The position numbers and the translations under genes were made by a program. The notes beneath the pieces are model-generated. The model saw only the letters and a program-made list of their open reading frames with translations, ran no database searches and was not told the origin of the DNA. From contig CM114271.1 of NCBI GenBank assembly GCA_050084515.1, forward strand, positions 21,638,001-21,702,000: DNA of 64,000 nt, given 5' to 3'. Shown piece by piece: positions 1 through 64,000 of the stretch. How positions within the stretch are numbered: position 1 is the stretch's first letter; every line of letters starts with the position of its first letter. This DNA comes from Blasia pusilla (taxonomy: Eukaryota).

Positions 1-479
1 ATGACATCAAATTTCAACTAATTTCATATGACACATGCATGGTTGGATGAAAGGCCAATGGAATCTTGATACCTCCTGAATTTTAGAGGGTGAAATTGTT
101 AAATATTTTTATGATAAAATAGATTCTTATGAATTCTTTGAATTTAGTGGTAATTCTTTCACCCTCTTCTATCCTAACCAAAACCTCAGGAGGGCTAACT
201 TATGAAAGGGAGTAGAAAATGGCAATCGAGAAAACCCTACTATAAACCAAATTCACAAAGAATAGCAAAATTTTTAGTAGTAGCTTAGGAATCATGATTG
301 GAAGGAAAGAGGCCTTTAGTGATAGTGTCTACCACAATTTGCGTACACCTTAAAAATCCGTTGGTTTGAGCACATTGCAACGTACTCGAGATATGATAAT
401 TATTGTATAAGTCTATAGTAGCAAGGAAATCTGGATCTCACATGGATCATATGAGTTCACTCAAATAGAAAATTGTTAC

Positions 480-700
480 TTGGTGCTTGGCCCAAGGATC
501 TTACACCTTCCTTGCCTTCTCCTTATCCCCACACGTAGCTATACCCTTTATCTCCCAAGGTTAGTGTCAAGGTGCATGCTCGACTTGCATTGACTAGTGT
601 TAGTCTCACTGCCAGTGTCACCCCTATTCCTAGTCTCGTGACAAGCTAATATGGGTTTCAATTTCGCTGGGTCACATGAGGGTCTCTTATCCTTGGAGTG
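480..700. repeat. Dispersed repeat (probable decayed LTR-retrotransposon sequence), homologous to ~44620-44800
   Basis: Shared blocks include 'ttgactagtgttagtctc' vs 'ttgactagcgttagtcct', and 'gggtcacatgagggtctcttatccttg' vs 'gggtcacaccaaggtttctcttccttg'. The LTR origin is inferred only. Confidence 0.45.
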
Positions 701-2142
701 ATAATCATGGGAGTGTAATATAGTAAGCTAAGTCTATGACACTCATGCTACCAGGGACAATCCTCCTATTCAAAGATGCACATTCCCTTTGTCTCTCTCC
801 AATTTGTTATCCTCCTTTGCTCATTCTTAGATTTTCTCCCCATTCTTGCTATGTATATAATGATATGAATATTTTTTTCATGAACTCAATCAGAGTCATG
901 TCGAAAGGGGTCCCATATTGCCTCTCCAAATATCTATACTGTAATATGAGGTAAAGAGGCTTACTATCTTGAAGAGTACACTTCTAAGAGAATTGAAGTC
1001 CATTATATGAAAGGAGAGTATATATTTAGGGATGTGAGAAATTTAAGAGAAAATATTGCTTTCAATAGTTTGCGATATCTAACGCTAGTATGTCCTCATT
1101 AGTAGATATTGTCCATCATTGCTTCTTGTTTGTAGAGAGGTTGGTGTGTGGATGGATTTGGCCTACTCTCCTCGTCTTCTTTCATGCTTGGAGACTCAAT
1201 TGATCTCAACGCAAGCAAGAAGGTCATTCCATGCATTAGTGGGTGAAGTGCTCCCCACCCATTTCTAATTCACCCTTGAATGCTTGCGAGTATAGTGTTT
1301 CGATTTCCTTCCTTGATTTCTTTTTTTCCTCTATGTCTTTTTGAATTCCTACATGTACATTTGTTTGGAATCTAAGGCTTCCTGATTGGTAAGATGTCTC
1401 GAATCTTTCCATCCTCGGGCTTAGGCAAGGTGTCCCCTATGGCGCAAGGGGGCTATGAGCTAGTTTACTTACAACTCTACAAGAATTGAGTATGTATTTC
1501 TCTTATTTCTTTGTCCATCAAACAAAATTTACCTTCTCATGCTCGACGTATTTTGTTCCGTGGAGATCTTGCATTCCCACAAAATTTCTTCCAAGAATCA
1601 ACTCTTGTTTATAGTTTGCACATATCACACTTTATTACCACCACACAAGAAAAAACCAAATCAAAACGGAGATCTTATATGAACTCATTTCTTATATTTA
1701 TAAAATAATTTTCATAGGACTTCATGATTATGTACAAAACCTAGGTTGATATTTACACAATCAAATTTTGTTATCAATCGCAAACCAAAAGTAGAATTTG
1801 CATGGGCTAATTGTATCATACCTTGTCACCACCCCTTGAATTAAGTGTTGTAAACCCAATTCACTAGAGAGGGGCCCTCCAACATATATCACCCACCTCC
1901 TCGCGAGACGACATGGCTGAGAATCTTAAATAGAAATAATCATCCCCAGGGGAGGGAGATCGACCCGCACGCGCGTATATTCGGGTCCGTAACACACCAA
2001 AGAAAGGTGTCGCAAATAAACCCCTATAGTCATTTCCCAACCGGAATCGAGCTTTCCCGCCACCTCGGAAAGGAGTGAGATGACCATAAAGTCAGATAAT
2101 CGAGCAGCAGAGAAAATCCGCGCAATCAGGAAGGTAAGATTT

Positions 2143-2215
2143 TGGAGATGCGGGGTATCGATCCCCGTGCCTCTCGCATGCTAAGCGAGCGCTCTACCAT
2201 CTGAGCTACATCCCC
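2143..2215 (-). tRNA. tRNA-Ala (anticodon AGC), intronless, 73 nt
   Basis: The reverse complement reads GGGGATGTAGCTCAGATGGTAGAGCGCTCGCTTAGCATGCGAGAGGCACGGGGATCGATACCCCGCATCTCCA. This is the canonical plant cytosolic tRNA-Ala, with a G3:U70 pair and A/B boxes. A T4 run lies ~27 nt downstream (2113-2116). Confidence 0.97.
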
Positions 2216-3169
2216 GTTACGTCGACAAATATCGGAAGTTATTACCAGTTGAATTTCATAAATTCTTCTATGGAGATTCGAAGTGAGAGTATATCCAACT
2301 CTAAGATTTCGTAATTTGGTTCACGGAGGATGCTAAACTCGAATAGATCAAGAAGAGGCGTTTACCTGGGTGAGTGAGCACTTTCCTTCATATGGCTTGT
2401 GGATCTATAATGGTTCGATGTACCGTTTTATCGGTTTTAAGTCAACACTTTTAAGGAAAAAAAATCTTCTCCTGGATAACACCTTAAGATGACATAAATT
2501 TTGGGGCAGGTCCTATGTAGTTTTTATTCTTACCAATAAGATAATGTAAGCAGGGGATTACATGGTTAATTCATTCACTTGATTGTATGGCAAGTGGCAG
2601 AAATAATCTATTTACGTGACCCCAACACAAACAATTGATATCAGTCCTTATCTAATCTGAACTATTGATTTGATGTCCATGCATAGCATAAGATATCATA
2701 CGAGAAGAATTTCGCACATGATGATTCCGTATTCTACTTGAAAATATCTAGGTCCCTTGTGGCAAAACCCCTCCCTTGCGACAACCAGGACCCCTAATCT
2801 ATATATTTATTTAAAAAAGGACAGGATTTGAGAAAACCTTCCTTGTCTTATAAGGGTTCTTATGGTAGACACATGTCACTTTGAGAGAATGAATTGAATT
2901 AAAAAGAGATAATAAAAAAATTAAATATCATAGTGCGCATCGGCTAATTGTAGACTAAACCCAAATGCAATTACATGTCAAATACTACTAGAAAAAATAC
3001 TCTTGAAAATGATAATATAGAGAAGTTGAGCGGCGAGGTTACAAGCAAAACTACCATATTAAAGTCACAAGGCTCACTTTCAAGTTTCATATTTTAAGTC
3101 GCGGAAGGCAACTGTCCCATGTCTCCGTGTCAATCATACCCGTTTTAGAAAATTGAACTACTCTACTGG

Positions 3170-3595
3170 CGCCGTAAACCGGAAACGGGTCAGTTAACGG
3201 GGGAAAACTTCCCGGCGTCCTTCCCAGGAGATGACCGACAGACAAGCCAGTCCCAGACCCGACGACCTCCGATTCATTTACTGCGGCTCATGTACTTGCC
3301 TCTTCCCAAGCACCGAGGGAGCCATAGTCGATCCACTCCACTCCACTCCACTCCAACTTTGCGACTTCAGAGCACATTATGAGCACACGATTCGCGACTA
3401 TTGCGTCTCGACTCTCGATACCAAGGCCTGGATGTGTGTGTGTGTGCGCGCGCGCGCGTGGGTGCGTGAGGGGTGCGTTAGCGCATGCAAAAATGGGGCC
3501 TGCTCCGGCAATCATAGAGCGAGCGAGCGAGCGAAGTAGCTAGCTACTGCTACTGGCTCGCTCGGCGCTCGCACCTCCTCCTCGACACAAGGGCA
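3170..3595. other. CpG-rich island with simple repeats, (TG)n(CG)n tract and a palindrome; no convincing CDS
   Basis: It contains (CCACT)4 at ~3333-3355, an alternating TG/CG tract at 3433-3460, and (GAGC)n...AGTAGCTAGCTACT...GCTCGCTCG at ~3516-3572. The flanks are AT-rich. Confidence 0.5.
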
Positions 3596-6500
3596 TGCTT
3601 TATGGGTGTATCTTAAAGGGCGATGTTCTTTTTTTTGGATGATTTGCTTCTTCGTCGTCAAAATTAGTGTTGGCAACCTTTTCTTTCGTTTTTGCAACAA
3701 TCATGGCATGTGGAGGGGAATCACGGATGGAGCGGGTGTTTGCTACATGGCTCTTGGGAGAAACATCAGTGTTAGTTAACACTCGTTTGAGAACAGCTTT
3801 ACCAAATGGTTTGGAATAATGCTTCGAGTGAGTTTGCTCATGGGCCCGAGAAAGCAATAATGTCGGTTCTTTTGAACTCGACAAGATCCTTAGCCCTCCG
3901 AGTGGCGTTATTATGCACATGGGAGGGGACCCTTTATCTCCCAAGGTCCTTCTTTCAAAAAAATAATTGCAATATTTTTAGGAAATGTGTTTATCGGACA
4001 CTTTAAATAGATGTAGATAAATTTCAAAAAATTGGCCACTTTGTTTTTCAGAAATTTATTTTTTAGAAATAAAATCTTTCTAGCGTCGGCCTCAGAAAAA
4101 AATTTGGGTGCCGAACATGCTTTGAAACGTATTCATTGAAGATGAACGGAAAAATATCGTCACATTTGAGAAGCCTAAAAGAGGATGAATTATTTTTAAT
4201 CTCGAAATCACCAAGCAAGAATCACTCAATTTTCGGTAGACTTTTAGAAACAAAACGAGAAAGGAATGGCCTCATCTCACACCATTCCGTCCGAACGACC
4301 TCCGAACACCAATTTCTGGACAACGGTGAAAAGAAGAAAGAAAATAGTCCCCACAAATTGATCGAAAGTCTTACAAGAAGATACTAGTGTATAGCCCGTG
4401 CCATGCACACCCGTGAAAAGATTACCCATGCCTCCCGTAAATTCAAAAAAAAAAATTATTACCCATGATATGGGAAATATTTTTTTGTTGTCCAATTGCC
4501 ACATGGCAAGGAGATATGTGTTTGCAAATCAATAAAGGCATTCCCCAATAATAATATAGATTGCAAATTGCTAGTCTTAAAAATCGATATGGATATTGCA
4601 GGAATTATATGTCACAAGTTATTCTAATTTGTGACATCTAATTACAGATTTTTTTCAAATATATTTCTTTATTACTTAATTACGATTTTAACACAATACC
4701 AAAATCCACGTAAAAGATTTCCTCTTCAAAAATAGATACATTCATGATTTTTCTTGACGATAATTTATTGAAAATTCTCTGTAAAAAAACATGATTTCTT
4801 ATCACTTAAAAGAAACCAAAAATGTTTGATATCCCATTCTTCGAAGTTTTACAGATGCGTGAATTTTTGACAGGGAAGCGTACCTAAGCGTCCCGGCAAA
4901 AATTTTACATTGTGGGACCAACTAAAGAAGTAGAAGCTCTTAATTGGTTGCTATGGAAAGAAACTTGAGATGACAGGATTTCTGATTTCGAGATCAGCTG
5001 TTGGAGGTGAAATCCTTCCAATCCGAAAGGGTCCTGTCGGGATCCATGTCTCTCTCGCGTAGATCCACTGATATTTTTAACCACTTCGCCTTCATAATGA
5101 ATATGCACACCCACATTTTGATGGCGAACGAAGATGACTAGAGTGCCGATTACATGACATTTCTTCGAGGAAACCTAAAACAGGGAATCCTTAGAACGGT
5201 ACGTACTACAGTCTAACCCAGACTGGGTTTCCCCACCTAGTAGTTAGCTGGTAACTAAGCCTAGCCTATCCGAGCTCGTTGACCTCGATTTGCCATGGTT
5301 TCGTTGTATGGTCTCCCAAGCTGCTGACGTATTTCCTGTTCCGCAGCGCGTCAAAGCATATTTCCATTAATGGCGACAAACGATGGTGATCTAGATTCTA
5401 AAGGTTCCGACTGCGTTGGCTGTACTTAGTTATAAGCTTCCAGCCGAAAGAAAAACAGGTAACGTATTCGTGGACGAGTGAAATAGATGAGTTTATGAGC
5501 GTAGCGCCGTGAGTCAACTGAGACAGGTTTCTTTCGTGGAAAACTGATCATTAACCTAAGATAGCTCAAGGGCTTCTGCAAATTGGTGAAGATGACGTCG
5601 TAATTCATCGTACTGACTGACCGGTGGTAGGTATCAGGCAGGGGCCCTTGCGATAGACCCAGAACTCAGGCAGAGGCGACTGTCCTAACAAGAGATCTCG
5701 TGGTCAGAAAACAGTGAACAACCTGGGAGGGATGAAAGAATTTGGTTCGAATGCTTTATCGTTTGTATGTGGTTTATATGCTTGATACATCCTGACGTCT
5801 TCGCAATGCAAGATGTACCTTCAGTAAAAGGAGTGCGGACTTAGATTCCTTTCTCAGGAGAACAAATTATTTGGAGAAAGATTTCCAGCTCTGAGTTCTC
5901 CATGCTTTATCAACGATAAGTAAAGACATTCCGAAAATTGAGCCACAGATTTCAAGGCGAAGATAATAAACAAAGGTACTCATATTCCGATGCTGCATCG
6001 ATTGGGGTCAACGATCAAGATTTCAAAGACGCATAAACGGGAGGTGACCAATTCATAAAAAGTTCTCTAAACTAACCTAGAGTGAACTCCTGTTCACATA
6101 CCAAAGATCCGCTTGACGAGTTCTACGTCCACAAGATACCCTGTGTCAGAGTGTCAGAGATGGTGACCTCTCAAAGAGATCCTCGAGCATAGAGGAAGTC
6201 TGCTGTCTAGACAATCATGAGGCGTTAAAACTCATGGGACTGGAACGACGACAATTCTTAGAAACCACGCCATTCTTCATGTTCTTGACCCATACCGTAG
6301 CACAAGCATGTTCTTTCTGTGAACAAGAATTGCGAACATCCCCAGACACTTCCCATGTCCATTTCATCAAGCCCGAAATGGATGATAAGATTGCTTAAAT
6401 CGATAGGTGGGTTCTTCTATCCAAATTGTATGATCATCCATATCAACGAATTACAGCAGTTACCAAGTGTGCATCAAATATTTTACAGAAGCATACCTCG

Positions 6501-7174
6501 TCTCTCAAATTAAGTTAACAGAAATGGTCAGTTCTCTACAGATCATTACGGAAGCCTGGCTACAGTAACTCAAAGTTGTAACTGAGGGAATAATATAACC
6601 CTGCAGAAAGCCATGTTTAAAATGATGCCAAGCCGGTTGTGCACATCGCACAATTAGAAAGATGCTTGCAAACTTTCCGTTGAACTTCACAAACCTCCAA
6701 TCCTACATTATTGAAAGACACGTCAACAGAAAAATACACCATGCCTGACTTCATTCAACAGGGAGGCTCCAACACCACTGGAAATTAGGCAAGATTGGGA
6801 AAGCCTACAGGAAAACTGTGGTGGAAGCTTAATCGGTTGCAAATACAGATAATGTAGAGTTGGCATGTAGGCCGATGGATCCTATGAAATGAGAATCAAT
6901 ATCAATAGCATTTTAAGATAGACAAGAAGCCCTCTGCTGAAGATTGAGTAGAGTTCAACAAAAACTTTGGTAAATGAAGAACATTGAATGTCCTTTGAGA
7001 GATGGGAAACCATCTATTGTTTGACTTCTCGACACTCAACAGGACACAAATTTCCCTCATAATTTCTCATATCATATTGCTCGTGTCTTTGAACAAGACA
7101 CATTCTACACTGACCTACAATTAGAATCGTTACCAGTAAACAAGTCTTTTTGACAGGGCAACTTAAGGAAACTT

Positions 7175-9311
7175 TCAATTCCTTCCATAAGGATGGTATC
7201 GGCCATTACTCGTTCCACTACCTCCTCCATAAGCCCGACTACTACCATATCCCCCACTATACCCTCCACTTGCTCCATAACCTCCATATCCACTGCCACC
7301 ATACCCACCGTATCCCATGCTTCCGTAACCTTCAGCTCCATCATTGTACCCACTCATCATTCCACTACCATACCCACTACCGCCAAGAGAGCCGCCATAG
7401 GATCCAAGGCTACCACCGTACCCAGCAGCCACAGAACCACCACCGTAAGTACCAACACCCAAACCACCTGCACCATAGCCACCACCATAGCCACCACCTC
7501 CACCGTATCCACCTCCATAACCACCACCACCATAGCCCGCACCGTAGCCTCCCCTCGCACCTCCTCCATAGCCACCTCCAGATCTGTAGGATCCCCCACC
7601 ACCTCCATAGCCACTGCTCACTCCTGCATACGCACCCTCACCATAGCCTCCATAGCCCCCACTGGCACCTGCAGTGTATCCAGCTCCCCTCCCACCAGGA
7701 TAGCCACTGCCAGTTTCTTGAGAGGTTCTTTTGGGTTCTGCCTTCTTGATCTCCACCTGAAGTCAAAGTACACAGCATGAGTCACCGGACTCACTTCTAC
7801 AACAAGAGAGAGCATCCACAAGCACTCGTTAGACTGATCACAAAATTTGAACAGGTCTGTATGCATTCTTCTGTGTGACGTAAAATGGTCTAGAAGCAAT
7901 TTTCCAAAGACAGGATTTTGGTCAATACTCATGAAGGGAACTTGCGCACCTGCTTTCCTCCAAGCTCGTGCATTTTTCCCTGGGCGAGGATATCTTCTAC
8001 AGTCTGTTCACTGTCAAACGTAACAAATCCAAATCCTCGAGAGCGACCAGTGCTATGGTCTTGCATTATTTGATGCTCCACGACATTGCCGAATCTCGTA
8101 AAATAGCTCTTGAACTCGTCTGCAGTGGCCCAGAATACGTATGATCAGCGACAACGGGACCGTTACACACGATTTCCATAATGCAAGTTCCATGGGGCAT
8201 TCCGAGTCTTTTCTCCACTAAACCAACTTGCTGACCAGATTTTAAGGACATAAAACACGGCCAGACACCTACCGTCTGTTATGGATGGAGGAATGCCTCC
8301 GACAAATATCTTCTTCGTTTTGGGACCTTTCGTTGAAGCCATGTTCTCCCGAGGTACAGACTTCTTCGCCTCGACCTGAATGGCACATTGGACGCCGTTA
8401 GGTATCTCGAAACCGCGTCCACGTATCTGAACCATTTAACAGCATGGAAGATTAGTGAGGTGACAATCCTTCCAGCTTACCGTCCTTCCGTCGATCACAT
8501 GTTTGTCTTGAACAACTCGGTCACAGACGAGAGGGTTGGCGAAGGAGACAAATCCAAATCCTCGGGGATGACCAGTGTTCCGATCTTTCATTATCACAGC
8601 GTCCGTAATCTCCCCATACTTCTTGAAATGGCTCGTCAGATTGTCTGTTTCAGGAAACAAAACCAAAATACTGTCACGACGCCCACCAGGACCCGTCACT
8701 GTAATGTGAATACGATGGAAAATTTGAAGAGCGCAACTGAAGCTCTAGCTCCGTAAGTACATTTTGACTTCAGAAACAAAATCAGGACGCAACCATACTC
8801 TTTCCACAATGCATGGCAAAATAAACTCAGATAGGCACGCGATAGCCACAATGCAACAGACATCATACGCACCTGTCGTGGTATCCCATGAGAGACCTCC
8901 GATGAAGATTTTCCCTCTATCAGACGACGGGTATGAGTTAGCTATAGAGGGGTGTCTCACCTAGCACTCCCCGCCCCCTATCACATAACAAACCGCACAC
9001 CACAAGCAGACTCTAAACTAAAACGAACGCTAGAGCTACCTAAAGCTGGAACTAAAACTAAGGGAGTCTGAACTGGCAACTAACCCTGTACTGGACGTCT
9101 TTCCTGTGGAGGCGTCTGGCGATCCTTTTGAGTCACTCTCTACCTTATCCTCGTTATCGTTATCTTTATCGGGCCCTCCATTCTCAAAACTGTCCTGCGC
9201 CCGCTCCTGGGCTTGCTGCTGCTGCTGCTCCGAGGCTGAATCGGTAGCTTGTTCGTTTAAGTCAGGAGCAGCGTCAGCCATGCCTGCGTCCTGCTCTTGG
9301 TCAGCCTCCAT
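7175..9311 (-). CDS. hnRNP A/B-like (RBGD-type) glycine-rich RNA-binding protein: acidic N-terminus, 2 RRMs, Gly/Tyr-rich tail ending in a PY-NLS
   Basis: Exons are 9311-9085, 8916-8873, 8644-8481, 8375-8273, 8119-7950 and 7756-7175; all introns are GT-AG and the frame is continuous. RNP2 motifs are KIFIGGL and KIFVGGI, and RNP1 motifs are RGFGFVSF and RGFGFVTF. The C-terminus is GRYHPYGRN*. Confidence 0.93.
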
Positions 9312-12189
9312 GGCTTTGACAAACCAGCCCCAGCAGCAGCAGCAGCAGCAACGCTCTCACCTATACGTCCCAGATAGAGAACAAGCAAGCCCTTCCTGTA
9401 GTATGTCTGGCCTGGCCGGCTACACCCTGCTACCGTCAACACTGCTCTGCTTTCCTGCCTGCCTTTCTTTCCTGCCCCGTGCCTAGCCTGTGCGTCTCTG
9501 TCTGCGCACACACACCAAAGGAGTGAAAGGAGAGACGAGAGGAGTGGGAGGGAGAGAGAGAGAGAGAGACTCGTAGTGGACCACTACAGAGAAGGAGAGT
9601 TGTGGTGGAGAGGGAGAAAAGATGAGAGAGAGACTTTGAAGATTAGTCCCGCCTCGCAGCCGTTTCTTTCGTTTGGGCGTATGCTAGGGTTCCGAAAACT
9701 CGCCGCTCCCTCCCGCAGAACCCCGACGCTCGCTGCCTCCTCTTCCTCGCTTCCGCCGCGTCTGTTTCGCGCGCCCGCCCTCGCTACCAGCATGCCACAC
9801 TGCACCGACCCGCCAAGATGATGTCGAAGCACTCTCGGCGATCGCTCCGCATTTCCTTCAGCCGCACCACGGGATGAGACGCCAGAAGTGCACAGGATGG
9901 GGGGAAAAGGTGCGTCGCTGTAGAAACTAGCTTGGTAAGCGAAGAGAGAAGAGAGAACACACGAATGGAAGGAGGAGTGGGACAAACACGACGGACAAGA
10001 GCAAGAGCAAGGAGTGGCTTCGGGCGGGAGCAAGTGAGTTTGTGTGGACGCACGCGACCGCTCGAAGGTGGGTCCACCACGCCTTACCGGACCACACAAG
10101 ATCGCCTCCACGCGGGCGAGGGCCGGGTCAACTAGACCTCGGGACGATCCAGACCGGAGATTTTCATGCTGGCCCCACGTGATTGTGGCGCACCGCGCGA
10201 TCAGACGAACTGCACGTGGTGAGAGACCCGTTGTATCATTTCGGGTGCGCCGCTTTCGTTTCATTTTAGATTAATTTAAAATCAAAATTTTCATTATTGG
10301 TACTTTTTACTCATATGATCGTGGTTGAGTGTGCATCCATGAAAATTACTCCATGAGTTAAACAAGTTTTATAACAAAAAACAAGGAAACATCCCACCAT
10401 AGAAAGGAGGCTAGAAATGCTCGAGGAACATGGCAGCAAGAAAACAAAATTAATAATTCAACAGCTAGACGATTAATCATTTGAAGCAAACTTGAAATGA
10501 ATACTAATGGTTGATAGTCTCCTTTTTGTTTGGTAAGAGAGTCTTATATTCAATGGGGTATGTCTTTTTGTTTGTCTCTAAAAGCTTACCATATTCTCTT
10601 CTTTTATAATCTTCCCCTCCCTTTTCTCGTTTTTCAGATGTGTGGTCTTAAATTTGCAAAAAAAAATCAATCCTTTGTTGCATTCCTAGTAAAATGCCCA
10701 TGCAATGGAAAATAATTAGTTTGGCGGAGTTGTCTATTGTTTGTTATATCATTGGAGACAAAAAAGTACATATAATTTTAAGAAGGGTGTAGTTTAAAAA
10801 AGTCGCGAGTATAGAATGAATTAAGTGATAATTAACTTTCTAAAACTAAGATTACTATTCATTTGGATAAATGATCGTGCCCGATTATACATAGTTTCAA
10901 GATTTATCAACTCCAAGTGTTTGATGGCTTGTAGAGACCATAAATTGTATTTTTTTGGTGTGAATTGATAAATGCATGTCACAATGATCATTGATTGATG
11001 TCAGCATCGAGAAGGTGTTCAAAAAATCTCAATAAATATGGGGCTTGATTATCATTAAGGTAATAATAAGACATACGAATCCGAGTAAGACTTGCAAGTA
11101 CTATGTTTAACATAAGAAGCTTCCAAATTTTAGTTTTTGGTTACAAAATTGGAAAATTAGAGGGAAATGTTAGAGTAGTTTCAAAACATTGACTTATGGA
11201 AAATCATGTTTGAGATTGAAAATTTGCAAGCATGTTGAATATTTATTATATCCATTCCATGAAGTTTTCAATATTCTGTAGTGATATGAAGATTGAGTGA
11301 AAGGCATAATTAAAAAAATTGAATATGTAACTTTTCAAAACATTTTTCTTTGGGAAATGATTGTGGGAGTCAATGTTTGCAATTTTGCATAAATGAAGTA
11401 TATTGGCATGGGGGCATGTTGTAGGAAAATGTAGCTATTGTAATATGTAACTTTGGTATTAGTTGAATCAAATCCTTCATGAGACAGTTAGAGCCTAAAC
11501 AATACAAATATCAACACATTCTTACTCTATATGGTTTGTAAAGAAAACGGTGACTTTAAGTAAGCCATGTAAATTATCTCTAACTTGTGAGAGCTCGCTA
11601 ACAAATTCTTGAATTTAAATCTGAGAATTGTATGTATGATGTTATAGATCAAATTGTTGTATTTGCAAAAGTTGATACTTGTCCTTTATTGACAAGAGTT
11701 GCTCACGTAGAGACTAATTTTTCAAATGCAAGTCTGTGACATTCTCTACAATGGCCTTGATCATATGAGTGTCAATACAAGAGGAATCCTCATTGTGTGA
11801 ATCAACTGTAGACAACTATGTGGATATCGTTGATTGTCTTGGTAATGATGTAGTAGAGGTGTAGGAACGTGATGTAACATTTGTGTTCATTGCTCTACTT
11901 GTATGTCCCTGAGTGAATAACCATGTGTGCATTAGTATTATAAATAAAATAAGGATCGGTATTGAGGAAATTAAAGTTATTCTTTCATCATCTCATAACG
12001 ATGTATTAACTTATTGATGGAGTGCTTTGAAGAACATGGATCATTTTTGTAAAATAGCATATAAATATTATAATACACAAGTGCAACTACAAGAATATAT
12101 GAACATAATTTTGGACGAAAAAAGAATCAAGTATGCCAATATAATAAAGTGAAAAGAAAATCAATTACGTAATGTAAGAGCGAGAGAAA

Positions 12190-15100
12190 ATTCTATGATG
12201 TAATGGTTTCAAGTGATGAGATAGCTTGATTTTTCCGGACATCACGATTAACTTTGCCACATACTATTGTTTTCTTGATTGGCTTATTTCTATTAAACAT
12301 GTCAAATTTTTGTAAGAAAACGTCCTTTTGTACTTCTTTACTTTTGAATTTTGTCATACACAAATCATAATTGTGTGCAACTTGTAGATAATATGAATAT
12401 CCAAATGTGAAATAAGATAGAGACAAATCTAATGTTGGTTCCATGTTGTAGAGAGCCATGAGTTTATATGTCGAATGTTTTGCCTCATCAAGATTGAAGT
12501 CTCAACATTCTTTGTTTTGGAATACCTTCTTCCCATGCGGAGGGAAGCATACCTAAATTGTATGCGTACTGCATTTGAACCATCATTGGATTGGAAAATG
12601 CTATTTCAATAGGAATTTTCTTATGTAGTATATGAGCAAAGTGGAGTCACTAACTACAAACACATGTTAAACATTAAGAATTACTTCCTAATTCCACAAA
12701 CACATGACTGAAATCTATCAATCATGCTAAGAAATCACAAGTAAAGGAAATACATAATGAGTATTGATGGGATCAAGATTATGTATGAATAGTTTGACCG
12801 ACTACTAAAAATTCCAGAGGGGAAAATAGTCCTAGAATTCTTAAATTTGCTCTAGATCCTACTATGGACATCATCATATATCTCTTGCCATGGATAAAAG
12901 TCTTTTTAAACACAAGTAAACATTTACCCTCTACTTGATAATCTTGAAATTTGTGAATTTTTCAACATTAGAGGGAATGTGCATTTCACAATATGATGAC
13001 TACCTTCACTATAGAATACCTTATAAATAGAATGTTGAACTTTGATGATATTTCCATCCGAATGCAACCTAAGTGGTATGGATATAACATGGGAGCTTTC
13101 ATATATAAACTCTATGACAATATCTACGCTTTCATTAGTTGCACGTATTCCTAAGTCAAGATTTTTCATGAGAAGGATCTTCCATGTAATAGATAAAAAT
13201 AGAAATTGGTGAAATTTAGGCTAATCCAACCATATACCTATATTATCTAATGTTGTAGCATTATTTTCTATAGAAATGAAGATAATACTAGCTTGCCCAA
13301 AAAATTGATGAAGGGCAATATTCTTAAATGATTTCATATCAAAACTATGGGAGCAATTAATTATAATATCTTTAAAGATCAAGTCAATGGTCTTGTTCTC
13401 ATAAACTAACCTTTGTTATAGACAATTTTTAATTCGGGTTTAGGATGAATCATAAATATAATAAATTAAAGAAAATATAATAACTCGCAAACTATATGAT
13501 GTCTTATTTGGGTTATCAAGGTGAATTTCTTTATATTTTAAAAAATGACCAAACTGCTTAGTTGACACTATTGAGGTGCCCGTGCTCTCCACATGTAGAT
13601 TTCAAAATCTCCATCATTAGCTCTCCTCGACCATAAACGACCAAAAAAATGAAAAAGGCATACTTTAGGGTGGCACGAAGAAACAATAATTCGAACTTCA
13701 AAAATACGTATTAAATGGGGAGGAGATATGAATGAGAAGGGGTTCGCTAATAATAATATAGATTGTCCACATATGCCATGCACATTGTATTTGCATACAA
13801 TTAGGGGTTGCCATATATCACTTGACAAAAGCACTGACTTGTTAGGAAATGGATATAGACTAGCGGAGGGATTAAAATCATTTAATCTGATGGAAAAAAA
13901 TTGCAAAAGCTGAGTAATCATCATGAAGCTCTCATCAATGATGATTACATATTACATCATATTTCCTAAACTTATCATACATATCTGATATGATGTGAAA
14001 AATGGGTAATTCATCATAGATTGGAATATTGAATGTAAAATGAATAGTTGTAGCTTGAGGATTTAATCTAACTTTAGCAACTTGTATAGTTGCTAAAATA
14101 AAAAAATCTAACCTATACTTAGGCCAATATGAAATCATGAAGTTTATAAAAGTATGATTTCTCTATCTCGAGACAACTTGTGAGTAAATGCAGGCCAAAA
14201 ATAAGATTTCTCAATGTATAGATGATGCCAAACTAGTTTGGTGTTCATTGCGGTGAAGAAAATAACACGATTTATGCACAATCTCATCTTTAGCTGTTTT
14301 GAAGGTAGAATGAGTTGTTCCACTTTGAACAAGGGCAAGTATTTTACCTAAATAGATAAATAAAGTGGATATTTTATTCAAACGTGTGGAATATGGATAT
14401 TACTTTAGTGACTCCACATATTTTGCTATGCATAAGCTATAAAAAGATAGTCGCTTTTTATTACATTTAATAAGTCTTTTATGTAACCAATCATGGAGAT
14501 AGAACCATTTCTCAAAATATAAGGATAGTATATCAATTTTGGTCTAAAAAATAACGTTCTTCAATAGAATATTGTAGAAGAACTCATTTGTGATGGATAG
14601 GACTATAGTCGATAACTGCACTAGTCTACTTGTTTTATATACAAGACCTGTAAGTGTATCCAAATCCACAAAACAACCACCTTTCATGGCAATCATACAC
14701 TTGTTTACCTCATAACTTTTCCAATAATCTACAAATGACATATGAGATAAGATGGCCAATCTACAACTATAAATTTGAGTGGGATGAAGACACAACTATA
14801 ATCACTTATTGTATAAACTAATTTTTCCATAAGGAGCATTAAAGTCAATGTTAGTAATTATAATAGATCTAGATATAATATATTTATGAAGAGATCATGA
14901 AGGTGGCTTTATTGCATAAACATAATTATTCAATACCGCCCCTTGCAGTAGCTTTAATTGAATCTCATAAAGTCCTCATAAACCAAGTTGCCTTGCAACT
15001 TAAGTGCTACTAGAGGTTCACATTCAAGTACATATTTAATCAAATAAAATAACAAGTAAAAAACTTGTCACATGTTGCATGTTCATATCAACACCCTATA

Positions 15101-15400
15101 GTAGGAGAATAAGATGTGGTTTGAAACAAGATTCATGCTCTCCCAATCTGGACATATTTATCGTAAGTGATCGGGTCAATCATTGGATCGAGTTGCATGC
15201 TTGATTCCCATGGAAATCCAAGTTTACATTGTTTCTTGTTTGTGGGATTGTATAATTTTGAGCATATTGCACGTCTACAAACATGCAATTGTTCATGGAT
15301 AACAAAGTCAAAAAGCAATGATTGTGGTATGTTAGACATCGAACGGATAGAAGATAATTCTCTTTGTTGTAAAGGGTTAGAAATTAAAAGTAAATTTCAT
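12190..15400 (-). mobile_element. Heavily decayed Helitron-like Rep/PIF1-helicase remnant
   Basis: Minus-strand fragments include QLHVCRRAIC...CKLGFPW (Rep C-terminal-like) and PFPNKSVLLSSDIWQPLIVCK (resembles the PIF1 motif PFGGKxVxxxGDxxQLPPV). YYLQVAHNYDLCMTKFKSK resembles the C-terminal helicase motif. There are many stops and frameshifts, and the ends are undefined. Confidence 0.55.
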
Positions 15401-16179
15401 AAGTCTTGACACCAACTTATGACTCCTCATATCAAAGGATTATATGGCTATACAAACTTCCCCTCATGGTTGAAGAAGAATGGACAACTTCATCCATAGG
15501 GCCGACATATATGGACGGACAAGTGTGGACATGGATTGCAAGAGATATCGATGGGGCCCACAAATATAGCTGGTGGTAGAAGGCAAGGCAGGGGCATGCG
15601 GGACATTTCTTTTATAAAAAACATTTCAATACATAAATAATATCATAAATACACGAAACACATATTACATTCTAATTGGTATCAAAATGATCTAGCTCCA
15701 AGTTTTGTGATGTATTAGTACTATTCTAAACTAAATATATATGAAACCTACATTTTCATATCTCAAAGTTTCCATGTTCCAAAACACAAATGACTTGTCA
15801 AGTAGAGATTAAAGGCAAAAAACATCCTTTCAAAAATGTTGGATTGCGAGATTATTCCTTTTCTAGAATCTAAAGTTCCTAAAAGTTGGAGGTAGTGGAG
15901 TTTCTATATAAGAATATTATAGATATAAGGGGGTATCATGTAAATATTACATCAAACCAATATATCTCACTTGAACAAATGTTGCAGAAATAATGAAATC
16001 CTACTTTAGGAATAATAAATGCAAACATGAAACTCTTACAAATTATGTGAGGATATCAGAAGATCTTCAGAATCTCATTATTTGGTCTATTTGAATTCCC
16101 TAGGCATACAAAACCACATAGTCCCTAACATTGCCATGCGATGAAAATAGACATGCATGTAGATTTCTATTCGTAAATG

Positions 16180-16560
16180 AGCTCACATGCAAATGACAGT
16201 TGTGAACATGAAGGCATTCTTATTAAAGTGTGGATTTTGCATACCCTAATCTATGCTATGAGACGCATATGGGATCCACTACAACTTAGGGCAAGTACCT
16301 TGATACTTTTAAACAAAGTCATGACAAATCAAGAAGGATATAAGCATATGACGTATGTCAATTACACATACCCATGAAATGAACAATATGATAGAACATG
16401 ATTTTTTTGTACTTGTACATCTTGATAACGAGGAAATATTGTGAGGAGAACTTTTCAAATTATCAAATTCAACAGCAAAAATGAACCATCGTTACGCACA
16501 CTAGAAACTGATGAGAGGAGAAACCTTCAAGTCTAATTCATATGGCATGAGTTTGGAATT
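16180..16560 (+). mobile_element. Possible hAT transposase C-terminal (dimerisation) remnant
   Basis: 'gtgaggagaacttttcaaattatcaaatt' translates as EENFSNYQI, resembling the hAT CERNFS motif. A W-x-x-L-Q-L-like stretch lies upstream. The support is weak. Confidence 0.25.
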
Positions 16561-19126
16561 TCCTAAATAAATCAACAGAATTATACTGAAGGGCAATTGT
16601 GAGTGTTGAGTGCATCTACCCATGTTGAAAAATGGAGTTCAGAGGATTCCAAGAACTATATTGATTTAGTGGAAACTCGATAGTATATGTACATACTGGT
16701 GGATAAGAGAAATATCTCTTTGACCTAATTCTTAATCTCATATTGAGGAAAAATTTGATCAAAGAGCATGAAGACTGTACTAATACTAACATCTTATAAA
16801 GATTGAAATCGTATAGAAGTTCATCAAGCCATAGCTACATCTAATGTAGTGCAGAACGATGGAAGAGGAAGTGAAGTTTGTGGTTGAGAGTCAAATGGGT
16901 AGGTGATAGACTAGTTAGTAAACATGAGTTAAGCCTTGTTGTTGATTTGTGGATGATGTGAACTGCATGACGCTATAGAATATGAAACAAAAAAATAATC
17001 ATGGTTGCGAGGAACGCAATGAAAATATAACAAGAAATAAGAGATAGAAAATATACAAATTACTTGAACATAAGTTGACATGAATTGATGTGGAAGAGGA
17101 AAACATAATCAACAACACTATTAAGTGTAAGTGAGATAGATACACTTTTGACAATGTGTGGCAAAATAGAAATACCGTGGGAGCATAATCTAAACATTAG
17201 AACATTAAAAAAACATGGACTTCGCCTTGTTTTATGTGATGATTATGAAGCAGTACTAATGGTGATTGGACTACTTGCGTGCGTAGACAAGGGGTTGAAT
17301 GAGGCATCCAAACATATGTATTCTTTTACAAATTTGTAGGACTGACTTATGAGGTGGCTATAGTTGAAGGCCCATAACTTACCAATAAATATATAGATAT
17401 ATACTAACGGATATTGGAGGACGGAAGTCAATCAAAGAGACATACCTGTCAAGCGTAATACATCAACATCAAGAAATATTAATCTTTCTTGAGCCTAAAA
17501 ATAGCAAAATGCAACGCATGGAGATAAAAAGGTTTAATGCCTCAATAACCCACCCCCCTTATTCTTTACACACAAGGGTAGTTTTAATCTAACTAACATT
17601 TCATTACCTTAGGTCTATCATGTATTTAAGAAAGAAAGGGGGAAATGGCCAAAAGGACAAATCAGTGGATTTGAACTCTTTCACTTTATTGCAAAAAACT
17701 TGTTGGGCCAAAATAGTAGATTGAATTTGAAAAACTCAAATCAAATCAAAAGTAACCTTATAGATGCCATCTAATTACAACATGCCAATTGTGTCTCATT
17801 GAAAGAAGAATCTAGCGTAGAGAAGTCCTTCCAGATAAAAGAAGGCCAAGAAGTGTGGTGTATATCTTACAAAACCAATCATAAACGATAGGAAAAAGTC
17901 AAAGTGGTAGCTTGTAGCCTCATCGCGTAATTTATACAAGACTTTAGAAATGATAAAAGAAAGTAAACAAAGAAAGGAAGAAGGATAAAAGGGTAGGATG
18001 AAGTGTAGGAAACCTTATTCTTTGGTGAAGGCCAATCAAGAGAGGAACAAGATCTCTCACACGTCGATATCGTCAATTATAGTGAGAAACTCTAAAGAAC
18101 CGATACAACAAAGAAAACAAAGAAAAAAATGAGTACGGTGAAGTATGGAAATCTATTACTTATGTTACAGCTAATTGAGGGATGAATGGACTATCATACT
18201 TTTAGATGTTATGGAACACTAGATCCAACCAAGTAGATCACTTATATTTTGAATGAGACACATTTTAGAAAAAATGCCAACACAAAAATGGTTTTCTAGA
18301 TCCCTTAAAACCATTATTTGGAACAATTTTTTTTAAATGAGCGGGAAAACTAGCCTCAAAATAGACCTTCAAATAACTTGCACCAAAATCGGAAATGCCC
18401 CAATTTTTTACCCTTGAAATTGACGGAGGAAAATTCCTTTTTAGACAGAATTTGGAAATTATCAAACATCATATATTGTAGGACCGGTCAATTCTACACT
18501 CACAAATCTCAAAAAGTGCCTCTCCAAAACAATGATATTAGAAAGGTGTTGAGCGTCGATATTTTCCCCAAATTTGTAAACAATGAAATCATGTCAATTT
18601 GTTAGTTCCTTTGATTATCTACACTCTTATCGAAAAATAGGCGGTTACTAAAAGGTGAAAGAAAAAATTTGATGAAGGGATGCTAAAAGAAGTGAAGCTA
18701 ATAGTGTTATTTCGTGCCTTGTTTGGCTCCTTGTATTTTTTTGAGTGCTACTTTATTTAGCACTAAGATATTAAGTCACGCAATAGTCGTTCCTTTTTTC
18801 TTGTGTTAGATTTTATTTTGAGGAGTTTTAATCGGACATATGTCAAAGCAAAAGTTGAGGGAGTGACAGCTTGTCACCTACAAACACCTATTACCCACAC
18901 ACATACGTTCGAGTCTTTTTTAGAGTTAAAAAACTCTTCACTTCCCACTTTAGAGAAGGAAGTGGAGGTGACTGTATGCGGGTTAAGCAAGAGGAGGAAG
19001 CTAGTATTAGCCGAGGAGGAAGGATTTGCAAATGCATGCAATTGCGCTCCTCATCTTTCACATTGTTAAATCTGAATCTGCACCTGAATTGCAACTTCAT
19101 CAATTGACCAGTGGTGAGACCTGTAG

Positions 19127-19127
<1 letters not shown>

Positions 19128-19219
<92 letters not shown>
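19128..19219 (+). repeat. (CT)46 microsatellite
   Basis: An uninterrupted CT dinucleotide run is seen directly. Confidence 0.98.
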
Positions 19220-19223
<4 letters not shown>

Positions 19224-19561
19224 TACGACATTGAAACCTCTACCGGTCTAGTGAATCCAGATGATGCATTGACAATCTTCTTCCGCGCTCTCTGTCACCG
19301 AGTTATAACACATTGAAACCTTTGTCGCTTAGTTGATTATCAGGGCTTCATTAGGTGCTGGAGAGTCTCAGAGAGTGGTTCAGTAGGTGGTGGGAAGTAT
19401 GGGAGAGACACTTTGATCTTTTGTAAACTTTTTCATGCGCATACATATTGCTACATAACATACTTCGCTGGTCACATCTACACCACACAATACCGATCTT
19501 CCCCACACACGGGTAGATCCACACATGTACAGAAATTAACTCATACATATACATATAGATC

Positions 19562-20080
19562 AAAAAAAAAAATTAAGAGTAGTAAGAACGGCACACTCGG
19601 CCTAAAACTCCACTCCTCAATCTATATCGGCATATCGAGCCTCGTGCACCCTACGCTATCAAGGAATCCGGATACTAGCACCCTAGTCCTATCTCACACA
19701 CATACAAGAGAGGTGATCCAACGACCCAATATGAGGAAAGAGACTGTCAGACAGAGATCCAAGAGAGTTCAACAGCAAGGAGAGTGAGAAGGGCCGTGGG
19801 GAGAGGCAATTGGACCGAGTGCAAATGAAGTTGGAAGAAGGGGTGGTATTGAGATGTGAGAGGCGGAGAGTCAGGGAATTGACGACGTATGTGTGTGGCG
19901 AGAGAGAGCAGGAGGAGGAGCAAGGGAGCAATGATCGGCCATTGGCTGCTGCCGGGCTATGATGGATTGCTGCCATTTCTGTTGTTTGTGCTCACGTGTG
20001 GGGAAAGATGGCTTGGGAAAGCCATCTTCCTCCCTTATATAGGGTTGAGAAGAGCCAAAAGGCTCTTCCCCTAAAAATAG
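19562..20080 (-). mobile_element. LTR fragment, inverted homolog of 32505-32757, with a ~270-bp extra block
   Basis: 19572-19735 and ~20015-20080 match the reverse complement of 32505-32750, including the 'ccctatataag' TATA region and 'gaagagccttttggctct'. Confidence 0.75.
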
Positions 20081-20104
20081 TCAACACCTCCTCCGGTGCA
20101 CCAA

Positions 20105-21410
20105 CGTACATGTTATCTCCAGGATGAAACCTCATAATCCCTAGACGATAACCTCCTCCACGAATGGTCACGTACCTCAATGTATCTCTATGCTGAGCAA
20201 TAGCTAAGTTCTCAAAGGTCATAGGCATAACTCTACAAAAAATCTCCGCTCTCTAAGAACACACTTATACCCACACATCTGGATCATCAAGATCTAACAC
20301 CTCCGCCATGTCACGTCGAATAGCTGCAGGTAAATATGGCTCTCTCCCAAAGAGCAAAAAATATAGTGAAAATGACGCCAAGGATGCCTGCCGACTAAAG
20401 CGATAACCCATGGCCAACCATGGCAACTGTAGGTCCCACTCCCTCAACTGTCCCCGTTGCAAGTCATACTTGCGCAATCCTCTCTTCATCGTCTGTACTA
20501 GTCTCTCCGCCAATCCATCCGCCTCAGGATGATCTCTGGACGTGGTGCGGTGATCTATCAACGCCTCATCACACAAGGCCTGAAACTTGCCCCTGAACTT
20601 GGTACTCTGGTCAATCAACACCTCCTCCGGTGCACCAAAGTGACTAAGCACACGATCTAGAAATGCATAAGCTGTTCCTTTCCTCGCCTTGTCCGGTTGT
20701 GCCACCAACTCTATCCACTTGGAGAAATGCTCCACCATGACCAACACGTACCTGTGATGGCGTCCCGTCAATGGCAAAGGTCCCGCAAAGTCTAAACTCC
20801 AACGATAACCTAAACCCATAATCGGCAAAGGATGTAACTGCGGAGTGGGAGCATTGAAGGATGCTCGTACTCTGTCACATACCATACATCTAGCCACAAA
20901 CTGCTGTACCCTTGTATGCATGCCGCGCCACCAATATTGAACTTGGAATAAGCTGTAAGTACGCTTTACTCCAAAATGCCCCAACTCCTTATGGGCATGT
21001 TGCACTACACATGCTCTATGGGAAGGATGAGGCACCACTTGTATCCTACCATCTCCCCATACCCGCAAAATGTGAGTCCCCTCCCACCTGAACCTCTGGC
21101 TCTGTGTAGGATCCGATCCCGCTCCCTAGCACTCACTATGCTCGCTATGACGCCAGTGCGCACGAACTCCACAACCTCCACCTCATCATGGATATCACAA
21201 CCACTTGTCGCCTCCTCATTGACCTCCGGATCCAAAGACTCATCATCCAACCCCACCACTGGAGTCATCACGTGTGAGTGACCTACCATAGTCAACCATC
21301 AAAGATAGGCATATGCATGCCAACCGGGCACCATCTCCTCATCACTCTCTCCATGCCATCGAGCTTTTGTGTCGTCTCTCTGACTCAGACATGGATTACG
21401 ACTAGCTCCT
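20105..21410 (-). mobile_element. Ty3/Gypsy pol fragment (RNase H-integrase linker plus integrase); same family as 58.3-61.4 kb
   Basis: The HHCC zinc finger is HAHKELGHFGVKRT...CMVC. The DDE core is WSLDFAGP / VLIDQS / GLAERL. It is colinear with 59760-61050 and truncated at both ends. Confidence 0.92.
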
Positions 21411-21649
21411 AAATTTTGATAGGACCAGACCTTGTAGTTGTAGCTATCGTTTGGTTCAATTGTCAAAAATTGAATGCTTTGATTTTTGTAAGGAATAGAC
21501 ATTGGGAGAAGACATACCAAGTAATTGCGTTCCAACAACATTTACTTTTCAAACATTTTTCATGATACTTTGGTGTCGCACAATTTTTTTTTTCGAGGAT
21601 GTATTTCAAAACTTTACCGCAGAGTTGGCACATAATTAAGGTGGGGAAG

Positions 21650-23040
21650 TAGAAGGCATGGTCCCTATTTGGTTTATCAACTGAACTTCATCTATCTCAT
21701 AGATTTATGACACTACATGGAGGAATGTGTGCTCTAGGATTTTTTCTTGATGGTGATGACTTTGTTTCAAGCTTCATCGTGGCAACACGTACAAAGGATC
21801 TACTTTATGTTGATGAGCCCATGAAGATTAGTTATCCTCAAGTCACTTTTGACATCCTCTCCCCTTTTTTTACTAAACACTGTGGTTATATCATTAGAAA
21901 TGTTCAGATATCTTTTCAACTCCTTATTCTTCTTAAATCTTTTGATTGGAGGGTCTACAAGTGTTTGGAGATCAATTAGGAGTGTATCCTTTGAGTGCCT
22001 TGTCGGTGGTCTAGCCCACCAATATTTCTGTTGGCTGATCGCCTTTCACGGTGTGGGTCTTACAAAGTTAGCCCCCCTTTCAACTGTTTTTAGGGAGTTA
22101 GGAGCATTCCTCCTTTGCTTCAAATTCTTTGTTAGAGATCAACCCTTCCAACTACCGTTTGTGTCTCAAGTAGAAGAGGGCTTCTTTCCCTTGTAGTCTT
22201 TTCGAAGAGCTTGTAGAGATTGCCTTGTAGAGGAGGCCAAGGCTATTCTATGGGCTTTCTCCTCTTTAGTTATCTACTAGTATAATGCCCATGGAAAATT
22301 TTCTTGGCATCCATTTAGTCTTTGGTCCTTTTCATTTAAGAACTCCTTAAACACGTGTCAACAATAGAAGAGCTTTGAAAGGGCATGTGTCAATAGCGGA
22401 GGAGGGTTTCCCTAACCCCATCCTCTCTTAATGATCTGGGCTCCAATCTTTTTTGATGGATGCCCATTTTTAGAGATACTAAGTCAAACAAAAATATTCC
22501 CTTTAGGCTTGAATTTGCTTGTACCCGAAGAAGAGGGGTTGGCTTATGGATGGGTACTCTCCACCTCACTTTGGCATTCCCTATTGCATCACTTCTCTTT
22601 ACAATTGCGATATGTCCTCCCCTAACCATTTGTGATTAATCCAGAATATTGTGAATGTTTTTGAAGGTTGGATCCTCGTGGTGTGCATTTGATCCTCGTT
22701 GGCAGGTTGTCTAGTTGGTGATAAGTGGATAGTTAGGCACAACGCTATATGGGATAGCATGTTTTGTTTTGCTCATGAGAGTGGCTTCCATGCATATAGA
22801 GAGAGTTGCCCTACTTTGTGGAGATTCCCTCATTCGAGTGGATGTCTACATAAGAGGATACATTATAGTTATAAATACTACATGAGAGTCAATTTGGGCA
22901 TTTCTGGGAGATTACGTTTCCGAGCGATGGCAAGGGCATAAAGAAGACTTAGCTTTATGTTTGTCATCACAGAGGACATCAATCCATCCCATCAGCTATT
23001 AAAATATATGGAACTTCGCACATGAGGTTTGAGGCTTAAG
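21650..23040 (+). mobile_element. Decayed CRE-like non-LTR retrotransposon, 3' part (RT thumb plus restriction-like endonuclease)
   Basis: Fragments include GGMCALG, IVRHNAIWDSMFCFAHESGFHAYRE (C..RHN motif of the RLE region) and HQSIPSAIKIYG. It is homologous to 48550-49190 and 49970-50500. Confidence 0.6.
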
Positions 23041-24634
23041 TGACTAAATGTACCCATAAATAATTTCCACTTGAGAAATATGTTTTACGTGGTTTTAGTG
23101 CTCTTAAATTATAGCAATAGGTCTCCATTGCTTCGCAACACTCCAAGGACTTCAACAACAGGTTCATGCTATGGGAGGGAGTGTTGTGAGAAGTTTTGGT
23201 AGCCTTGTTTTTATACCTGTTATTCATGGTATTTTCGCGATAGATGAAATTAGATCCCTCTTTTTCTTTCTTCACTCTCGGTCAAGTGTCCTCTATCAGT
23301 CCCGATTCCTTGTACTTCCCAAATAGTCCCCCATCTTTAGCCATAACCTACATCTCACTTGCTCAATTGGCACCGCATATTCTGCTTAGTTCTCTCAAAG
23401 CAACTCCATTGCCCATAAATGATAGGGCAGGTAGATTCATTCAAGTTCCAAGGCACTACTACTAAACCGAAACTTCACTTCATCTATGGGATGGCAAAAA
23501 GAGCAAATGTGCAATGCCCAAAAAGTCTGCAGAGGGCTTATGAAGATGAAGCAAATGTGACTCAAATATGCCCTGCCATCTCAATGTCCTAAGCATCAAT
23601 ATATGTTCATTCCTCCTGCAAAGAAAGTGTCCCCAACCCCTGCACCTAGAGGCTGCGTTAGTACCACAGGTGGAGGTGGGCCCATTTAATAACACATCTG
23701 CTGATTGAGAGTGGTTTTCCCCTTGACCTTCCTGTTTGAGTCGGTTCCATGACTTCATTAGCCCATTCAGATTGTACTAAGATGAAAAAGATACGTATGA
23801 ACTTCACTACTCCATTCACGTTTTGGCGACCCAGAAAGTGTAGAGCCTTCAACAGCCATTAAAATGGAGAGATAAATCAAAACACATAAATGTAAAACTT
23901 GTCCTCTTTATCATCAAGAGGATTACCTCAGATGCCCTTATTTCAAAAGTCGAGGATTTTTTCGTTCTGAAAGCAATACAAGGGTAAAATGTTTCCCGTA
24001 TGGGCCTCAGGCACACACCAAAGCAAGGTTAGTATAGCTTGCAGGTAGTCTTACAAACAAAGTGAAGATTATGAATCCCATTCTGATTGTCTCTCAACCA
24101 AAAGAATTAAATCAGGGATGGAAGTGCAATGTGTGGAAGGGCTTTGTCGCCCATTCTATATTCCAAGAAATTATCGAGTTTGATCACCCGAACAGGGGGT
24201 GTGCACGACGCTAGTCTACTATTAGACCTCAAATGCTGCAAGCAGGCAAACTCAGCCCACTAGAGCTAGAATCTATCTGGAGTAAGTACACAAAAGAAGT
24301 GTGCTGAAACCATGATCGAAACTCAAAAGGAACTTCTTGTGTGTACTCACAAGCATTGCTAGCATCTATCTCTATCTACTATGCTCCACTGACTGGAAGT
24401 CCTCCCACAGGACTTTCCGTATGCAGGTAGCTGCTATACCAAGAATGAATTTCGTAAATAGTAGTGATATCTTGACACTAATTTTTTTTCAGTCGGCTTG
24501 TCAAGATTCTTATCTTTCAAAGTTACCAGTCAGGTGTAATCAAATATGGTGGTCCCAAGTTCTACAAAACTTGATGGGGCAACCCCAAGTTAGAGTGTAG
24601 CTGGAGGCTTCTTTACATCAGAGTCACACCTGCA

Positions 24635-27600
24635 TTACTCAGGAATTTCTGCCTCATCCCCAAAGTGTAGCCAATCCCAGTTTGCAATCTCTTTCTCCTT
24701 CATTCCTACACTTGCTCCTACATTATCCTGACCCTCCCAAGATTCAGACTCATCAACGACGCCCTCATATCGTGCTGCCATCTCAGCCGCTTCTCTGAAT
24801 ACTCTCTACATTACAAATGCAGCAAACATCCACACCAACTTAGTAGGATGCGAAGTCTTCACACAGCTCTATTTTTTTACAGTCAACCATCATGAGATCC
24901 CACCGGATTCAGGATGTATTCTGACTCATGAATTCTCCTACTAGCAGTTTTTCTTTCTGCGCTATGAAGCAGATTTAGTGCTGGGGTTTCATGCAAATCT
25001 CTCCCTCCCTGATCAAAGATAATGAAAAATTTGCTGTAGTTTCTCTTGGGTGGTCTGATTCGCTCTCCTTGTAATTTTGCTGTCCTGCAGTGGAACATGA
25101 TCTGACTACAGAGCAAGATAGTGGAGATTCTTGCTGAAAGAGGATTCACTGGTTTGACTGTTGATTCTACCTAAACTGATGTGAGTCTACCTGGACGTGA
25201 GTCACGTGTGTGAGATTCTGTCTGGGCAGTCAAAATGAGCAGGCTAAATTCGTGAGAATGGCTAAAATTCAAAGATCTGCCAATGAGGGTCTATAACATA
25301 GATAATGAGCCAGAATCTTGGAAAAACAAAAGTACCTCTTTATCCTGGAGAATGAGCCCTCTAGTGCTTTCCAAATCTGCAGTGCTGCAGGGATAAAAGC
25401 CAAAAGCAATCAGTCTCTATTTCTGACCATAATAACACAAAAATCTTCATTCCGTTCAATGCTGGATTAAAAATTTCCTCCCATCCTCCTACACAGTAAT
25501 CATCAGGTGAGTAATGTTTGCCCTAATATCACCCAAACTAGAACAAGCAATACAAGTTGAGGCGACTGAAAATGGGACACAGAGCAAACGACTCCTTACC
25601 TCAGTGCAATTCTGTGAGGAACAGGAGATTTCACCACCAGCGCTTTGACCTTCTCTCCAACAGAAAACACTTCCTCTATATCTTTCACTCGAGTGCACGA
25701 AATGTTGGATATGTGGATCATACCCCTGCAAGGAAAACCAAAGTGGCCTCACTTGAGAATTACAATAAATTCAACTGAAGATAGAAACTATTGCCATGCT
25801 GCTGGTTACTGCACCAAGCCTTGGTTCGAGAGCTAGAATTTCACAAAATGAGTGCCCCTTCAGCATGGAGCTTGATCTGAGGTGGCCTTATAATTACACC
25901 TGCGTATCTGCTTGTCTACTGGATACTTGGAATACACAAATTCTGAAAATTGACACTTCGTTATAGAATACAAGCTGTGATTCTCTGTGGTGCAGAGTAA
26001 TTTCACAACTTCATCTGGGAAGGTTCCTCACTCCAGTTATCATTGATGCAGCTAGGAAGTAGACCCCATGAGGTACTGCTGGTTTGAAAGACTGGCTACT
26101 ACGCAGTGCCACCTGTAGCTCTCCCACTAAAGATTAGTGCTCTGCATGGCTGGTAAAGACAGTCTTTTGGAACTACAGTGTGCTCCATATGTTAACAATT
26201 AATCAATTTATTGTAGCTTTACTGTTAACTGGTGGTAAGAAAAGCTGAGGTTCTTAGAGACAGGAATATCAAGAAACATACCGTAATGATGTGCCAGCTA
26301 TGCTGATTTCTACTCCAAAAGGAAAGATCTTTACAACAGTTCCCTCAAGCAGTGCTCCAGGGCGAAGGTTCCTCCAACCCTGTGGGAGGGCAGCAATTTG
26401 GACAAATTCTATTACACAAAAAAACAAAGGAACCAATCCAATGTACTGACAGTTGCCAAGCTCAAGGAATCTTTTTTGTAAATCCGTGTTATGTCTACTT
26501 ATATTCTTACTGTAAACATGGAAGAAATCTTACCCATGCTCGTTTCTCACTCACAATCAGCTTCCTTGAAGCTTCATCAACCTCTGTGATCAACACATAA
26601 ATCCGCTCCCCAACCTATCACAGTTGGAGAGACTCACACAACTGAGAAAAAAAAAAAAATTAAACTGCATTCCAGTGACAGAAACTGCCTTGGTGCACAT
26701 TGAAAGGCTCCAGCTCTCAAAGCCAGTTTCAGAGCATGGATCAGAGGAAAACTGGACTGATCGAAAAATTGTTGAACTGAAAAGAAAGCCGCTAGGCAAA
26801 GCGTAGATGTCACTAGATATCACATACTTTTAGGACATGGTTGATCCAAGCGCCATAGGCAGGAACTCTCAACTCACATTCAAGCAGAGAATTTGTGAAG
26901 CAGCCAAGTTCCTAGCTTCATTTAACCAGGCTCTTTCATGAAGTAACAGAGACATCTCTAACTCTGGTCATGAAGACAAACAACAACAGCAGCAGAATAT
27001 GACATGTTCAACTTACCATCCCCTTCAGAGAATTTGTGCTGTTTGTTCGATTGAGAAACTGGTTGATGGGTAAAAACGCCCGAATGCCCTACAGCCAAGC
27101 CACTATAAGCGGACAATTCGACAGTCTCAAGATATGAATCTCCAACTGAGTCGATTTACCATCTTGGAACTCTTAAGAGCTCTTTATTTATTGCTGCACA
27201 TAATCCTACAGACACCGCATACCTCGATCATGCCAACTAGTCCACCGGAATTCCACTCCAAGATATGCAACTCGAATGGCTCATTCTGTTCTTGAATCTG
27301 CAGATAGGGGAGAGAATCACGAAGATAAGAAGTATTTCTCCAGAAATGGAAGGTCTAAGCAGATTTAGTGAGACCCATCGTTAGGTACCAGTTGTGAAAA
27401 TTCGGGAAAAAAAGTATTAGACAAACACTTGAGTACAAAGAATTTAGAACTAGGGTACTAAAAGTTTGGGATTCCATAGATGAGAACTGGTATGCTTTCG
27501 ATCATTAAGCAAAGCAATTCACACATTCAGGTATAAGAAACCTCCATTTCTCAAGGACGCCCAGAGAGACGTTTCGAAGATTGCCTCTCCAGACGGGGAT

Positions 27601-28754
27601 GTGATCCCCGCCACTAAGCTGCAAGATTCGTTACAAGATAATAATTTGGCTTGTACCTGCCGAACACGCTCCCAGGCTATTGAGTTCGCGACTTTCCTGC
27701 TCGATAGTAACGGCCTTCCACTCAAAGTCATGCCCCGCACTTCTAGATTCAGAACCGAGCCAACTTCTACAATCGGCCCTCTTCTTGACGTGATTTTGAA
27801 AGCCTCTTCCTCACTCACGATCCTAAACTGACCGACGGGAGGGTCTTGCATTTTCTCCCCTTCATCTTCCTTAAGCTCCCAGAAGTGCTCATCTGATTTG
27901 AATGAGTCCAGAGGATAAACGTCCTTCGTAAGAAGACGCCCTAGCTGTTCAGAACCGATGTCAACGTCGAGTTTGTACTCGTTGCCAGATAGTACCAACC
28001 CCATCACTTCATCTCCAGCTTTTGGAACGTAATACTCAAGGTCTTCCAATTCCACGGGTTTGGGGGCATCGCGTTTAATGAAAGGGAATGAAGCCGACAT
28101 GTCGAAGTCATCGGAAGGAATCAGGTCACCGAGATCTTGTGAGGGCCTTCGGACACCGAGGGATCCCCTCCTTCGTTGCTTCTTCAGAGCTTTAATTTCC
28201 TCTGTGAAAAAGGGGATTTCGTCATCAGCGGGCCATACATTTTCGTCATCTTCCTCTGGTACATCCTGACTGAAACCATTTCCATTGCCAACTCCGGATT
28301 CCTCTACATTTCTTATCAGAGATTCTGATCTATCTTGAAGAGGCTTACCATCCCTTGTCTTATTTCCCATTCTTCCCAGTCCGTTACCCAAAATTTCTGG
28401 TTCAGTTCTCGACGATGTGCTCAAGCTCTCCAGTCCTCCGTCCCTTCCCACACTTCTCCATTCATCGGAAGGAGTCTCAGGCAAGCAAACCTCTTCGACA
28501 TCCGTAAGCGAAGCGGATTGTACACCGGGGTCGTCGACGTCGGCCAATGTCGCCGCAGGACTGCAAGAACTTGATTTTGCAGTCCGTCGCTTTCCTCCCA
28601 ATTTCAGGACCTGCTGGCCACAATATAGCATGCGGCATGTTCCAGATGATCTTTGCAACGGCAGGGCGACGGACTGCAAACTGCGGAAACTAATAGGCCG
28701 CGGGTAGGGAGCAGCAACGGCGCAGTACGACGTGCCCCCGGGATGGACAAACAT
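24635..28754 (-). CDS. PDE338: Chloroplast-targeted S1-domain RNA-binding protein (PDE338/RLSB/BSF-like)
   Basis: Exons are 28754-27657, 27297-27223, 27088-27017, 26614-26534, 26379-26282, 25725-25600, 25384-25336 and 24805-24635; all are GT-AG and in frame. The N-terminus is Ser/Arg-rich and transit-peptide-like. S1 repeats include YYVPKAGDEVMGLVLSGNEYKLDVDIG, EWNSGGL..EGIRAFLP and LEGTVVKIFPFG..GMIHISNIS. The C-terminus carries ANWDWLHF. Confidence 0.88.
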
Positions 28755-28918
28755 GGCGAGCGATGAACAATTCCCCCAATTTCACACGTCTCCTACTCCT
28801 AATCCCACCACAATCCCGTGTATTTTTCTGCTCCCAACATGGAGTGTCGCGTCGTCCCCAGACCTCCAATCTCGCGTCCCGTAAACAATCTGTGATCTCG
28901 ATCCCCAGAACTGACAGT

Positions 28919-28932
28919 AAACCCTAAACCCT
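28919..28932 (+). promoter_or_regulatory. Telo-box-like motif (AAACCCTAAACCCT) in the PDE338-like 5' region
   Basis: The motif is seen ~170 bp upstream of the ATG. Telo-boxes are known in promoters and 5'UTRs of plant translation/RNA-metabolism genes; function here is untested. Confidence 0.4.
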
Positions 28933-30353
28933 CACCCTCCTCTACTGATCCTCCGTTCGTTTGTTCACGCATATTATCGGTGATATGAGGACCCGGCACC
29001 CTGTCCGCTACAACTTCCTTCTCCGGTGGACCGCAGTCATTCGCTGTCTGTCCTAGGAAATTACTGTGAGGAAACAGAACCAGCGAAACTTCTGATAAGT
29101 TAGTTTCGGACCGAAGACCGTCGGATCTTCGAAGCAACGGCCGATTCACATGCACTTGGGTTGGATGGGATCTTGAGGACCATGGAGATGCATGGACGAT
29201 CCACCCGAACGTCGTGAGTGACGAGAACGTAAAATCATTCAAAGACGGATTGTAGGGTCGGACGTTCGAATCACTCAAATTCCGTCCGCCCCGTCGGCGG
29301 TGAGAGCTTACCTATTACTCACGGTCGCCCAAGTCCACTACTGGTCTATTAGGGCCACTCGCTTGTGTCCCGTGGGGTCGGACGGGGGCTCCCGTCGAGG
29401 CGGGTTACGGCCATGAGCCGTTCTCTTCCACGGCAGCCCAAAGTTGGCTCCCGTTTCCCCTCAACGGCGATAACAGAAATGCCCGTCTCAGGAGAGGGTT
29501 TGGCAGGTTTTCAAACTCGATGGGCAGGGCATTTTTTACTAGATCGTGGAGGTGGGCAGATTGTAGTAGAGCACGCTTATGAGGAGGTGGGCAGATTGAG
29601 GTAGATCATGCTGAAGAAGGTGGGCAAGGGAGATCACGTTGATGAAGGTAGTAGTTCATATAGTAGTTCATAGACGCTAGAGCATACTTACAACCAAATT
29701 TTGAGTGATCAATCAGGTATATGAGTTGCAAAGCTCCACTCTACCGACGAAAAGCAAATGACGTGTGTCAATCGTTGCATGATATTTTTTTCTGGTGCCA
29801 CACTTTGGATCTGAGCAATCCCGTCCTACATGAAGTCGCCTCTACCATTGCCCCGACTCAAGCTTACTTGACTACTTTCATAGTCATGCTATGGAAATGG
29901 TGAATTGTAGTTGGGGGCAGGACCTCAAAATTTTGAGAATTTCTTCCAATTCTCTTCATCATCTGAGCAGTATGTATTCCCCAGCTAATTCAGTGTCTTA
30001 CTCCAAGTTTGGTTGCTGTTCCTAGCTATTTGATGATTGAAGATTGAATATGGGGAAGAGAATGATTGAAATGGGCTTTTTAAACCTTTGATGAGCTGCA
30101 CCCTTCCCACATGTAGAAATCCTCATTGATATGTAAATGATTTATCATAACACATCAGCATGAAACTAAACCTAATTCAAGCTACCTTGAAATATTCCTT
30201 GTTTGTCACACTGCTATATTTTATATTTCCCTAGTTCCTTCCAAGCATGTGATATGTGTGTTGGTTCAACCTACATCTAATGCTATAAGTGAATAACATG
30301 TGGTTGTGCTTAAAACCAGAGATTGCTTCGTGGCAAAAACTATGCTCAACACC

Positions 30354-31755
30354 ATGCCAAAATTATCAGATCGGCAAGACATTCTCAAGACCATGGAACT
30401 CAATTTACAAGCATAGATTATTGGTGGCGATTGAGAGGATTATGAGTTAGACTCGAGTGAATCAGACTTTGTGGCATCTAACAATGAAGGTGATCTCGAC
30501 CTCAGAGAAGAGCATGAGTACCTTGCACTTGAAGAATCGGAGGATGATGAGTATGAGTTGGGAGGAGACATGATTGAACTCTACTCGATCATATCTGGAA
30601 GTAGGTACTTGAACCACCGGGCAGGTATTGCGAAAAGCAAGGACTACATTGAAAACTTTTTCTTCAACTTGCCTCCTGCTGGTTTTAGGCAAATGAAACT
30701 AGACACTTTTCAAGAACTTGTATCCTTGATTGAAGACCATCAAGTATTTCACACACCAAATTACAACTTCCAAGCTAATGTGGAAGTACAATTGGCAGTT
30801 ACATTGGACCGTTTAGGCCATAACGGTAATGGTGCATGCCTTTCCCGTTCTGTCTTCTTTTGGGGAATATCACAGAGTTCCATGATCAACTACACGAGGA
30901 GATGCATGCAAGCATTGGTAGACATACTCAAAAGTGAAGTCCAATGGCCACATCAATTGGAGCGTGCAAGGATTTCCTAGTTGTGTTGGGTTGATAGACG
31001 GAACACTACTCAAGCTGAGTCAACGACCAAAGAACTCTTGAGAGACCTACTTTGATAGAAAGTCTAACTACTCCTTGAATGCGCAAATAGTCTATGATGA
31101 CAGAAGGCGTGTAGTGTAATCTACATTTTCATAAGTCAAGTTCACTATCTCTCAACTTTGAATTCCAACTTAAGATAAGAAAAATTGTATTCTCATAATT
31201 TATCTTGTATTTGTCATAGGTATGTTGGGGTCGGTCCAAGACTTCACATGCTTGAAGCGTTCAGGTTTGTGGGAAGGGATGAACTAAGCACACTATTTTG
31301 ACAGAGATCAATACCTCTTGGGGGATAGTGGATACTCACCACTACCACATTTGGTCCCTGCTTTCCGTATGGCTTCCGGGAACAAAGATAAGGAGGATTT
31401 CAATTTTTGCCTTGCACACGCAAGGGTCGTCAACGAGCATTGTATTGGTGTACTTAAATCGAGGTGGCATTCTCTTCGTGAATTGAGAACGCATCTAGTT
31501 GAAGCACCTAGTAGCAAGCATGTAGTGAGGTGGATAACTTGTTGTGCAATCCTCCATAACTTTGTTACGAATAGAAATGACTTGTGGACGGATGTCGATG
31601 AGGATATCTTACTGGAATTAGAACCGGAGCACGCCGTTGGAGAGAATCTCACACCACAAAACCTGAGAGACAAGGGTCTGCACATCCGTGATGATGTCAT
31701 GAACACTTGTTTGAGTTTCCACAAGCAACCGCGTGGACTTCTCCGCCAAGGTTGA
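30354..31755 (+). pseudogene. Harbinger-type (DDE_Tnp_4) transposase pseudogene with one probable intron (~31120-31219)
   Basis: It starts MPKLSDRQ and contains QLAVTLDRLGHNGNG (HTH region). Catalytic motifs are CVGLIDGT, YFDRKSNYSLNAQIV, GSVQD, LGDSGY, ARVVNEHCIGVLKSRW and CCAILHNF. There are in-frame stops and a frameshift near 30980. Confidence 0.88.
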
Positions 31756-32273
31756 GCAATAGCCCTTGGTTGAAGTACAAGTCAAGGACGCTAGTAGTGG
31801 AGACTAGATTAGGAGCACTCACCAAGGGCTTGATATAGATTGAAGTTCTACTTTCTAATTTCATCTTTCTCTGAGAAATAAAATTAAGTGGATCATGATT
31901 TCTTGCATTGAAGTTTTACATGGTCTTTGCGTGTGGCCAACAATGGTCTAGGTTCAAGCTCGTTCATTCTCTCAAGCATTATAGCCACTTGAAAAAGGAG
32001 TGCATCTGAGAGTTAAGCATCTAAGTGTGATCAGAGAGTATATTCCAACTTAGAATGTAGGGAGGGTAGCAACTTCAGTCCATGGTCTCAATGTTCACCT
32101 TGAATACCAACTCACAACAGGTAGTTGGAGTTGCTTGTGGAGTTGCAACCTTCTAGGAAGTTGTGAATTCCATATAGTGAGAAAAAAAATGTGTTGGCTC
32201 GAAACATGATAAAGCCTGCTATGGGAACAATCATCAAATTCCTGATCCACAAGGATAACCCCAGAGACAACCT

Positions 32274-32757
32274 TGTCACATCTGAGTAGCCGATAGGCCA
32301 AGATCTATCGTGGATAGGGCGTAGGAGCCAGCGGACTATCTTGAGTGTAACTTTGTCCCAAGGTGTCGGATGAGGTTGAGGATAGGTCCATTATGTCAGG
32401 AACGTTGTTTTTTATAACTTTCATGTTGAGGTCTTTTACAGCCGGGTGACTTGTTGACCAGGTCAGCCGCCCCCAGTAACCTATGCGCGTAGGTTACCAA
32501 GGGGAGGGCTATTTTTAGGGGAAGAGCCTTTTGGCTCTTCCCAACCCTATATAAGTGAGGAAGCTGGCTTTCCTAATCCATCTTTATCATGTTGGGCCGT
32601 TGGAGCACCTCCCTTGTATGTGTGTGAGATAGGACTAGGATGCTAGCGTCGAGATTCCTTGATAGCACAGGGTGGACGAGACTCGATATGCCGATGTAGA
32701 TTGAGGAGTGAAGTTTTAGGCCGGGTGTGCCGTTTTTACTACTCTTTATTTTTACAT
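32274..32757 (+). mobile_element. Complete-looking LTR (TG...CA, ~484 bp) nested in the PHIS element
   Basis: It begins TGTCACA and ends TTTTACA, with an internal TATA box (ccctatataag). A second copy is at 19562-20080. Confidence 0.65.
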
Positions 32758-33399
32758 GAGAAAGATGTCGGGGGGCTAGTGGGAATTCGTTGTTTGCAGG
32801 TAGGCAAGCAAGTTGCCTTGGTCGGGAGCCCGTGGAGACGTTGCTTGGCGTCGTATTTGTTATTTTTATGTTCAGAAGGTCGTGGGCGGAAGCGCTGTCC
32901 ATTTTTCTCAGATTTTGCTGGTGCGGATTGATGGGGGACAGCAGAAGGGTGTAGGGCAGGTTGTGACGGCAGGTATAGCGTCGTGTAATAGCGGGAATGT
33001 CGGGATTTAGCAGGAAGGAGAGTTAGGGCTTGCAGCCGCCGGGGGGCTGTCAAGTAAAGGGTGGCTAGGTCGCGAAGGCTAGGGTTAGGCGACGGCGGGC
33101 GATCGTTCCCCCTCCAACGTGGTAGGACCAAACATGGTTGGATGGCGACGTGGTTGAGAGTCCGCATGTGGTCGAGATCATGTCCACGTGGTCAGATTGG
33201 GCGTACGTGGTAGGTGGGAGCCGGCCAGGGTGAGTCAGGTTACATGCCGCGAGTGGGGATGGACGGAGAGCTTTGCGCGACATGATGTTTTTGAGGTGCG
33301 ACAAGGCGTTGCGAGAGTTGACGATGGAGGGGCAGTGTGCATGATGCCGATAGGTTGTCCGCATCTGTTGACGGGAGGATCGAAGTGTTGGTCGAGAAG

Positions 33400-33730
33400 A
33401 GTGTTGTGGTGCGAAGGTTGTCATATCACGTGGAGGAGTGCATGTTGACGGTGCAATAGGTTGGAGGGCATTATCAAGTTACCCATTCGAGTCCCTTTTC
33501 CCGCACTTATCATGTGTGATTGAGAGTGCTAGGTATCAGGTAGTAGCTGGTGCTAGGTGGGTGCAGTGATGGTAACGAGTGTAGATTTTATTCATGTGTA
33601 GCATGTTGGTGGATATACGGTTGTTGCCGAGTAGGGGTCGCGTGTATGATCCGAGAGAGTGTCGCTAGGTTAGGTGAGTCAGTTGGGAGGCTCATGGTGA
33701 GCCCGAGTGTTGAGTGTGCGTGAGGCCGGG
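33400..33730. repeat. Unclassified repeat shared with 63480-63830
   Basis: Shared blocks are 'gagtgttgagtgtgc(g/a)tgaggccg' and 'ccgagtagggg'. Confidence 0.5.
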
Positions 33731-33804
33731 CAGGGCACCCTCAAAGGGTTATATACAGCCAAGAGAATTAGTTTATAGGTTTTAGGGTTAGGGCCTGCCG
33801 CCCA

Positions 33805-34388
33805 TAGTAATTTTCAGAATTACTGAGGTAACTCTATGGTAACAAGAAATTACTATCTATTGTGATAAAACACTAAGTTGCTATAGTAACTCTATCAGTT
33901 ACTTTTCACTATAGTAAACTCTAAGTCACTATGTTTTACAACACTCCCACTTAACTGGAGTTTAATATAAGACCCATCTTCTGAGCACATTTGTTGTGCT
34001 TTTCTCTTGACAATGCCTTTGTCAATACATCAACTGTCATATCCTCTGTAGGACAATATACTACTTGGACTATTTGCTCATTTTCTTTCTCCTCTATAAA
34101 TCTTCTTATAATATTTATATGCTTAGTCCTAGGATGATGAACATGATTCTTGAGAAGACTTATACTTCCTGTCTCATCACAATACAATACAATACAATTC
34201 CATCATTCCGCTTATAACAAACCTCCTCAAGCAATCTCCTTAGCCAAACTACTTCTTGAGTAGCATTTGAAGTTGCCATAATCTCAACTTCTGTTGTGGA
34301 CAAGGCAACAAATATTTGTTGCTTGCTGCGCCAACTGATAGCACCACCACTCAATGTAAATACATATCCACCAGTAGAGTTGTTGTTG
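33805..34388 (-). mobile_element. Ty1/Copia 3' fragment: RNase H, PPT and start of 3' LTR
   Basis: Translation gives STGGYVFTLSGGAISWRSKQQ..ALSTTEVE, YCDETGSISL..HPRTKHINI and MTVDVLTKAL. The stop at 33951 is followed by PPT GTGGGAG and an LTR start TGTTG at 33943. Confidence 0.88.
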
Positions 34389-34826
34389 TCTTGTAGCTAT
34401 CTTGTAGCTATCCACATATCTGTCATATTTCTTTTGAAGTACGTTAGCACTGAGCAGAGTGGGAAATCCAACATTTTTCAAGTGGATTGCCATGATACCA
34501 AAGGCCGTTGTCCTGGTTTGATTCTTCGCCCCAACCTTAGTCTTATTTCCACTACCATGCAAGGCGGAAAAATTTATGGGGTCTTCCAAGTACTCCACGA
34601 TCCGTTCATAATCAGCCAGCGACAACCTCCATCTTTGTTGCTTCCCTGCAAAAATATATTTCTTCACAACTCCTTGCCCACCCATGTTGGCCCCACTCTC
34701 AACTTGAATTTCCACCTCTGAATTGTCTGTACTCTTACTCTTGAGCACCTGCACTGAATCCCACTCTTCCTCTCGTACACTAAGAGTGGCACACTCTAAA
34801 ATTCTCTCTCCGAGAGTTTTGTCCAT
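34389..34826 (-). pseudogene. PHIS accessory (Myb/SANT-like DNA-binding) ORF, N-terminal part, truncated by the Copia fragment
   Basis: Translation gives RWRLSLADYERIVEYLEDPINFSALHGSG..TRTTAFGIMAIHL..LQKKYDRYVDSYK, a trihelix-like pattern. It lies inside the TIRs, convergent with the transposase. Confidence 0.6.
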
Positions 34827-35511
34827 GATTAGAGCCTTTTAAACATAAATTCTTCTACACTCCACTCATGAAATTTCCCATAATTGTTGTAGGAGGGAAA
34901 CCAACAAGGAGGTAGGAGGGAAACCAGTAGCGGGACAATTCAATTTCAAACAAAATGTAGGACTTTTCTTGAAATCAATCACATTCTCTCCATAATCTAC
35001 GAGCACCGCTCGTGTAATTAGTGACTACACCTTAAATGACCAGCTATACCTATCAGAAGAAAGAATAGCAAAAATCTTGAGGCAGAATATAAGAAATCAA
35101 CAACTTAAAATTGACAATTGAAAGTGCCAACCCAAAATTTTCTCAAACCTCTTAATTTGTATCTATGCCACTCACTAATTATTGGTGCTCTCCACGAGAC
35201 TTAGTAATTCATAGATGTAGCTCTCTTTATCTGAACTGCATGCTCCAAGTATTCAAGTCCAATCTTGACGCTTGCTGAAATGCGCGCTCTTTCATTCAAG
35301 ATCCACTACGGCAAAAGTTGACGGAGTGTGAGAGCAGCGAGAGTGCTTTGGTTTGAGAGCACCCGTCGGCCCAACCTATGCCCGGTATAGCTTATAACGA
35401 GAAGTGTCAAAGCTTACACCCCAATGCCGTTCACATCCCCCGTCCCAACATTACAGGGATTTTTTTTTCCCTGTTGCCCTCGCAACGGATGCAAAAATGA
35501 GTGGCCCTATT

Positions 35512-36140
35512 AGGGCATCTCAAATTTGTGTCCGTAGGTTTGGATGTCTTGTCCATATTTTTATTTGTGGTTTTATGGCAGATCAGGTGTGGGGTGCCGA
35601 AAGATGTCGACTCTCATCTCGCCTCTTAAAACGTAGAGACATGCTCCCGTGACCTTTGTTTACTTCATGTCAAGTGAAAAGTAGGGAACCTCATAAAATC
35701 ATAGACCTTGTGACGTAGATAAATACCTTCCTTCTTTTACGGTCAATATCTTTGGAGACGTTCGAGGACTTACGTCCCACTTTTTGAGGCGCATTGTTTA
35801 GCTCACATGTTTATTTATGGTCAAACATTCAATGGACATCCAAAAAATATATGTTCTAAGAGGATGTCTCATAAATGCACTTTAGGGTTGGGCATTTTTA
35901 TCCGTAAGTTGGTGTATGGTCAAAGATCGTCCGCCATTGCGAGGTGCCGTCGAAGGTAGACGCTCATCTCTTACGGTCAAACGTCCAAGACTATTGTCCA
36001 TGTATTTTACTCACACACCCTAGAAATCATGGAACCTAAGAACATTGAACTTCCTCTGACATAAATGGAGGTCATTTGTATTTGGTGGTCAAAGGTATGA
36101 AGGATGTCAACAAATTTACGTCCTCCAAGTGAGACGCCCT
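35512..36140. mobile_element. 629-bp non-autonomous PHIS element (MITE-like)
   Basis: The ends are AGGGCATCTCA and TGAGACGCCCT (10/11 inverted match), flanked by ATT and AAT. There are five internal (T/C)GGTCAA motifs and no coding capacity. Confidence 0.7.
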
Positions 36141-36143
36141 AAT

Positions 36144-37350
36144 AGGGCTCACTGCATGCTTGCTTGTTAGTGCCTCCTACGGGGATTTCTTGTTGTTGGA
36201 AAAGGCAAGTGTAAGTTGGTTTTTATTTGCACGTAACGGCAACGAGTTGTTTGTTTCCCCATCCCTTTCTTCTCGCTACAATGAGTTCATCTCCTCCTTA
36301 CCAAAGTATCATGGTGCGAGTTTAAGCTGGGAGAGAGGAGCTAGCTTAAGTGAGATCTATATCCATCTTGTTTGAGCATGAGGGGAGGTCATCTAGCTTG
36401 ACGGGAGGAAAAAAAAATAACTATTCATATGATTTTGGGGTGGGAAGGAGAAAAAAAAAGGGGACTTTCCATTACTCACATTCGACCCCATTCTTCTACA
36501 ACTAAAGCTCAAGATTGCTCTCCAATAGTTGACATTGCATGGTGAGAAAACATGTTCTTCCACTCCTCTCCAATTACGCATGTTGTGTTGTAGAGTGGTC
36601 GTAATCTCATTCAACTTGAAATCAATAAAAAAAAATGTGATTGTGAAGGCCATCTATGGATTGCTAGCCAACATACATTTGAAATGACTCCATTCGACAT
36701 CCCCAATAGTGATTAACTTGCATATCATCAAGATTGGAAGGGAATGGTTATCGATTCAAAATTTTCAATTGCTCTTAATATACTTCAAAGAAGTGTATGC
36801 TCCCTTATCATCTCATAAATTATGAGATATTGGAATCATGTTTGTCTCAAGCTAGCTTGATCTTTCAAGGTTGTCCACCACAAGCATCATATGTAACCAA
36901 TTCAACAACCAAACATTAAATATTTGTTATGTCTGAGGAAATTTGCATGACTAAGTTGCAAGTATTGTTATTCATACTACCCAACCAATGGGCTCCTTTT
37001 CTCATCTTGTGAATATCATAAAACATAATCTTATGAACTATCGATGTCTTTCCATGCCCTATCATCTTTTTCTAGGGTAGGAGCACGGGAAAACATGTTG
37101 ACACTTTGAGATAGGAAGGAGTTGCTTTGAGTGATTGATAATGAACTTAAACTCAAGATCATGTGCACAGACAAAGGCAACTCAAAAATGCTTTTCAACA
37201 ACTCACAAATTGATCTTCTTGATGATATAGATAACATAGACCAAGCATTTAGTATGGAGGACCTCCAACTTGAAAACTTGAATAATGATGAGTCTCTTGA
37301 GCTAGAAAGCGACTTGCTGAATATGTATATGTGTACTTAAACCAATAGGT
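36144..37350 (-). mobile_element. Decayed PHIS-like element, copy A (homolog of 41503-42830)
   Basis: It starts AGGGCTCACT right after AAT and is colinear with 41503-42830 throughout. Minus-strand remnants GC.IGYI, HDSNI and DDKGAY resemble Harbinger motifs. The right end was not identified. Confidence 0.55.
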
Positions 37351-39414
37351 GGCCCTTTGGTCCTTTGAGAGGTGGGAGAGAGAAACGAGTAAAAAAAATT
37401 GTAGTTCGATTCACCACTAGTTTGTATACCAAGTGTATACCGGGGAGGAAAATAATAGGACGGACCCTGGCCCCACGGAGAGGGGAGAGAATAGGATTGG
37501 AAGAAAAAGCTTGTAGGTCATATATCTACATACAAAATTGTACTTCGTTTACCGACATGTAGGTGTATATCACCACAGGGAAGGAAGAGAATAGGACGAA
37601 GCGGGAGAGAGAATAGGACCGAAAGTTTTGGGAATAATTAATAGGAGGCTCCAAGGTCCGCTCACATGCATTAAAGTCACACGAATATCATTAACATTAA
37701 TCACACAAACCTATGTCACATGAATCTTATTAAACGGATATACGGTAGACACAGATGCAAAACTTTGATCCACAGTATGGAGAAATCACACAAACCAAAG
37801 TAGTTTGCCCAACCGAGAAAAAAAATGAAGCATACATGTAGGGGGCGTAACTAGAGAGGGTTTTCACCAAGTTGACAACTTTTATTTTCCTTGCCTTGGC
37901 CATGTCTCCTTTAGACAATTGGCAAGCATGAATATTGAAACTTTTAAGGGATTAGTTACCTTGATTAAGGAATACTTTGCATTCTACATGCCTATATAAA
38001 ATGTGCAACTTCCTCTTGGTATGGTTGGTTGTAGCATCAGATAGATATCGACATATTGGAATTATTTCCTGCATTTATATATGTAATCTCAGCATATTAT
38101 TAAACTTGAACAATTATGAGCTTCAATAGTACTTGAGAAGAGCACAAGACCATTGCTAACTTATAACTCGTCTCCTGTTGTAGATATCTTAGGTTGGGTG
38201 GGTTCCTTAATTTGTTTTTTTCGAGTAGGCATTGGCCTTCATCAAAATTAGAAGTGGTCATGGTTTCCCACATCCAAAACTTCTTTGTTCGTTGTTGCCC
38301 CATTTAGTTCAAACGTATTGCATGGCTTTTATGGCTTGAGACAAGGAGGAGTTTGATGCTTGCTTTGCCCACATTTGTTGGTAGCTGAGCATTGTATTGG
38401 GCTTCTAAGATCCCAATAATATTTTTGTGCAAGCTCATGAGACAATTGAACGCCTCGTGTTGAGTCATGCAATTAGAGACGTTGCTATGTGCCTACATTT
38501 ACAATGTCTAATTGCATGAACTGGTGTTGATCCTAATGAGAGACTTAATTGGTCTTTTATTATGCAACATGGCCTTGTACTTAGGATTTTTTTCTCACTA
38601 CCTCGCTCACCACCAACTCCTGAATGTGGTGAGAAACACGATATTAAAGTTCGAATGAATATTTGAGCTTATGAAGCCATTTTATTGAGTTGTATTCTTG
38701 GATGTCCCATGTATGCTCACAAACTATGTTTGGTTATCCGCTTTTGGAATAAATTATGAATACACTCAGACATGTGTAGGGGCAACTTACCATCTTCCGG
38801 ATGTGAAAAATATGGATAACACAATTTCATGCAAGCTCACAAAATTCATAGAATAATCACAACTGAGTATGACTAGTTACTCTTAGTAGATACTTTGAGT
38901 GATATACTATGATTGCATAAGGATCTTGGATGAGAACTAGAGTTTGAATTCATAGAATGTATTCATAATGCATATTGAGAGTACTAACTCTTAAATCCAA
39001 GTACATGATTTTGGATTTTGAGTCTCTCCTCTTAGCATGGACATAAAGTTGATGTATGGCTTTTACATAAAATCTGGTGACCATGGACTTTGAGTTCAAA
39101 TTTAAAATCAGAGTACCTAAACCTCTTGAAAAATTACTAGATGGCCAACAAGAATAATTTTTACTCAAATTTTATCTGAAATCAAATAAGCATACACTTT
39201 AGCCACATGCAAAGGTTTCATGATTATCCTAAGGTAGAAGTACATACATGCGAGATCAAAGACATGAGCATATCCATGCAAGGAGTTTGAGAAATTGCAA
39301 TATCATAAAAATAGGGAAGGTTTCATTGATAAAATTGAAAGATTTTAGATTGTTATATGTTATCTTGCTTATCTAAGTCCATGAACATGTGCACAAATTT
39401 TGGAATGTCCATTT

Positions 39415-39486
39415 AGGGCATCCCCACCTTACAACACTCAATCATTTGTTGAACCCTCTTTAATTTTATATATTGGCTCTATTGGT

Positions 39487-39553
<67 letters not shown>

Positions 39554-41499
39554 CATATGCTCTATCTCCACATCTCCATCTTAGTCAAGCCGCCTCCCAT
39601 ACGCGTCAGGATCTCTACCCTCAGCTTATTGTAGGAATCCACATATCAATCAAGTTTCTCTTGCTATATGTGCATGGTAATGATAGTAGGGAACCAATAT
39701 TCTTTAGAAGAATAGTCATGATGCCAAAAGCTATAGTCTTTGTCTAATGTCTCCCACCCATATTTGTCTTCTTTCCACTTCCATGGAGGATTGCAAAATT
39801 CTTAGGGTCCTCCAAATATTCCATGGTTCTGTAATAGTCAGGAAAACTCAATCTCCATCTTTGTTGCTTGTTTGATCAAGGGACCTTCTTTGATAAGAAC
39901 CCATCTTTTGAAGTGAAACATTACTTGAAATAATTTTCAAAATTAACAGAAACGTTGAAGCGCCCTCAACATGATCATCGACGGTCATTTTGGTCCATAA
40001 CATATTTTAGAGCATTACAAGCTAGAAAAAATTCAATCCTTGATGATAATGAATGTGAAATCAAGAACCTATTATAGGAAAAATAAATTGAAGAGGAAAA
40101 AATCAAGAACGATCATAAATTTTCCCCGTACTTTAAGGAATATTCACATTCAAAGAAAAACAAATCTTCCAAGAAGATAAAAATGCACTTAAGGGAAGAG
40201 AATGTCATGGTAGATGAGAAGCAAGATAGTATCGAGGACTTAGAGGGATCTTGTACTTCCCTATTTTGAGAGATCATATATAACCTACTCTTACGAGGTG
40301 ACTTACAAGTGTAGGTCATCCTTTCTTTATGAGGAGTGGCAACCTTGGAGAGGTTGACCCGCTCATCCTTTATGTGGAGCCACTTGGGCCTATAGGATCG
40401 AGGGTTAGTTGGTCTTACCAGAAGACCACAGTTGTAGTTGTTAGGGAGTTGGTTTCTTATGTACTTCATGATATTGGTGACCTGCTAGGAGGAGGTTACA
40501 TATGTGTACAAGTCACCCATAGAGGTGCCCACGGGAGTATACCTTGGATGAAGCTCATTCAGAGCACATCTTCCTTGGATTAGACTTATGTTGGGATTTG
40601 TGATACAATGCATCTTGCATGTATGAGCCTAGGTTCTCTCTTGAAGAGTGGGCTAGGATTGATTGGAGATCAAACACATTGAGAGTTTTTTCCAAACTAT
40701 CTCTTATTTTTACCGCAATGTGTATCATTGAATGGATGTTTGGATGAAGCATATATAGCCAATTGCAATTTTCATCAATATCGCATCTTATATTGGGGTT
40801 GTCCACTCGTTCATATGTAAATATGTTAGGACTCAAAGCTATATGGATTTTAGACCTATGTGCATGACAAATGATATATGTTGGCAGTGATCTCTATTTG
40901 CACGCAAGAATTCAGAAATATGCGCAAGTTACGGGCAGGCTAATTCCTCCACACTTTCAAATTTAAAGGTAATTTGAATTTTTTTGTTTGAATCAAATAT
41001 GGCATGGCGCAAACTTAGGTAAAAAAGCTCCTTCAAGTCATGATATATTGAGACTCCTTCATGACGTTGAGTTGAAGTGGAGATCTTGGTGGGAGAGATT
41101 GGTACTCTCAATACCTTTGTTAGAGTTGGCCATGATCCGTCCACCATAGTCATGAATACACACAAAGAAACTCCCCATAATTTGTAAATGTTGGATGTTC
41201 ACCATGACATAGGAGTTAGTCGATCGTGTTTTCAATTTACTGTAAATATTTGGCCTTGTGAGCAACCCTCAAGGCTTTTTTTGGCTAGTTAGGATATTTT
41301 CAATTTAGTTGCTTGTGAAGGGGGGAGGGGGGGGAGGGGTTCATGTGATGGGCTCTTTATTGTAGATAAATCTTGGAGCTAGATTGGTAGCTTCGCATAG
41401 CCTTCACATGAGAGGTTCATTTAACTTACCAAAAAATTTCATTACGTGAAGCTTATGGAGTGCTATAGGCCATCTCTAGGGCCCCAAGAGAAACACCCT
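39415..41499 (+). mobile_element. Possible further decayed Harbinger-like element
   Basis: It ends ...GAGAAACACCCT before AAT. Plus-strand remnants GCLDEAYI (IDGT-like), GSDLYLHARI and LGKKAP..YIETP occur in Harbinger motif order. The left end (AGGGCATCCC at ~39415) is uncertain. Confidence 0.35.
39487..39550 (+). repeat. (TC)n microsatellite with one interruption
   Basis: Seen directly. Confidence 0.95.
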
Positions 41500-41502
41500 A
41501 AT

Positions 41503-42830
41503 AGGGCCATTCGAAGGCCCCATTGTATGCTTGCTTGTTATGCCTATTAGTGCCTCTCGCAAGGATTTCTTATTGTTGGGAACAACAAGCCAAAGTCAGT
41601 TGTCATTTGCACGTGATGATGATACTTTTTGTCTCTATCCCTCTCGTAATGCTATAGTGAGTATGTCTCCTTCTCACCGAACTGTCATGGTACGAGTTTT
41701 TGTTGCAAGAGAGAAATCATACATCATCGTCCAATTGCAATTTGCTCATAAATATGGACACGCTTAAGGTGGTAGAGAGAAATAAAAAACCATATGCAAG
41801 GATGTGAGAAATCTAGAGCTAGCTTAAGTTGGGAGCGAGAATTCAACAACCATGTGAAAGGAAAGGAAAATCTAACACGAGCTTAAATTAAATCAAGATC
41901 TAGCTTGTAGGAAAAGGAGGGCTTGGGAGGTCTCCTTGCTTGGTGGGGGGCAAATCAACAAGTCTTGAGAGGATTTTCGGGTGGGAGGGAGACAATTAGG
42001 GAAACTTTCCATTGCACAATGGAGGCACTACCTAGTTAGCTAAAGCTCAAATTTGTTCTATGGTAGTTGACATTGCAAGGTGAGAAACAAAATTCTTCCT
42101 CTCTCTCCAATTTAGCACGTTGTGTTTTAGAGGGTCTTTCTCTTTTGGAAAAATCACGAGAACATAATTATAAAGTGCCCTATGAGCTCCTAGTCAAAAT
42201 ACAATTAGGAGAATCCATTCAACATTCCAACATTATGATTAATTGGTCAAAGTATCGTATACTACCATAATTGGAAGTGAGTGGCTGTTGATTAAAAATT
42301 TAAAGTTTTCGCGAGGAAACTTAGAGAAGTGCATGCTCCCTTATCATCTCATATTTTTTGAGATGTTAGGACCATGTATACCCCCCTACCAACCTAATAT
42401 TTCAAGGTTGCCCATGTGTAACCAATTCAACAACCATACTTGAAATATCCACCTTGTCTAAGGAAGTTTGCATGACTCAGTTGCAAGTATTTTTATTCAT
42501 AATATCCTACCAATATGTTACTTTTTTCATCTTATAAATAATATAGTACTAGAATACATCTAATTTTGAGCTATAAATATTTGTTCATGCCATATCATCT
42601 GCTGTCTAGGGTAATAGCATATGCCAACATGCCAACACTGTCAAATAGGAAGGAGTTACTTTGAGCGCCTTAGAATATACGTGAACTTGAGATCATATGA
42701 AAGGAAAACGTTGATTGAAGTTTATTTCCAATCACTAAAAAATCTATCTTCTTGATCAAATAGATAACATGGACCAAGCATTCAATATAGAGAACCTCCT
42801 ACTTTAATACTTTGGCAGTAACAAGCCTCT
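41503..42830 (-). mobile_element. Decayed PHIS-like element, copy B (homolog of 36144-37350)
   Basis: It starts AGGGCCATTC after CCCT-AAT. Shared blocks with copy A include 'atgcttgcttgtta', 'gttgacattgca', 'tgtaaccaattcaacaacca', 'ataggaaggagtt' and 'gaccaagcatt'. Confidence 0.6.
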
Positions 42831-45800
42831 TAGGTTGGAATGTGACTTTCCTTACCTATATAGGTGTATCTAGAAGAGTATGTACTTCAACCATAAAGGA
42901 GACACTGCTAGGGATGAAGGGGTCAAAAGGAATCCTTTGCGAGTCTATTTTTTTGCAAGGCGGATCCTTTGCAAGTCCAATGCTTGTCCAATCTTTTCAC
43001 TCCACTTTGTGTGAGTCTAGAACAATTGGACAAAGCTTTATGAGCTAACTTAGCTTTGCAAGTTTGTAGAGTTATTTTCACTTTGTGAATTTTGCAACTT
43101 ACAATATGCTCACAATACACTTTCAATGGAATTTGAGAGTCGAACTCACAATAAGACTATAAATATTTTTTTTGCAACTCACCACGTTTGAAATGTACAA
43201 ATATGGGGAGCCACAAAGCATTGTGACTCTCCGTAGCCATGACATAAAAGTTTGCAACTTCCAAGATTTGCATGTTACTCGCAAATAGAGTTGTAATAAA
43301 GTCACAAAAAGCTTATATTAGAATGGTATGAGTTTCATAAGGCTCAAAAACTCAAAATGCCATCACTTATGATAACTAAAAAAAATTCCTTTTGTCCATA
43401 TTTTATTTTGACGTATGTTGCTTTACATGTTACCGTAGTGTTTTGCTATATCACTTGCTATGTTATCTTAGTGACATGGTAGTCCTCCTTATATGACTCA
43501 ACCATTGAGTCATATAGGAAGGACAATAATTCCATGACAAAAAATTGGTTATAGTTGACCTAGTTATTCCAAATCTGTGATTTGGCTTTTGTGACTCAAC
43601 ACGTCTCTAGGTACTTCCCGTCATGGATCGTGATATATGACTCAAATAAGTCATAAATCCTAATTATAAAACACAATTTTTCATCTTGTGTTAGCCACAC
43701 TTTGGATCAACCAACCTTCTGTCAATTTTTTTTTTCAATCTCATCCGTTCTAGAAAAGGTCAGATACCAGCCTAAACCCTCAATTCCCTACACATATAAA
43801 CCATTCAAAACTTGGGAGAGACTTCCATCTTAGTATTCGGATCTGAAAACGATGCAAGTGTGTTTGAAAGTCTCAATTTCCTAATTTTTTGAAATCTAGA
43901 TAAGATACAATAAGGTTGTTGAGACCTCCAAGTGCGCGGTCAAGAATTGAAAAAAATAACCTTCATGGAACCCACTATTTTTGGTCAATGAAGTCATGAA
44001 TTTTATTTTAGCGAGCTTTATGTTGTTTTTTTGGGGAATACTTTGGTAACTACTTGCCTCAATGTTTGGAATCCAAGTTTGAATATACAAGTCTAGTATT
44101 TTTATATCTTTGATTAGTAACAACGATGGTGAATCCTAAACAATTCCTTAGCTCAAACCTTACACATAGCCCAAACACGAAACATGGCTAATCCCTTAAT
44201 CCAAGAGTTGAGCATGTAGGGAGAGAGAGAGAGAGTCCCTCCTTATATGTACTTATGGATTTTTCTAAGGAATCCCACCTTTCCCATCATTTACCAAGGG
44301 CCCTTGATTTTGGCCAGCAACCCAAATGCGGTTTGCGTATTTCCAACCTATGTAAAATAAATTAACTTCCAAGATAATTTGGAGGAGTATCATGGAAAAT
44401 TATGTCCATCATGACATCCCCGAACTCATACTTGAGCTTCAACCCACCTTTTATTTATCTTATGGATAGTGTTCGTATTGACTCCTACCATTTGGCATTT
44501 CATGGTTATCTTGTTGCCCATTATGATCTTTGAATAGTGTCACGACATCTTGGCCCTCTTGACCACTCACAACTCCCTTGTTATTTGTCCTTGAAACTCA
44601 GTTTATGGCTTTGATACACTTCTTGCCTCACCCTCATCCCTTTAGGTGACTACACCTCTTTTCTCATGAGGTTAGTCTTAAGGCATGCGCCCGTCTTGAC
44701 TAGCGTTAGTCCTCCCGCCCCTTCTAGTCATGTGACTAGCTAGTCTAGGTTTTGACTTGGGTGGGTCACACCAAGGTTTCTCTTCCTTGATCTGTGATCC
44801 TGACTCATTTCTCAAATTCTCACTAGTATGCATGCCATAGGCATAACTATTTGCAATCTTTGTGTGTGGACGGATTACGAATGCAATGCAAGTATACTAT
44901 GAGTAGAATGTGTCTCTGGGTACTTGTCATGTGCCTACTCTCTTGAACTTCAATCTCAATCTCATGTGGTGTAGAAGCTTGCATTTGGTAGGACACGCTC
45001 ACACTACTACTCGACATTTAAACACACTACATTAGTCCATTTCTCAGAGTTCTTTGAGCTCAACAATTTCAACCTACAGTCTTTTAGACTTGGGAAAGAC
45101 TTCTTAGATAGTCCAAGTTCGGTTCCAACTGCCCAATATGACTATCTAGAGGAGACCCAAGATATGAGTCATGAGTCAATCAAGCTCAACAACTTTTCTA
45201 ACCCCTAGAGTTTATGTTTCAAGCACCAACTCCTCCCAATATAGGCTAGTCTTTATAGGGCTCCTCTTTTAGGCCCTCAATCCAACTACAAATTTGATAA
45301 AGACTCTATTCATGCATTTGTTTGGAACTTTGGTGTATTGGAATGTTCTTTGCATAAGATTTCCAACGCACCTTATTCTTCCCAAATGCACCTTGGGTCT
45401 GGTTTTTATGACCTTAAACACAACAAAAACCTGAAATGATAGTCAAGTTCCAAATCCCCTCGGTGCCCAACTCTCATGGGACTTGAGTCTTCTCAATCTT
45501 ACAGGTTTTGGTTCCAATGAACTTGAAATAATAAGATTATCTAGTCTCCCTCAAGAGACTTCAACAACACCAATCCCAAGATATGAGTCATGAGTCAAGG
45601 TCACAAAAATGTCTTAAATGTAGTAGTGATAATAGACCAAAGCTTTGAAATGGTACTCACATATTTGTGGTGTATAGTAAGTTGATATACTAGAGGTGTT
45701 GCCAAAAAAATTTAGAGGGTGAAATATTTGACCTTTCAAGGGTTTTTTTAGAGATATTGATGATAAGAAGTCAAAAGTTTTGGGTAATGAATACCCAAAA

Positions 45801-46939
45801 CATAGATGTATGTTGTTGTAGAGAGGATTAGTTGGTAATCTAGAGTTAGAAGGATCCAATTGTGTGTTAGAAGGATGATTGGAGACTTTCTATTTGAAGA
45901 TCGTACATGAATGTGGTTTCCAAGTTTATGAGATGTATGTTGTGATGCGATGTGTGAATAACATAACTTTTCTCTTCCTTCCAACCCTCTCTAGAAGGAT
46001 GGAGATGGAAAATTGGGGAGGGGATCAAGGATACAAAAGGATTGATTTTTCCATTCCTTCTAAGAGTGAGGCGAGGAGAAGGAATAAATGAAAAAAAAAT
46101 AGATGAAAGGACCTTCAATTTTTTTAGAGACCAAATGAAACTTTAGTTCCTAAAAGGAACACATAAGGGAATAACACACAAGTAATGAATCAACAAGGAT
46201 TAGATTTACTACCATTTTGGGCTTTGTTGCACGGAGAGTTGTTTCATGGGATCGAGCAAGGAAAGTTGGGCAGTATGGCAATATGGAGGAATGGCGATAC
46301 AAATAAGCACGGCTAGAGGGAGGGAGGCAAGACGAGAGAGGGGAGATGACATGCCATAATATATTGAAATGAAGGGCTCGACACACCCTTCATTTATTTT
46401 GATCAACACTATGGTTCCTAAAGTGAAGTATTTTTGTTTTATTGTATTTTTTGGATCTCTAGTCTTATTAGGGTTCCTCTTATGTGGTGGTTGCTCTCCA
46501 TGTAAATACTTTTTTCATCCAAATTATCCTTCCCTTGATAATTTTTATTTCTCATTTTTCACCCATGGTCGATTCATTGTTGTCGCCATCACTCCCTCCT
46601 TAGGTAGATCCTTGTTTCCATCCATTTTGATTTGGTTTTTCTTGTTCACTTTACATTCTTAGTATCTCCAGGATGCCACTAGTTTTGATTGGGCAAGTGT
46701 TTGGGGAGGGAATTTGGGTTTAAAAGTACTAAGTGATGAAGGTAAAAGAGAGTATATTATAGGGGGATCATTATTGTGAACGATAAGAGAGTCGACTACC
46801 ATGACTTATAGTTTCAAAGGGCGAGGTATGAGAGGTTTTGGAGGGGATTTCCTTTGGAGTTTGATGGAGGGGATCATGTTCTTTTATTGGTGAGTTATAT
46901 CCATGCCTCGACCTACATGACCGAGTATTCCGAGTAGAT

Positions 46940-47830
46940 GACCCATGGAGCCCCCCTTTGGGTCATCTACTCGGAATAAGAAATGCTCTCGTTATCTTAA
47001 ACTCTTCAATCATTTAGGAATTCGGAACCACTTAGCGGATGCGCATCCTCACTTTGATAGATTTGGACGAGTGACTCCTCTACTCAACCATGGATGTTCT
47101 CCAATACGTCTTGCAACATCCCACCTCTTGAATCATGGCAATGGTTGAGGATCCACCTTGGTAGTATCATAGATCTCTTCAAGATATTTTTTCCCTATCC
47201 AAAATTGTTCCGAAGGATCCCCCATGCTATTCGGGAGGACCTCCGTTATGATTTCCTTCTCCCCCTAGCCAAGATTGCAATTGACCTTATGGACAAACTC
47301 TCTTGGTATATATTACTTCTTCTTCCATGATGATGTATCTATTATATCCAAGGGGGGAAGGTTGCGTCCATAAAGAGGTTATGACCCGATTGAGAAATTT
47401 TTGAAGGGGTGATTGGCAGTGTCTACAAAGCGAGTTAGTGGTATACGTTGTAGGAAGCGGCACTTGGTTTCCCACCGGATGATTGTGTAGTAGCCAAATT
47501 GCAATGATGTAGGACAGTTGGACGCGCTTGTGAGTACTTGCAAGTTGCTCCCACTATTTGACCCATGGGCATAACCTCCAATAATCGTTACTATTGATGC
47601 CCTCCGGAGGCTACTTCCTTGCCTACTAGTTGACAATCTAGCTTTTGTATGTGACTTCCATCTCGATACTACCGTATGCCCCGACAAGTCCCTCTTTGCA
47701 CGACCATTCAAGAATTCTCCTAGGATTTTCTTGAAGGTTTGTTGGGTATGATGTACAAACACCTCCGTGATTGCTCTCCTCCTGATGACTCCACTAGTGG
47801 CTTTTCCAAGTTGCTTCAAGTTGCTTCTCA
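46940..47830 (-). mobile_element. Possible Gypsy gag/protease-region remnant
   Basis: Broken minus-strand ORF fragments have only vague protease-like patterns, in a repeat-rich context. Confidence 0.25.
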
Positions 47831-47839
47831 TCTAGCTTA

Positions 47840-50600
47840 GTAGAGAGTTCTAGTAGCAATGGTCGTGGTATTGGGGGAGGGGAATCTTTTGGCTTTATCA
47901 AAGGAGGGTGGAGGTGCTCATCGCAGAGCCATAGGTGAGGTGCTCGTATGGTTGGTGAGTCGTACTATTACTTTGCAATTCCATGAGGCTTTCTAGTCAC
48001 ACATAAGTGTGCATCGACTAGGGGTTGTCGCAACAACTAGTTGTGAGACTTACAATTTGCCTTAGGTTTGAGGGCTTGTCTCGATATACATCTTGAGTGA
48101 ATATGGAGAGCACCTTCAACTCAATGTCACGAGCAACTATCTCCGTAGAGTTGAGGGAGATTGGTGCCCATTGCAAACCTCCTTCCCTTCATGCGGGCTT
48201 TCTATGAGGCCCTTTTGGTCCTCTATTTCCACGATGGTTGGCTTAAGGAGGAGGAAACGGTTTGGGGGTCCGCTATCGGTACTTGTTAAGGTGATCCCTG
48301 GGATGGTGTGCCTTTTGCTTTGGCTCATTATTGAGCGGTTATCTCTACAATGGAGGCTTTCCCAGGTTGCATTTTTCCCTCGTTGGCAAATGATACTCAT
48401 AATGTTGGCCCTGAAGATCTAGTCATTCATGCATCCCAACTCTTTTCCGTGAAGTTAGCATGTATCAGCCTTGTGGTGAAGGTGGGAAAATGCAAGGTAT
48501 GGTCTCAATCAGGCCTACTCGATGATGTTCATTTACTTGATGGATTCATGATTCTTTTCGGTGGGCTTTGCATCTTGGGAGTCCCATTTGAGAGCCAAGA
48601 CTTTGTCTCGAGTTTCATGGCGGCGACTCTTACGGTAGATCTGCTCCACGTTGATAATCTTACAAGGACTAGTGATTCCTCAAGTTGCTTATGTCTCGGC
48701 TCCTTAGAGTGCCCTATGGGGGAGTTCGTTTGTAAATAGGTGTCTTGGCCAATTGCCTTTTGAGGGGTAGGTCTTCTCTAAAGTGAGTTAGTGACGTCTA
48801 TTGCTTTTTTAGGGAGTTGGGCTATTGGAGAATCCCTTCTTTGGTCTAGATTTATGGTTAGGGATAGACCACTCCTACAATACATTTCCCAAGTTGATGA
48901 AGACTTTTTCCCACTACAATCTTTCCTCACGGCATGTAGAGTTTCCCTTCTAGTTGAGGTGAGAGTTGTTCTCCCTACTTTCTGCTCCTTAGTCACCCAT
49001 GGTTAGTCTAAATTCCAATCTTCTTTAATGGAAGCCCACTTTGAGGTAATTTTTAGAGGCACTATGTCGTATGGGGATGTTCCCATGAATGTTCATGCCC
49101 GTATTTGCTCTTGCTTCAAGAAGGGGGTAGACTTGTCGATGGGGGCTCCCTCGCTCATCTTAGCTTTTTATATCCCGTTAACACTTAGTCCAGCATGCCA
49201 CTCGGGGTTGGAAATAGTTCGATTCAATTGAATTCCCTCTGTGTATCGGCCGCCCCGAGGATAATGGATTTTTTTCTCTTATCCTTCATCTTTGTGATAT
49301 GCGTGTGAATCAACACTCCTGAGTCAAATTCCAATGGGATTGCTTGAAACTGTGAACGACAGAGAGAGTAAAAGCTATTAGCTTACAAAAGCGGTGAGAT
49401 GGGCGGTACTCTACGGCGCCTCGATTGCTAAACCACTGCCGGCATCACCTCCATCTGCTTCGTGCGTCCCGGGGCCCGAGCGAGAAACTTGAGGTCTGCC
49501 CATACTTTCCTTCCTGCGCACGAAGAAAAGGAGAGTCATGTATATGGCCAAAGTATGGAGAATCCTGCAAGCATTCAATAGCGGCAACATCATGAACGAT
49601 GTCCTTCGGGATTCAATGGACAGGTAGTAACTTTGGGACACGCCATTTTCCCAGGTAGCTATCCTACAAAGGGCAAAACCTACAAATCAACGAGAGCCGT
49701 AGAGCGACAACACAAACCATTTTTTCCAATGAAGAACTTCGTTCTAATGAGATCGTTCCTTTCCTGAGCTGCAGTTCCTAGCAATGCAGTCGTCACGTCG
49801 ACAGGTGATTGCCAAGCTAACTATTTTTTGCAGCCGGTGCCGTGTCATTCGAATGTCGCACTTGCAAATTATTTAAATTCTAATTGTCGTCTCACATCTT
49901 TCTCCCGGACTCCCAGAGAGGTATTGTTTAACGTTCTACTTCTTTTGTTGTATGTATGCTTCCAGTTCCGCTAACGCCTCCACCTACACCACAACGATGT
50001 GGCTCCCCCAACTATTGGTGGTTGGTTTGACACATTGTGAGTGTTGGTGAAGTCCAGATCCTCTTGGTGTGCCCTTGGTACTTGTCTAGTTGGGGGTGAG
50101 GGAGGATTACCACTCATGATGTTATGCTGGATATTACGTCTTGTATTGCTCGTGAGAGTGGCTTCTACGTGTATGTAGAGAGAGTGATACTCTTTGTGTA
50201 GGATTCCCTTATTCATGATGATCTCTATGTGACACGAGGGGCTAAGGTGATAGTGGCCCATGTTGTAGTGACGGATCCTACACGGGAGTTTGTGCTAGCC
50301 CATGTAGTGGCAGAAGAAAGGATACAAGGAGCGGCGATGAAGAAGACTCATATCTATAGTCTATTTTATGACCAACAACGATTCATCCTCCTAGCCTTAG
50401 AAATATATGGAGCAACGGTTGAGAGTTTTGAATCGTTTCTTACGGATTGCACTCATCATTTCAAGTCAAAGAATGGGTTGTCTTTAAGTAATGCAATTCT
50501 TTATTGTATGCAATGATTTTTTATAGTTTGGTAACGTGCCTAAGCCAATGGGTTTTTGAAGTGGGCTCATGATCCTCGGTGCTAGTGGTAGTGTTTGTCA
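47840..50600 (+). mobile_element. Decayed CRE-like non-LTR retrotransposon (RT plus RLE), interrupted at ~49190-49970
   Basis: RT motifs are IKGGWRCSSQS/RAIGEVLVWLVSR, GDPWD (QGDPLG-like), FPSLANDTHNVGP (YxDD box), KVGKCKVWS and GLCILGVPF. The RLE part reads VAHVVVTDP..AAMKKTHIY..RFILLALEIYG. Confidence 0.7.
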
Positions 50601-51204
50601 TTGTTTGATGTTGCCTCAATCTATATTATTATGGGAGAGTGCTATCTTGATTAATAAACACCTATATGTTCGACAAATGACAATTGGGCAATAAGAAAAT
50701 ATTTCACATGTAATGGGTAATTTTTAAAAAAAATTTGTGTGTAGCATCATTTCTATACACACTAACAAAGTCCTTTAAACATTTTTTTTATTTTGCATAG
50801 CTCCTTAGATAGGAGCACAACTAAATTTTTTCACCTAGGGTGGGTGAAAATTTCCATGCGGTGGACTCCGCATGACCCTTTCTTGTTTTTAAGGTAGTGA
50901 GCAAGTCATACGGATGGAATTGTCTTGTTGGAAACTGTTTTAACGGACGGAATTACGGATGCAGTCTAATTCCCGTCATGGGAAGAGTTACGCACGTAGC
51001 GACATGAACAAGGACTCACATGCACGCGTATTCAGAGTACCATCCGACAGACGGACGCCAAGACGGCTGTTGTCCAAGCACCGTCAGAGTTACGGAAAGA
51101 GCGACAGAAAGGGGGAAGGGTGGGAGCCCAGTGAGGGAGGAGACGCGGGGGAGAGAAGAAAGAAAGCGAGTGGGCGATCGGGGGCGGCGAAGAAGAGAAG
51201 AATT

Positions 51205-54200
51205 ATGGCGTATGGAACGCTGGAGGGGCAGAAGAGGTTGCAAGACTACGTTTCGCGCTTTATCGATTGCTTGACTACTCAAAATGGAACTGAACTGGCC
51301 CCCCTACTGGCTATCACTTCGTCTCCGTTTCGTGATTTGGTTGGAAGCGCTCTCGACCTTGTGAAGGTTTGATCTAACAAGCTGCGTCTCGTCTGTTCAC
51401 TTCTTTAGCTCACGATCTATAGGAAAATTTAGAGGATGGATGGAATTAATTAATCCGGCCATTCTGCGAGGGACATCTTATCGAAGAGCCGTTTGAAAGG
51501 AATGTTCACTACGCGGTCCTTGTTTGAGACTGAAGCTAACTTATTGAGAGTAATTGGGAATGGCTACAAGGGATCTTATGGAAATGAATCTATTCATTTT
51601 CCCCGGGGCATGTGTTTAAATTGGACTTTGTTCGATCTCAGCTGTGCAATTTCAAATGATTGGTGAAGAGGCTCCATTTCAAATGAGTGGGAAGACGGGA
51701 GTGACTGCTGTAGATGAAGTTTTCGTCGTTACTGAACTGCATAATTTCAGTTTTTGAATCGTTTTCCTCCATCGATCTCGCTATTGTAGGATCCGAGCCG
51801 CATTGTCAAGCAAGTGGACAAGCATGCGCCGTTGGGTGAAATGCTTGCTCAGCACATGCGTTGCATGCAATCGTACAGGCACCGGCGCTATTTGGACGCT
51901 TACAGCGCTCTGGAGAAATCGGCAAAGTATCATTTTTAATTGAAAATTTTAGACTTAAATGAAGAGCTGTTTGTTTTTTCGTAGGGTTAGAGTATAAGGG
52001 CCCCCCCAAATTTTATGGTAGTATGGTAGATGTTCTTTCTTATCTTTCTTACAGTCCTTTTCTTCAAGAGTTCCGCAACTGGGAGAGCGCGTGGGCGATG
52101 AAAGCCCTCCACACCATGGTCTTTGAGCTAAGGACACTAGCTGAGCTGGTAAGTCTGTAATTTCTTCACAGGTCTGCCTACCCATGAAAATATTGTGGTC
52201 TGAAAACTTGACTTTTAGCTAGAAGATGTAAGATGGTGAACAAGTTTGCCTATAGAGTTTGAAGGTGTTTTCTAAAACTGATTGTGTGAACTCAATACCG
52301 TACCGCATTTCTTTGTGATCCAGGCTGATCGAGAGATGGCAAGCAATGGAAAGGTTCCAGATAAGTTAAAGGGGGCAGGCTCATTTCTCATGAAAGTATT
52401 CGGAGCTCTTGCGGTATGATTTCTGTGGTAGTGACCATCTTCGTCATCATGAAAGTTCTAACCTCATGTGTAGTTCCCAATATTCACATGATACATCTCA
52501 TGTGTATCATGATGTTTACTCAGGTCAAGGCGTTTATTCTTCTTCCTGAGTAAATGCTTTGTCAGTAAATTTTCTGGTAAGGCGTCTGAGACCTAACTGA
52601 AAGTTGTGTCCTGCTTCTATGTGATGCATATTGGTGCTACTTGCATGTTGCAATTCAGGGTAAAGGGCCTAAAAGGGTTGGAGCGTTGTATGTCACCTGT
52701 CAGCTGTTCAAGGTCTATTTTAAGGTTGGTTGAAAATTTCCCTCAATTGTAAGATCCCTTTGATTTCAAGGATTGCAAGGTTCAAAGTTTGACTTATCTG
52801 ACGGGGATCAGGAGATCTTGCAACTGAATGTAAAGAGGAACACTTCCTGTGTGGGATGTACAATATATCTTCATGATTATGTAGGTTCTCTTGAGAAAGT
52901 GCTGCCAATATACTGACTGTAATTGAATTTTGGCAGTTGGGAACTGTCCATCTTTGCAGGAGTGTCATCAGAAGTATTGAAACAGCCCGGGTTTTTGACT
53001 TCGAAGAGTTTCCTACTAGAGACAAAGTTAGTATTCAGTCGAGGATCAGACTTATTCCACTGGTTTCCAATACATTTGACTGTTTGGAGTCCTTTTCTGG
53101 GGGGACTGGTAAATATCTGGATTGTCTGTTGTTAATAAGTGAGCATTAGGGCAGTGCTTATGTTGAACATGACCATATTGTGCATAAAACAGTGTTCAGA
53201 CGTTTTCACATTGTGATTTGTATCGAATGCAGGTGACCTACATGTACTATACTGGTAGATTGGAGGTTTTCAATGATAACTTTGTGCAGGTATACACAAA
53301 GAGAAACTTTGTATAGCTGATATTCCTTAACGGGCAGTGCTGCTGAAGGAGTTTCATATTGTGCACTAAGGCTGGGAGTTTTGTTTTGTTTTGTGTACAG
53401 AGTTTTGAGTGTAATTTGCTAGATCAAAGTTCTGTCAAATGTTAGGGTGCATTGTCTAGTTTTCTCCCATAAGAGATTTTGATTTCAATAGTATCTTTGC
53501 AAGATCACTCATCCAATATCATGTCTGGTGCAGGCAGATCAGAAACTCATGTATGCATTGGTTCACTGTGATCCACACAAAGAAGGAAATATCAGGTGTG
53601 GTGGCCTAACACCGTTGGGTGTCTAGTCTTGTTGGTTTATCAGTCTCTGATGTACGATTGCTTTCTAGTGGTTCTCTTTGTCACTGTCTTGTCTATGGCT
53701 TTAGGAGTAGTTAGTTTAATTGAGAGATTGGTGTCTTGGGGTAGGTTTGGCAATGGAAATCACATTTCTGTCTTGAAGACAACTTCTTGCTTTTGTTTAA
53801 GTGCAGGATGATTCTAAAGTATTTGGTTCCAGTCAAGCTATCTCTTGGCATTCTTCCAAATGAGTGGCTGCTCAGAAAGTATCACATACTTGAGGTGCAG
53901 TGACGCATACCTGATCCCAACAACAGATCCTTGGCAGAAATTTCTTATGCTTTATTGGCCCCAATTTCTGATGCTCACAACTTGCGCTGCTTGTGGCTAT
54001 TTGTCTGTATCCAGTATAATGATATTGTCCAAGCCCTTAAGCGAGGGGATATTCGGTTGCTCAGGCATGCCCTGCAGGCTAATGAGGATCAGTACATTCC
54101 TTGAACCCTTCACTCTAAGTGATTGTGAGTTTCTGTTTTCTGTTTTGGTGCCCATAAGCAGTATCTTTTTGTGAATGATGGGGATAGGAAAGAGTTGTGG

Positions 54201-55391
54201 AGTTCATTTCATCTGAGTCACTTGGCGAAGCATGCACCTCCAATCGTATTTTTTTGGGTCAGAGTACTCTTACTGGATTCGTTTCCGTGGTTTGGATTCA
54301 ATAATGTAAATACAGGTAGAGGGAACAAAGGAATGGTGTGTCTGCTAATTGCTTCCTATCATTATCATTGGAAGTTTTTCTGTGAAGTTGGGTGGAGACT
54401 AAATTGGTTTAGACCATTTGTGATGAAGGTTTTTGAGGTCTGGTGTATATCTCGTGTTGGAGAAGTTGGAACTGCAAGTTTATCAAAGATTGATGAAGAA
54501 GATGTGAGTGCACCCCAAAAGTAATAGATCTGCTATTGAAATGTAGAGCTGTTGAATGCGGGAAGATATCACAAGCTTTTTGATTAGCTTGTACACCTCT
54601 GAAGGTGATCTTGATTGTACTTTGGTACTGCGGCAGATATCTTATACAAAAGCAAAAGGATCCAAGCAGAGCCCATCAAATAAAGATGGATAGCATACTC
54701 AAGGCACTGAAATGGCTCCAAATAGACATGGATATAGATGAGGTACATATCTAAGCTTCTGTCATCACTCTCTTCTTCTGTTAGGATCCAAGTATCTGTG
54801 TATTTGGGGTCCTCCAGTCTTAAGTAAGCAAACCAAAATATTTTCAAGCACTTGGTCTGGAGGTGAAACTATGCTGATTAGGTCTTCATATCTCATGTTT
54901 CACTTCTCATCAAATTGCTCAGGCTATGAGGTGTTTCATAAGTTTTTCAAACTTGTTAGCTTGTTATGTGTTAGTAGGGTACTCTGACAAAGTTCGCTCA
55001 TACCAGATTGAACAAGCTACGTTTGTAATTTCTTCTCTAGCTTTGGTGATGTGCTTAGGCTTCTTAAGGTTAAGAGAAGTTACGATGTAAGCTCTGCTGA
55101 ATCACAATTATGTAGGTGATCCAGGCAGTTGCCTTGCCTGCAAAGACTCACGGCACTCAGCTGCTTATTTCTCCTCTATCTGTTTTGTGCTTCTCTACAT
55201 TTGGTTTCGGCTATGAAGTTCTTTCTAATATGTCATAATTTGCATCTCTGGCTTACCTGCAGGTTGAATGTATAATGGCCACCCTAATACATCGGAACTT
55301 AATGAGGGGGTACTTGTCTCACAAGAGCAAGGTCGTGGTTCTTAGTAAACAGGATCCGTTCCCACTGCTCAGTGGCCGGCCTCCCGCTTAG
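51205..55391 (+). CDS. EER5: PCI-domain protein, TREX-2 subunit (EER5/THP1/PCID2 homolog)
   Basis: The 13 exons are 51205-51366, 51790-51926, 52055-52148, 52324-52413, 52659-52724, 52937-53026, 53233-53289, 53534-53595, 53807-53894, 54015-54091, 54429-54503, 54637-54742 and 55263-55391; all are GT-AG and in frame. Hallmarks are KRVGALYVTCQLFKVYFKLGTVHLCRSVIRSIE, VTYMYYTGRL and DEVECIMATLI..GYLSHKSKVVVLSKQDPFP. Confidence 0.95.
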
Positions 55392-58299
55392 ATCCCTCAA
55401 ATGTGGTGGAGTAAACTAACTTGTAGTAGAATGTGGATTGCATTTGAGGCCTTTTATCTCCTCTGTACAGTTCTAACAATGTATCAGTTCGAATAGGCAC
55501 TGGGCCCTTGAAACCTTAACAGAGGGCATTCATGTTGTAGTCCATTGTTGTTTACCTTTCCAATTTTGCAGACTTTCGTAGTTGACTTCAACTAATGTTT
55601 CATGAGGTTGGTCTCCCTTTCTTTAGGAATGCAGGCACCAATGGTTGTAGGTATTAGTGGCTCTAATTCTGAGTGAGCCTCTAGTAGGACTGGAATTTAT
55701 CGAGAGCTCAAAGATGGATGAGGAAAGAATGCTCTAGTATCAAATATGCAGGGCGTTGAAACCCTCACATTTATAGCAGAAGACTGCCACAGATCAGGGT
55801 GTACACTGTACAGGTATCTACCTTCTTGACCACAAGAAATTCCAGTTCTACTTCGAACATGCTATAGTGCCACAAGTAGGAGACGGTTTAGAAGGTTAAT
55901 ATGGTGTTTTTGCTGATGGGTAGCCTGTTCAGGTCATCATGCCCCTCTCTGTTGATGGCATACATTGGCTTGCCACTGAGAAGAATGCAAACTGTTCAAG
56001 AACACTCAAGTACATGGGGAGCAACGAAAGAACTTCACATGCGAATTCTGTAGAAACAAAATTTCCAGTGCCTCCGTTGCACAGCTTGTCTGTTTTGTGG
56101 GGTTTGTATAGTGGAGTACCGTCAAGTGCCATTTCTTGGTAGTATTGACATGCCACAGATTTCTAGACCCAGTAAATCAGAAGTGGATGCCTTGTCAGTG
56201 GGAAAGGTTGCCAATCAGGATCTGGTTTTTGCATGTTGCGATTTCAATCCTTGCAAGAGGCTCAAAGTTTGAGCTGTGTGAGGTTACATGAGTTGACTAA
56301 ACAATACAAAATGAGCTTTGCTTATGAAGGAGTGGATCTTTTGAATGCACCATGTGACTGTCAATATTGAAGGCAGTTCTTCCACGTTGGACTCCTGCTA
56401 TTCTAGCCTTTCCCCACTTCGCGAAGCTCTATTTTGCAGGTGAAAGTGATAATCTCTTGCGAATCTGTTACTCTCCACTGTTTCACCATTTAGAGACAAA
56501 AGCTTGCACTCACTAAGACTTTCTCCAGCGAAGGGCTTAGATTGAAGGAGTCGACTCTGAAGACCATTTTCCTTTTCCAAAAGAGTCCTCTCTACCCAAT
56601 GAACCCAAGTGTCCCCACGTGAGTTTCTTCATTTGAGCTCTTTACCTGCTACCAACACCTTCATATGCGAGAAAAGTGTCCATTAAGTTGAGGGATACCA
56701 CGGCAGAAAAATCACGGTATGGTTGAGTATGTGTGATCTGGAGGTGAGCATTTATATCCGCATACGGGTCAATGACAAGCTGCCGTCTCTGCAACGAAGG
56801 CCAGGATTGAAACCTGCATCGCAGGAAAAAGGATCCCGGTATCATGGAGTATTCCGGTTTCAGGAGTCATGGAGTCCTCGTGCCCTAATAGGACTTCCTT
56901 CAGTATGAGGCAGTCATGGCCTGTAAACGATCTCTTTCATAAGACTGAAGTCACAAGTTTGTTACGAAGTATTCATGTCCTACAGGGGACTTTAGTAACC
57001 GTCCCTCCTATGCCACAGAGATCTAAAACTTAAGACATTAATGCTTTCTGTTGTTTGTTTACGATTTTTCATTGGAAATAGAGTGATGGAAAGGAGGATG
57101 AGGTTCTCTTTTCGAATGGATTACAGCAACAGTCTTAATATGGAATGGGATATTAGTACGGGGATTTTTTTTTCATTGTCAGATTATTATTGGTGTAACT
57201 AATAATTTACCAATTTTGCTTTTTTGAAGATTGGCCATGTTCGGATGATTTGACAGTTGCCCATACTTTATGATATCTTGTCCCACCCATCAAATGGTAA
57301 AATAGTCGCCCATACTTTTTGGTTTTTTGTACCACCCATCGATTGAAATCTGAAATCCCCCCCCCCTTTATTTGAGTGCTGGACGAGGTAGCAGGTTAGC
57401 TAACATTTGGTTCAGGTTGTTTTGGGAGATGATGCAAATCTTGCGATCTTTACATGAGTATCAGCCTCATTCTCCAGCATATATTTTGGAGGTTGTGTCA
57501 ATTTTGGACGATTCAAAATCTCGCGTGGTGACGAGTGCACATCAGATGTGCTCATGGATCGGCCCAGAAGTGTTGTTAGATGTTGCTAGTGTAGGTTCTA
57601 GAGCATACCGCCTGTATCTTTGATGGACCAACTTGGTACCACATGAGGTGTTGCGGAAGGCTTATACGAGAGTGGAGTGTCCCTCCGATTTGTTGGTGGA
57701 TTCTATATTGGATCCGGGGCGTCGATCACAGGTAGTGAGGCACGATGATCGATCGCCGTTCATTGTGGTCAATCGGATTGGCATGCCATGAGTAACCTTT
57801 CCCACATTGGTGAGTTTTCCCGCTTTCTATACATTTAAGAGGTCGGACCTGGCTTGGTTTGGGATGACTAGGTACAGAGGTTGGTGGAGTCCAATGTCGA
57901 TGAGCGAGAGCGAGCAATGGGATTCTCCACATGAGTGACGGCAGTATCGTCATTGTCGGAGGCATTACGACGTCATGTCTTGGGTTAGGCGATGGACTTG
58001 AACTGCTGGACATGAATTTTCAGTTTAGGAATAACTGAGCAACGTCATTTGAGGATGCGATAGATCACAAAAGTTACGTTGGTGAGCCCATGCCTATCGA
58101 GACGATTGAGGGAGTGGCTAGGGGCGAGACGTGAGGACATTGACACATCAGGGGTGATCGGGAAAGATACCCTTGGACTTCTTGGGATATTTTGCTGGTA
58201 CGCAAGGAGATGTTAGCCATAGTGTCGAGCGTGGTTCCAGGTTCTACACGTGGAGATGAGAGTTCTATTGTCCGAGACGGGGTTGCACCATAGCAACCA

Positions 58300-61200
58300 T
58301 CGATATCCGTGCCGAAGAGTCTTACCGTAGTCATGATGGAGATTTGGTAGTCAGATATGGGCCCTAAGTTGACAGGAGAAGAGCGATGTTGGATACATTA
58401 ATTCCTTAGGAGTTATAAGAGTTGTTTTATATTTAGTATATGTGATTTAAATACGCTGAAGGATCCAAGGATTCGCATTGAATTATCCAGTGGCACGCCG
58501 ATCTTCCGACGACCGTACATATACAATGACATGGAGAGGACTCTGATTCAGAGTAGGAGCCAGGACTTGGTTGGAGGAAGACTAGTGGAAATGTCGTATG
58601 GAGAGTATGCATCTGTCACTATCATGCCCGCCAAGAAGGATGTGTATGGCAACTAGACGGATAAGCGGATGTGTGGAGATTACCGACCTATGAATCGGCA
58701 GACGAAATCCAATAGGTATGTCATGCCCACCCCCAGGGAGGTCTTTGATGCGATTGGGCATGCAAAGATCTTCAATTCATTGGATTCGCGAGCCGGATAT
58801 CATCAACTGCCTATTAGATTCGAAGACAGGCAGAATACGGCATTTTGGGGCATTGATCTTTATAGGAAGGATTGTTTGTACTAGTGGCGGTTCTTACCAT
58901 TTAAGTTAAAGAACGCCCCGATTGAGTTTAAGGGGATCATTGATAAGATCTTGGCAGGTCTCGATTTTGCTAGGTGTTACATTGATAACATCGTAGTCTT
59001 TAGCGCTACGGTTGAGGAGCATGAGCGACAACTAGAGGAGGTATTTTGACGATTGCTATTACATGGGTTGAAGCTACATCCAAGCAAGTGCAAGTTCTTC
59101 TACGACTAGATTAGGTACTTGGGTCATACGATATACCGAGAGGGCCTTGGTGTGCAATAGACGAAGGTACATGTTATTTCACGCATTTCACGTCATACAT
59201 ATGTGAGTCGAGTTTGTGCATTCATGGGATTGGCAAACTTCTATCGACGGTACGTCACGGGTTTTAGTTTGATTGTAAAGGTGCTAACCTTGATGACCAA
59301 GGTGGATTAAGAGCGGCACTGGAGGGATGAACTAGAGAGAGAGCATTTTAGATGCTCAAAGATAGATTGACGTCCGTGCCCATATTGATGAGATCAATCA
59401 GGGGGCGTCGTTTCTAATTGCATACCGATTGGAGCGTGTTGGAGTATGTAGCCATGCTCACCGAGCATAACGATCATGGTAAAGAGTTCGTGATGGCTTA
59501 CGCTAATCACTCGAACAACGATGCAGAGGCAAAGTATAGCTCGTATGAGGGTGAGTGCTTGGCTATAGTGTGGGATGTCGCACATTTCAATTGTTATATA
59601 TTCGGCAATCTCTTTACCATCATTATTGATCATCAGCCACTTAAGTGGTTGATGGAGTCCGACAAGCTTACATGAAAACTTACGAGGTGGGCTCTTTTGT
59701 TGTAGGAGTATGACTTCCAAATGATGCAAAGACCTGAGATGCTCAACCATGATGGATATGGTTTGAGCCGTAACCCATACCCGAGTCAGCGAGATGCGAT
59801 TGAAACTCGTTGGCATGGTGAGAGTGATGAGGAGTTGATCCCATGATGACATGTGTCAACCTATTTGGGCTTGTTGGCTATGGAGAGCCAAATTGCTGAG
59901 ACTTTCGATGGCGAGGTCTGATGGAGAGTTCTTAGATCCAGAGGCCAGTGAGGAGACGACAGATGGCCAAGATATTCATGACGATGAAGTGATATTGCAG
60001 TATTTGCGTACTGGTAGCGTCGCGAGCACAATGGATGTTAAAGAGCGGGATCGGATCCTACAGCGAGCCAGACGGTTCCGGTGGGAGGGCACACCTGTGT
60101 TGCGAGTGTGGGAGGATGGTAGAGTGCGTGTAGTGCCTCATCCTTCGCAAAGAGCATGTTTGGTGCGTCATGCCTCGAGGAGTTGGGTCATTTTGGAATA
60201 AAGCGGGCATACAACTTGCTGTAGATTCAGTATTGAAGGCGAGACATGCAGACTGACGTTCAACAGTTTGTTGCCAGATGCATGGTGTGTGATCGAGTCC
60301 GAGCATCATTCAATGCTCCGACTCCACAGTTGCATCCACTTCTGATCATGGGTTTAGGTTATTAATGGAGTTTGGGTTTTGAAGGACCTTTGCTTTTGAC
60401 GGAGCGCCATAGTCGTTATGTGTTAGTGATGGTCGAGCACTTCTCAAAGTGGATAGAGTTGGTTGCATTTCTTGACAAAGCGAGTGAGGGAGTAGTGTAT
60501 GCTTTCCTAGATCGAGTGTTGAGTCATTACGGCGCACTAGCTGAGGTGTTGACAGACCAGGGTACAGAGTTCCGCCGGGAGTTTCAGGCCTTGTGTGATC
60601 AAGTACTGATCGACCATCGCACTACTTCGCGAGATCATCCTAGGTGGATGGACTAGCGGAGCGGGTTGTGTAGACGGTGAAGAGAGGACTATGCAAGTAT
60701 GGCTTGTAGAGAGGTCACCTAGTAGATTGGGACCTTCAGTTGCCATGGTTGGCGATGAGATACAAGTTCAGCAGGCAGGCATCCTTGATGTCTTTCTCAC
60801 CGTACTTGTTGCTTTATGGCCGAGAGCCAGATTTACCTCCGACCATTCGTCGAGATGTTAGTGAGGTGTTGAACCTTGATGACCTTGATGTATGGATACG
60901 AGTATGTTCTCAGAAGGCTGAGTTCTTTCGGAGAATGATGCCCATGGCGTTTGAGAACTTGGCGATTGCGCAACATCGGGATACTTGAGGTGTGCGACTA
61001 TTCGCGGAGGTGGTTATCTACCTACTATATGGAGGTTTCATCAGGGAGACTATGTCTACTTCCAGCCGCCGGCACCCACGACATTGGTTGTGACTGCAGG
61101 GCGCACCATCTTGAGAGGGCGTGAGGTTTTGCCATCCGGTGTTCTCTTATTGGAGGGACGCGATGGTATGGTTTGGAAGGACCTTGTGCGTAAGTATGCG

Positions 61201-61410
61201 CCATATGATCTTCCGAACATTGACGGTATAGTTGATCTGAGCTTAGCAATAGTTCCTATAGGCTTGCGGTGTATGTTGTGTGGTTCCGCCTGTGGTGCAG
61301 CCAGTGTGCTAGTCTGTGATGAGTGTTCGAGAAGATGGCATATGATATATTTAACGCCACCTCTCACTAGGATTCATTAGGGATGATGGATGTGTATTAG
61401 ATGTACATAG
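58300..61410 (+). mobile_element. Ty3/Gypsy pol pseudogene: RT - RNase H - integrase - PHD finger
   Basis: RT motifs are RMCGDYRPMN, IFNSLDSRAGYHQL, PFKLKNAP and CYIDNIVVFS. RNase H motifs are LHTDWS, YSSYEGECLA and IIDHQPLKWL. The integrase has HHCC plus the DDE core. The order RT-RH-IN is Gypsy-type, and there are numerous stops and frameshifts. Confidence 0.93.
61270..61404 (+). other. PHD finger (C4HC3) at the integrase C-terminus, degenerate
   Basis: One frame reads CMLCGSACGAASVLVCDECSRRWHMIYLTPPLTRIH*G*WMCIRC. This matches CxxC..CDxC...WHxxCLxPPL..P.G.WxCxxC with one Cys changed to Tyr (TGT>TAT). Confidence 0.85.
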
Positions 61411-61599
61411 AATAGGTAGTTCTATATTCCGACTTATGTCTGTGACATGGATGACAAGAAGGCGATGAACGATGGGGCCACATGAGTACCCGACCTTCTT
61501 GCTCTTAGCGTCCGATAGATGTATGTCATGGTAGGTAGGGATAGATGGCTATCTGGAGTTAGAGGGATCTGACCCTCAGCTATGGGGGCGATTGGAGGT

Positions 61600-62347
61600 A
61601 TTTTGGTACTTCTTGTCTCATTTTTTGGATGCCATGAGTTAGCATGGGATCGTGTGTGTTTGTGTGTGTGTTCAATGAAAGCGATGTATATTGTATAGCA
61701 ATGTATATGCGCACGACAATAATCACGTCTTTTATGATAGATCGGTGAGATTAGTAGAGCGCATTCGTGAGTAGTGGAGAACATGCTCAGTAGGTCGAGG
61801 ATGACCTGCTGAGGCCCTGGGAAACTTGAGAAAGCAGGTTTTCCGTTCGTTTCGGCTCATTTGGAGCTATATTGAGCAACTTACTATTTTAGATAAGTAC
61901 CATTTTGAGTATATGATCAACTTCCTATTTTTGGTACGTGGCTCTTGACCTCTTACATCAGGTGAAGAGCCAAGGAGGTGACTTGGGAGCATAGGTTATC
62001 ATGGAGAGAGCTTGGGAGAGGGGAGAGGTATACCTGAAGGAGAGAGAGTTTGAGAGCTCATTCTCTCTTTGTTGAACCTTTTGGCATGAGGTGGCGGAGC
62101 GATGGTCTTGCTTGCCTTGTGTGTATAACCCAAGCCTCTCATTAGGTGAGTGGATTTGGTTTGACATTAAGAGAGATATGTGAGAGTGCACACATGTGAG
62201 AATTATGGTGTTGTGAGATAGATTTGATCATATTTTATTGGAACCATTTTGGTATTTTTTATCTCGTTGTTTGGATGCCATGAGTTAGCATGGGATCGTG
62301 CGTATTTATGTGTGTGTTTGGTGACAGCGAAATGTATACACACGACA
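61600..62347 (+). repeat. Two copies of an LTR 3' end (61600-61718 and 62246-62347), the second belonging to a longer LTR-like block
   Basis: Both contain 'ttggatgccatgagttagcatgggatcgtg' and end 'cacgaca'. A G-rich PPT-like 'ctatgggggcga' precedes the first copy. Confidence 0.7.
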
Positions 62348-62499
62348 AAACATACAAAATACAATCCCAAGTACTTTTGTATATAACAATGGGAAGTAGC
62401 TCTGGGGTTTATGATTAGATGATCTCGTTATTAAATTCCTCCCTAAAGTGGTAGACTAGATAACAAGTAAAACAATGCTATCTACGAAGAGAACCGTCA

Positions 62500-63100
62500 C
62501 GTTATATGGGAAAGGAAAATCGGGTGCAACTCCTTCTCTAGCCCTATCCATAATTGACGGACATCATCTATTCTCCTCAAGAATGGATTTTGGCAGAGTT
62601 GGTTTCCCAAAACGGATAATCCACTCTCATTGGAAAAGTAATATTATCCCTCGTATGAAAATAAATCCCCGAAGATGATAAGTCTCTTCAAATAATCATC
62701 TCCACATATTTCATACTGTTGAAGAAAAGATCTTAGCCAAGTCACTCTCCCAAAAGAGATAATCCAATCTCATTGTTAGAGCAAGCAAGTTGAATTCTAT
62801 CCAATGAAGAGTAACAAGGGAGGCTTGAGAAATGAAATTGAAGGTGACGAACCCTTGAAAGTCCTTTCTTCTTTATATATTCACAAGGGATCTACAAGAG
62901 TGCAAAGTAAGACTATTCTGATCTTGTGCCACATGGCTTCCTCTCAAGGCTTAGCCAATCCTTTTTGGACACAAGTAGATTAGATGCTATCTCTTCCAAA
63001 ATATCCTCATCAACTCACTTCATATCTTTCAAACTACCCCCAACTACCGTAGTCACCAACCTAGAAAATTTTATTTTCATTAATACACTAATCCACAACT
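62500..63100 (-). mobile_element. Possible LINE ORF1-like remnant
   Basis: The minus-strand fragment VTLHWIEFNLLALTMRLDYLFWESDLAKI loosely resembles plant L1 ORF1 (DUF4283 region). Confidence 0.25.
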
Positions 63101-64000
63101 TTACTTTTATACTTTCATATCTTATTTCTTATCTTGTTTTCCTTAAGTTGGGCTCACACAAATAGAACACTATAAAAATGTTTAAATATGTAAAATTTAT
63201 TTTTTAAGAGAAATTACTTAATAATTATAAAACTCTTTGTAGCATTAATAAGATAAGAGTTTACAGAATGGATCATTTTACTATACAACAATGAAGTGTA
63301 GTTACTTTCCAATGGGGTTTGTGATTTGAGATGGGAGTTGTTGGCCATTGGGAGTTTGGAAAGAGTTTTTTTACTTGCTAGTACTTTGGCCAATGGTGTT
63401 GAGATGGGTGATATTCGCCATCTTTACATTATAGCCAATACCCTCAATGACATGAGACAATCTAGAAAGAAGTCATAGAGGAGGAGACGCATATGTAGAT
63501 GCGGATGGGAGGTTCGACATGATGCTCGAGGAGATTGTAATACCATGGAGGTTGCTGCACCACATGGAGTAGTTAGTGTTAACTATGTAGTAGAGTGATG
63601 GCATGCGAGCTCAGCTTATCCAAGCTAGTTTGAAAGGTTGAGGATGAGCATGAGTGTTGAGTGTGCATGAGGCCGTGTGTGTCATCACTCGGTTAGCATT
63701 AACGTAGATGAGCTAGTGAGGAGTGTGGGAGACTCTCGGTGAGTTTGAGTGCTTGAGTGTGTGAGGTAAGGTTGTCATCACAACGTTCTGCCCGAGTAGG
63801 GGGAGAACGAAGTAGTTCGATCAATGGTAGTGGATTTACATGGAGTGGAGTGAAGTATCAAGGGGTTTTGAGTGAGTAACCACCCCGACTCCCATATGTG
63901 GCTGGATCGTCATCATTGGATATCGAGTTTGGTGACAAGATTGCAAATGGAGATAATTTCATGTGGAGGGGGATGGAGAACATGAGCAACCAAGGCATGC

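Follow-up and report, generated by a model that had tools for sequence, protein, structure and literature searches.

How did four cut-and-paste transposons of one unusual lineage come to stand upstream of a plant gene, abutting exactly and with a single A-(A/T)-T triplet between each neighbouring pair? The locus lies in the 64-kb stretch of DNA analysed here, which we call the window. The host gene is a 420-aa open frame on the minus strand (27519..28781), without a Pfam family at E<0.01 and named "PDE338-like" by the earlier note only. The train starts ~570 bp upstream of this frame at the host/A junction CT-ATT-AG (29346..29352), to which the host contributes ...GGTCT-ATT, and is comprised of four units, all placed on the plus strand: unit A (29351..35508), a degenerate autonomous-type PHIS element of 6158 bp; unit B (35512..36140), a non-coding MITE of 629 bp; unit C (36144..41499), a degenerate autonomous-type element of 5356 bp; and unit D (41503..42883, end approximate), the truncated 5' part of a C-related element. 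A, C and D share one orientation, as B probably does. The linkers are ATT between A and B (35509..35511; TA-T-TA at 35508-35512 in the other register), AAT between B and C (36141..36143) and AAT between C and D (41500..41502), exactly 3 nt at 3/3 unit-unit junctions. Repeat comparison within the window bore out the claim that the units abut precisely without interrupting each other, as no PHIS unit is broken by another and the repeats nested in A and C are all non-PHIS. The left start proposed for the train also stands; its right end, put at 42830, is only approximate because D shows no right end in the window, where a search found neither such an end nor more C-like sequence. A TIR-pair scan of the 64-kb window found no further AGGG...CCCT elements beyond the train, the other pairs being chance-like.

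All four junction strings described in the earlier note are present: gtCT-ATT-AGGGCCACTC at host/A (from 29344/29346), GTGGCCCT-ATT-AGGGCATCTC at A/B (from 35501), GACGCCCT-AAT-AGGGCTCAC at B/C (from 36133) and ACACCCT-AAT-AGGGCCATTC at C/D (from 41493). As that note had it, three of these each part two different units with 3 nt between them, and the outer host flank at the left edge reads CT-ATT. The motif CCCTAWTAGGG, whose enrichment over a shuffled expectation had been proposed as a check, is indeed enriched in the 64-kb window, with 3 matches, each at a unit-unit junction (both AAT linkers included), where 100 dinucleotide-preserving shuffles of the window gave 0.03 on average and 0/100 reached 3. 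The shorter CTAWTAG is not enriched in the window (11 matches vs 8.1 expected, with 11 reached in 17/100 shuffles); seven of its sites stand empty, including one at a distance of 656 bp from the train. A-N-T adjoins 7/7 unit ends in the window, and the middle base of the triplets along the train is T, T, A, A, so that the flank triplets are the same on both sides of A and of C and differ for B (ATT vs AAT). Immediately to the left, the train is preceded by TCT rather than by an ANT triplet. Outside the junctions, the 64 kb hold one run of at least four ANT repeats and none of at least four AWT repeats.

Contigs from two other runs with the same species label, whose independence from the assembly is uncertain, bridge the left part of the train. 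One spans host/A (X2 record 9, 29162-29392, 2 differences) and two span A/B (X1 record 7, 35468-35715, 1 difference, and X2 record 15), and these junction contigs have a single-copy-like depth of 2.7-2.9 at 99% identity. Among the matches listed there is no bridging piece for B-C or C-D. When reads were mapped to the locus, no joint skipping a whole unit appeared among the 15 listed of 47, and no loose end fell at a unit terminus among the 24 rows listed of more than 1500, which is neutral on insertion polymorphism and on what flanks other copies. X9 depth is 4.6-12.1 in A-only bins, ~2.5-2.9 in B, 0-2.7 in C/D and 0-0.2 in host bins. Because the A-only depth stands so far above that of the host, the family of A is multi-copy; the depth of C is about that of single-copy flanks, except in a nested repeat at 40122-40672.

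The ends of A, AGGGCCACTC...GAGTGGCCCT, match at 10/10 terminal TIR bases. Its transposase gene remnant (30354..31752, plus strand) occupies two frames, is broken by two in-frame stops, probably contains an intron and belongs to Pfam PF13359 DDE_Tnp_4 (E 9.7e-12). Liverwort proteins P0002 and P0006 align to 30354-31743 at 41-47% identity (tblastn), and the nearest protein matches come from Riccia and Calypogeia (43-64% identity). Scanning viral_contigs with the transposase alignment yielded no confirmed match, and the 21-nt terminus of A had 0 matches in the metagenome scan. High-copy unrelated repeats (31857..34250) are nested between the two genes of A, with an X9 depth of 276-1339 (both directions summed) vs ~5-12 in the rest of the unit; loose ends inside A lie at 32273/4, 32753, 33655 and 33730 among the rows listed, and 32509-32753 matches 19568-20080 of the window. 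The second gene, ORF2 (34287..34838, minus strand), is convergent with the transposase, has no Pfam family and has 81 homologs at E<=1e-3; 0/26 of those scanned belong to a Myb/SANT family. Its conserved core, residues 68-146, was modelled at pLDDT 73.5, and the best VIA matches of the model, at middling Z values, are the Zeste DBD (Z 7.4), GT-1 (Z 7.0) and TRF1 (Z 5.4), from which the core is predicted to fold like a Myb/trihelix DNA-binding domain. A word-based search in the near-length class gave no match for ORF2, nor did Foldseek against the PDB at E<=0.001.

Unit B (AGGGCATCTCA...TGAGACGCCCT) matches at 10/11 terminal TIR bases within an inverted pair of 19 nt (95%), and its left end resembles that of A, scoring 36 where shuffled sequences average 20.8 (sd 3.7, max 33). 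The TIR of C is weak (AGGGCTCACT... / ...GAAACACCCT). Searches of C by tblastn with liverwort transposases recovered a DDE remnant at 38289-38372 (plus strand; 54% over 28 aa), and a remnant of ORF2 lies at 39631-39890 (minus strand; 61% over 72 aa to ORF2 of A). A 29-nt inverted match between A 31501-31529 and the left end of C (79%) was one of 112 pairs and was taken as chance. D, of which only the left end is present, aligns with the left 1.2 kb of C at ~69% identity overall and 69-80% in blocks (C 36144-37350, D 41515-42883).

The DDE_Tnp_4 frame in A, the DDE remnant in C, the second ORF common to both and the short TIRs uphold the assignment of the units to PHIS. Canonical PIF/Harbinger elements are like the train in having a DDE_Tnp_4 transposase, short TIRs, a 3-nt flank, a palindromic preference and a second ORF, which in the train is putatively of DNA-binding type, the extended target of maize PIF being CWCTTAGWG. 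A canonical TWA duplication was considered and rejected, as elements taken as GGGC...GCCC leave A flanked by unequal TTA and TAT. The TIR motif used to mine plant PIF elements, G(N)5GTT (PMC2213677), is absent from the train units. By description, the units appear instead to fit the published Pangu group, because their TIRs start AGGG, their flanks are A-N-T and their second ORF has no Pfam family. Han 2015 (PMC4482050) describes Pangu elements with TIRs starting AG/GG, a DDE transposase, a second ORF without known motif and A-N-T at both ends, as in A, C and their relatives, the ANT duplications having been confirmed by paralogous empty sites; Pangu is said to equal Repbase Harbinger2 (PMC12730594). 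The same text gives ~3.5 kb for autonomous Pangu elements and names animals, fungi, a heterokont and two algae as hosts, whereas the closest proteins here are from liverworts.

We read 28 ends of solitary relatives on metagenome contigs, at 31-47% identity in the DDE part. Beside a transposase, these relatives carry a second, convergent ORF that belongs to no Pfam family and that in L001 and L002 is homologous to ORF2 of A. The ends were called partly by a preceding TA, so a count of TA at 28/28 would be circular; no such selection touched the outer dinucleotide or the A at -4. A-N-T-A precedes GGGG in 26/28 ends, making A-N-T the flank triplet of the lineage. At position -5, 23 ends have a pyrimidine (T 14, C 9); at -6, A occurs 15 times and C 5 times, and the outer dinucleotide is CT in 3/28. 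A simple shared duplication of AWT does not readily account for B or for the 5/8 complete relatives in which the two sides have unequal middle bases, among them copies whose TIRs are perfect at 18/18; the triplet is equal on both sides in 3/8, against ~2/8 expected from base use at N. By contrast, TA flanks GGGG...CCCC in 8/8 complete relatives, and all 8/8 fit a target ANTANT with TA as the 2-bp duplication. An AT duplication (ISL2EU-type A|AT|T) fits only 3/8 (L008, L036, L071) and a TWA duplication 0/8, and both were set aside. An unequal middle base is not expected from a plain 3-bp duplication; it fits either TA duplication in ANTANT or carry-over of a donor overhang, and the accessible text of PMC4482050 does not mention it for Pangu. 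The 80 metagenome loci (28 ends, 312 kb of relatives) contain no abutted ends or junction-like motifs, and no empty sites for the relatives.

We read the train, tentatively and at somewhat under an even chance, as the result of serial insertion into the ANT triplet that borders a resident end. Four members of a single PHIS lineage, all different, would have arrived in turn, each newcomer integrating into the A-N-T triplet directly bordering the end of a resident element. Because A-N-T is the flank triplet of the lineage, every insertion would leave a usable triplet on both sides, and the element's own ...CT and AG... ends would meet the Y/R preference just outside it. Repeated use of the bordering triplet would then build a train without nesting whose linkers are always 3 nt, as re-use of a duplicated triplet predicts and as found at 3/3 junctions. 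We infer that the units came in series and that the bordering triplet was used anew, on evidence from one locus. ANT sites are so common that they cannot by themselves account for three exact re-uses, and our guess is that the incoming complex might be tethered by an element-encoded DNA-binding protein sitting on the resident end; CT/AG sequence specificity is not a likely cause of the preference.

The alternative that survives best, though we consider it rather unlikely, places the cause in the host DNA. An (AWT)5-like run (ATT ATT AAT AAT A..) upstream of the gene would have offered a palindromic A-N-TA-N-T target in which TA is duplicated (the elements being GGG...CCC), and four elements would have taken its in-phase TA steps, making the train the trinucleotide equivalent, among PHIS elements, of the SaTar MULE arrays, which target microsatellites. 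The TA flanks of all complete relatives, whose A-N-T triplets match little more often than base use predicts, speak for this, and it explains ATT/AAT around B without mutation; an in-phase (ANT)n automatically yields Y at -5 and R at +1, as in the relatives, and the site is promoter-proximal. However, all four leftmost steps of the array must be filled with no residual repeat, the left triplet being TCT, and the linkers are minimal at 3/3 junctions whereas those of SaTar are variable tracts. Runs of the kind needed are rare in the window, a second in-phase ANT occurs at only 6/~26 ends of relatives (hand count), and Pangu empty sites, according to Han 2015 (PMC4482050), show a 3-bp ANT duplication.

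Unlikely, and ranked a little lower, is the proposal that an excised element keeps the 3-nt A-N-T overhangs of its donor site, which are ligated into the new site, the sticky triplets allowing seamless gene-proximal stacking without a microsatellite. Any A-N-T would pair with any other save at the middle base, giving unequal sides in young copies, and stacking would follow from re-entry into the triplet beside a resident end or from direct ligation. TTAA overhang carry-over in piggyBac and the abutted-end junctions of bacterial IS30/IS911-type elements would be analogies for travelling overhangs or for ends that attract insertion, in different transposase families.

The strict model of the earlier note, in which transposases recognise CT-AWT-AG and elements running AG...CT rebuild two full targets on insertion, so that specificity alone drives stacking, now seems improbable. 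The sole host flank available reads CT-ATT, the left side of the closest relative, L001, does so too, T is the commonest base at -5 in the relatives (14/28), and extended palindromic PHIS targets are known, such as C|TNA|G of NuwaII (PMC4482050). Yet the CT...AG context is not a feature of the lineage, given the 3/28 solitary ends with an outer CT, the excess of A over C at -6 and the seven empty CTAWTAG sites in the window; the right side of L001 is AAT-AT rather than AAT-AG, the first abutment gets only half its palindrome from an element, and an extra mutation is needed for the unequal triplets of B. What survives of the rebuilding of two targets is a legal A-N-T on each side, as at 26/28 ends, and not the full CT...AG context. 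Likewise, the final T of ...CCCT and the initial A of AGGG... agree with a Y/R preference beside the triplet, where the CT/AG dinucleotide as such does not hold.

It seems just as improbable that the elements were joined by their sticky ends rather than by integration. Staggered PIF-type cuts would leave pairing A-N-T 5' overhangs on the elements and on the emptied site, and elements excised in one burst would be ligated together and into the excision gap by end joining. PIF/Pong excision has been modelled by Gilbert 2015 (PMC4561436) as staggered TSD cleavage leaving 3-base 5' overhangs with a tolerated middle mismatch, and the scheme predicts exact 3-nt linkers with a freely varying middle base (here T, T, A, A) while needing no target preference. 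However, four diverged families would have to excise simultaneously, C and D being low-copy and degenerate; our literature searches turned up no such concatemers, and the relatives at the 80 metagenome loci lack abutted ends. Least of all do we expect that there was no serial insertion, that is, a fixed composite, a diverged in-situ tandem duplication or an assembly artefact, for although A, C and D (probably B) are co-oriented as tandem duplicates would be and B-C and C-D lack a confirming read or contig among those listed, co-orientation of 3-4 units has a chance of 1/4 to 1/8, the host-A and A-B junctions have their contigs, the units do not form one fixed composite because they differ in kind and abundance among A, B and C/D (the depths of A and C/D differ 10-fold or more), and the junction 11-mers, all intact, would not survive in-situ decay to the ~69% identity of C and D.

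The earlier note knew of no description of end-to-end stacking for these elements; ANT-flanked Pangu elements and non-nested MULE arrays have in fact been published (PMC4482050 and PMC5907723), while our literature searches found no PHIS trains, and the accessible text of PMC4482050 describes none for Pangu. Arrays of unrelated elements, end to end and none interrupted by another, are reported for MULEs as SaTar (Valdes Franco et al. 2018, PMC5907723) and are like the train in this respect. SaTar arrays and the pineapple Ac-mMITE clusters (PMC8449440) are Mutator-like, with a 9-10 bp TSD outside microsatellites and variable microsatellite linkers; unlike them, the train is made up of DDE_Tnp_4 PHIS elements whose linker is always 3 nt (or TA-W-TA), and it shows no residual repeat tract. 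In MITE multimers (Jiang and Wessler 2001, as relayed in the review PMC5172404), Tourist-type and other MITEs often adjoin or enter MITEs by independent insertions, nested insertion being commoner than adjacent in the summary available from PMC5907723, and the sharing of one flank triplet among successive full-length and MITE elements is not part of that account.

The train shows that elements of this PHIS lineage can stack side by side with none interrupted. If this is regular, non-nested arrays would have a second route of origin, different in mechanism from that of microsatellite-targeted MULEs, and many elements could accumulate beside a gene, destroying neither the gene nor one another. 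The unequal middle base in young copies bears on how PIF-type elements are cut and rejoined, whether by a 2-bp duplication, a 3-bp duplication or a donor overhang. Finally, on the basis of one locus and distant relatives, the train would place Pangu-like elements in land plants.

Four transposon units of PHIS type (the PIF/Harbinger-ISL2EU-Spy superfamily), designated A to D, lie end to end in a window whose composition is eukaryotic and plant-like (G+C ~41%). The left host flank of this train reads CT-ATT, and the linkers between units are ATT (A-B), AAT (B-C) and AAT (C-D), with all four junction strings claimed by the earlier note present where it placed them. The train starts ~570 bp upstream of an ORF on the minus strand (27519-28781), the putative "PDE338-like" gene of that note. 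The junction motif is enriched: the 64 kb contain three copies of CCCTAWTAGGG (35505, 36137 and 41496) against a mean of 0.03 per shuffle, and none of 100 dinucleotide-preserving shuffles reached three. The 7-mer CTAWTAG alone is not enriched in the 64-kb window (11 observed, 8.1 expected). A separate site at 56876-56896, ...CGTGCCCT-AAT-AGGAC..., resembles a solitary right end within a CT-AAT-AG context; no partner terminal inverted repeat (TIR) for it was found in the window, and the resemblance is probably due to chance.

The TIR of unit A (29351-35508) is perfect over 10 nt, and the unit has two convergent genes, a transposase gene that aligns with liverwort proteins over 30354-31743 (Pfam DDE_Tnp_4, E 9.7e-12) and is interrupted by two in-frame stops, and a second ORF, ORF2 (34838-34287). 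Between them lie ~2.4 kb of nested repeats (31857-34250), unrelated and of very high copy number, where the depth of X9, a read run of the same species label with both directions summed, reaches ~1339 versus 5-12 in the rest of A, with sharp loose read ends at 32273/4, 32753, 33655 and 33730. Within this stretch, 33951-34202 (minus strand) is without a Pfam match and presumably resembles the C terminus of a copia-type polyprotein. Elsewhere in the window, an LTR-retrotransposon integrase ORF (20268-21125, minus strand; Integrase_H2C2 and rve) lies beside a segment, 19568-20080, with 89-94% identity to a repeat nested in A. The left subterminal region of A also carries a 35-nt tandem duplication (29548-29617, 83% identical), which may represent repeated binding sites for the DNA-binding protein of the element.

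The non-coding unit B (35512-36140), a MITE, is similar to A at its left end. Unit C (36144-41499) has a weak TIR and contains a 28-aa DDE remnant on the plus strand and a 72-aa second-ORF remnant on the minus strand, the latter 61% identical to ORF2 of A; C therefore has the gene order and orientation of A. It, too, holds a nested repeat (40122-40672), with X9 depth up to ~78 and a sharp loose end at 40359. Reads appear cut at two (CT)n microsatellites, one inside C (39487-39550) and one at 19128-19219. Unit D (41503 to ~42883) is ~69% identical to the left 1.2 kb of C and then ends, and neither a right end of D nor more C-like sequence was found in the window. The left terminus of C (36144-36170) aligns to D (41503-41545) only from the 13th base of D on, as D has an extra outer 12 nt (AGGGCCATTCGA) preceding a second AGG(G/C)C-like motif; the right end of C is of the longer, D-like form. 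Judged from these alignments, two alternative left ends appear to be in use within the C/D family. The orientation of A, C and D, and probably that of B, is the same, which is not significant with three or four units.

The assignment of the units to PHIS holds, given the DDE_Tnp_4 transposase in A and the DDE remnant in C. The flank beside AGGG...CCCT is A-W-T and not the canonical PIF/Harbinger TWA; when the flanks are read as TWA, the two sides of A fail to match. As described by Han et al. (2015, PMC4482050), Pangu is a PHIS group with 5'-ANT-3' duplications confirmed by paralogous empty sites, TIRs starting with AG or GG, and two ORFs, the second without a known motif. In descriptive terms the train elements resemble this group in their A-N-T flanks, TIR starts and two-ORF content. 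A's ORF2 has 81 homologs, and a Pfam Myb/SANT family was found in 0 of the 26 scanned. Its predicted structure (pLDDT 73.5) is nearest to the Zeste, GT-1 trihelix and TRF1 Myb DNA-binding domains, at middling Z scores of 5.4-7.4, and a Foldseek search with the model returned nothing at E<=0.001. On this model, a DNA-binding role for ORF2 is likely.

Scanning metagenome contigs with a DDE-part alignment yielded 80 loci at 31-47% identity. A TIR/duplication scan of these loci gave eight complete elements (L001, L002, L008, L010, L036, which is identical to L037, L053, L071 and L073), and further single ends were gained by homology to the TIR cores. These relatives are of the same two-gene type, with a DDE_Tnp_4 ORF of 436-489 aa and a convergent ORF of ~400-460 aa that matches no Pfam family and, in L001 and L002, is homologous to A's ORF2. 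A-N-T-A precedes GGGG in 26 of 28 non-duplicate ends, bearing out A-N-T as the flank triplet of the lineage, so that each insertion leaves A-N-T on both sides. The ends were partly selected for a preceding TA, making "TA 28/28" circular; the other positions were unselected. Of the 28 ends, 15 have A and 5 have C at position -6; at position -5, 14 have T and 9 have C. The elements' own terminal bases, T at the end and A at the start, are compatible with the Y/R preference outside the triplet.

The flank triplets are equal on both sides in three of the eight complete relatives (L002, L010 and L073), and their middle base is unequal in five (L001, L008, L036, L053 and L071), as in ACT/ATT for L053 and ATT/AAT for L001, two copies whose TIRs are perfect over at least 18 bases. 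The two triplets of unit B are unequal in the same way (ATT/AAT). Such differences in young complete copies are unexpected under a plain 3-bp target duplication, and the triplet cannot be taken for a faithful duplicate. Either the duplicated unit is TA within an A-N-TA-N-T palindrome, which fits 8/8 complete relatives, or it is 3 nt long with its middle base unfaithfully copied. The latter can be reconciled with the empty sites of Han et al. if an excised element carries a donor 3-nt overhang, which would follow from the modelling of mPing excision as staggered cleavage of the target duplication (Gilbert et al. 2015, PMC4561436); the extension is ours and not part of that model as presented there. 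No empty sites for the relatives were found among the metagenome loci.

Raw X9 reads and contigs of three other runs of the same species label were aligned at >=85% likeness. Host bins have an X9 depth of 0-0.2, A-only bins one of 4.6-12.1 and B one of ~2.5-2.9; over C and D, apart from the nested repeat at 40122-40672, it is 0-2.7. That ~2 Gb of reads (~1% of the run) cover single-copy bins at only ~0-0.2 points, by this crude measure, to a very large genome of roughly 10 Gb or more. Contigs spanning the host-A and A-B junctions match the window at 99% identity and have single-copy-like depth; among the matches listed, neither B-C nor C-D is spanned by any piece, and there is no joint that leaves out an entire unit. 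The train is thus neither a fixed composite nor an obvious artefact.

Chance cannot account for three exact abutments, nor can ANT alone, which is too common. Our leading, still tentative, reading is that the elements integrated serially, each into the triplet next to an end already in place, by which each newcomer would leave a constant 3-nt linker and a single original ATT would suffice; across 312 kb, the relatives have no abutted ends. A less probable origin is an (AWT)5 host microsatellite whose steps were filled one by one with TA duplications, mirroring published SaTar MULE arrays (PMC5907723) and pineapple mMITE clusters (PMC8449440). It accounts for unit B's triplets without added assumptions but demands complete saturation with no residual repeat, and microsatellite runs of the needed type are rare in the window. 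We consider it unlikely that co-excised elements were ligated to each other via A-N-T overhangs, and equally unlikely that transposases strictly recognise CT-AWT-AG, each insertion rebuilding targets, as the earlier note supposed: the outer CT occurs at 3/28 relatives' ends, indicating no lineage preference for CT...AG, and 7/11 CTAWTAG sites in the window are unoccupied, including one nearby at 28690. A composite, duplication or assembly artefact is very improbable.

PHIS elements with ANT flanks have been published, and so, separately, have end-to-end, non-nested arrays. We found no report in the literature of a PHIS train with single-triplet linkers, seen here at one locus, or of unequal middle bases; either point might be mentioned in Jiang & Wessler (2001) or in the supplements of Han et al. 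(2015). Speculatively, the preference for the bordering triplet under serial integration may arise because the DNA-binding protein of the element acts as a tether at resident ends.
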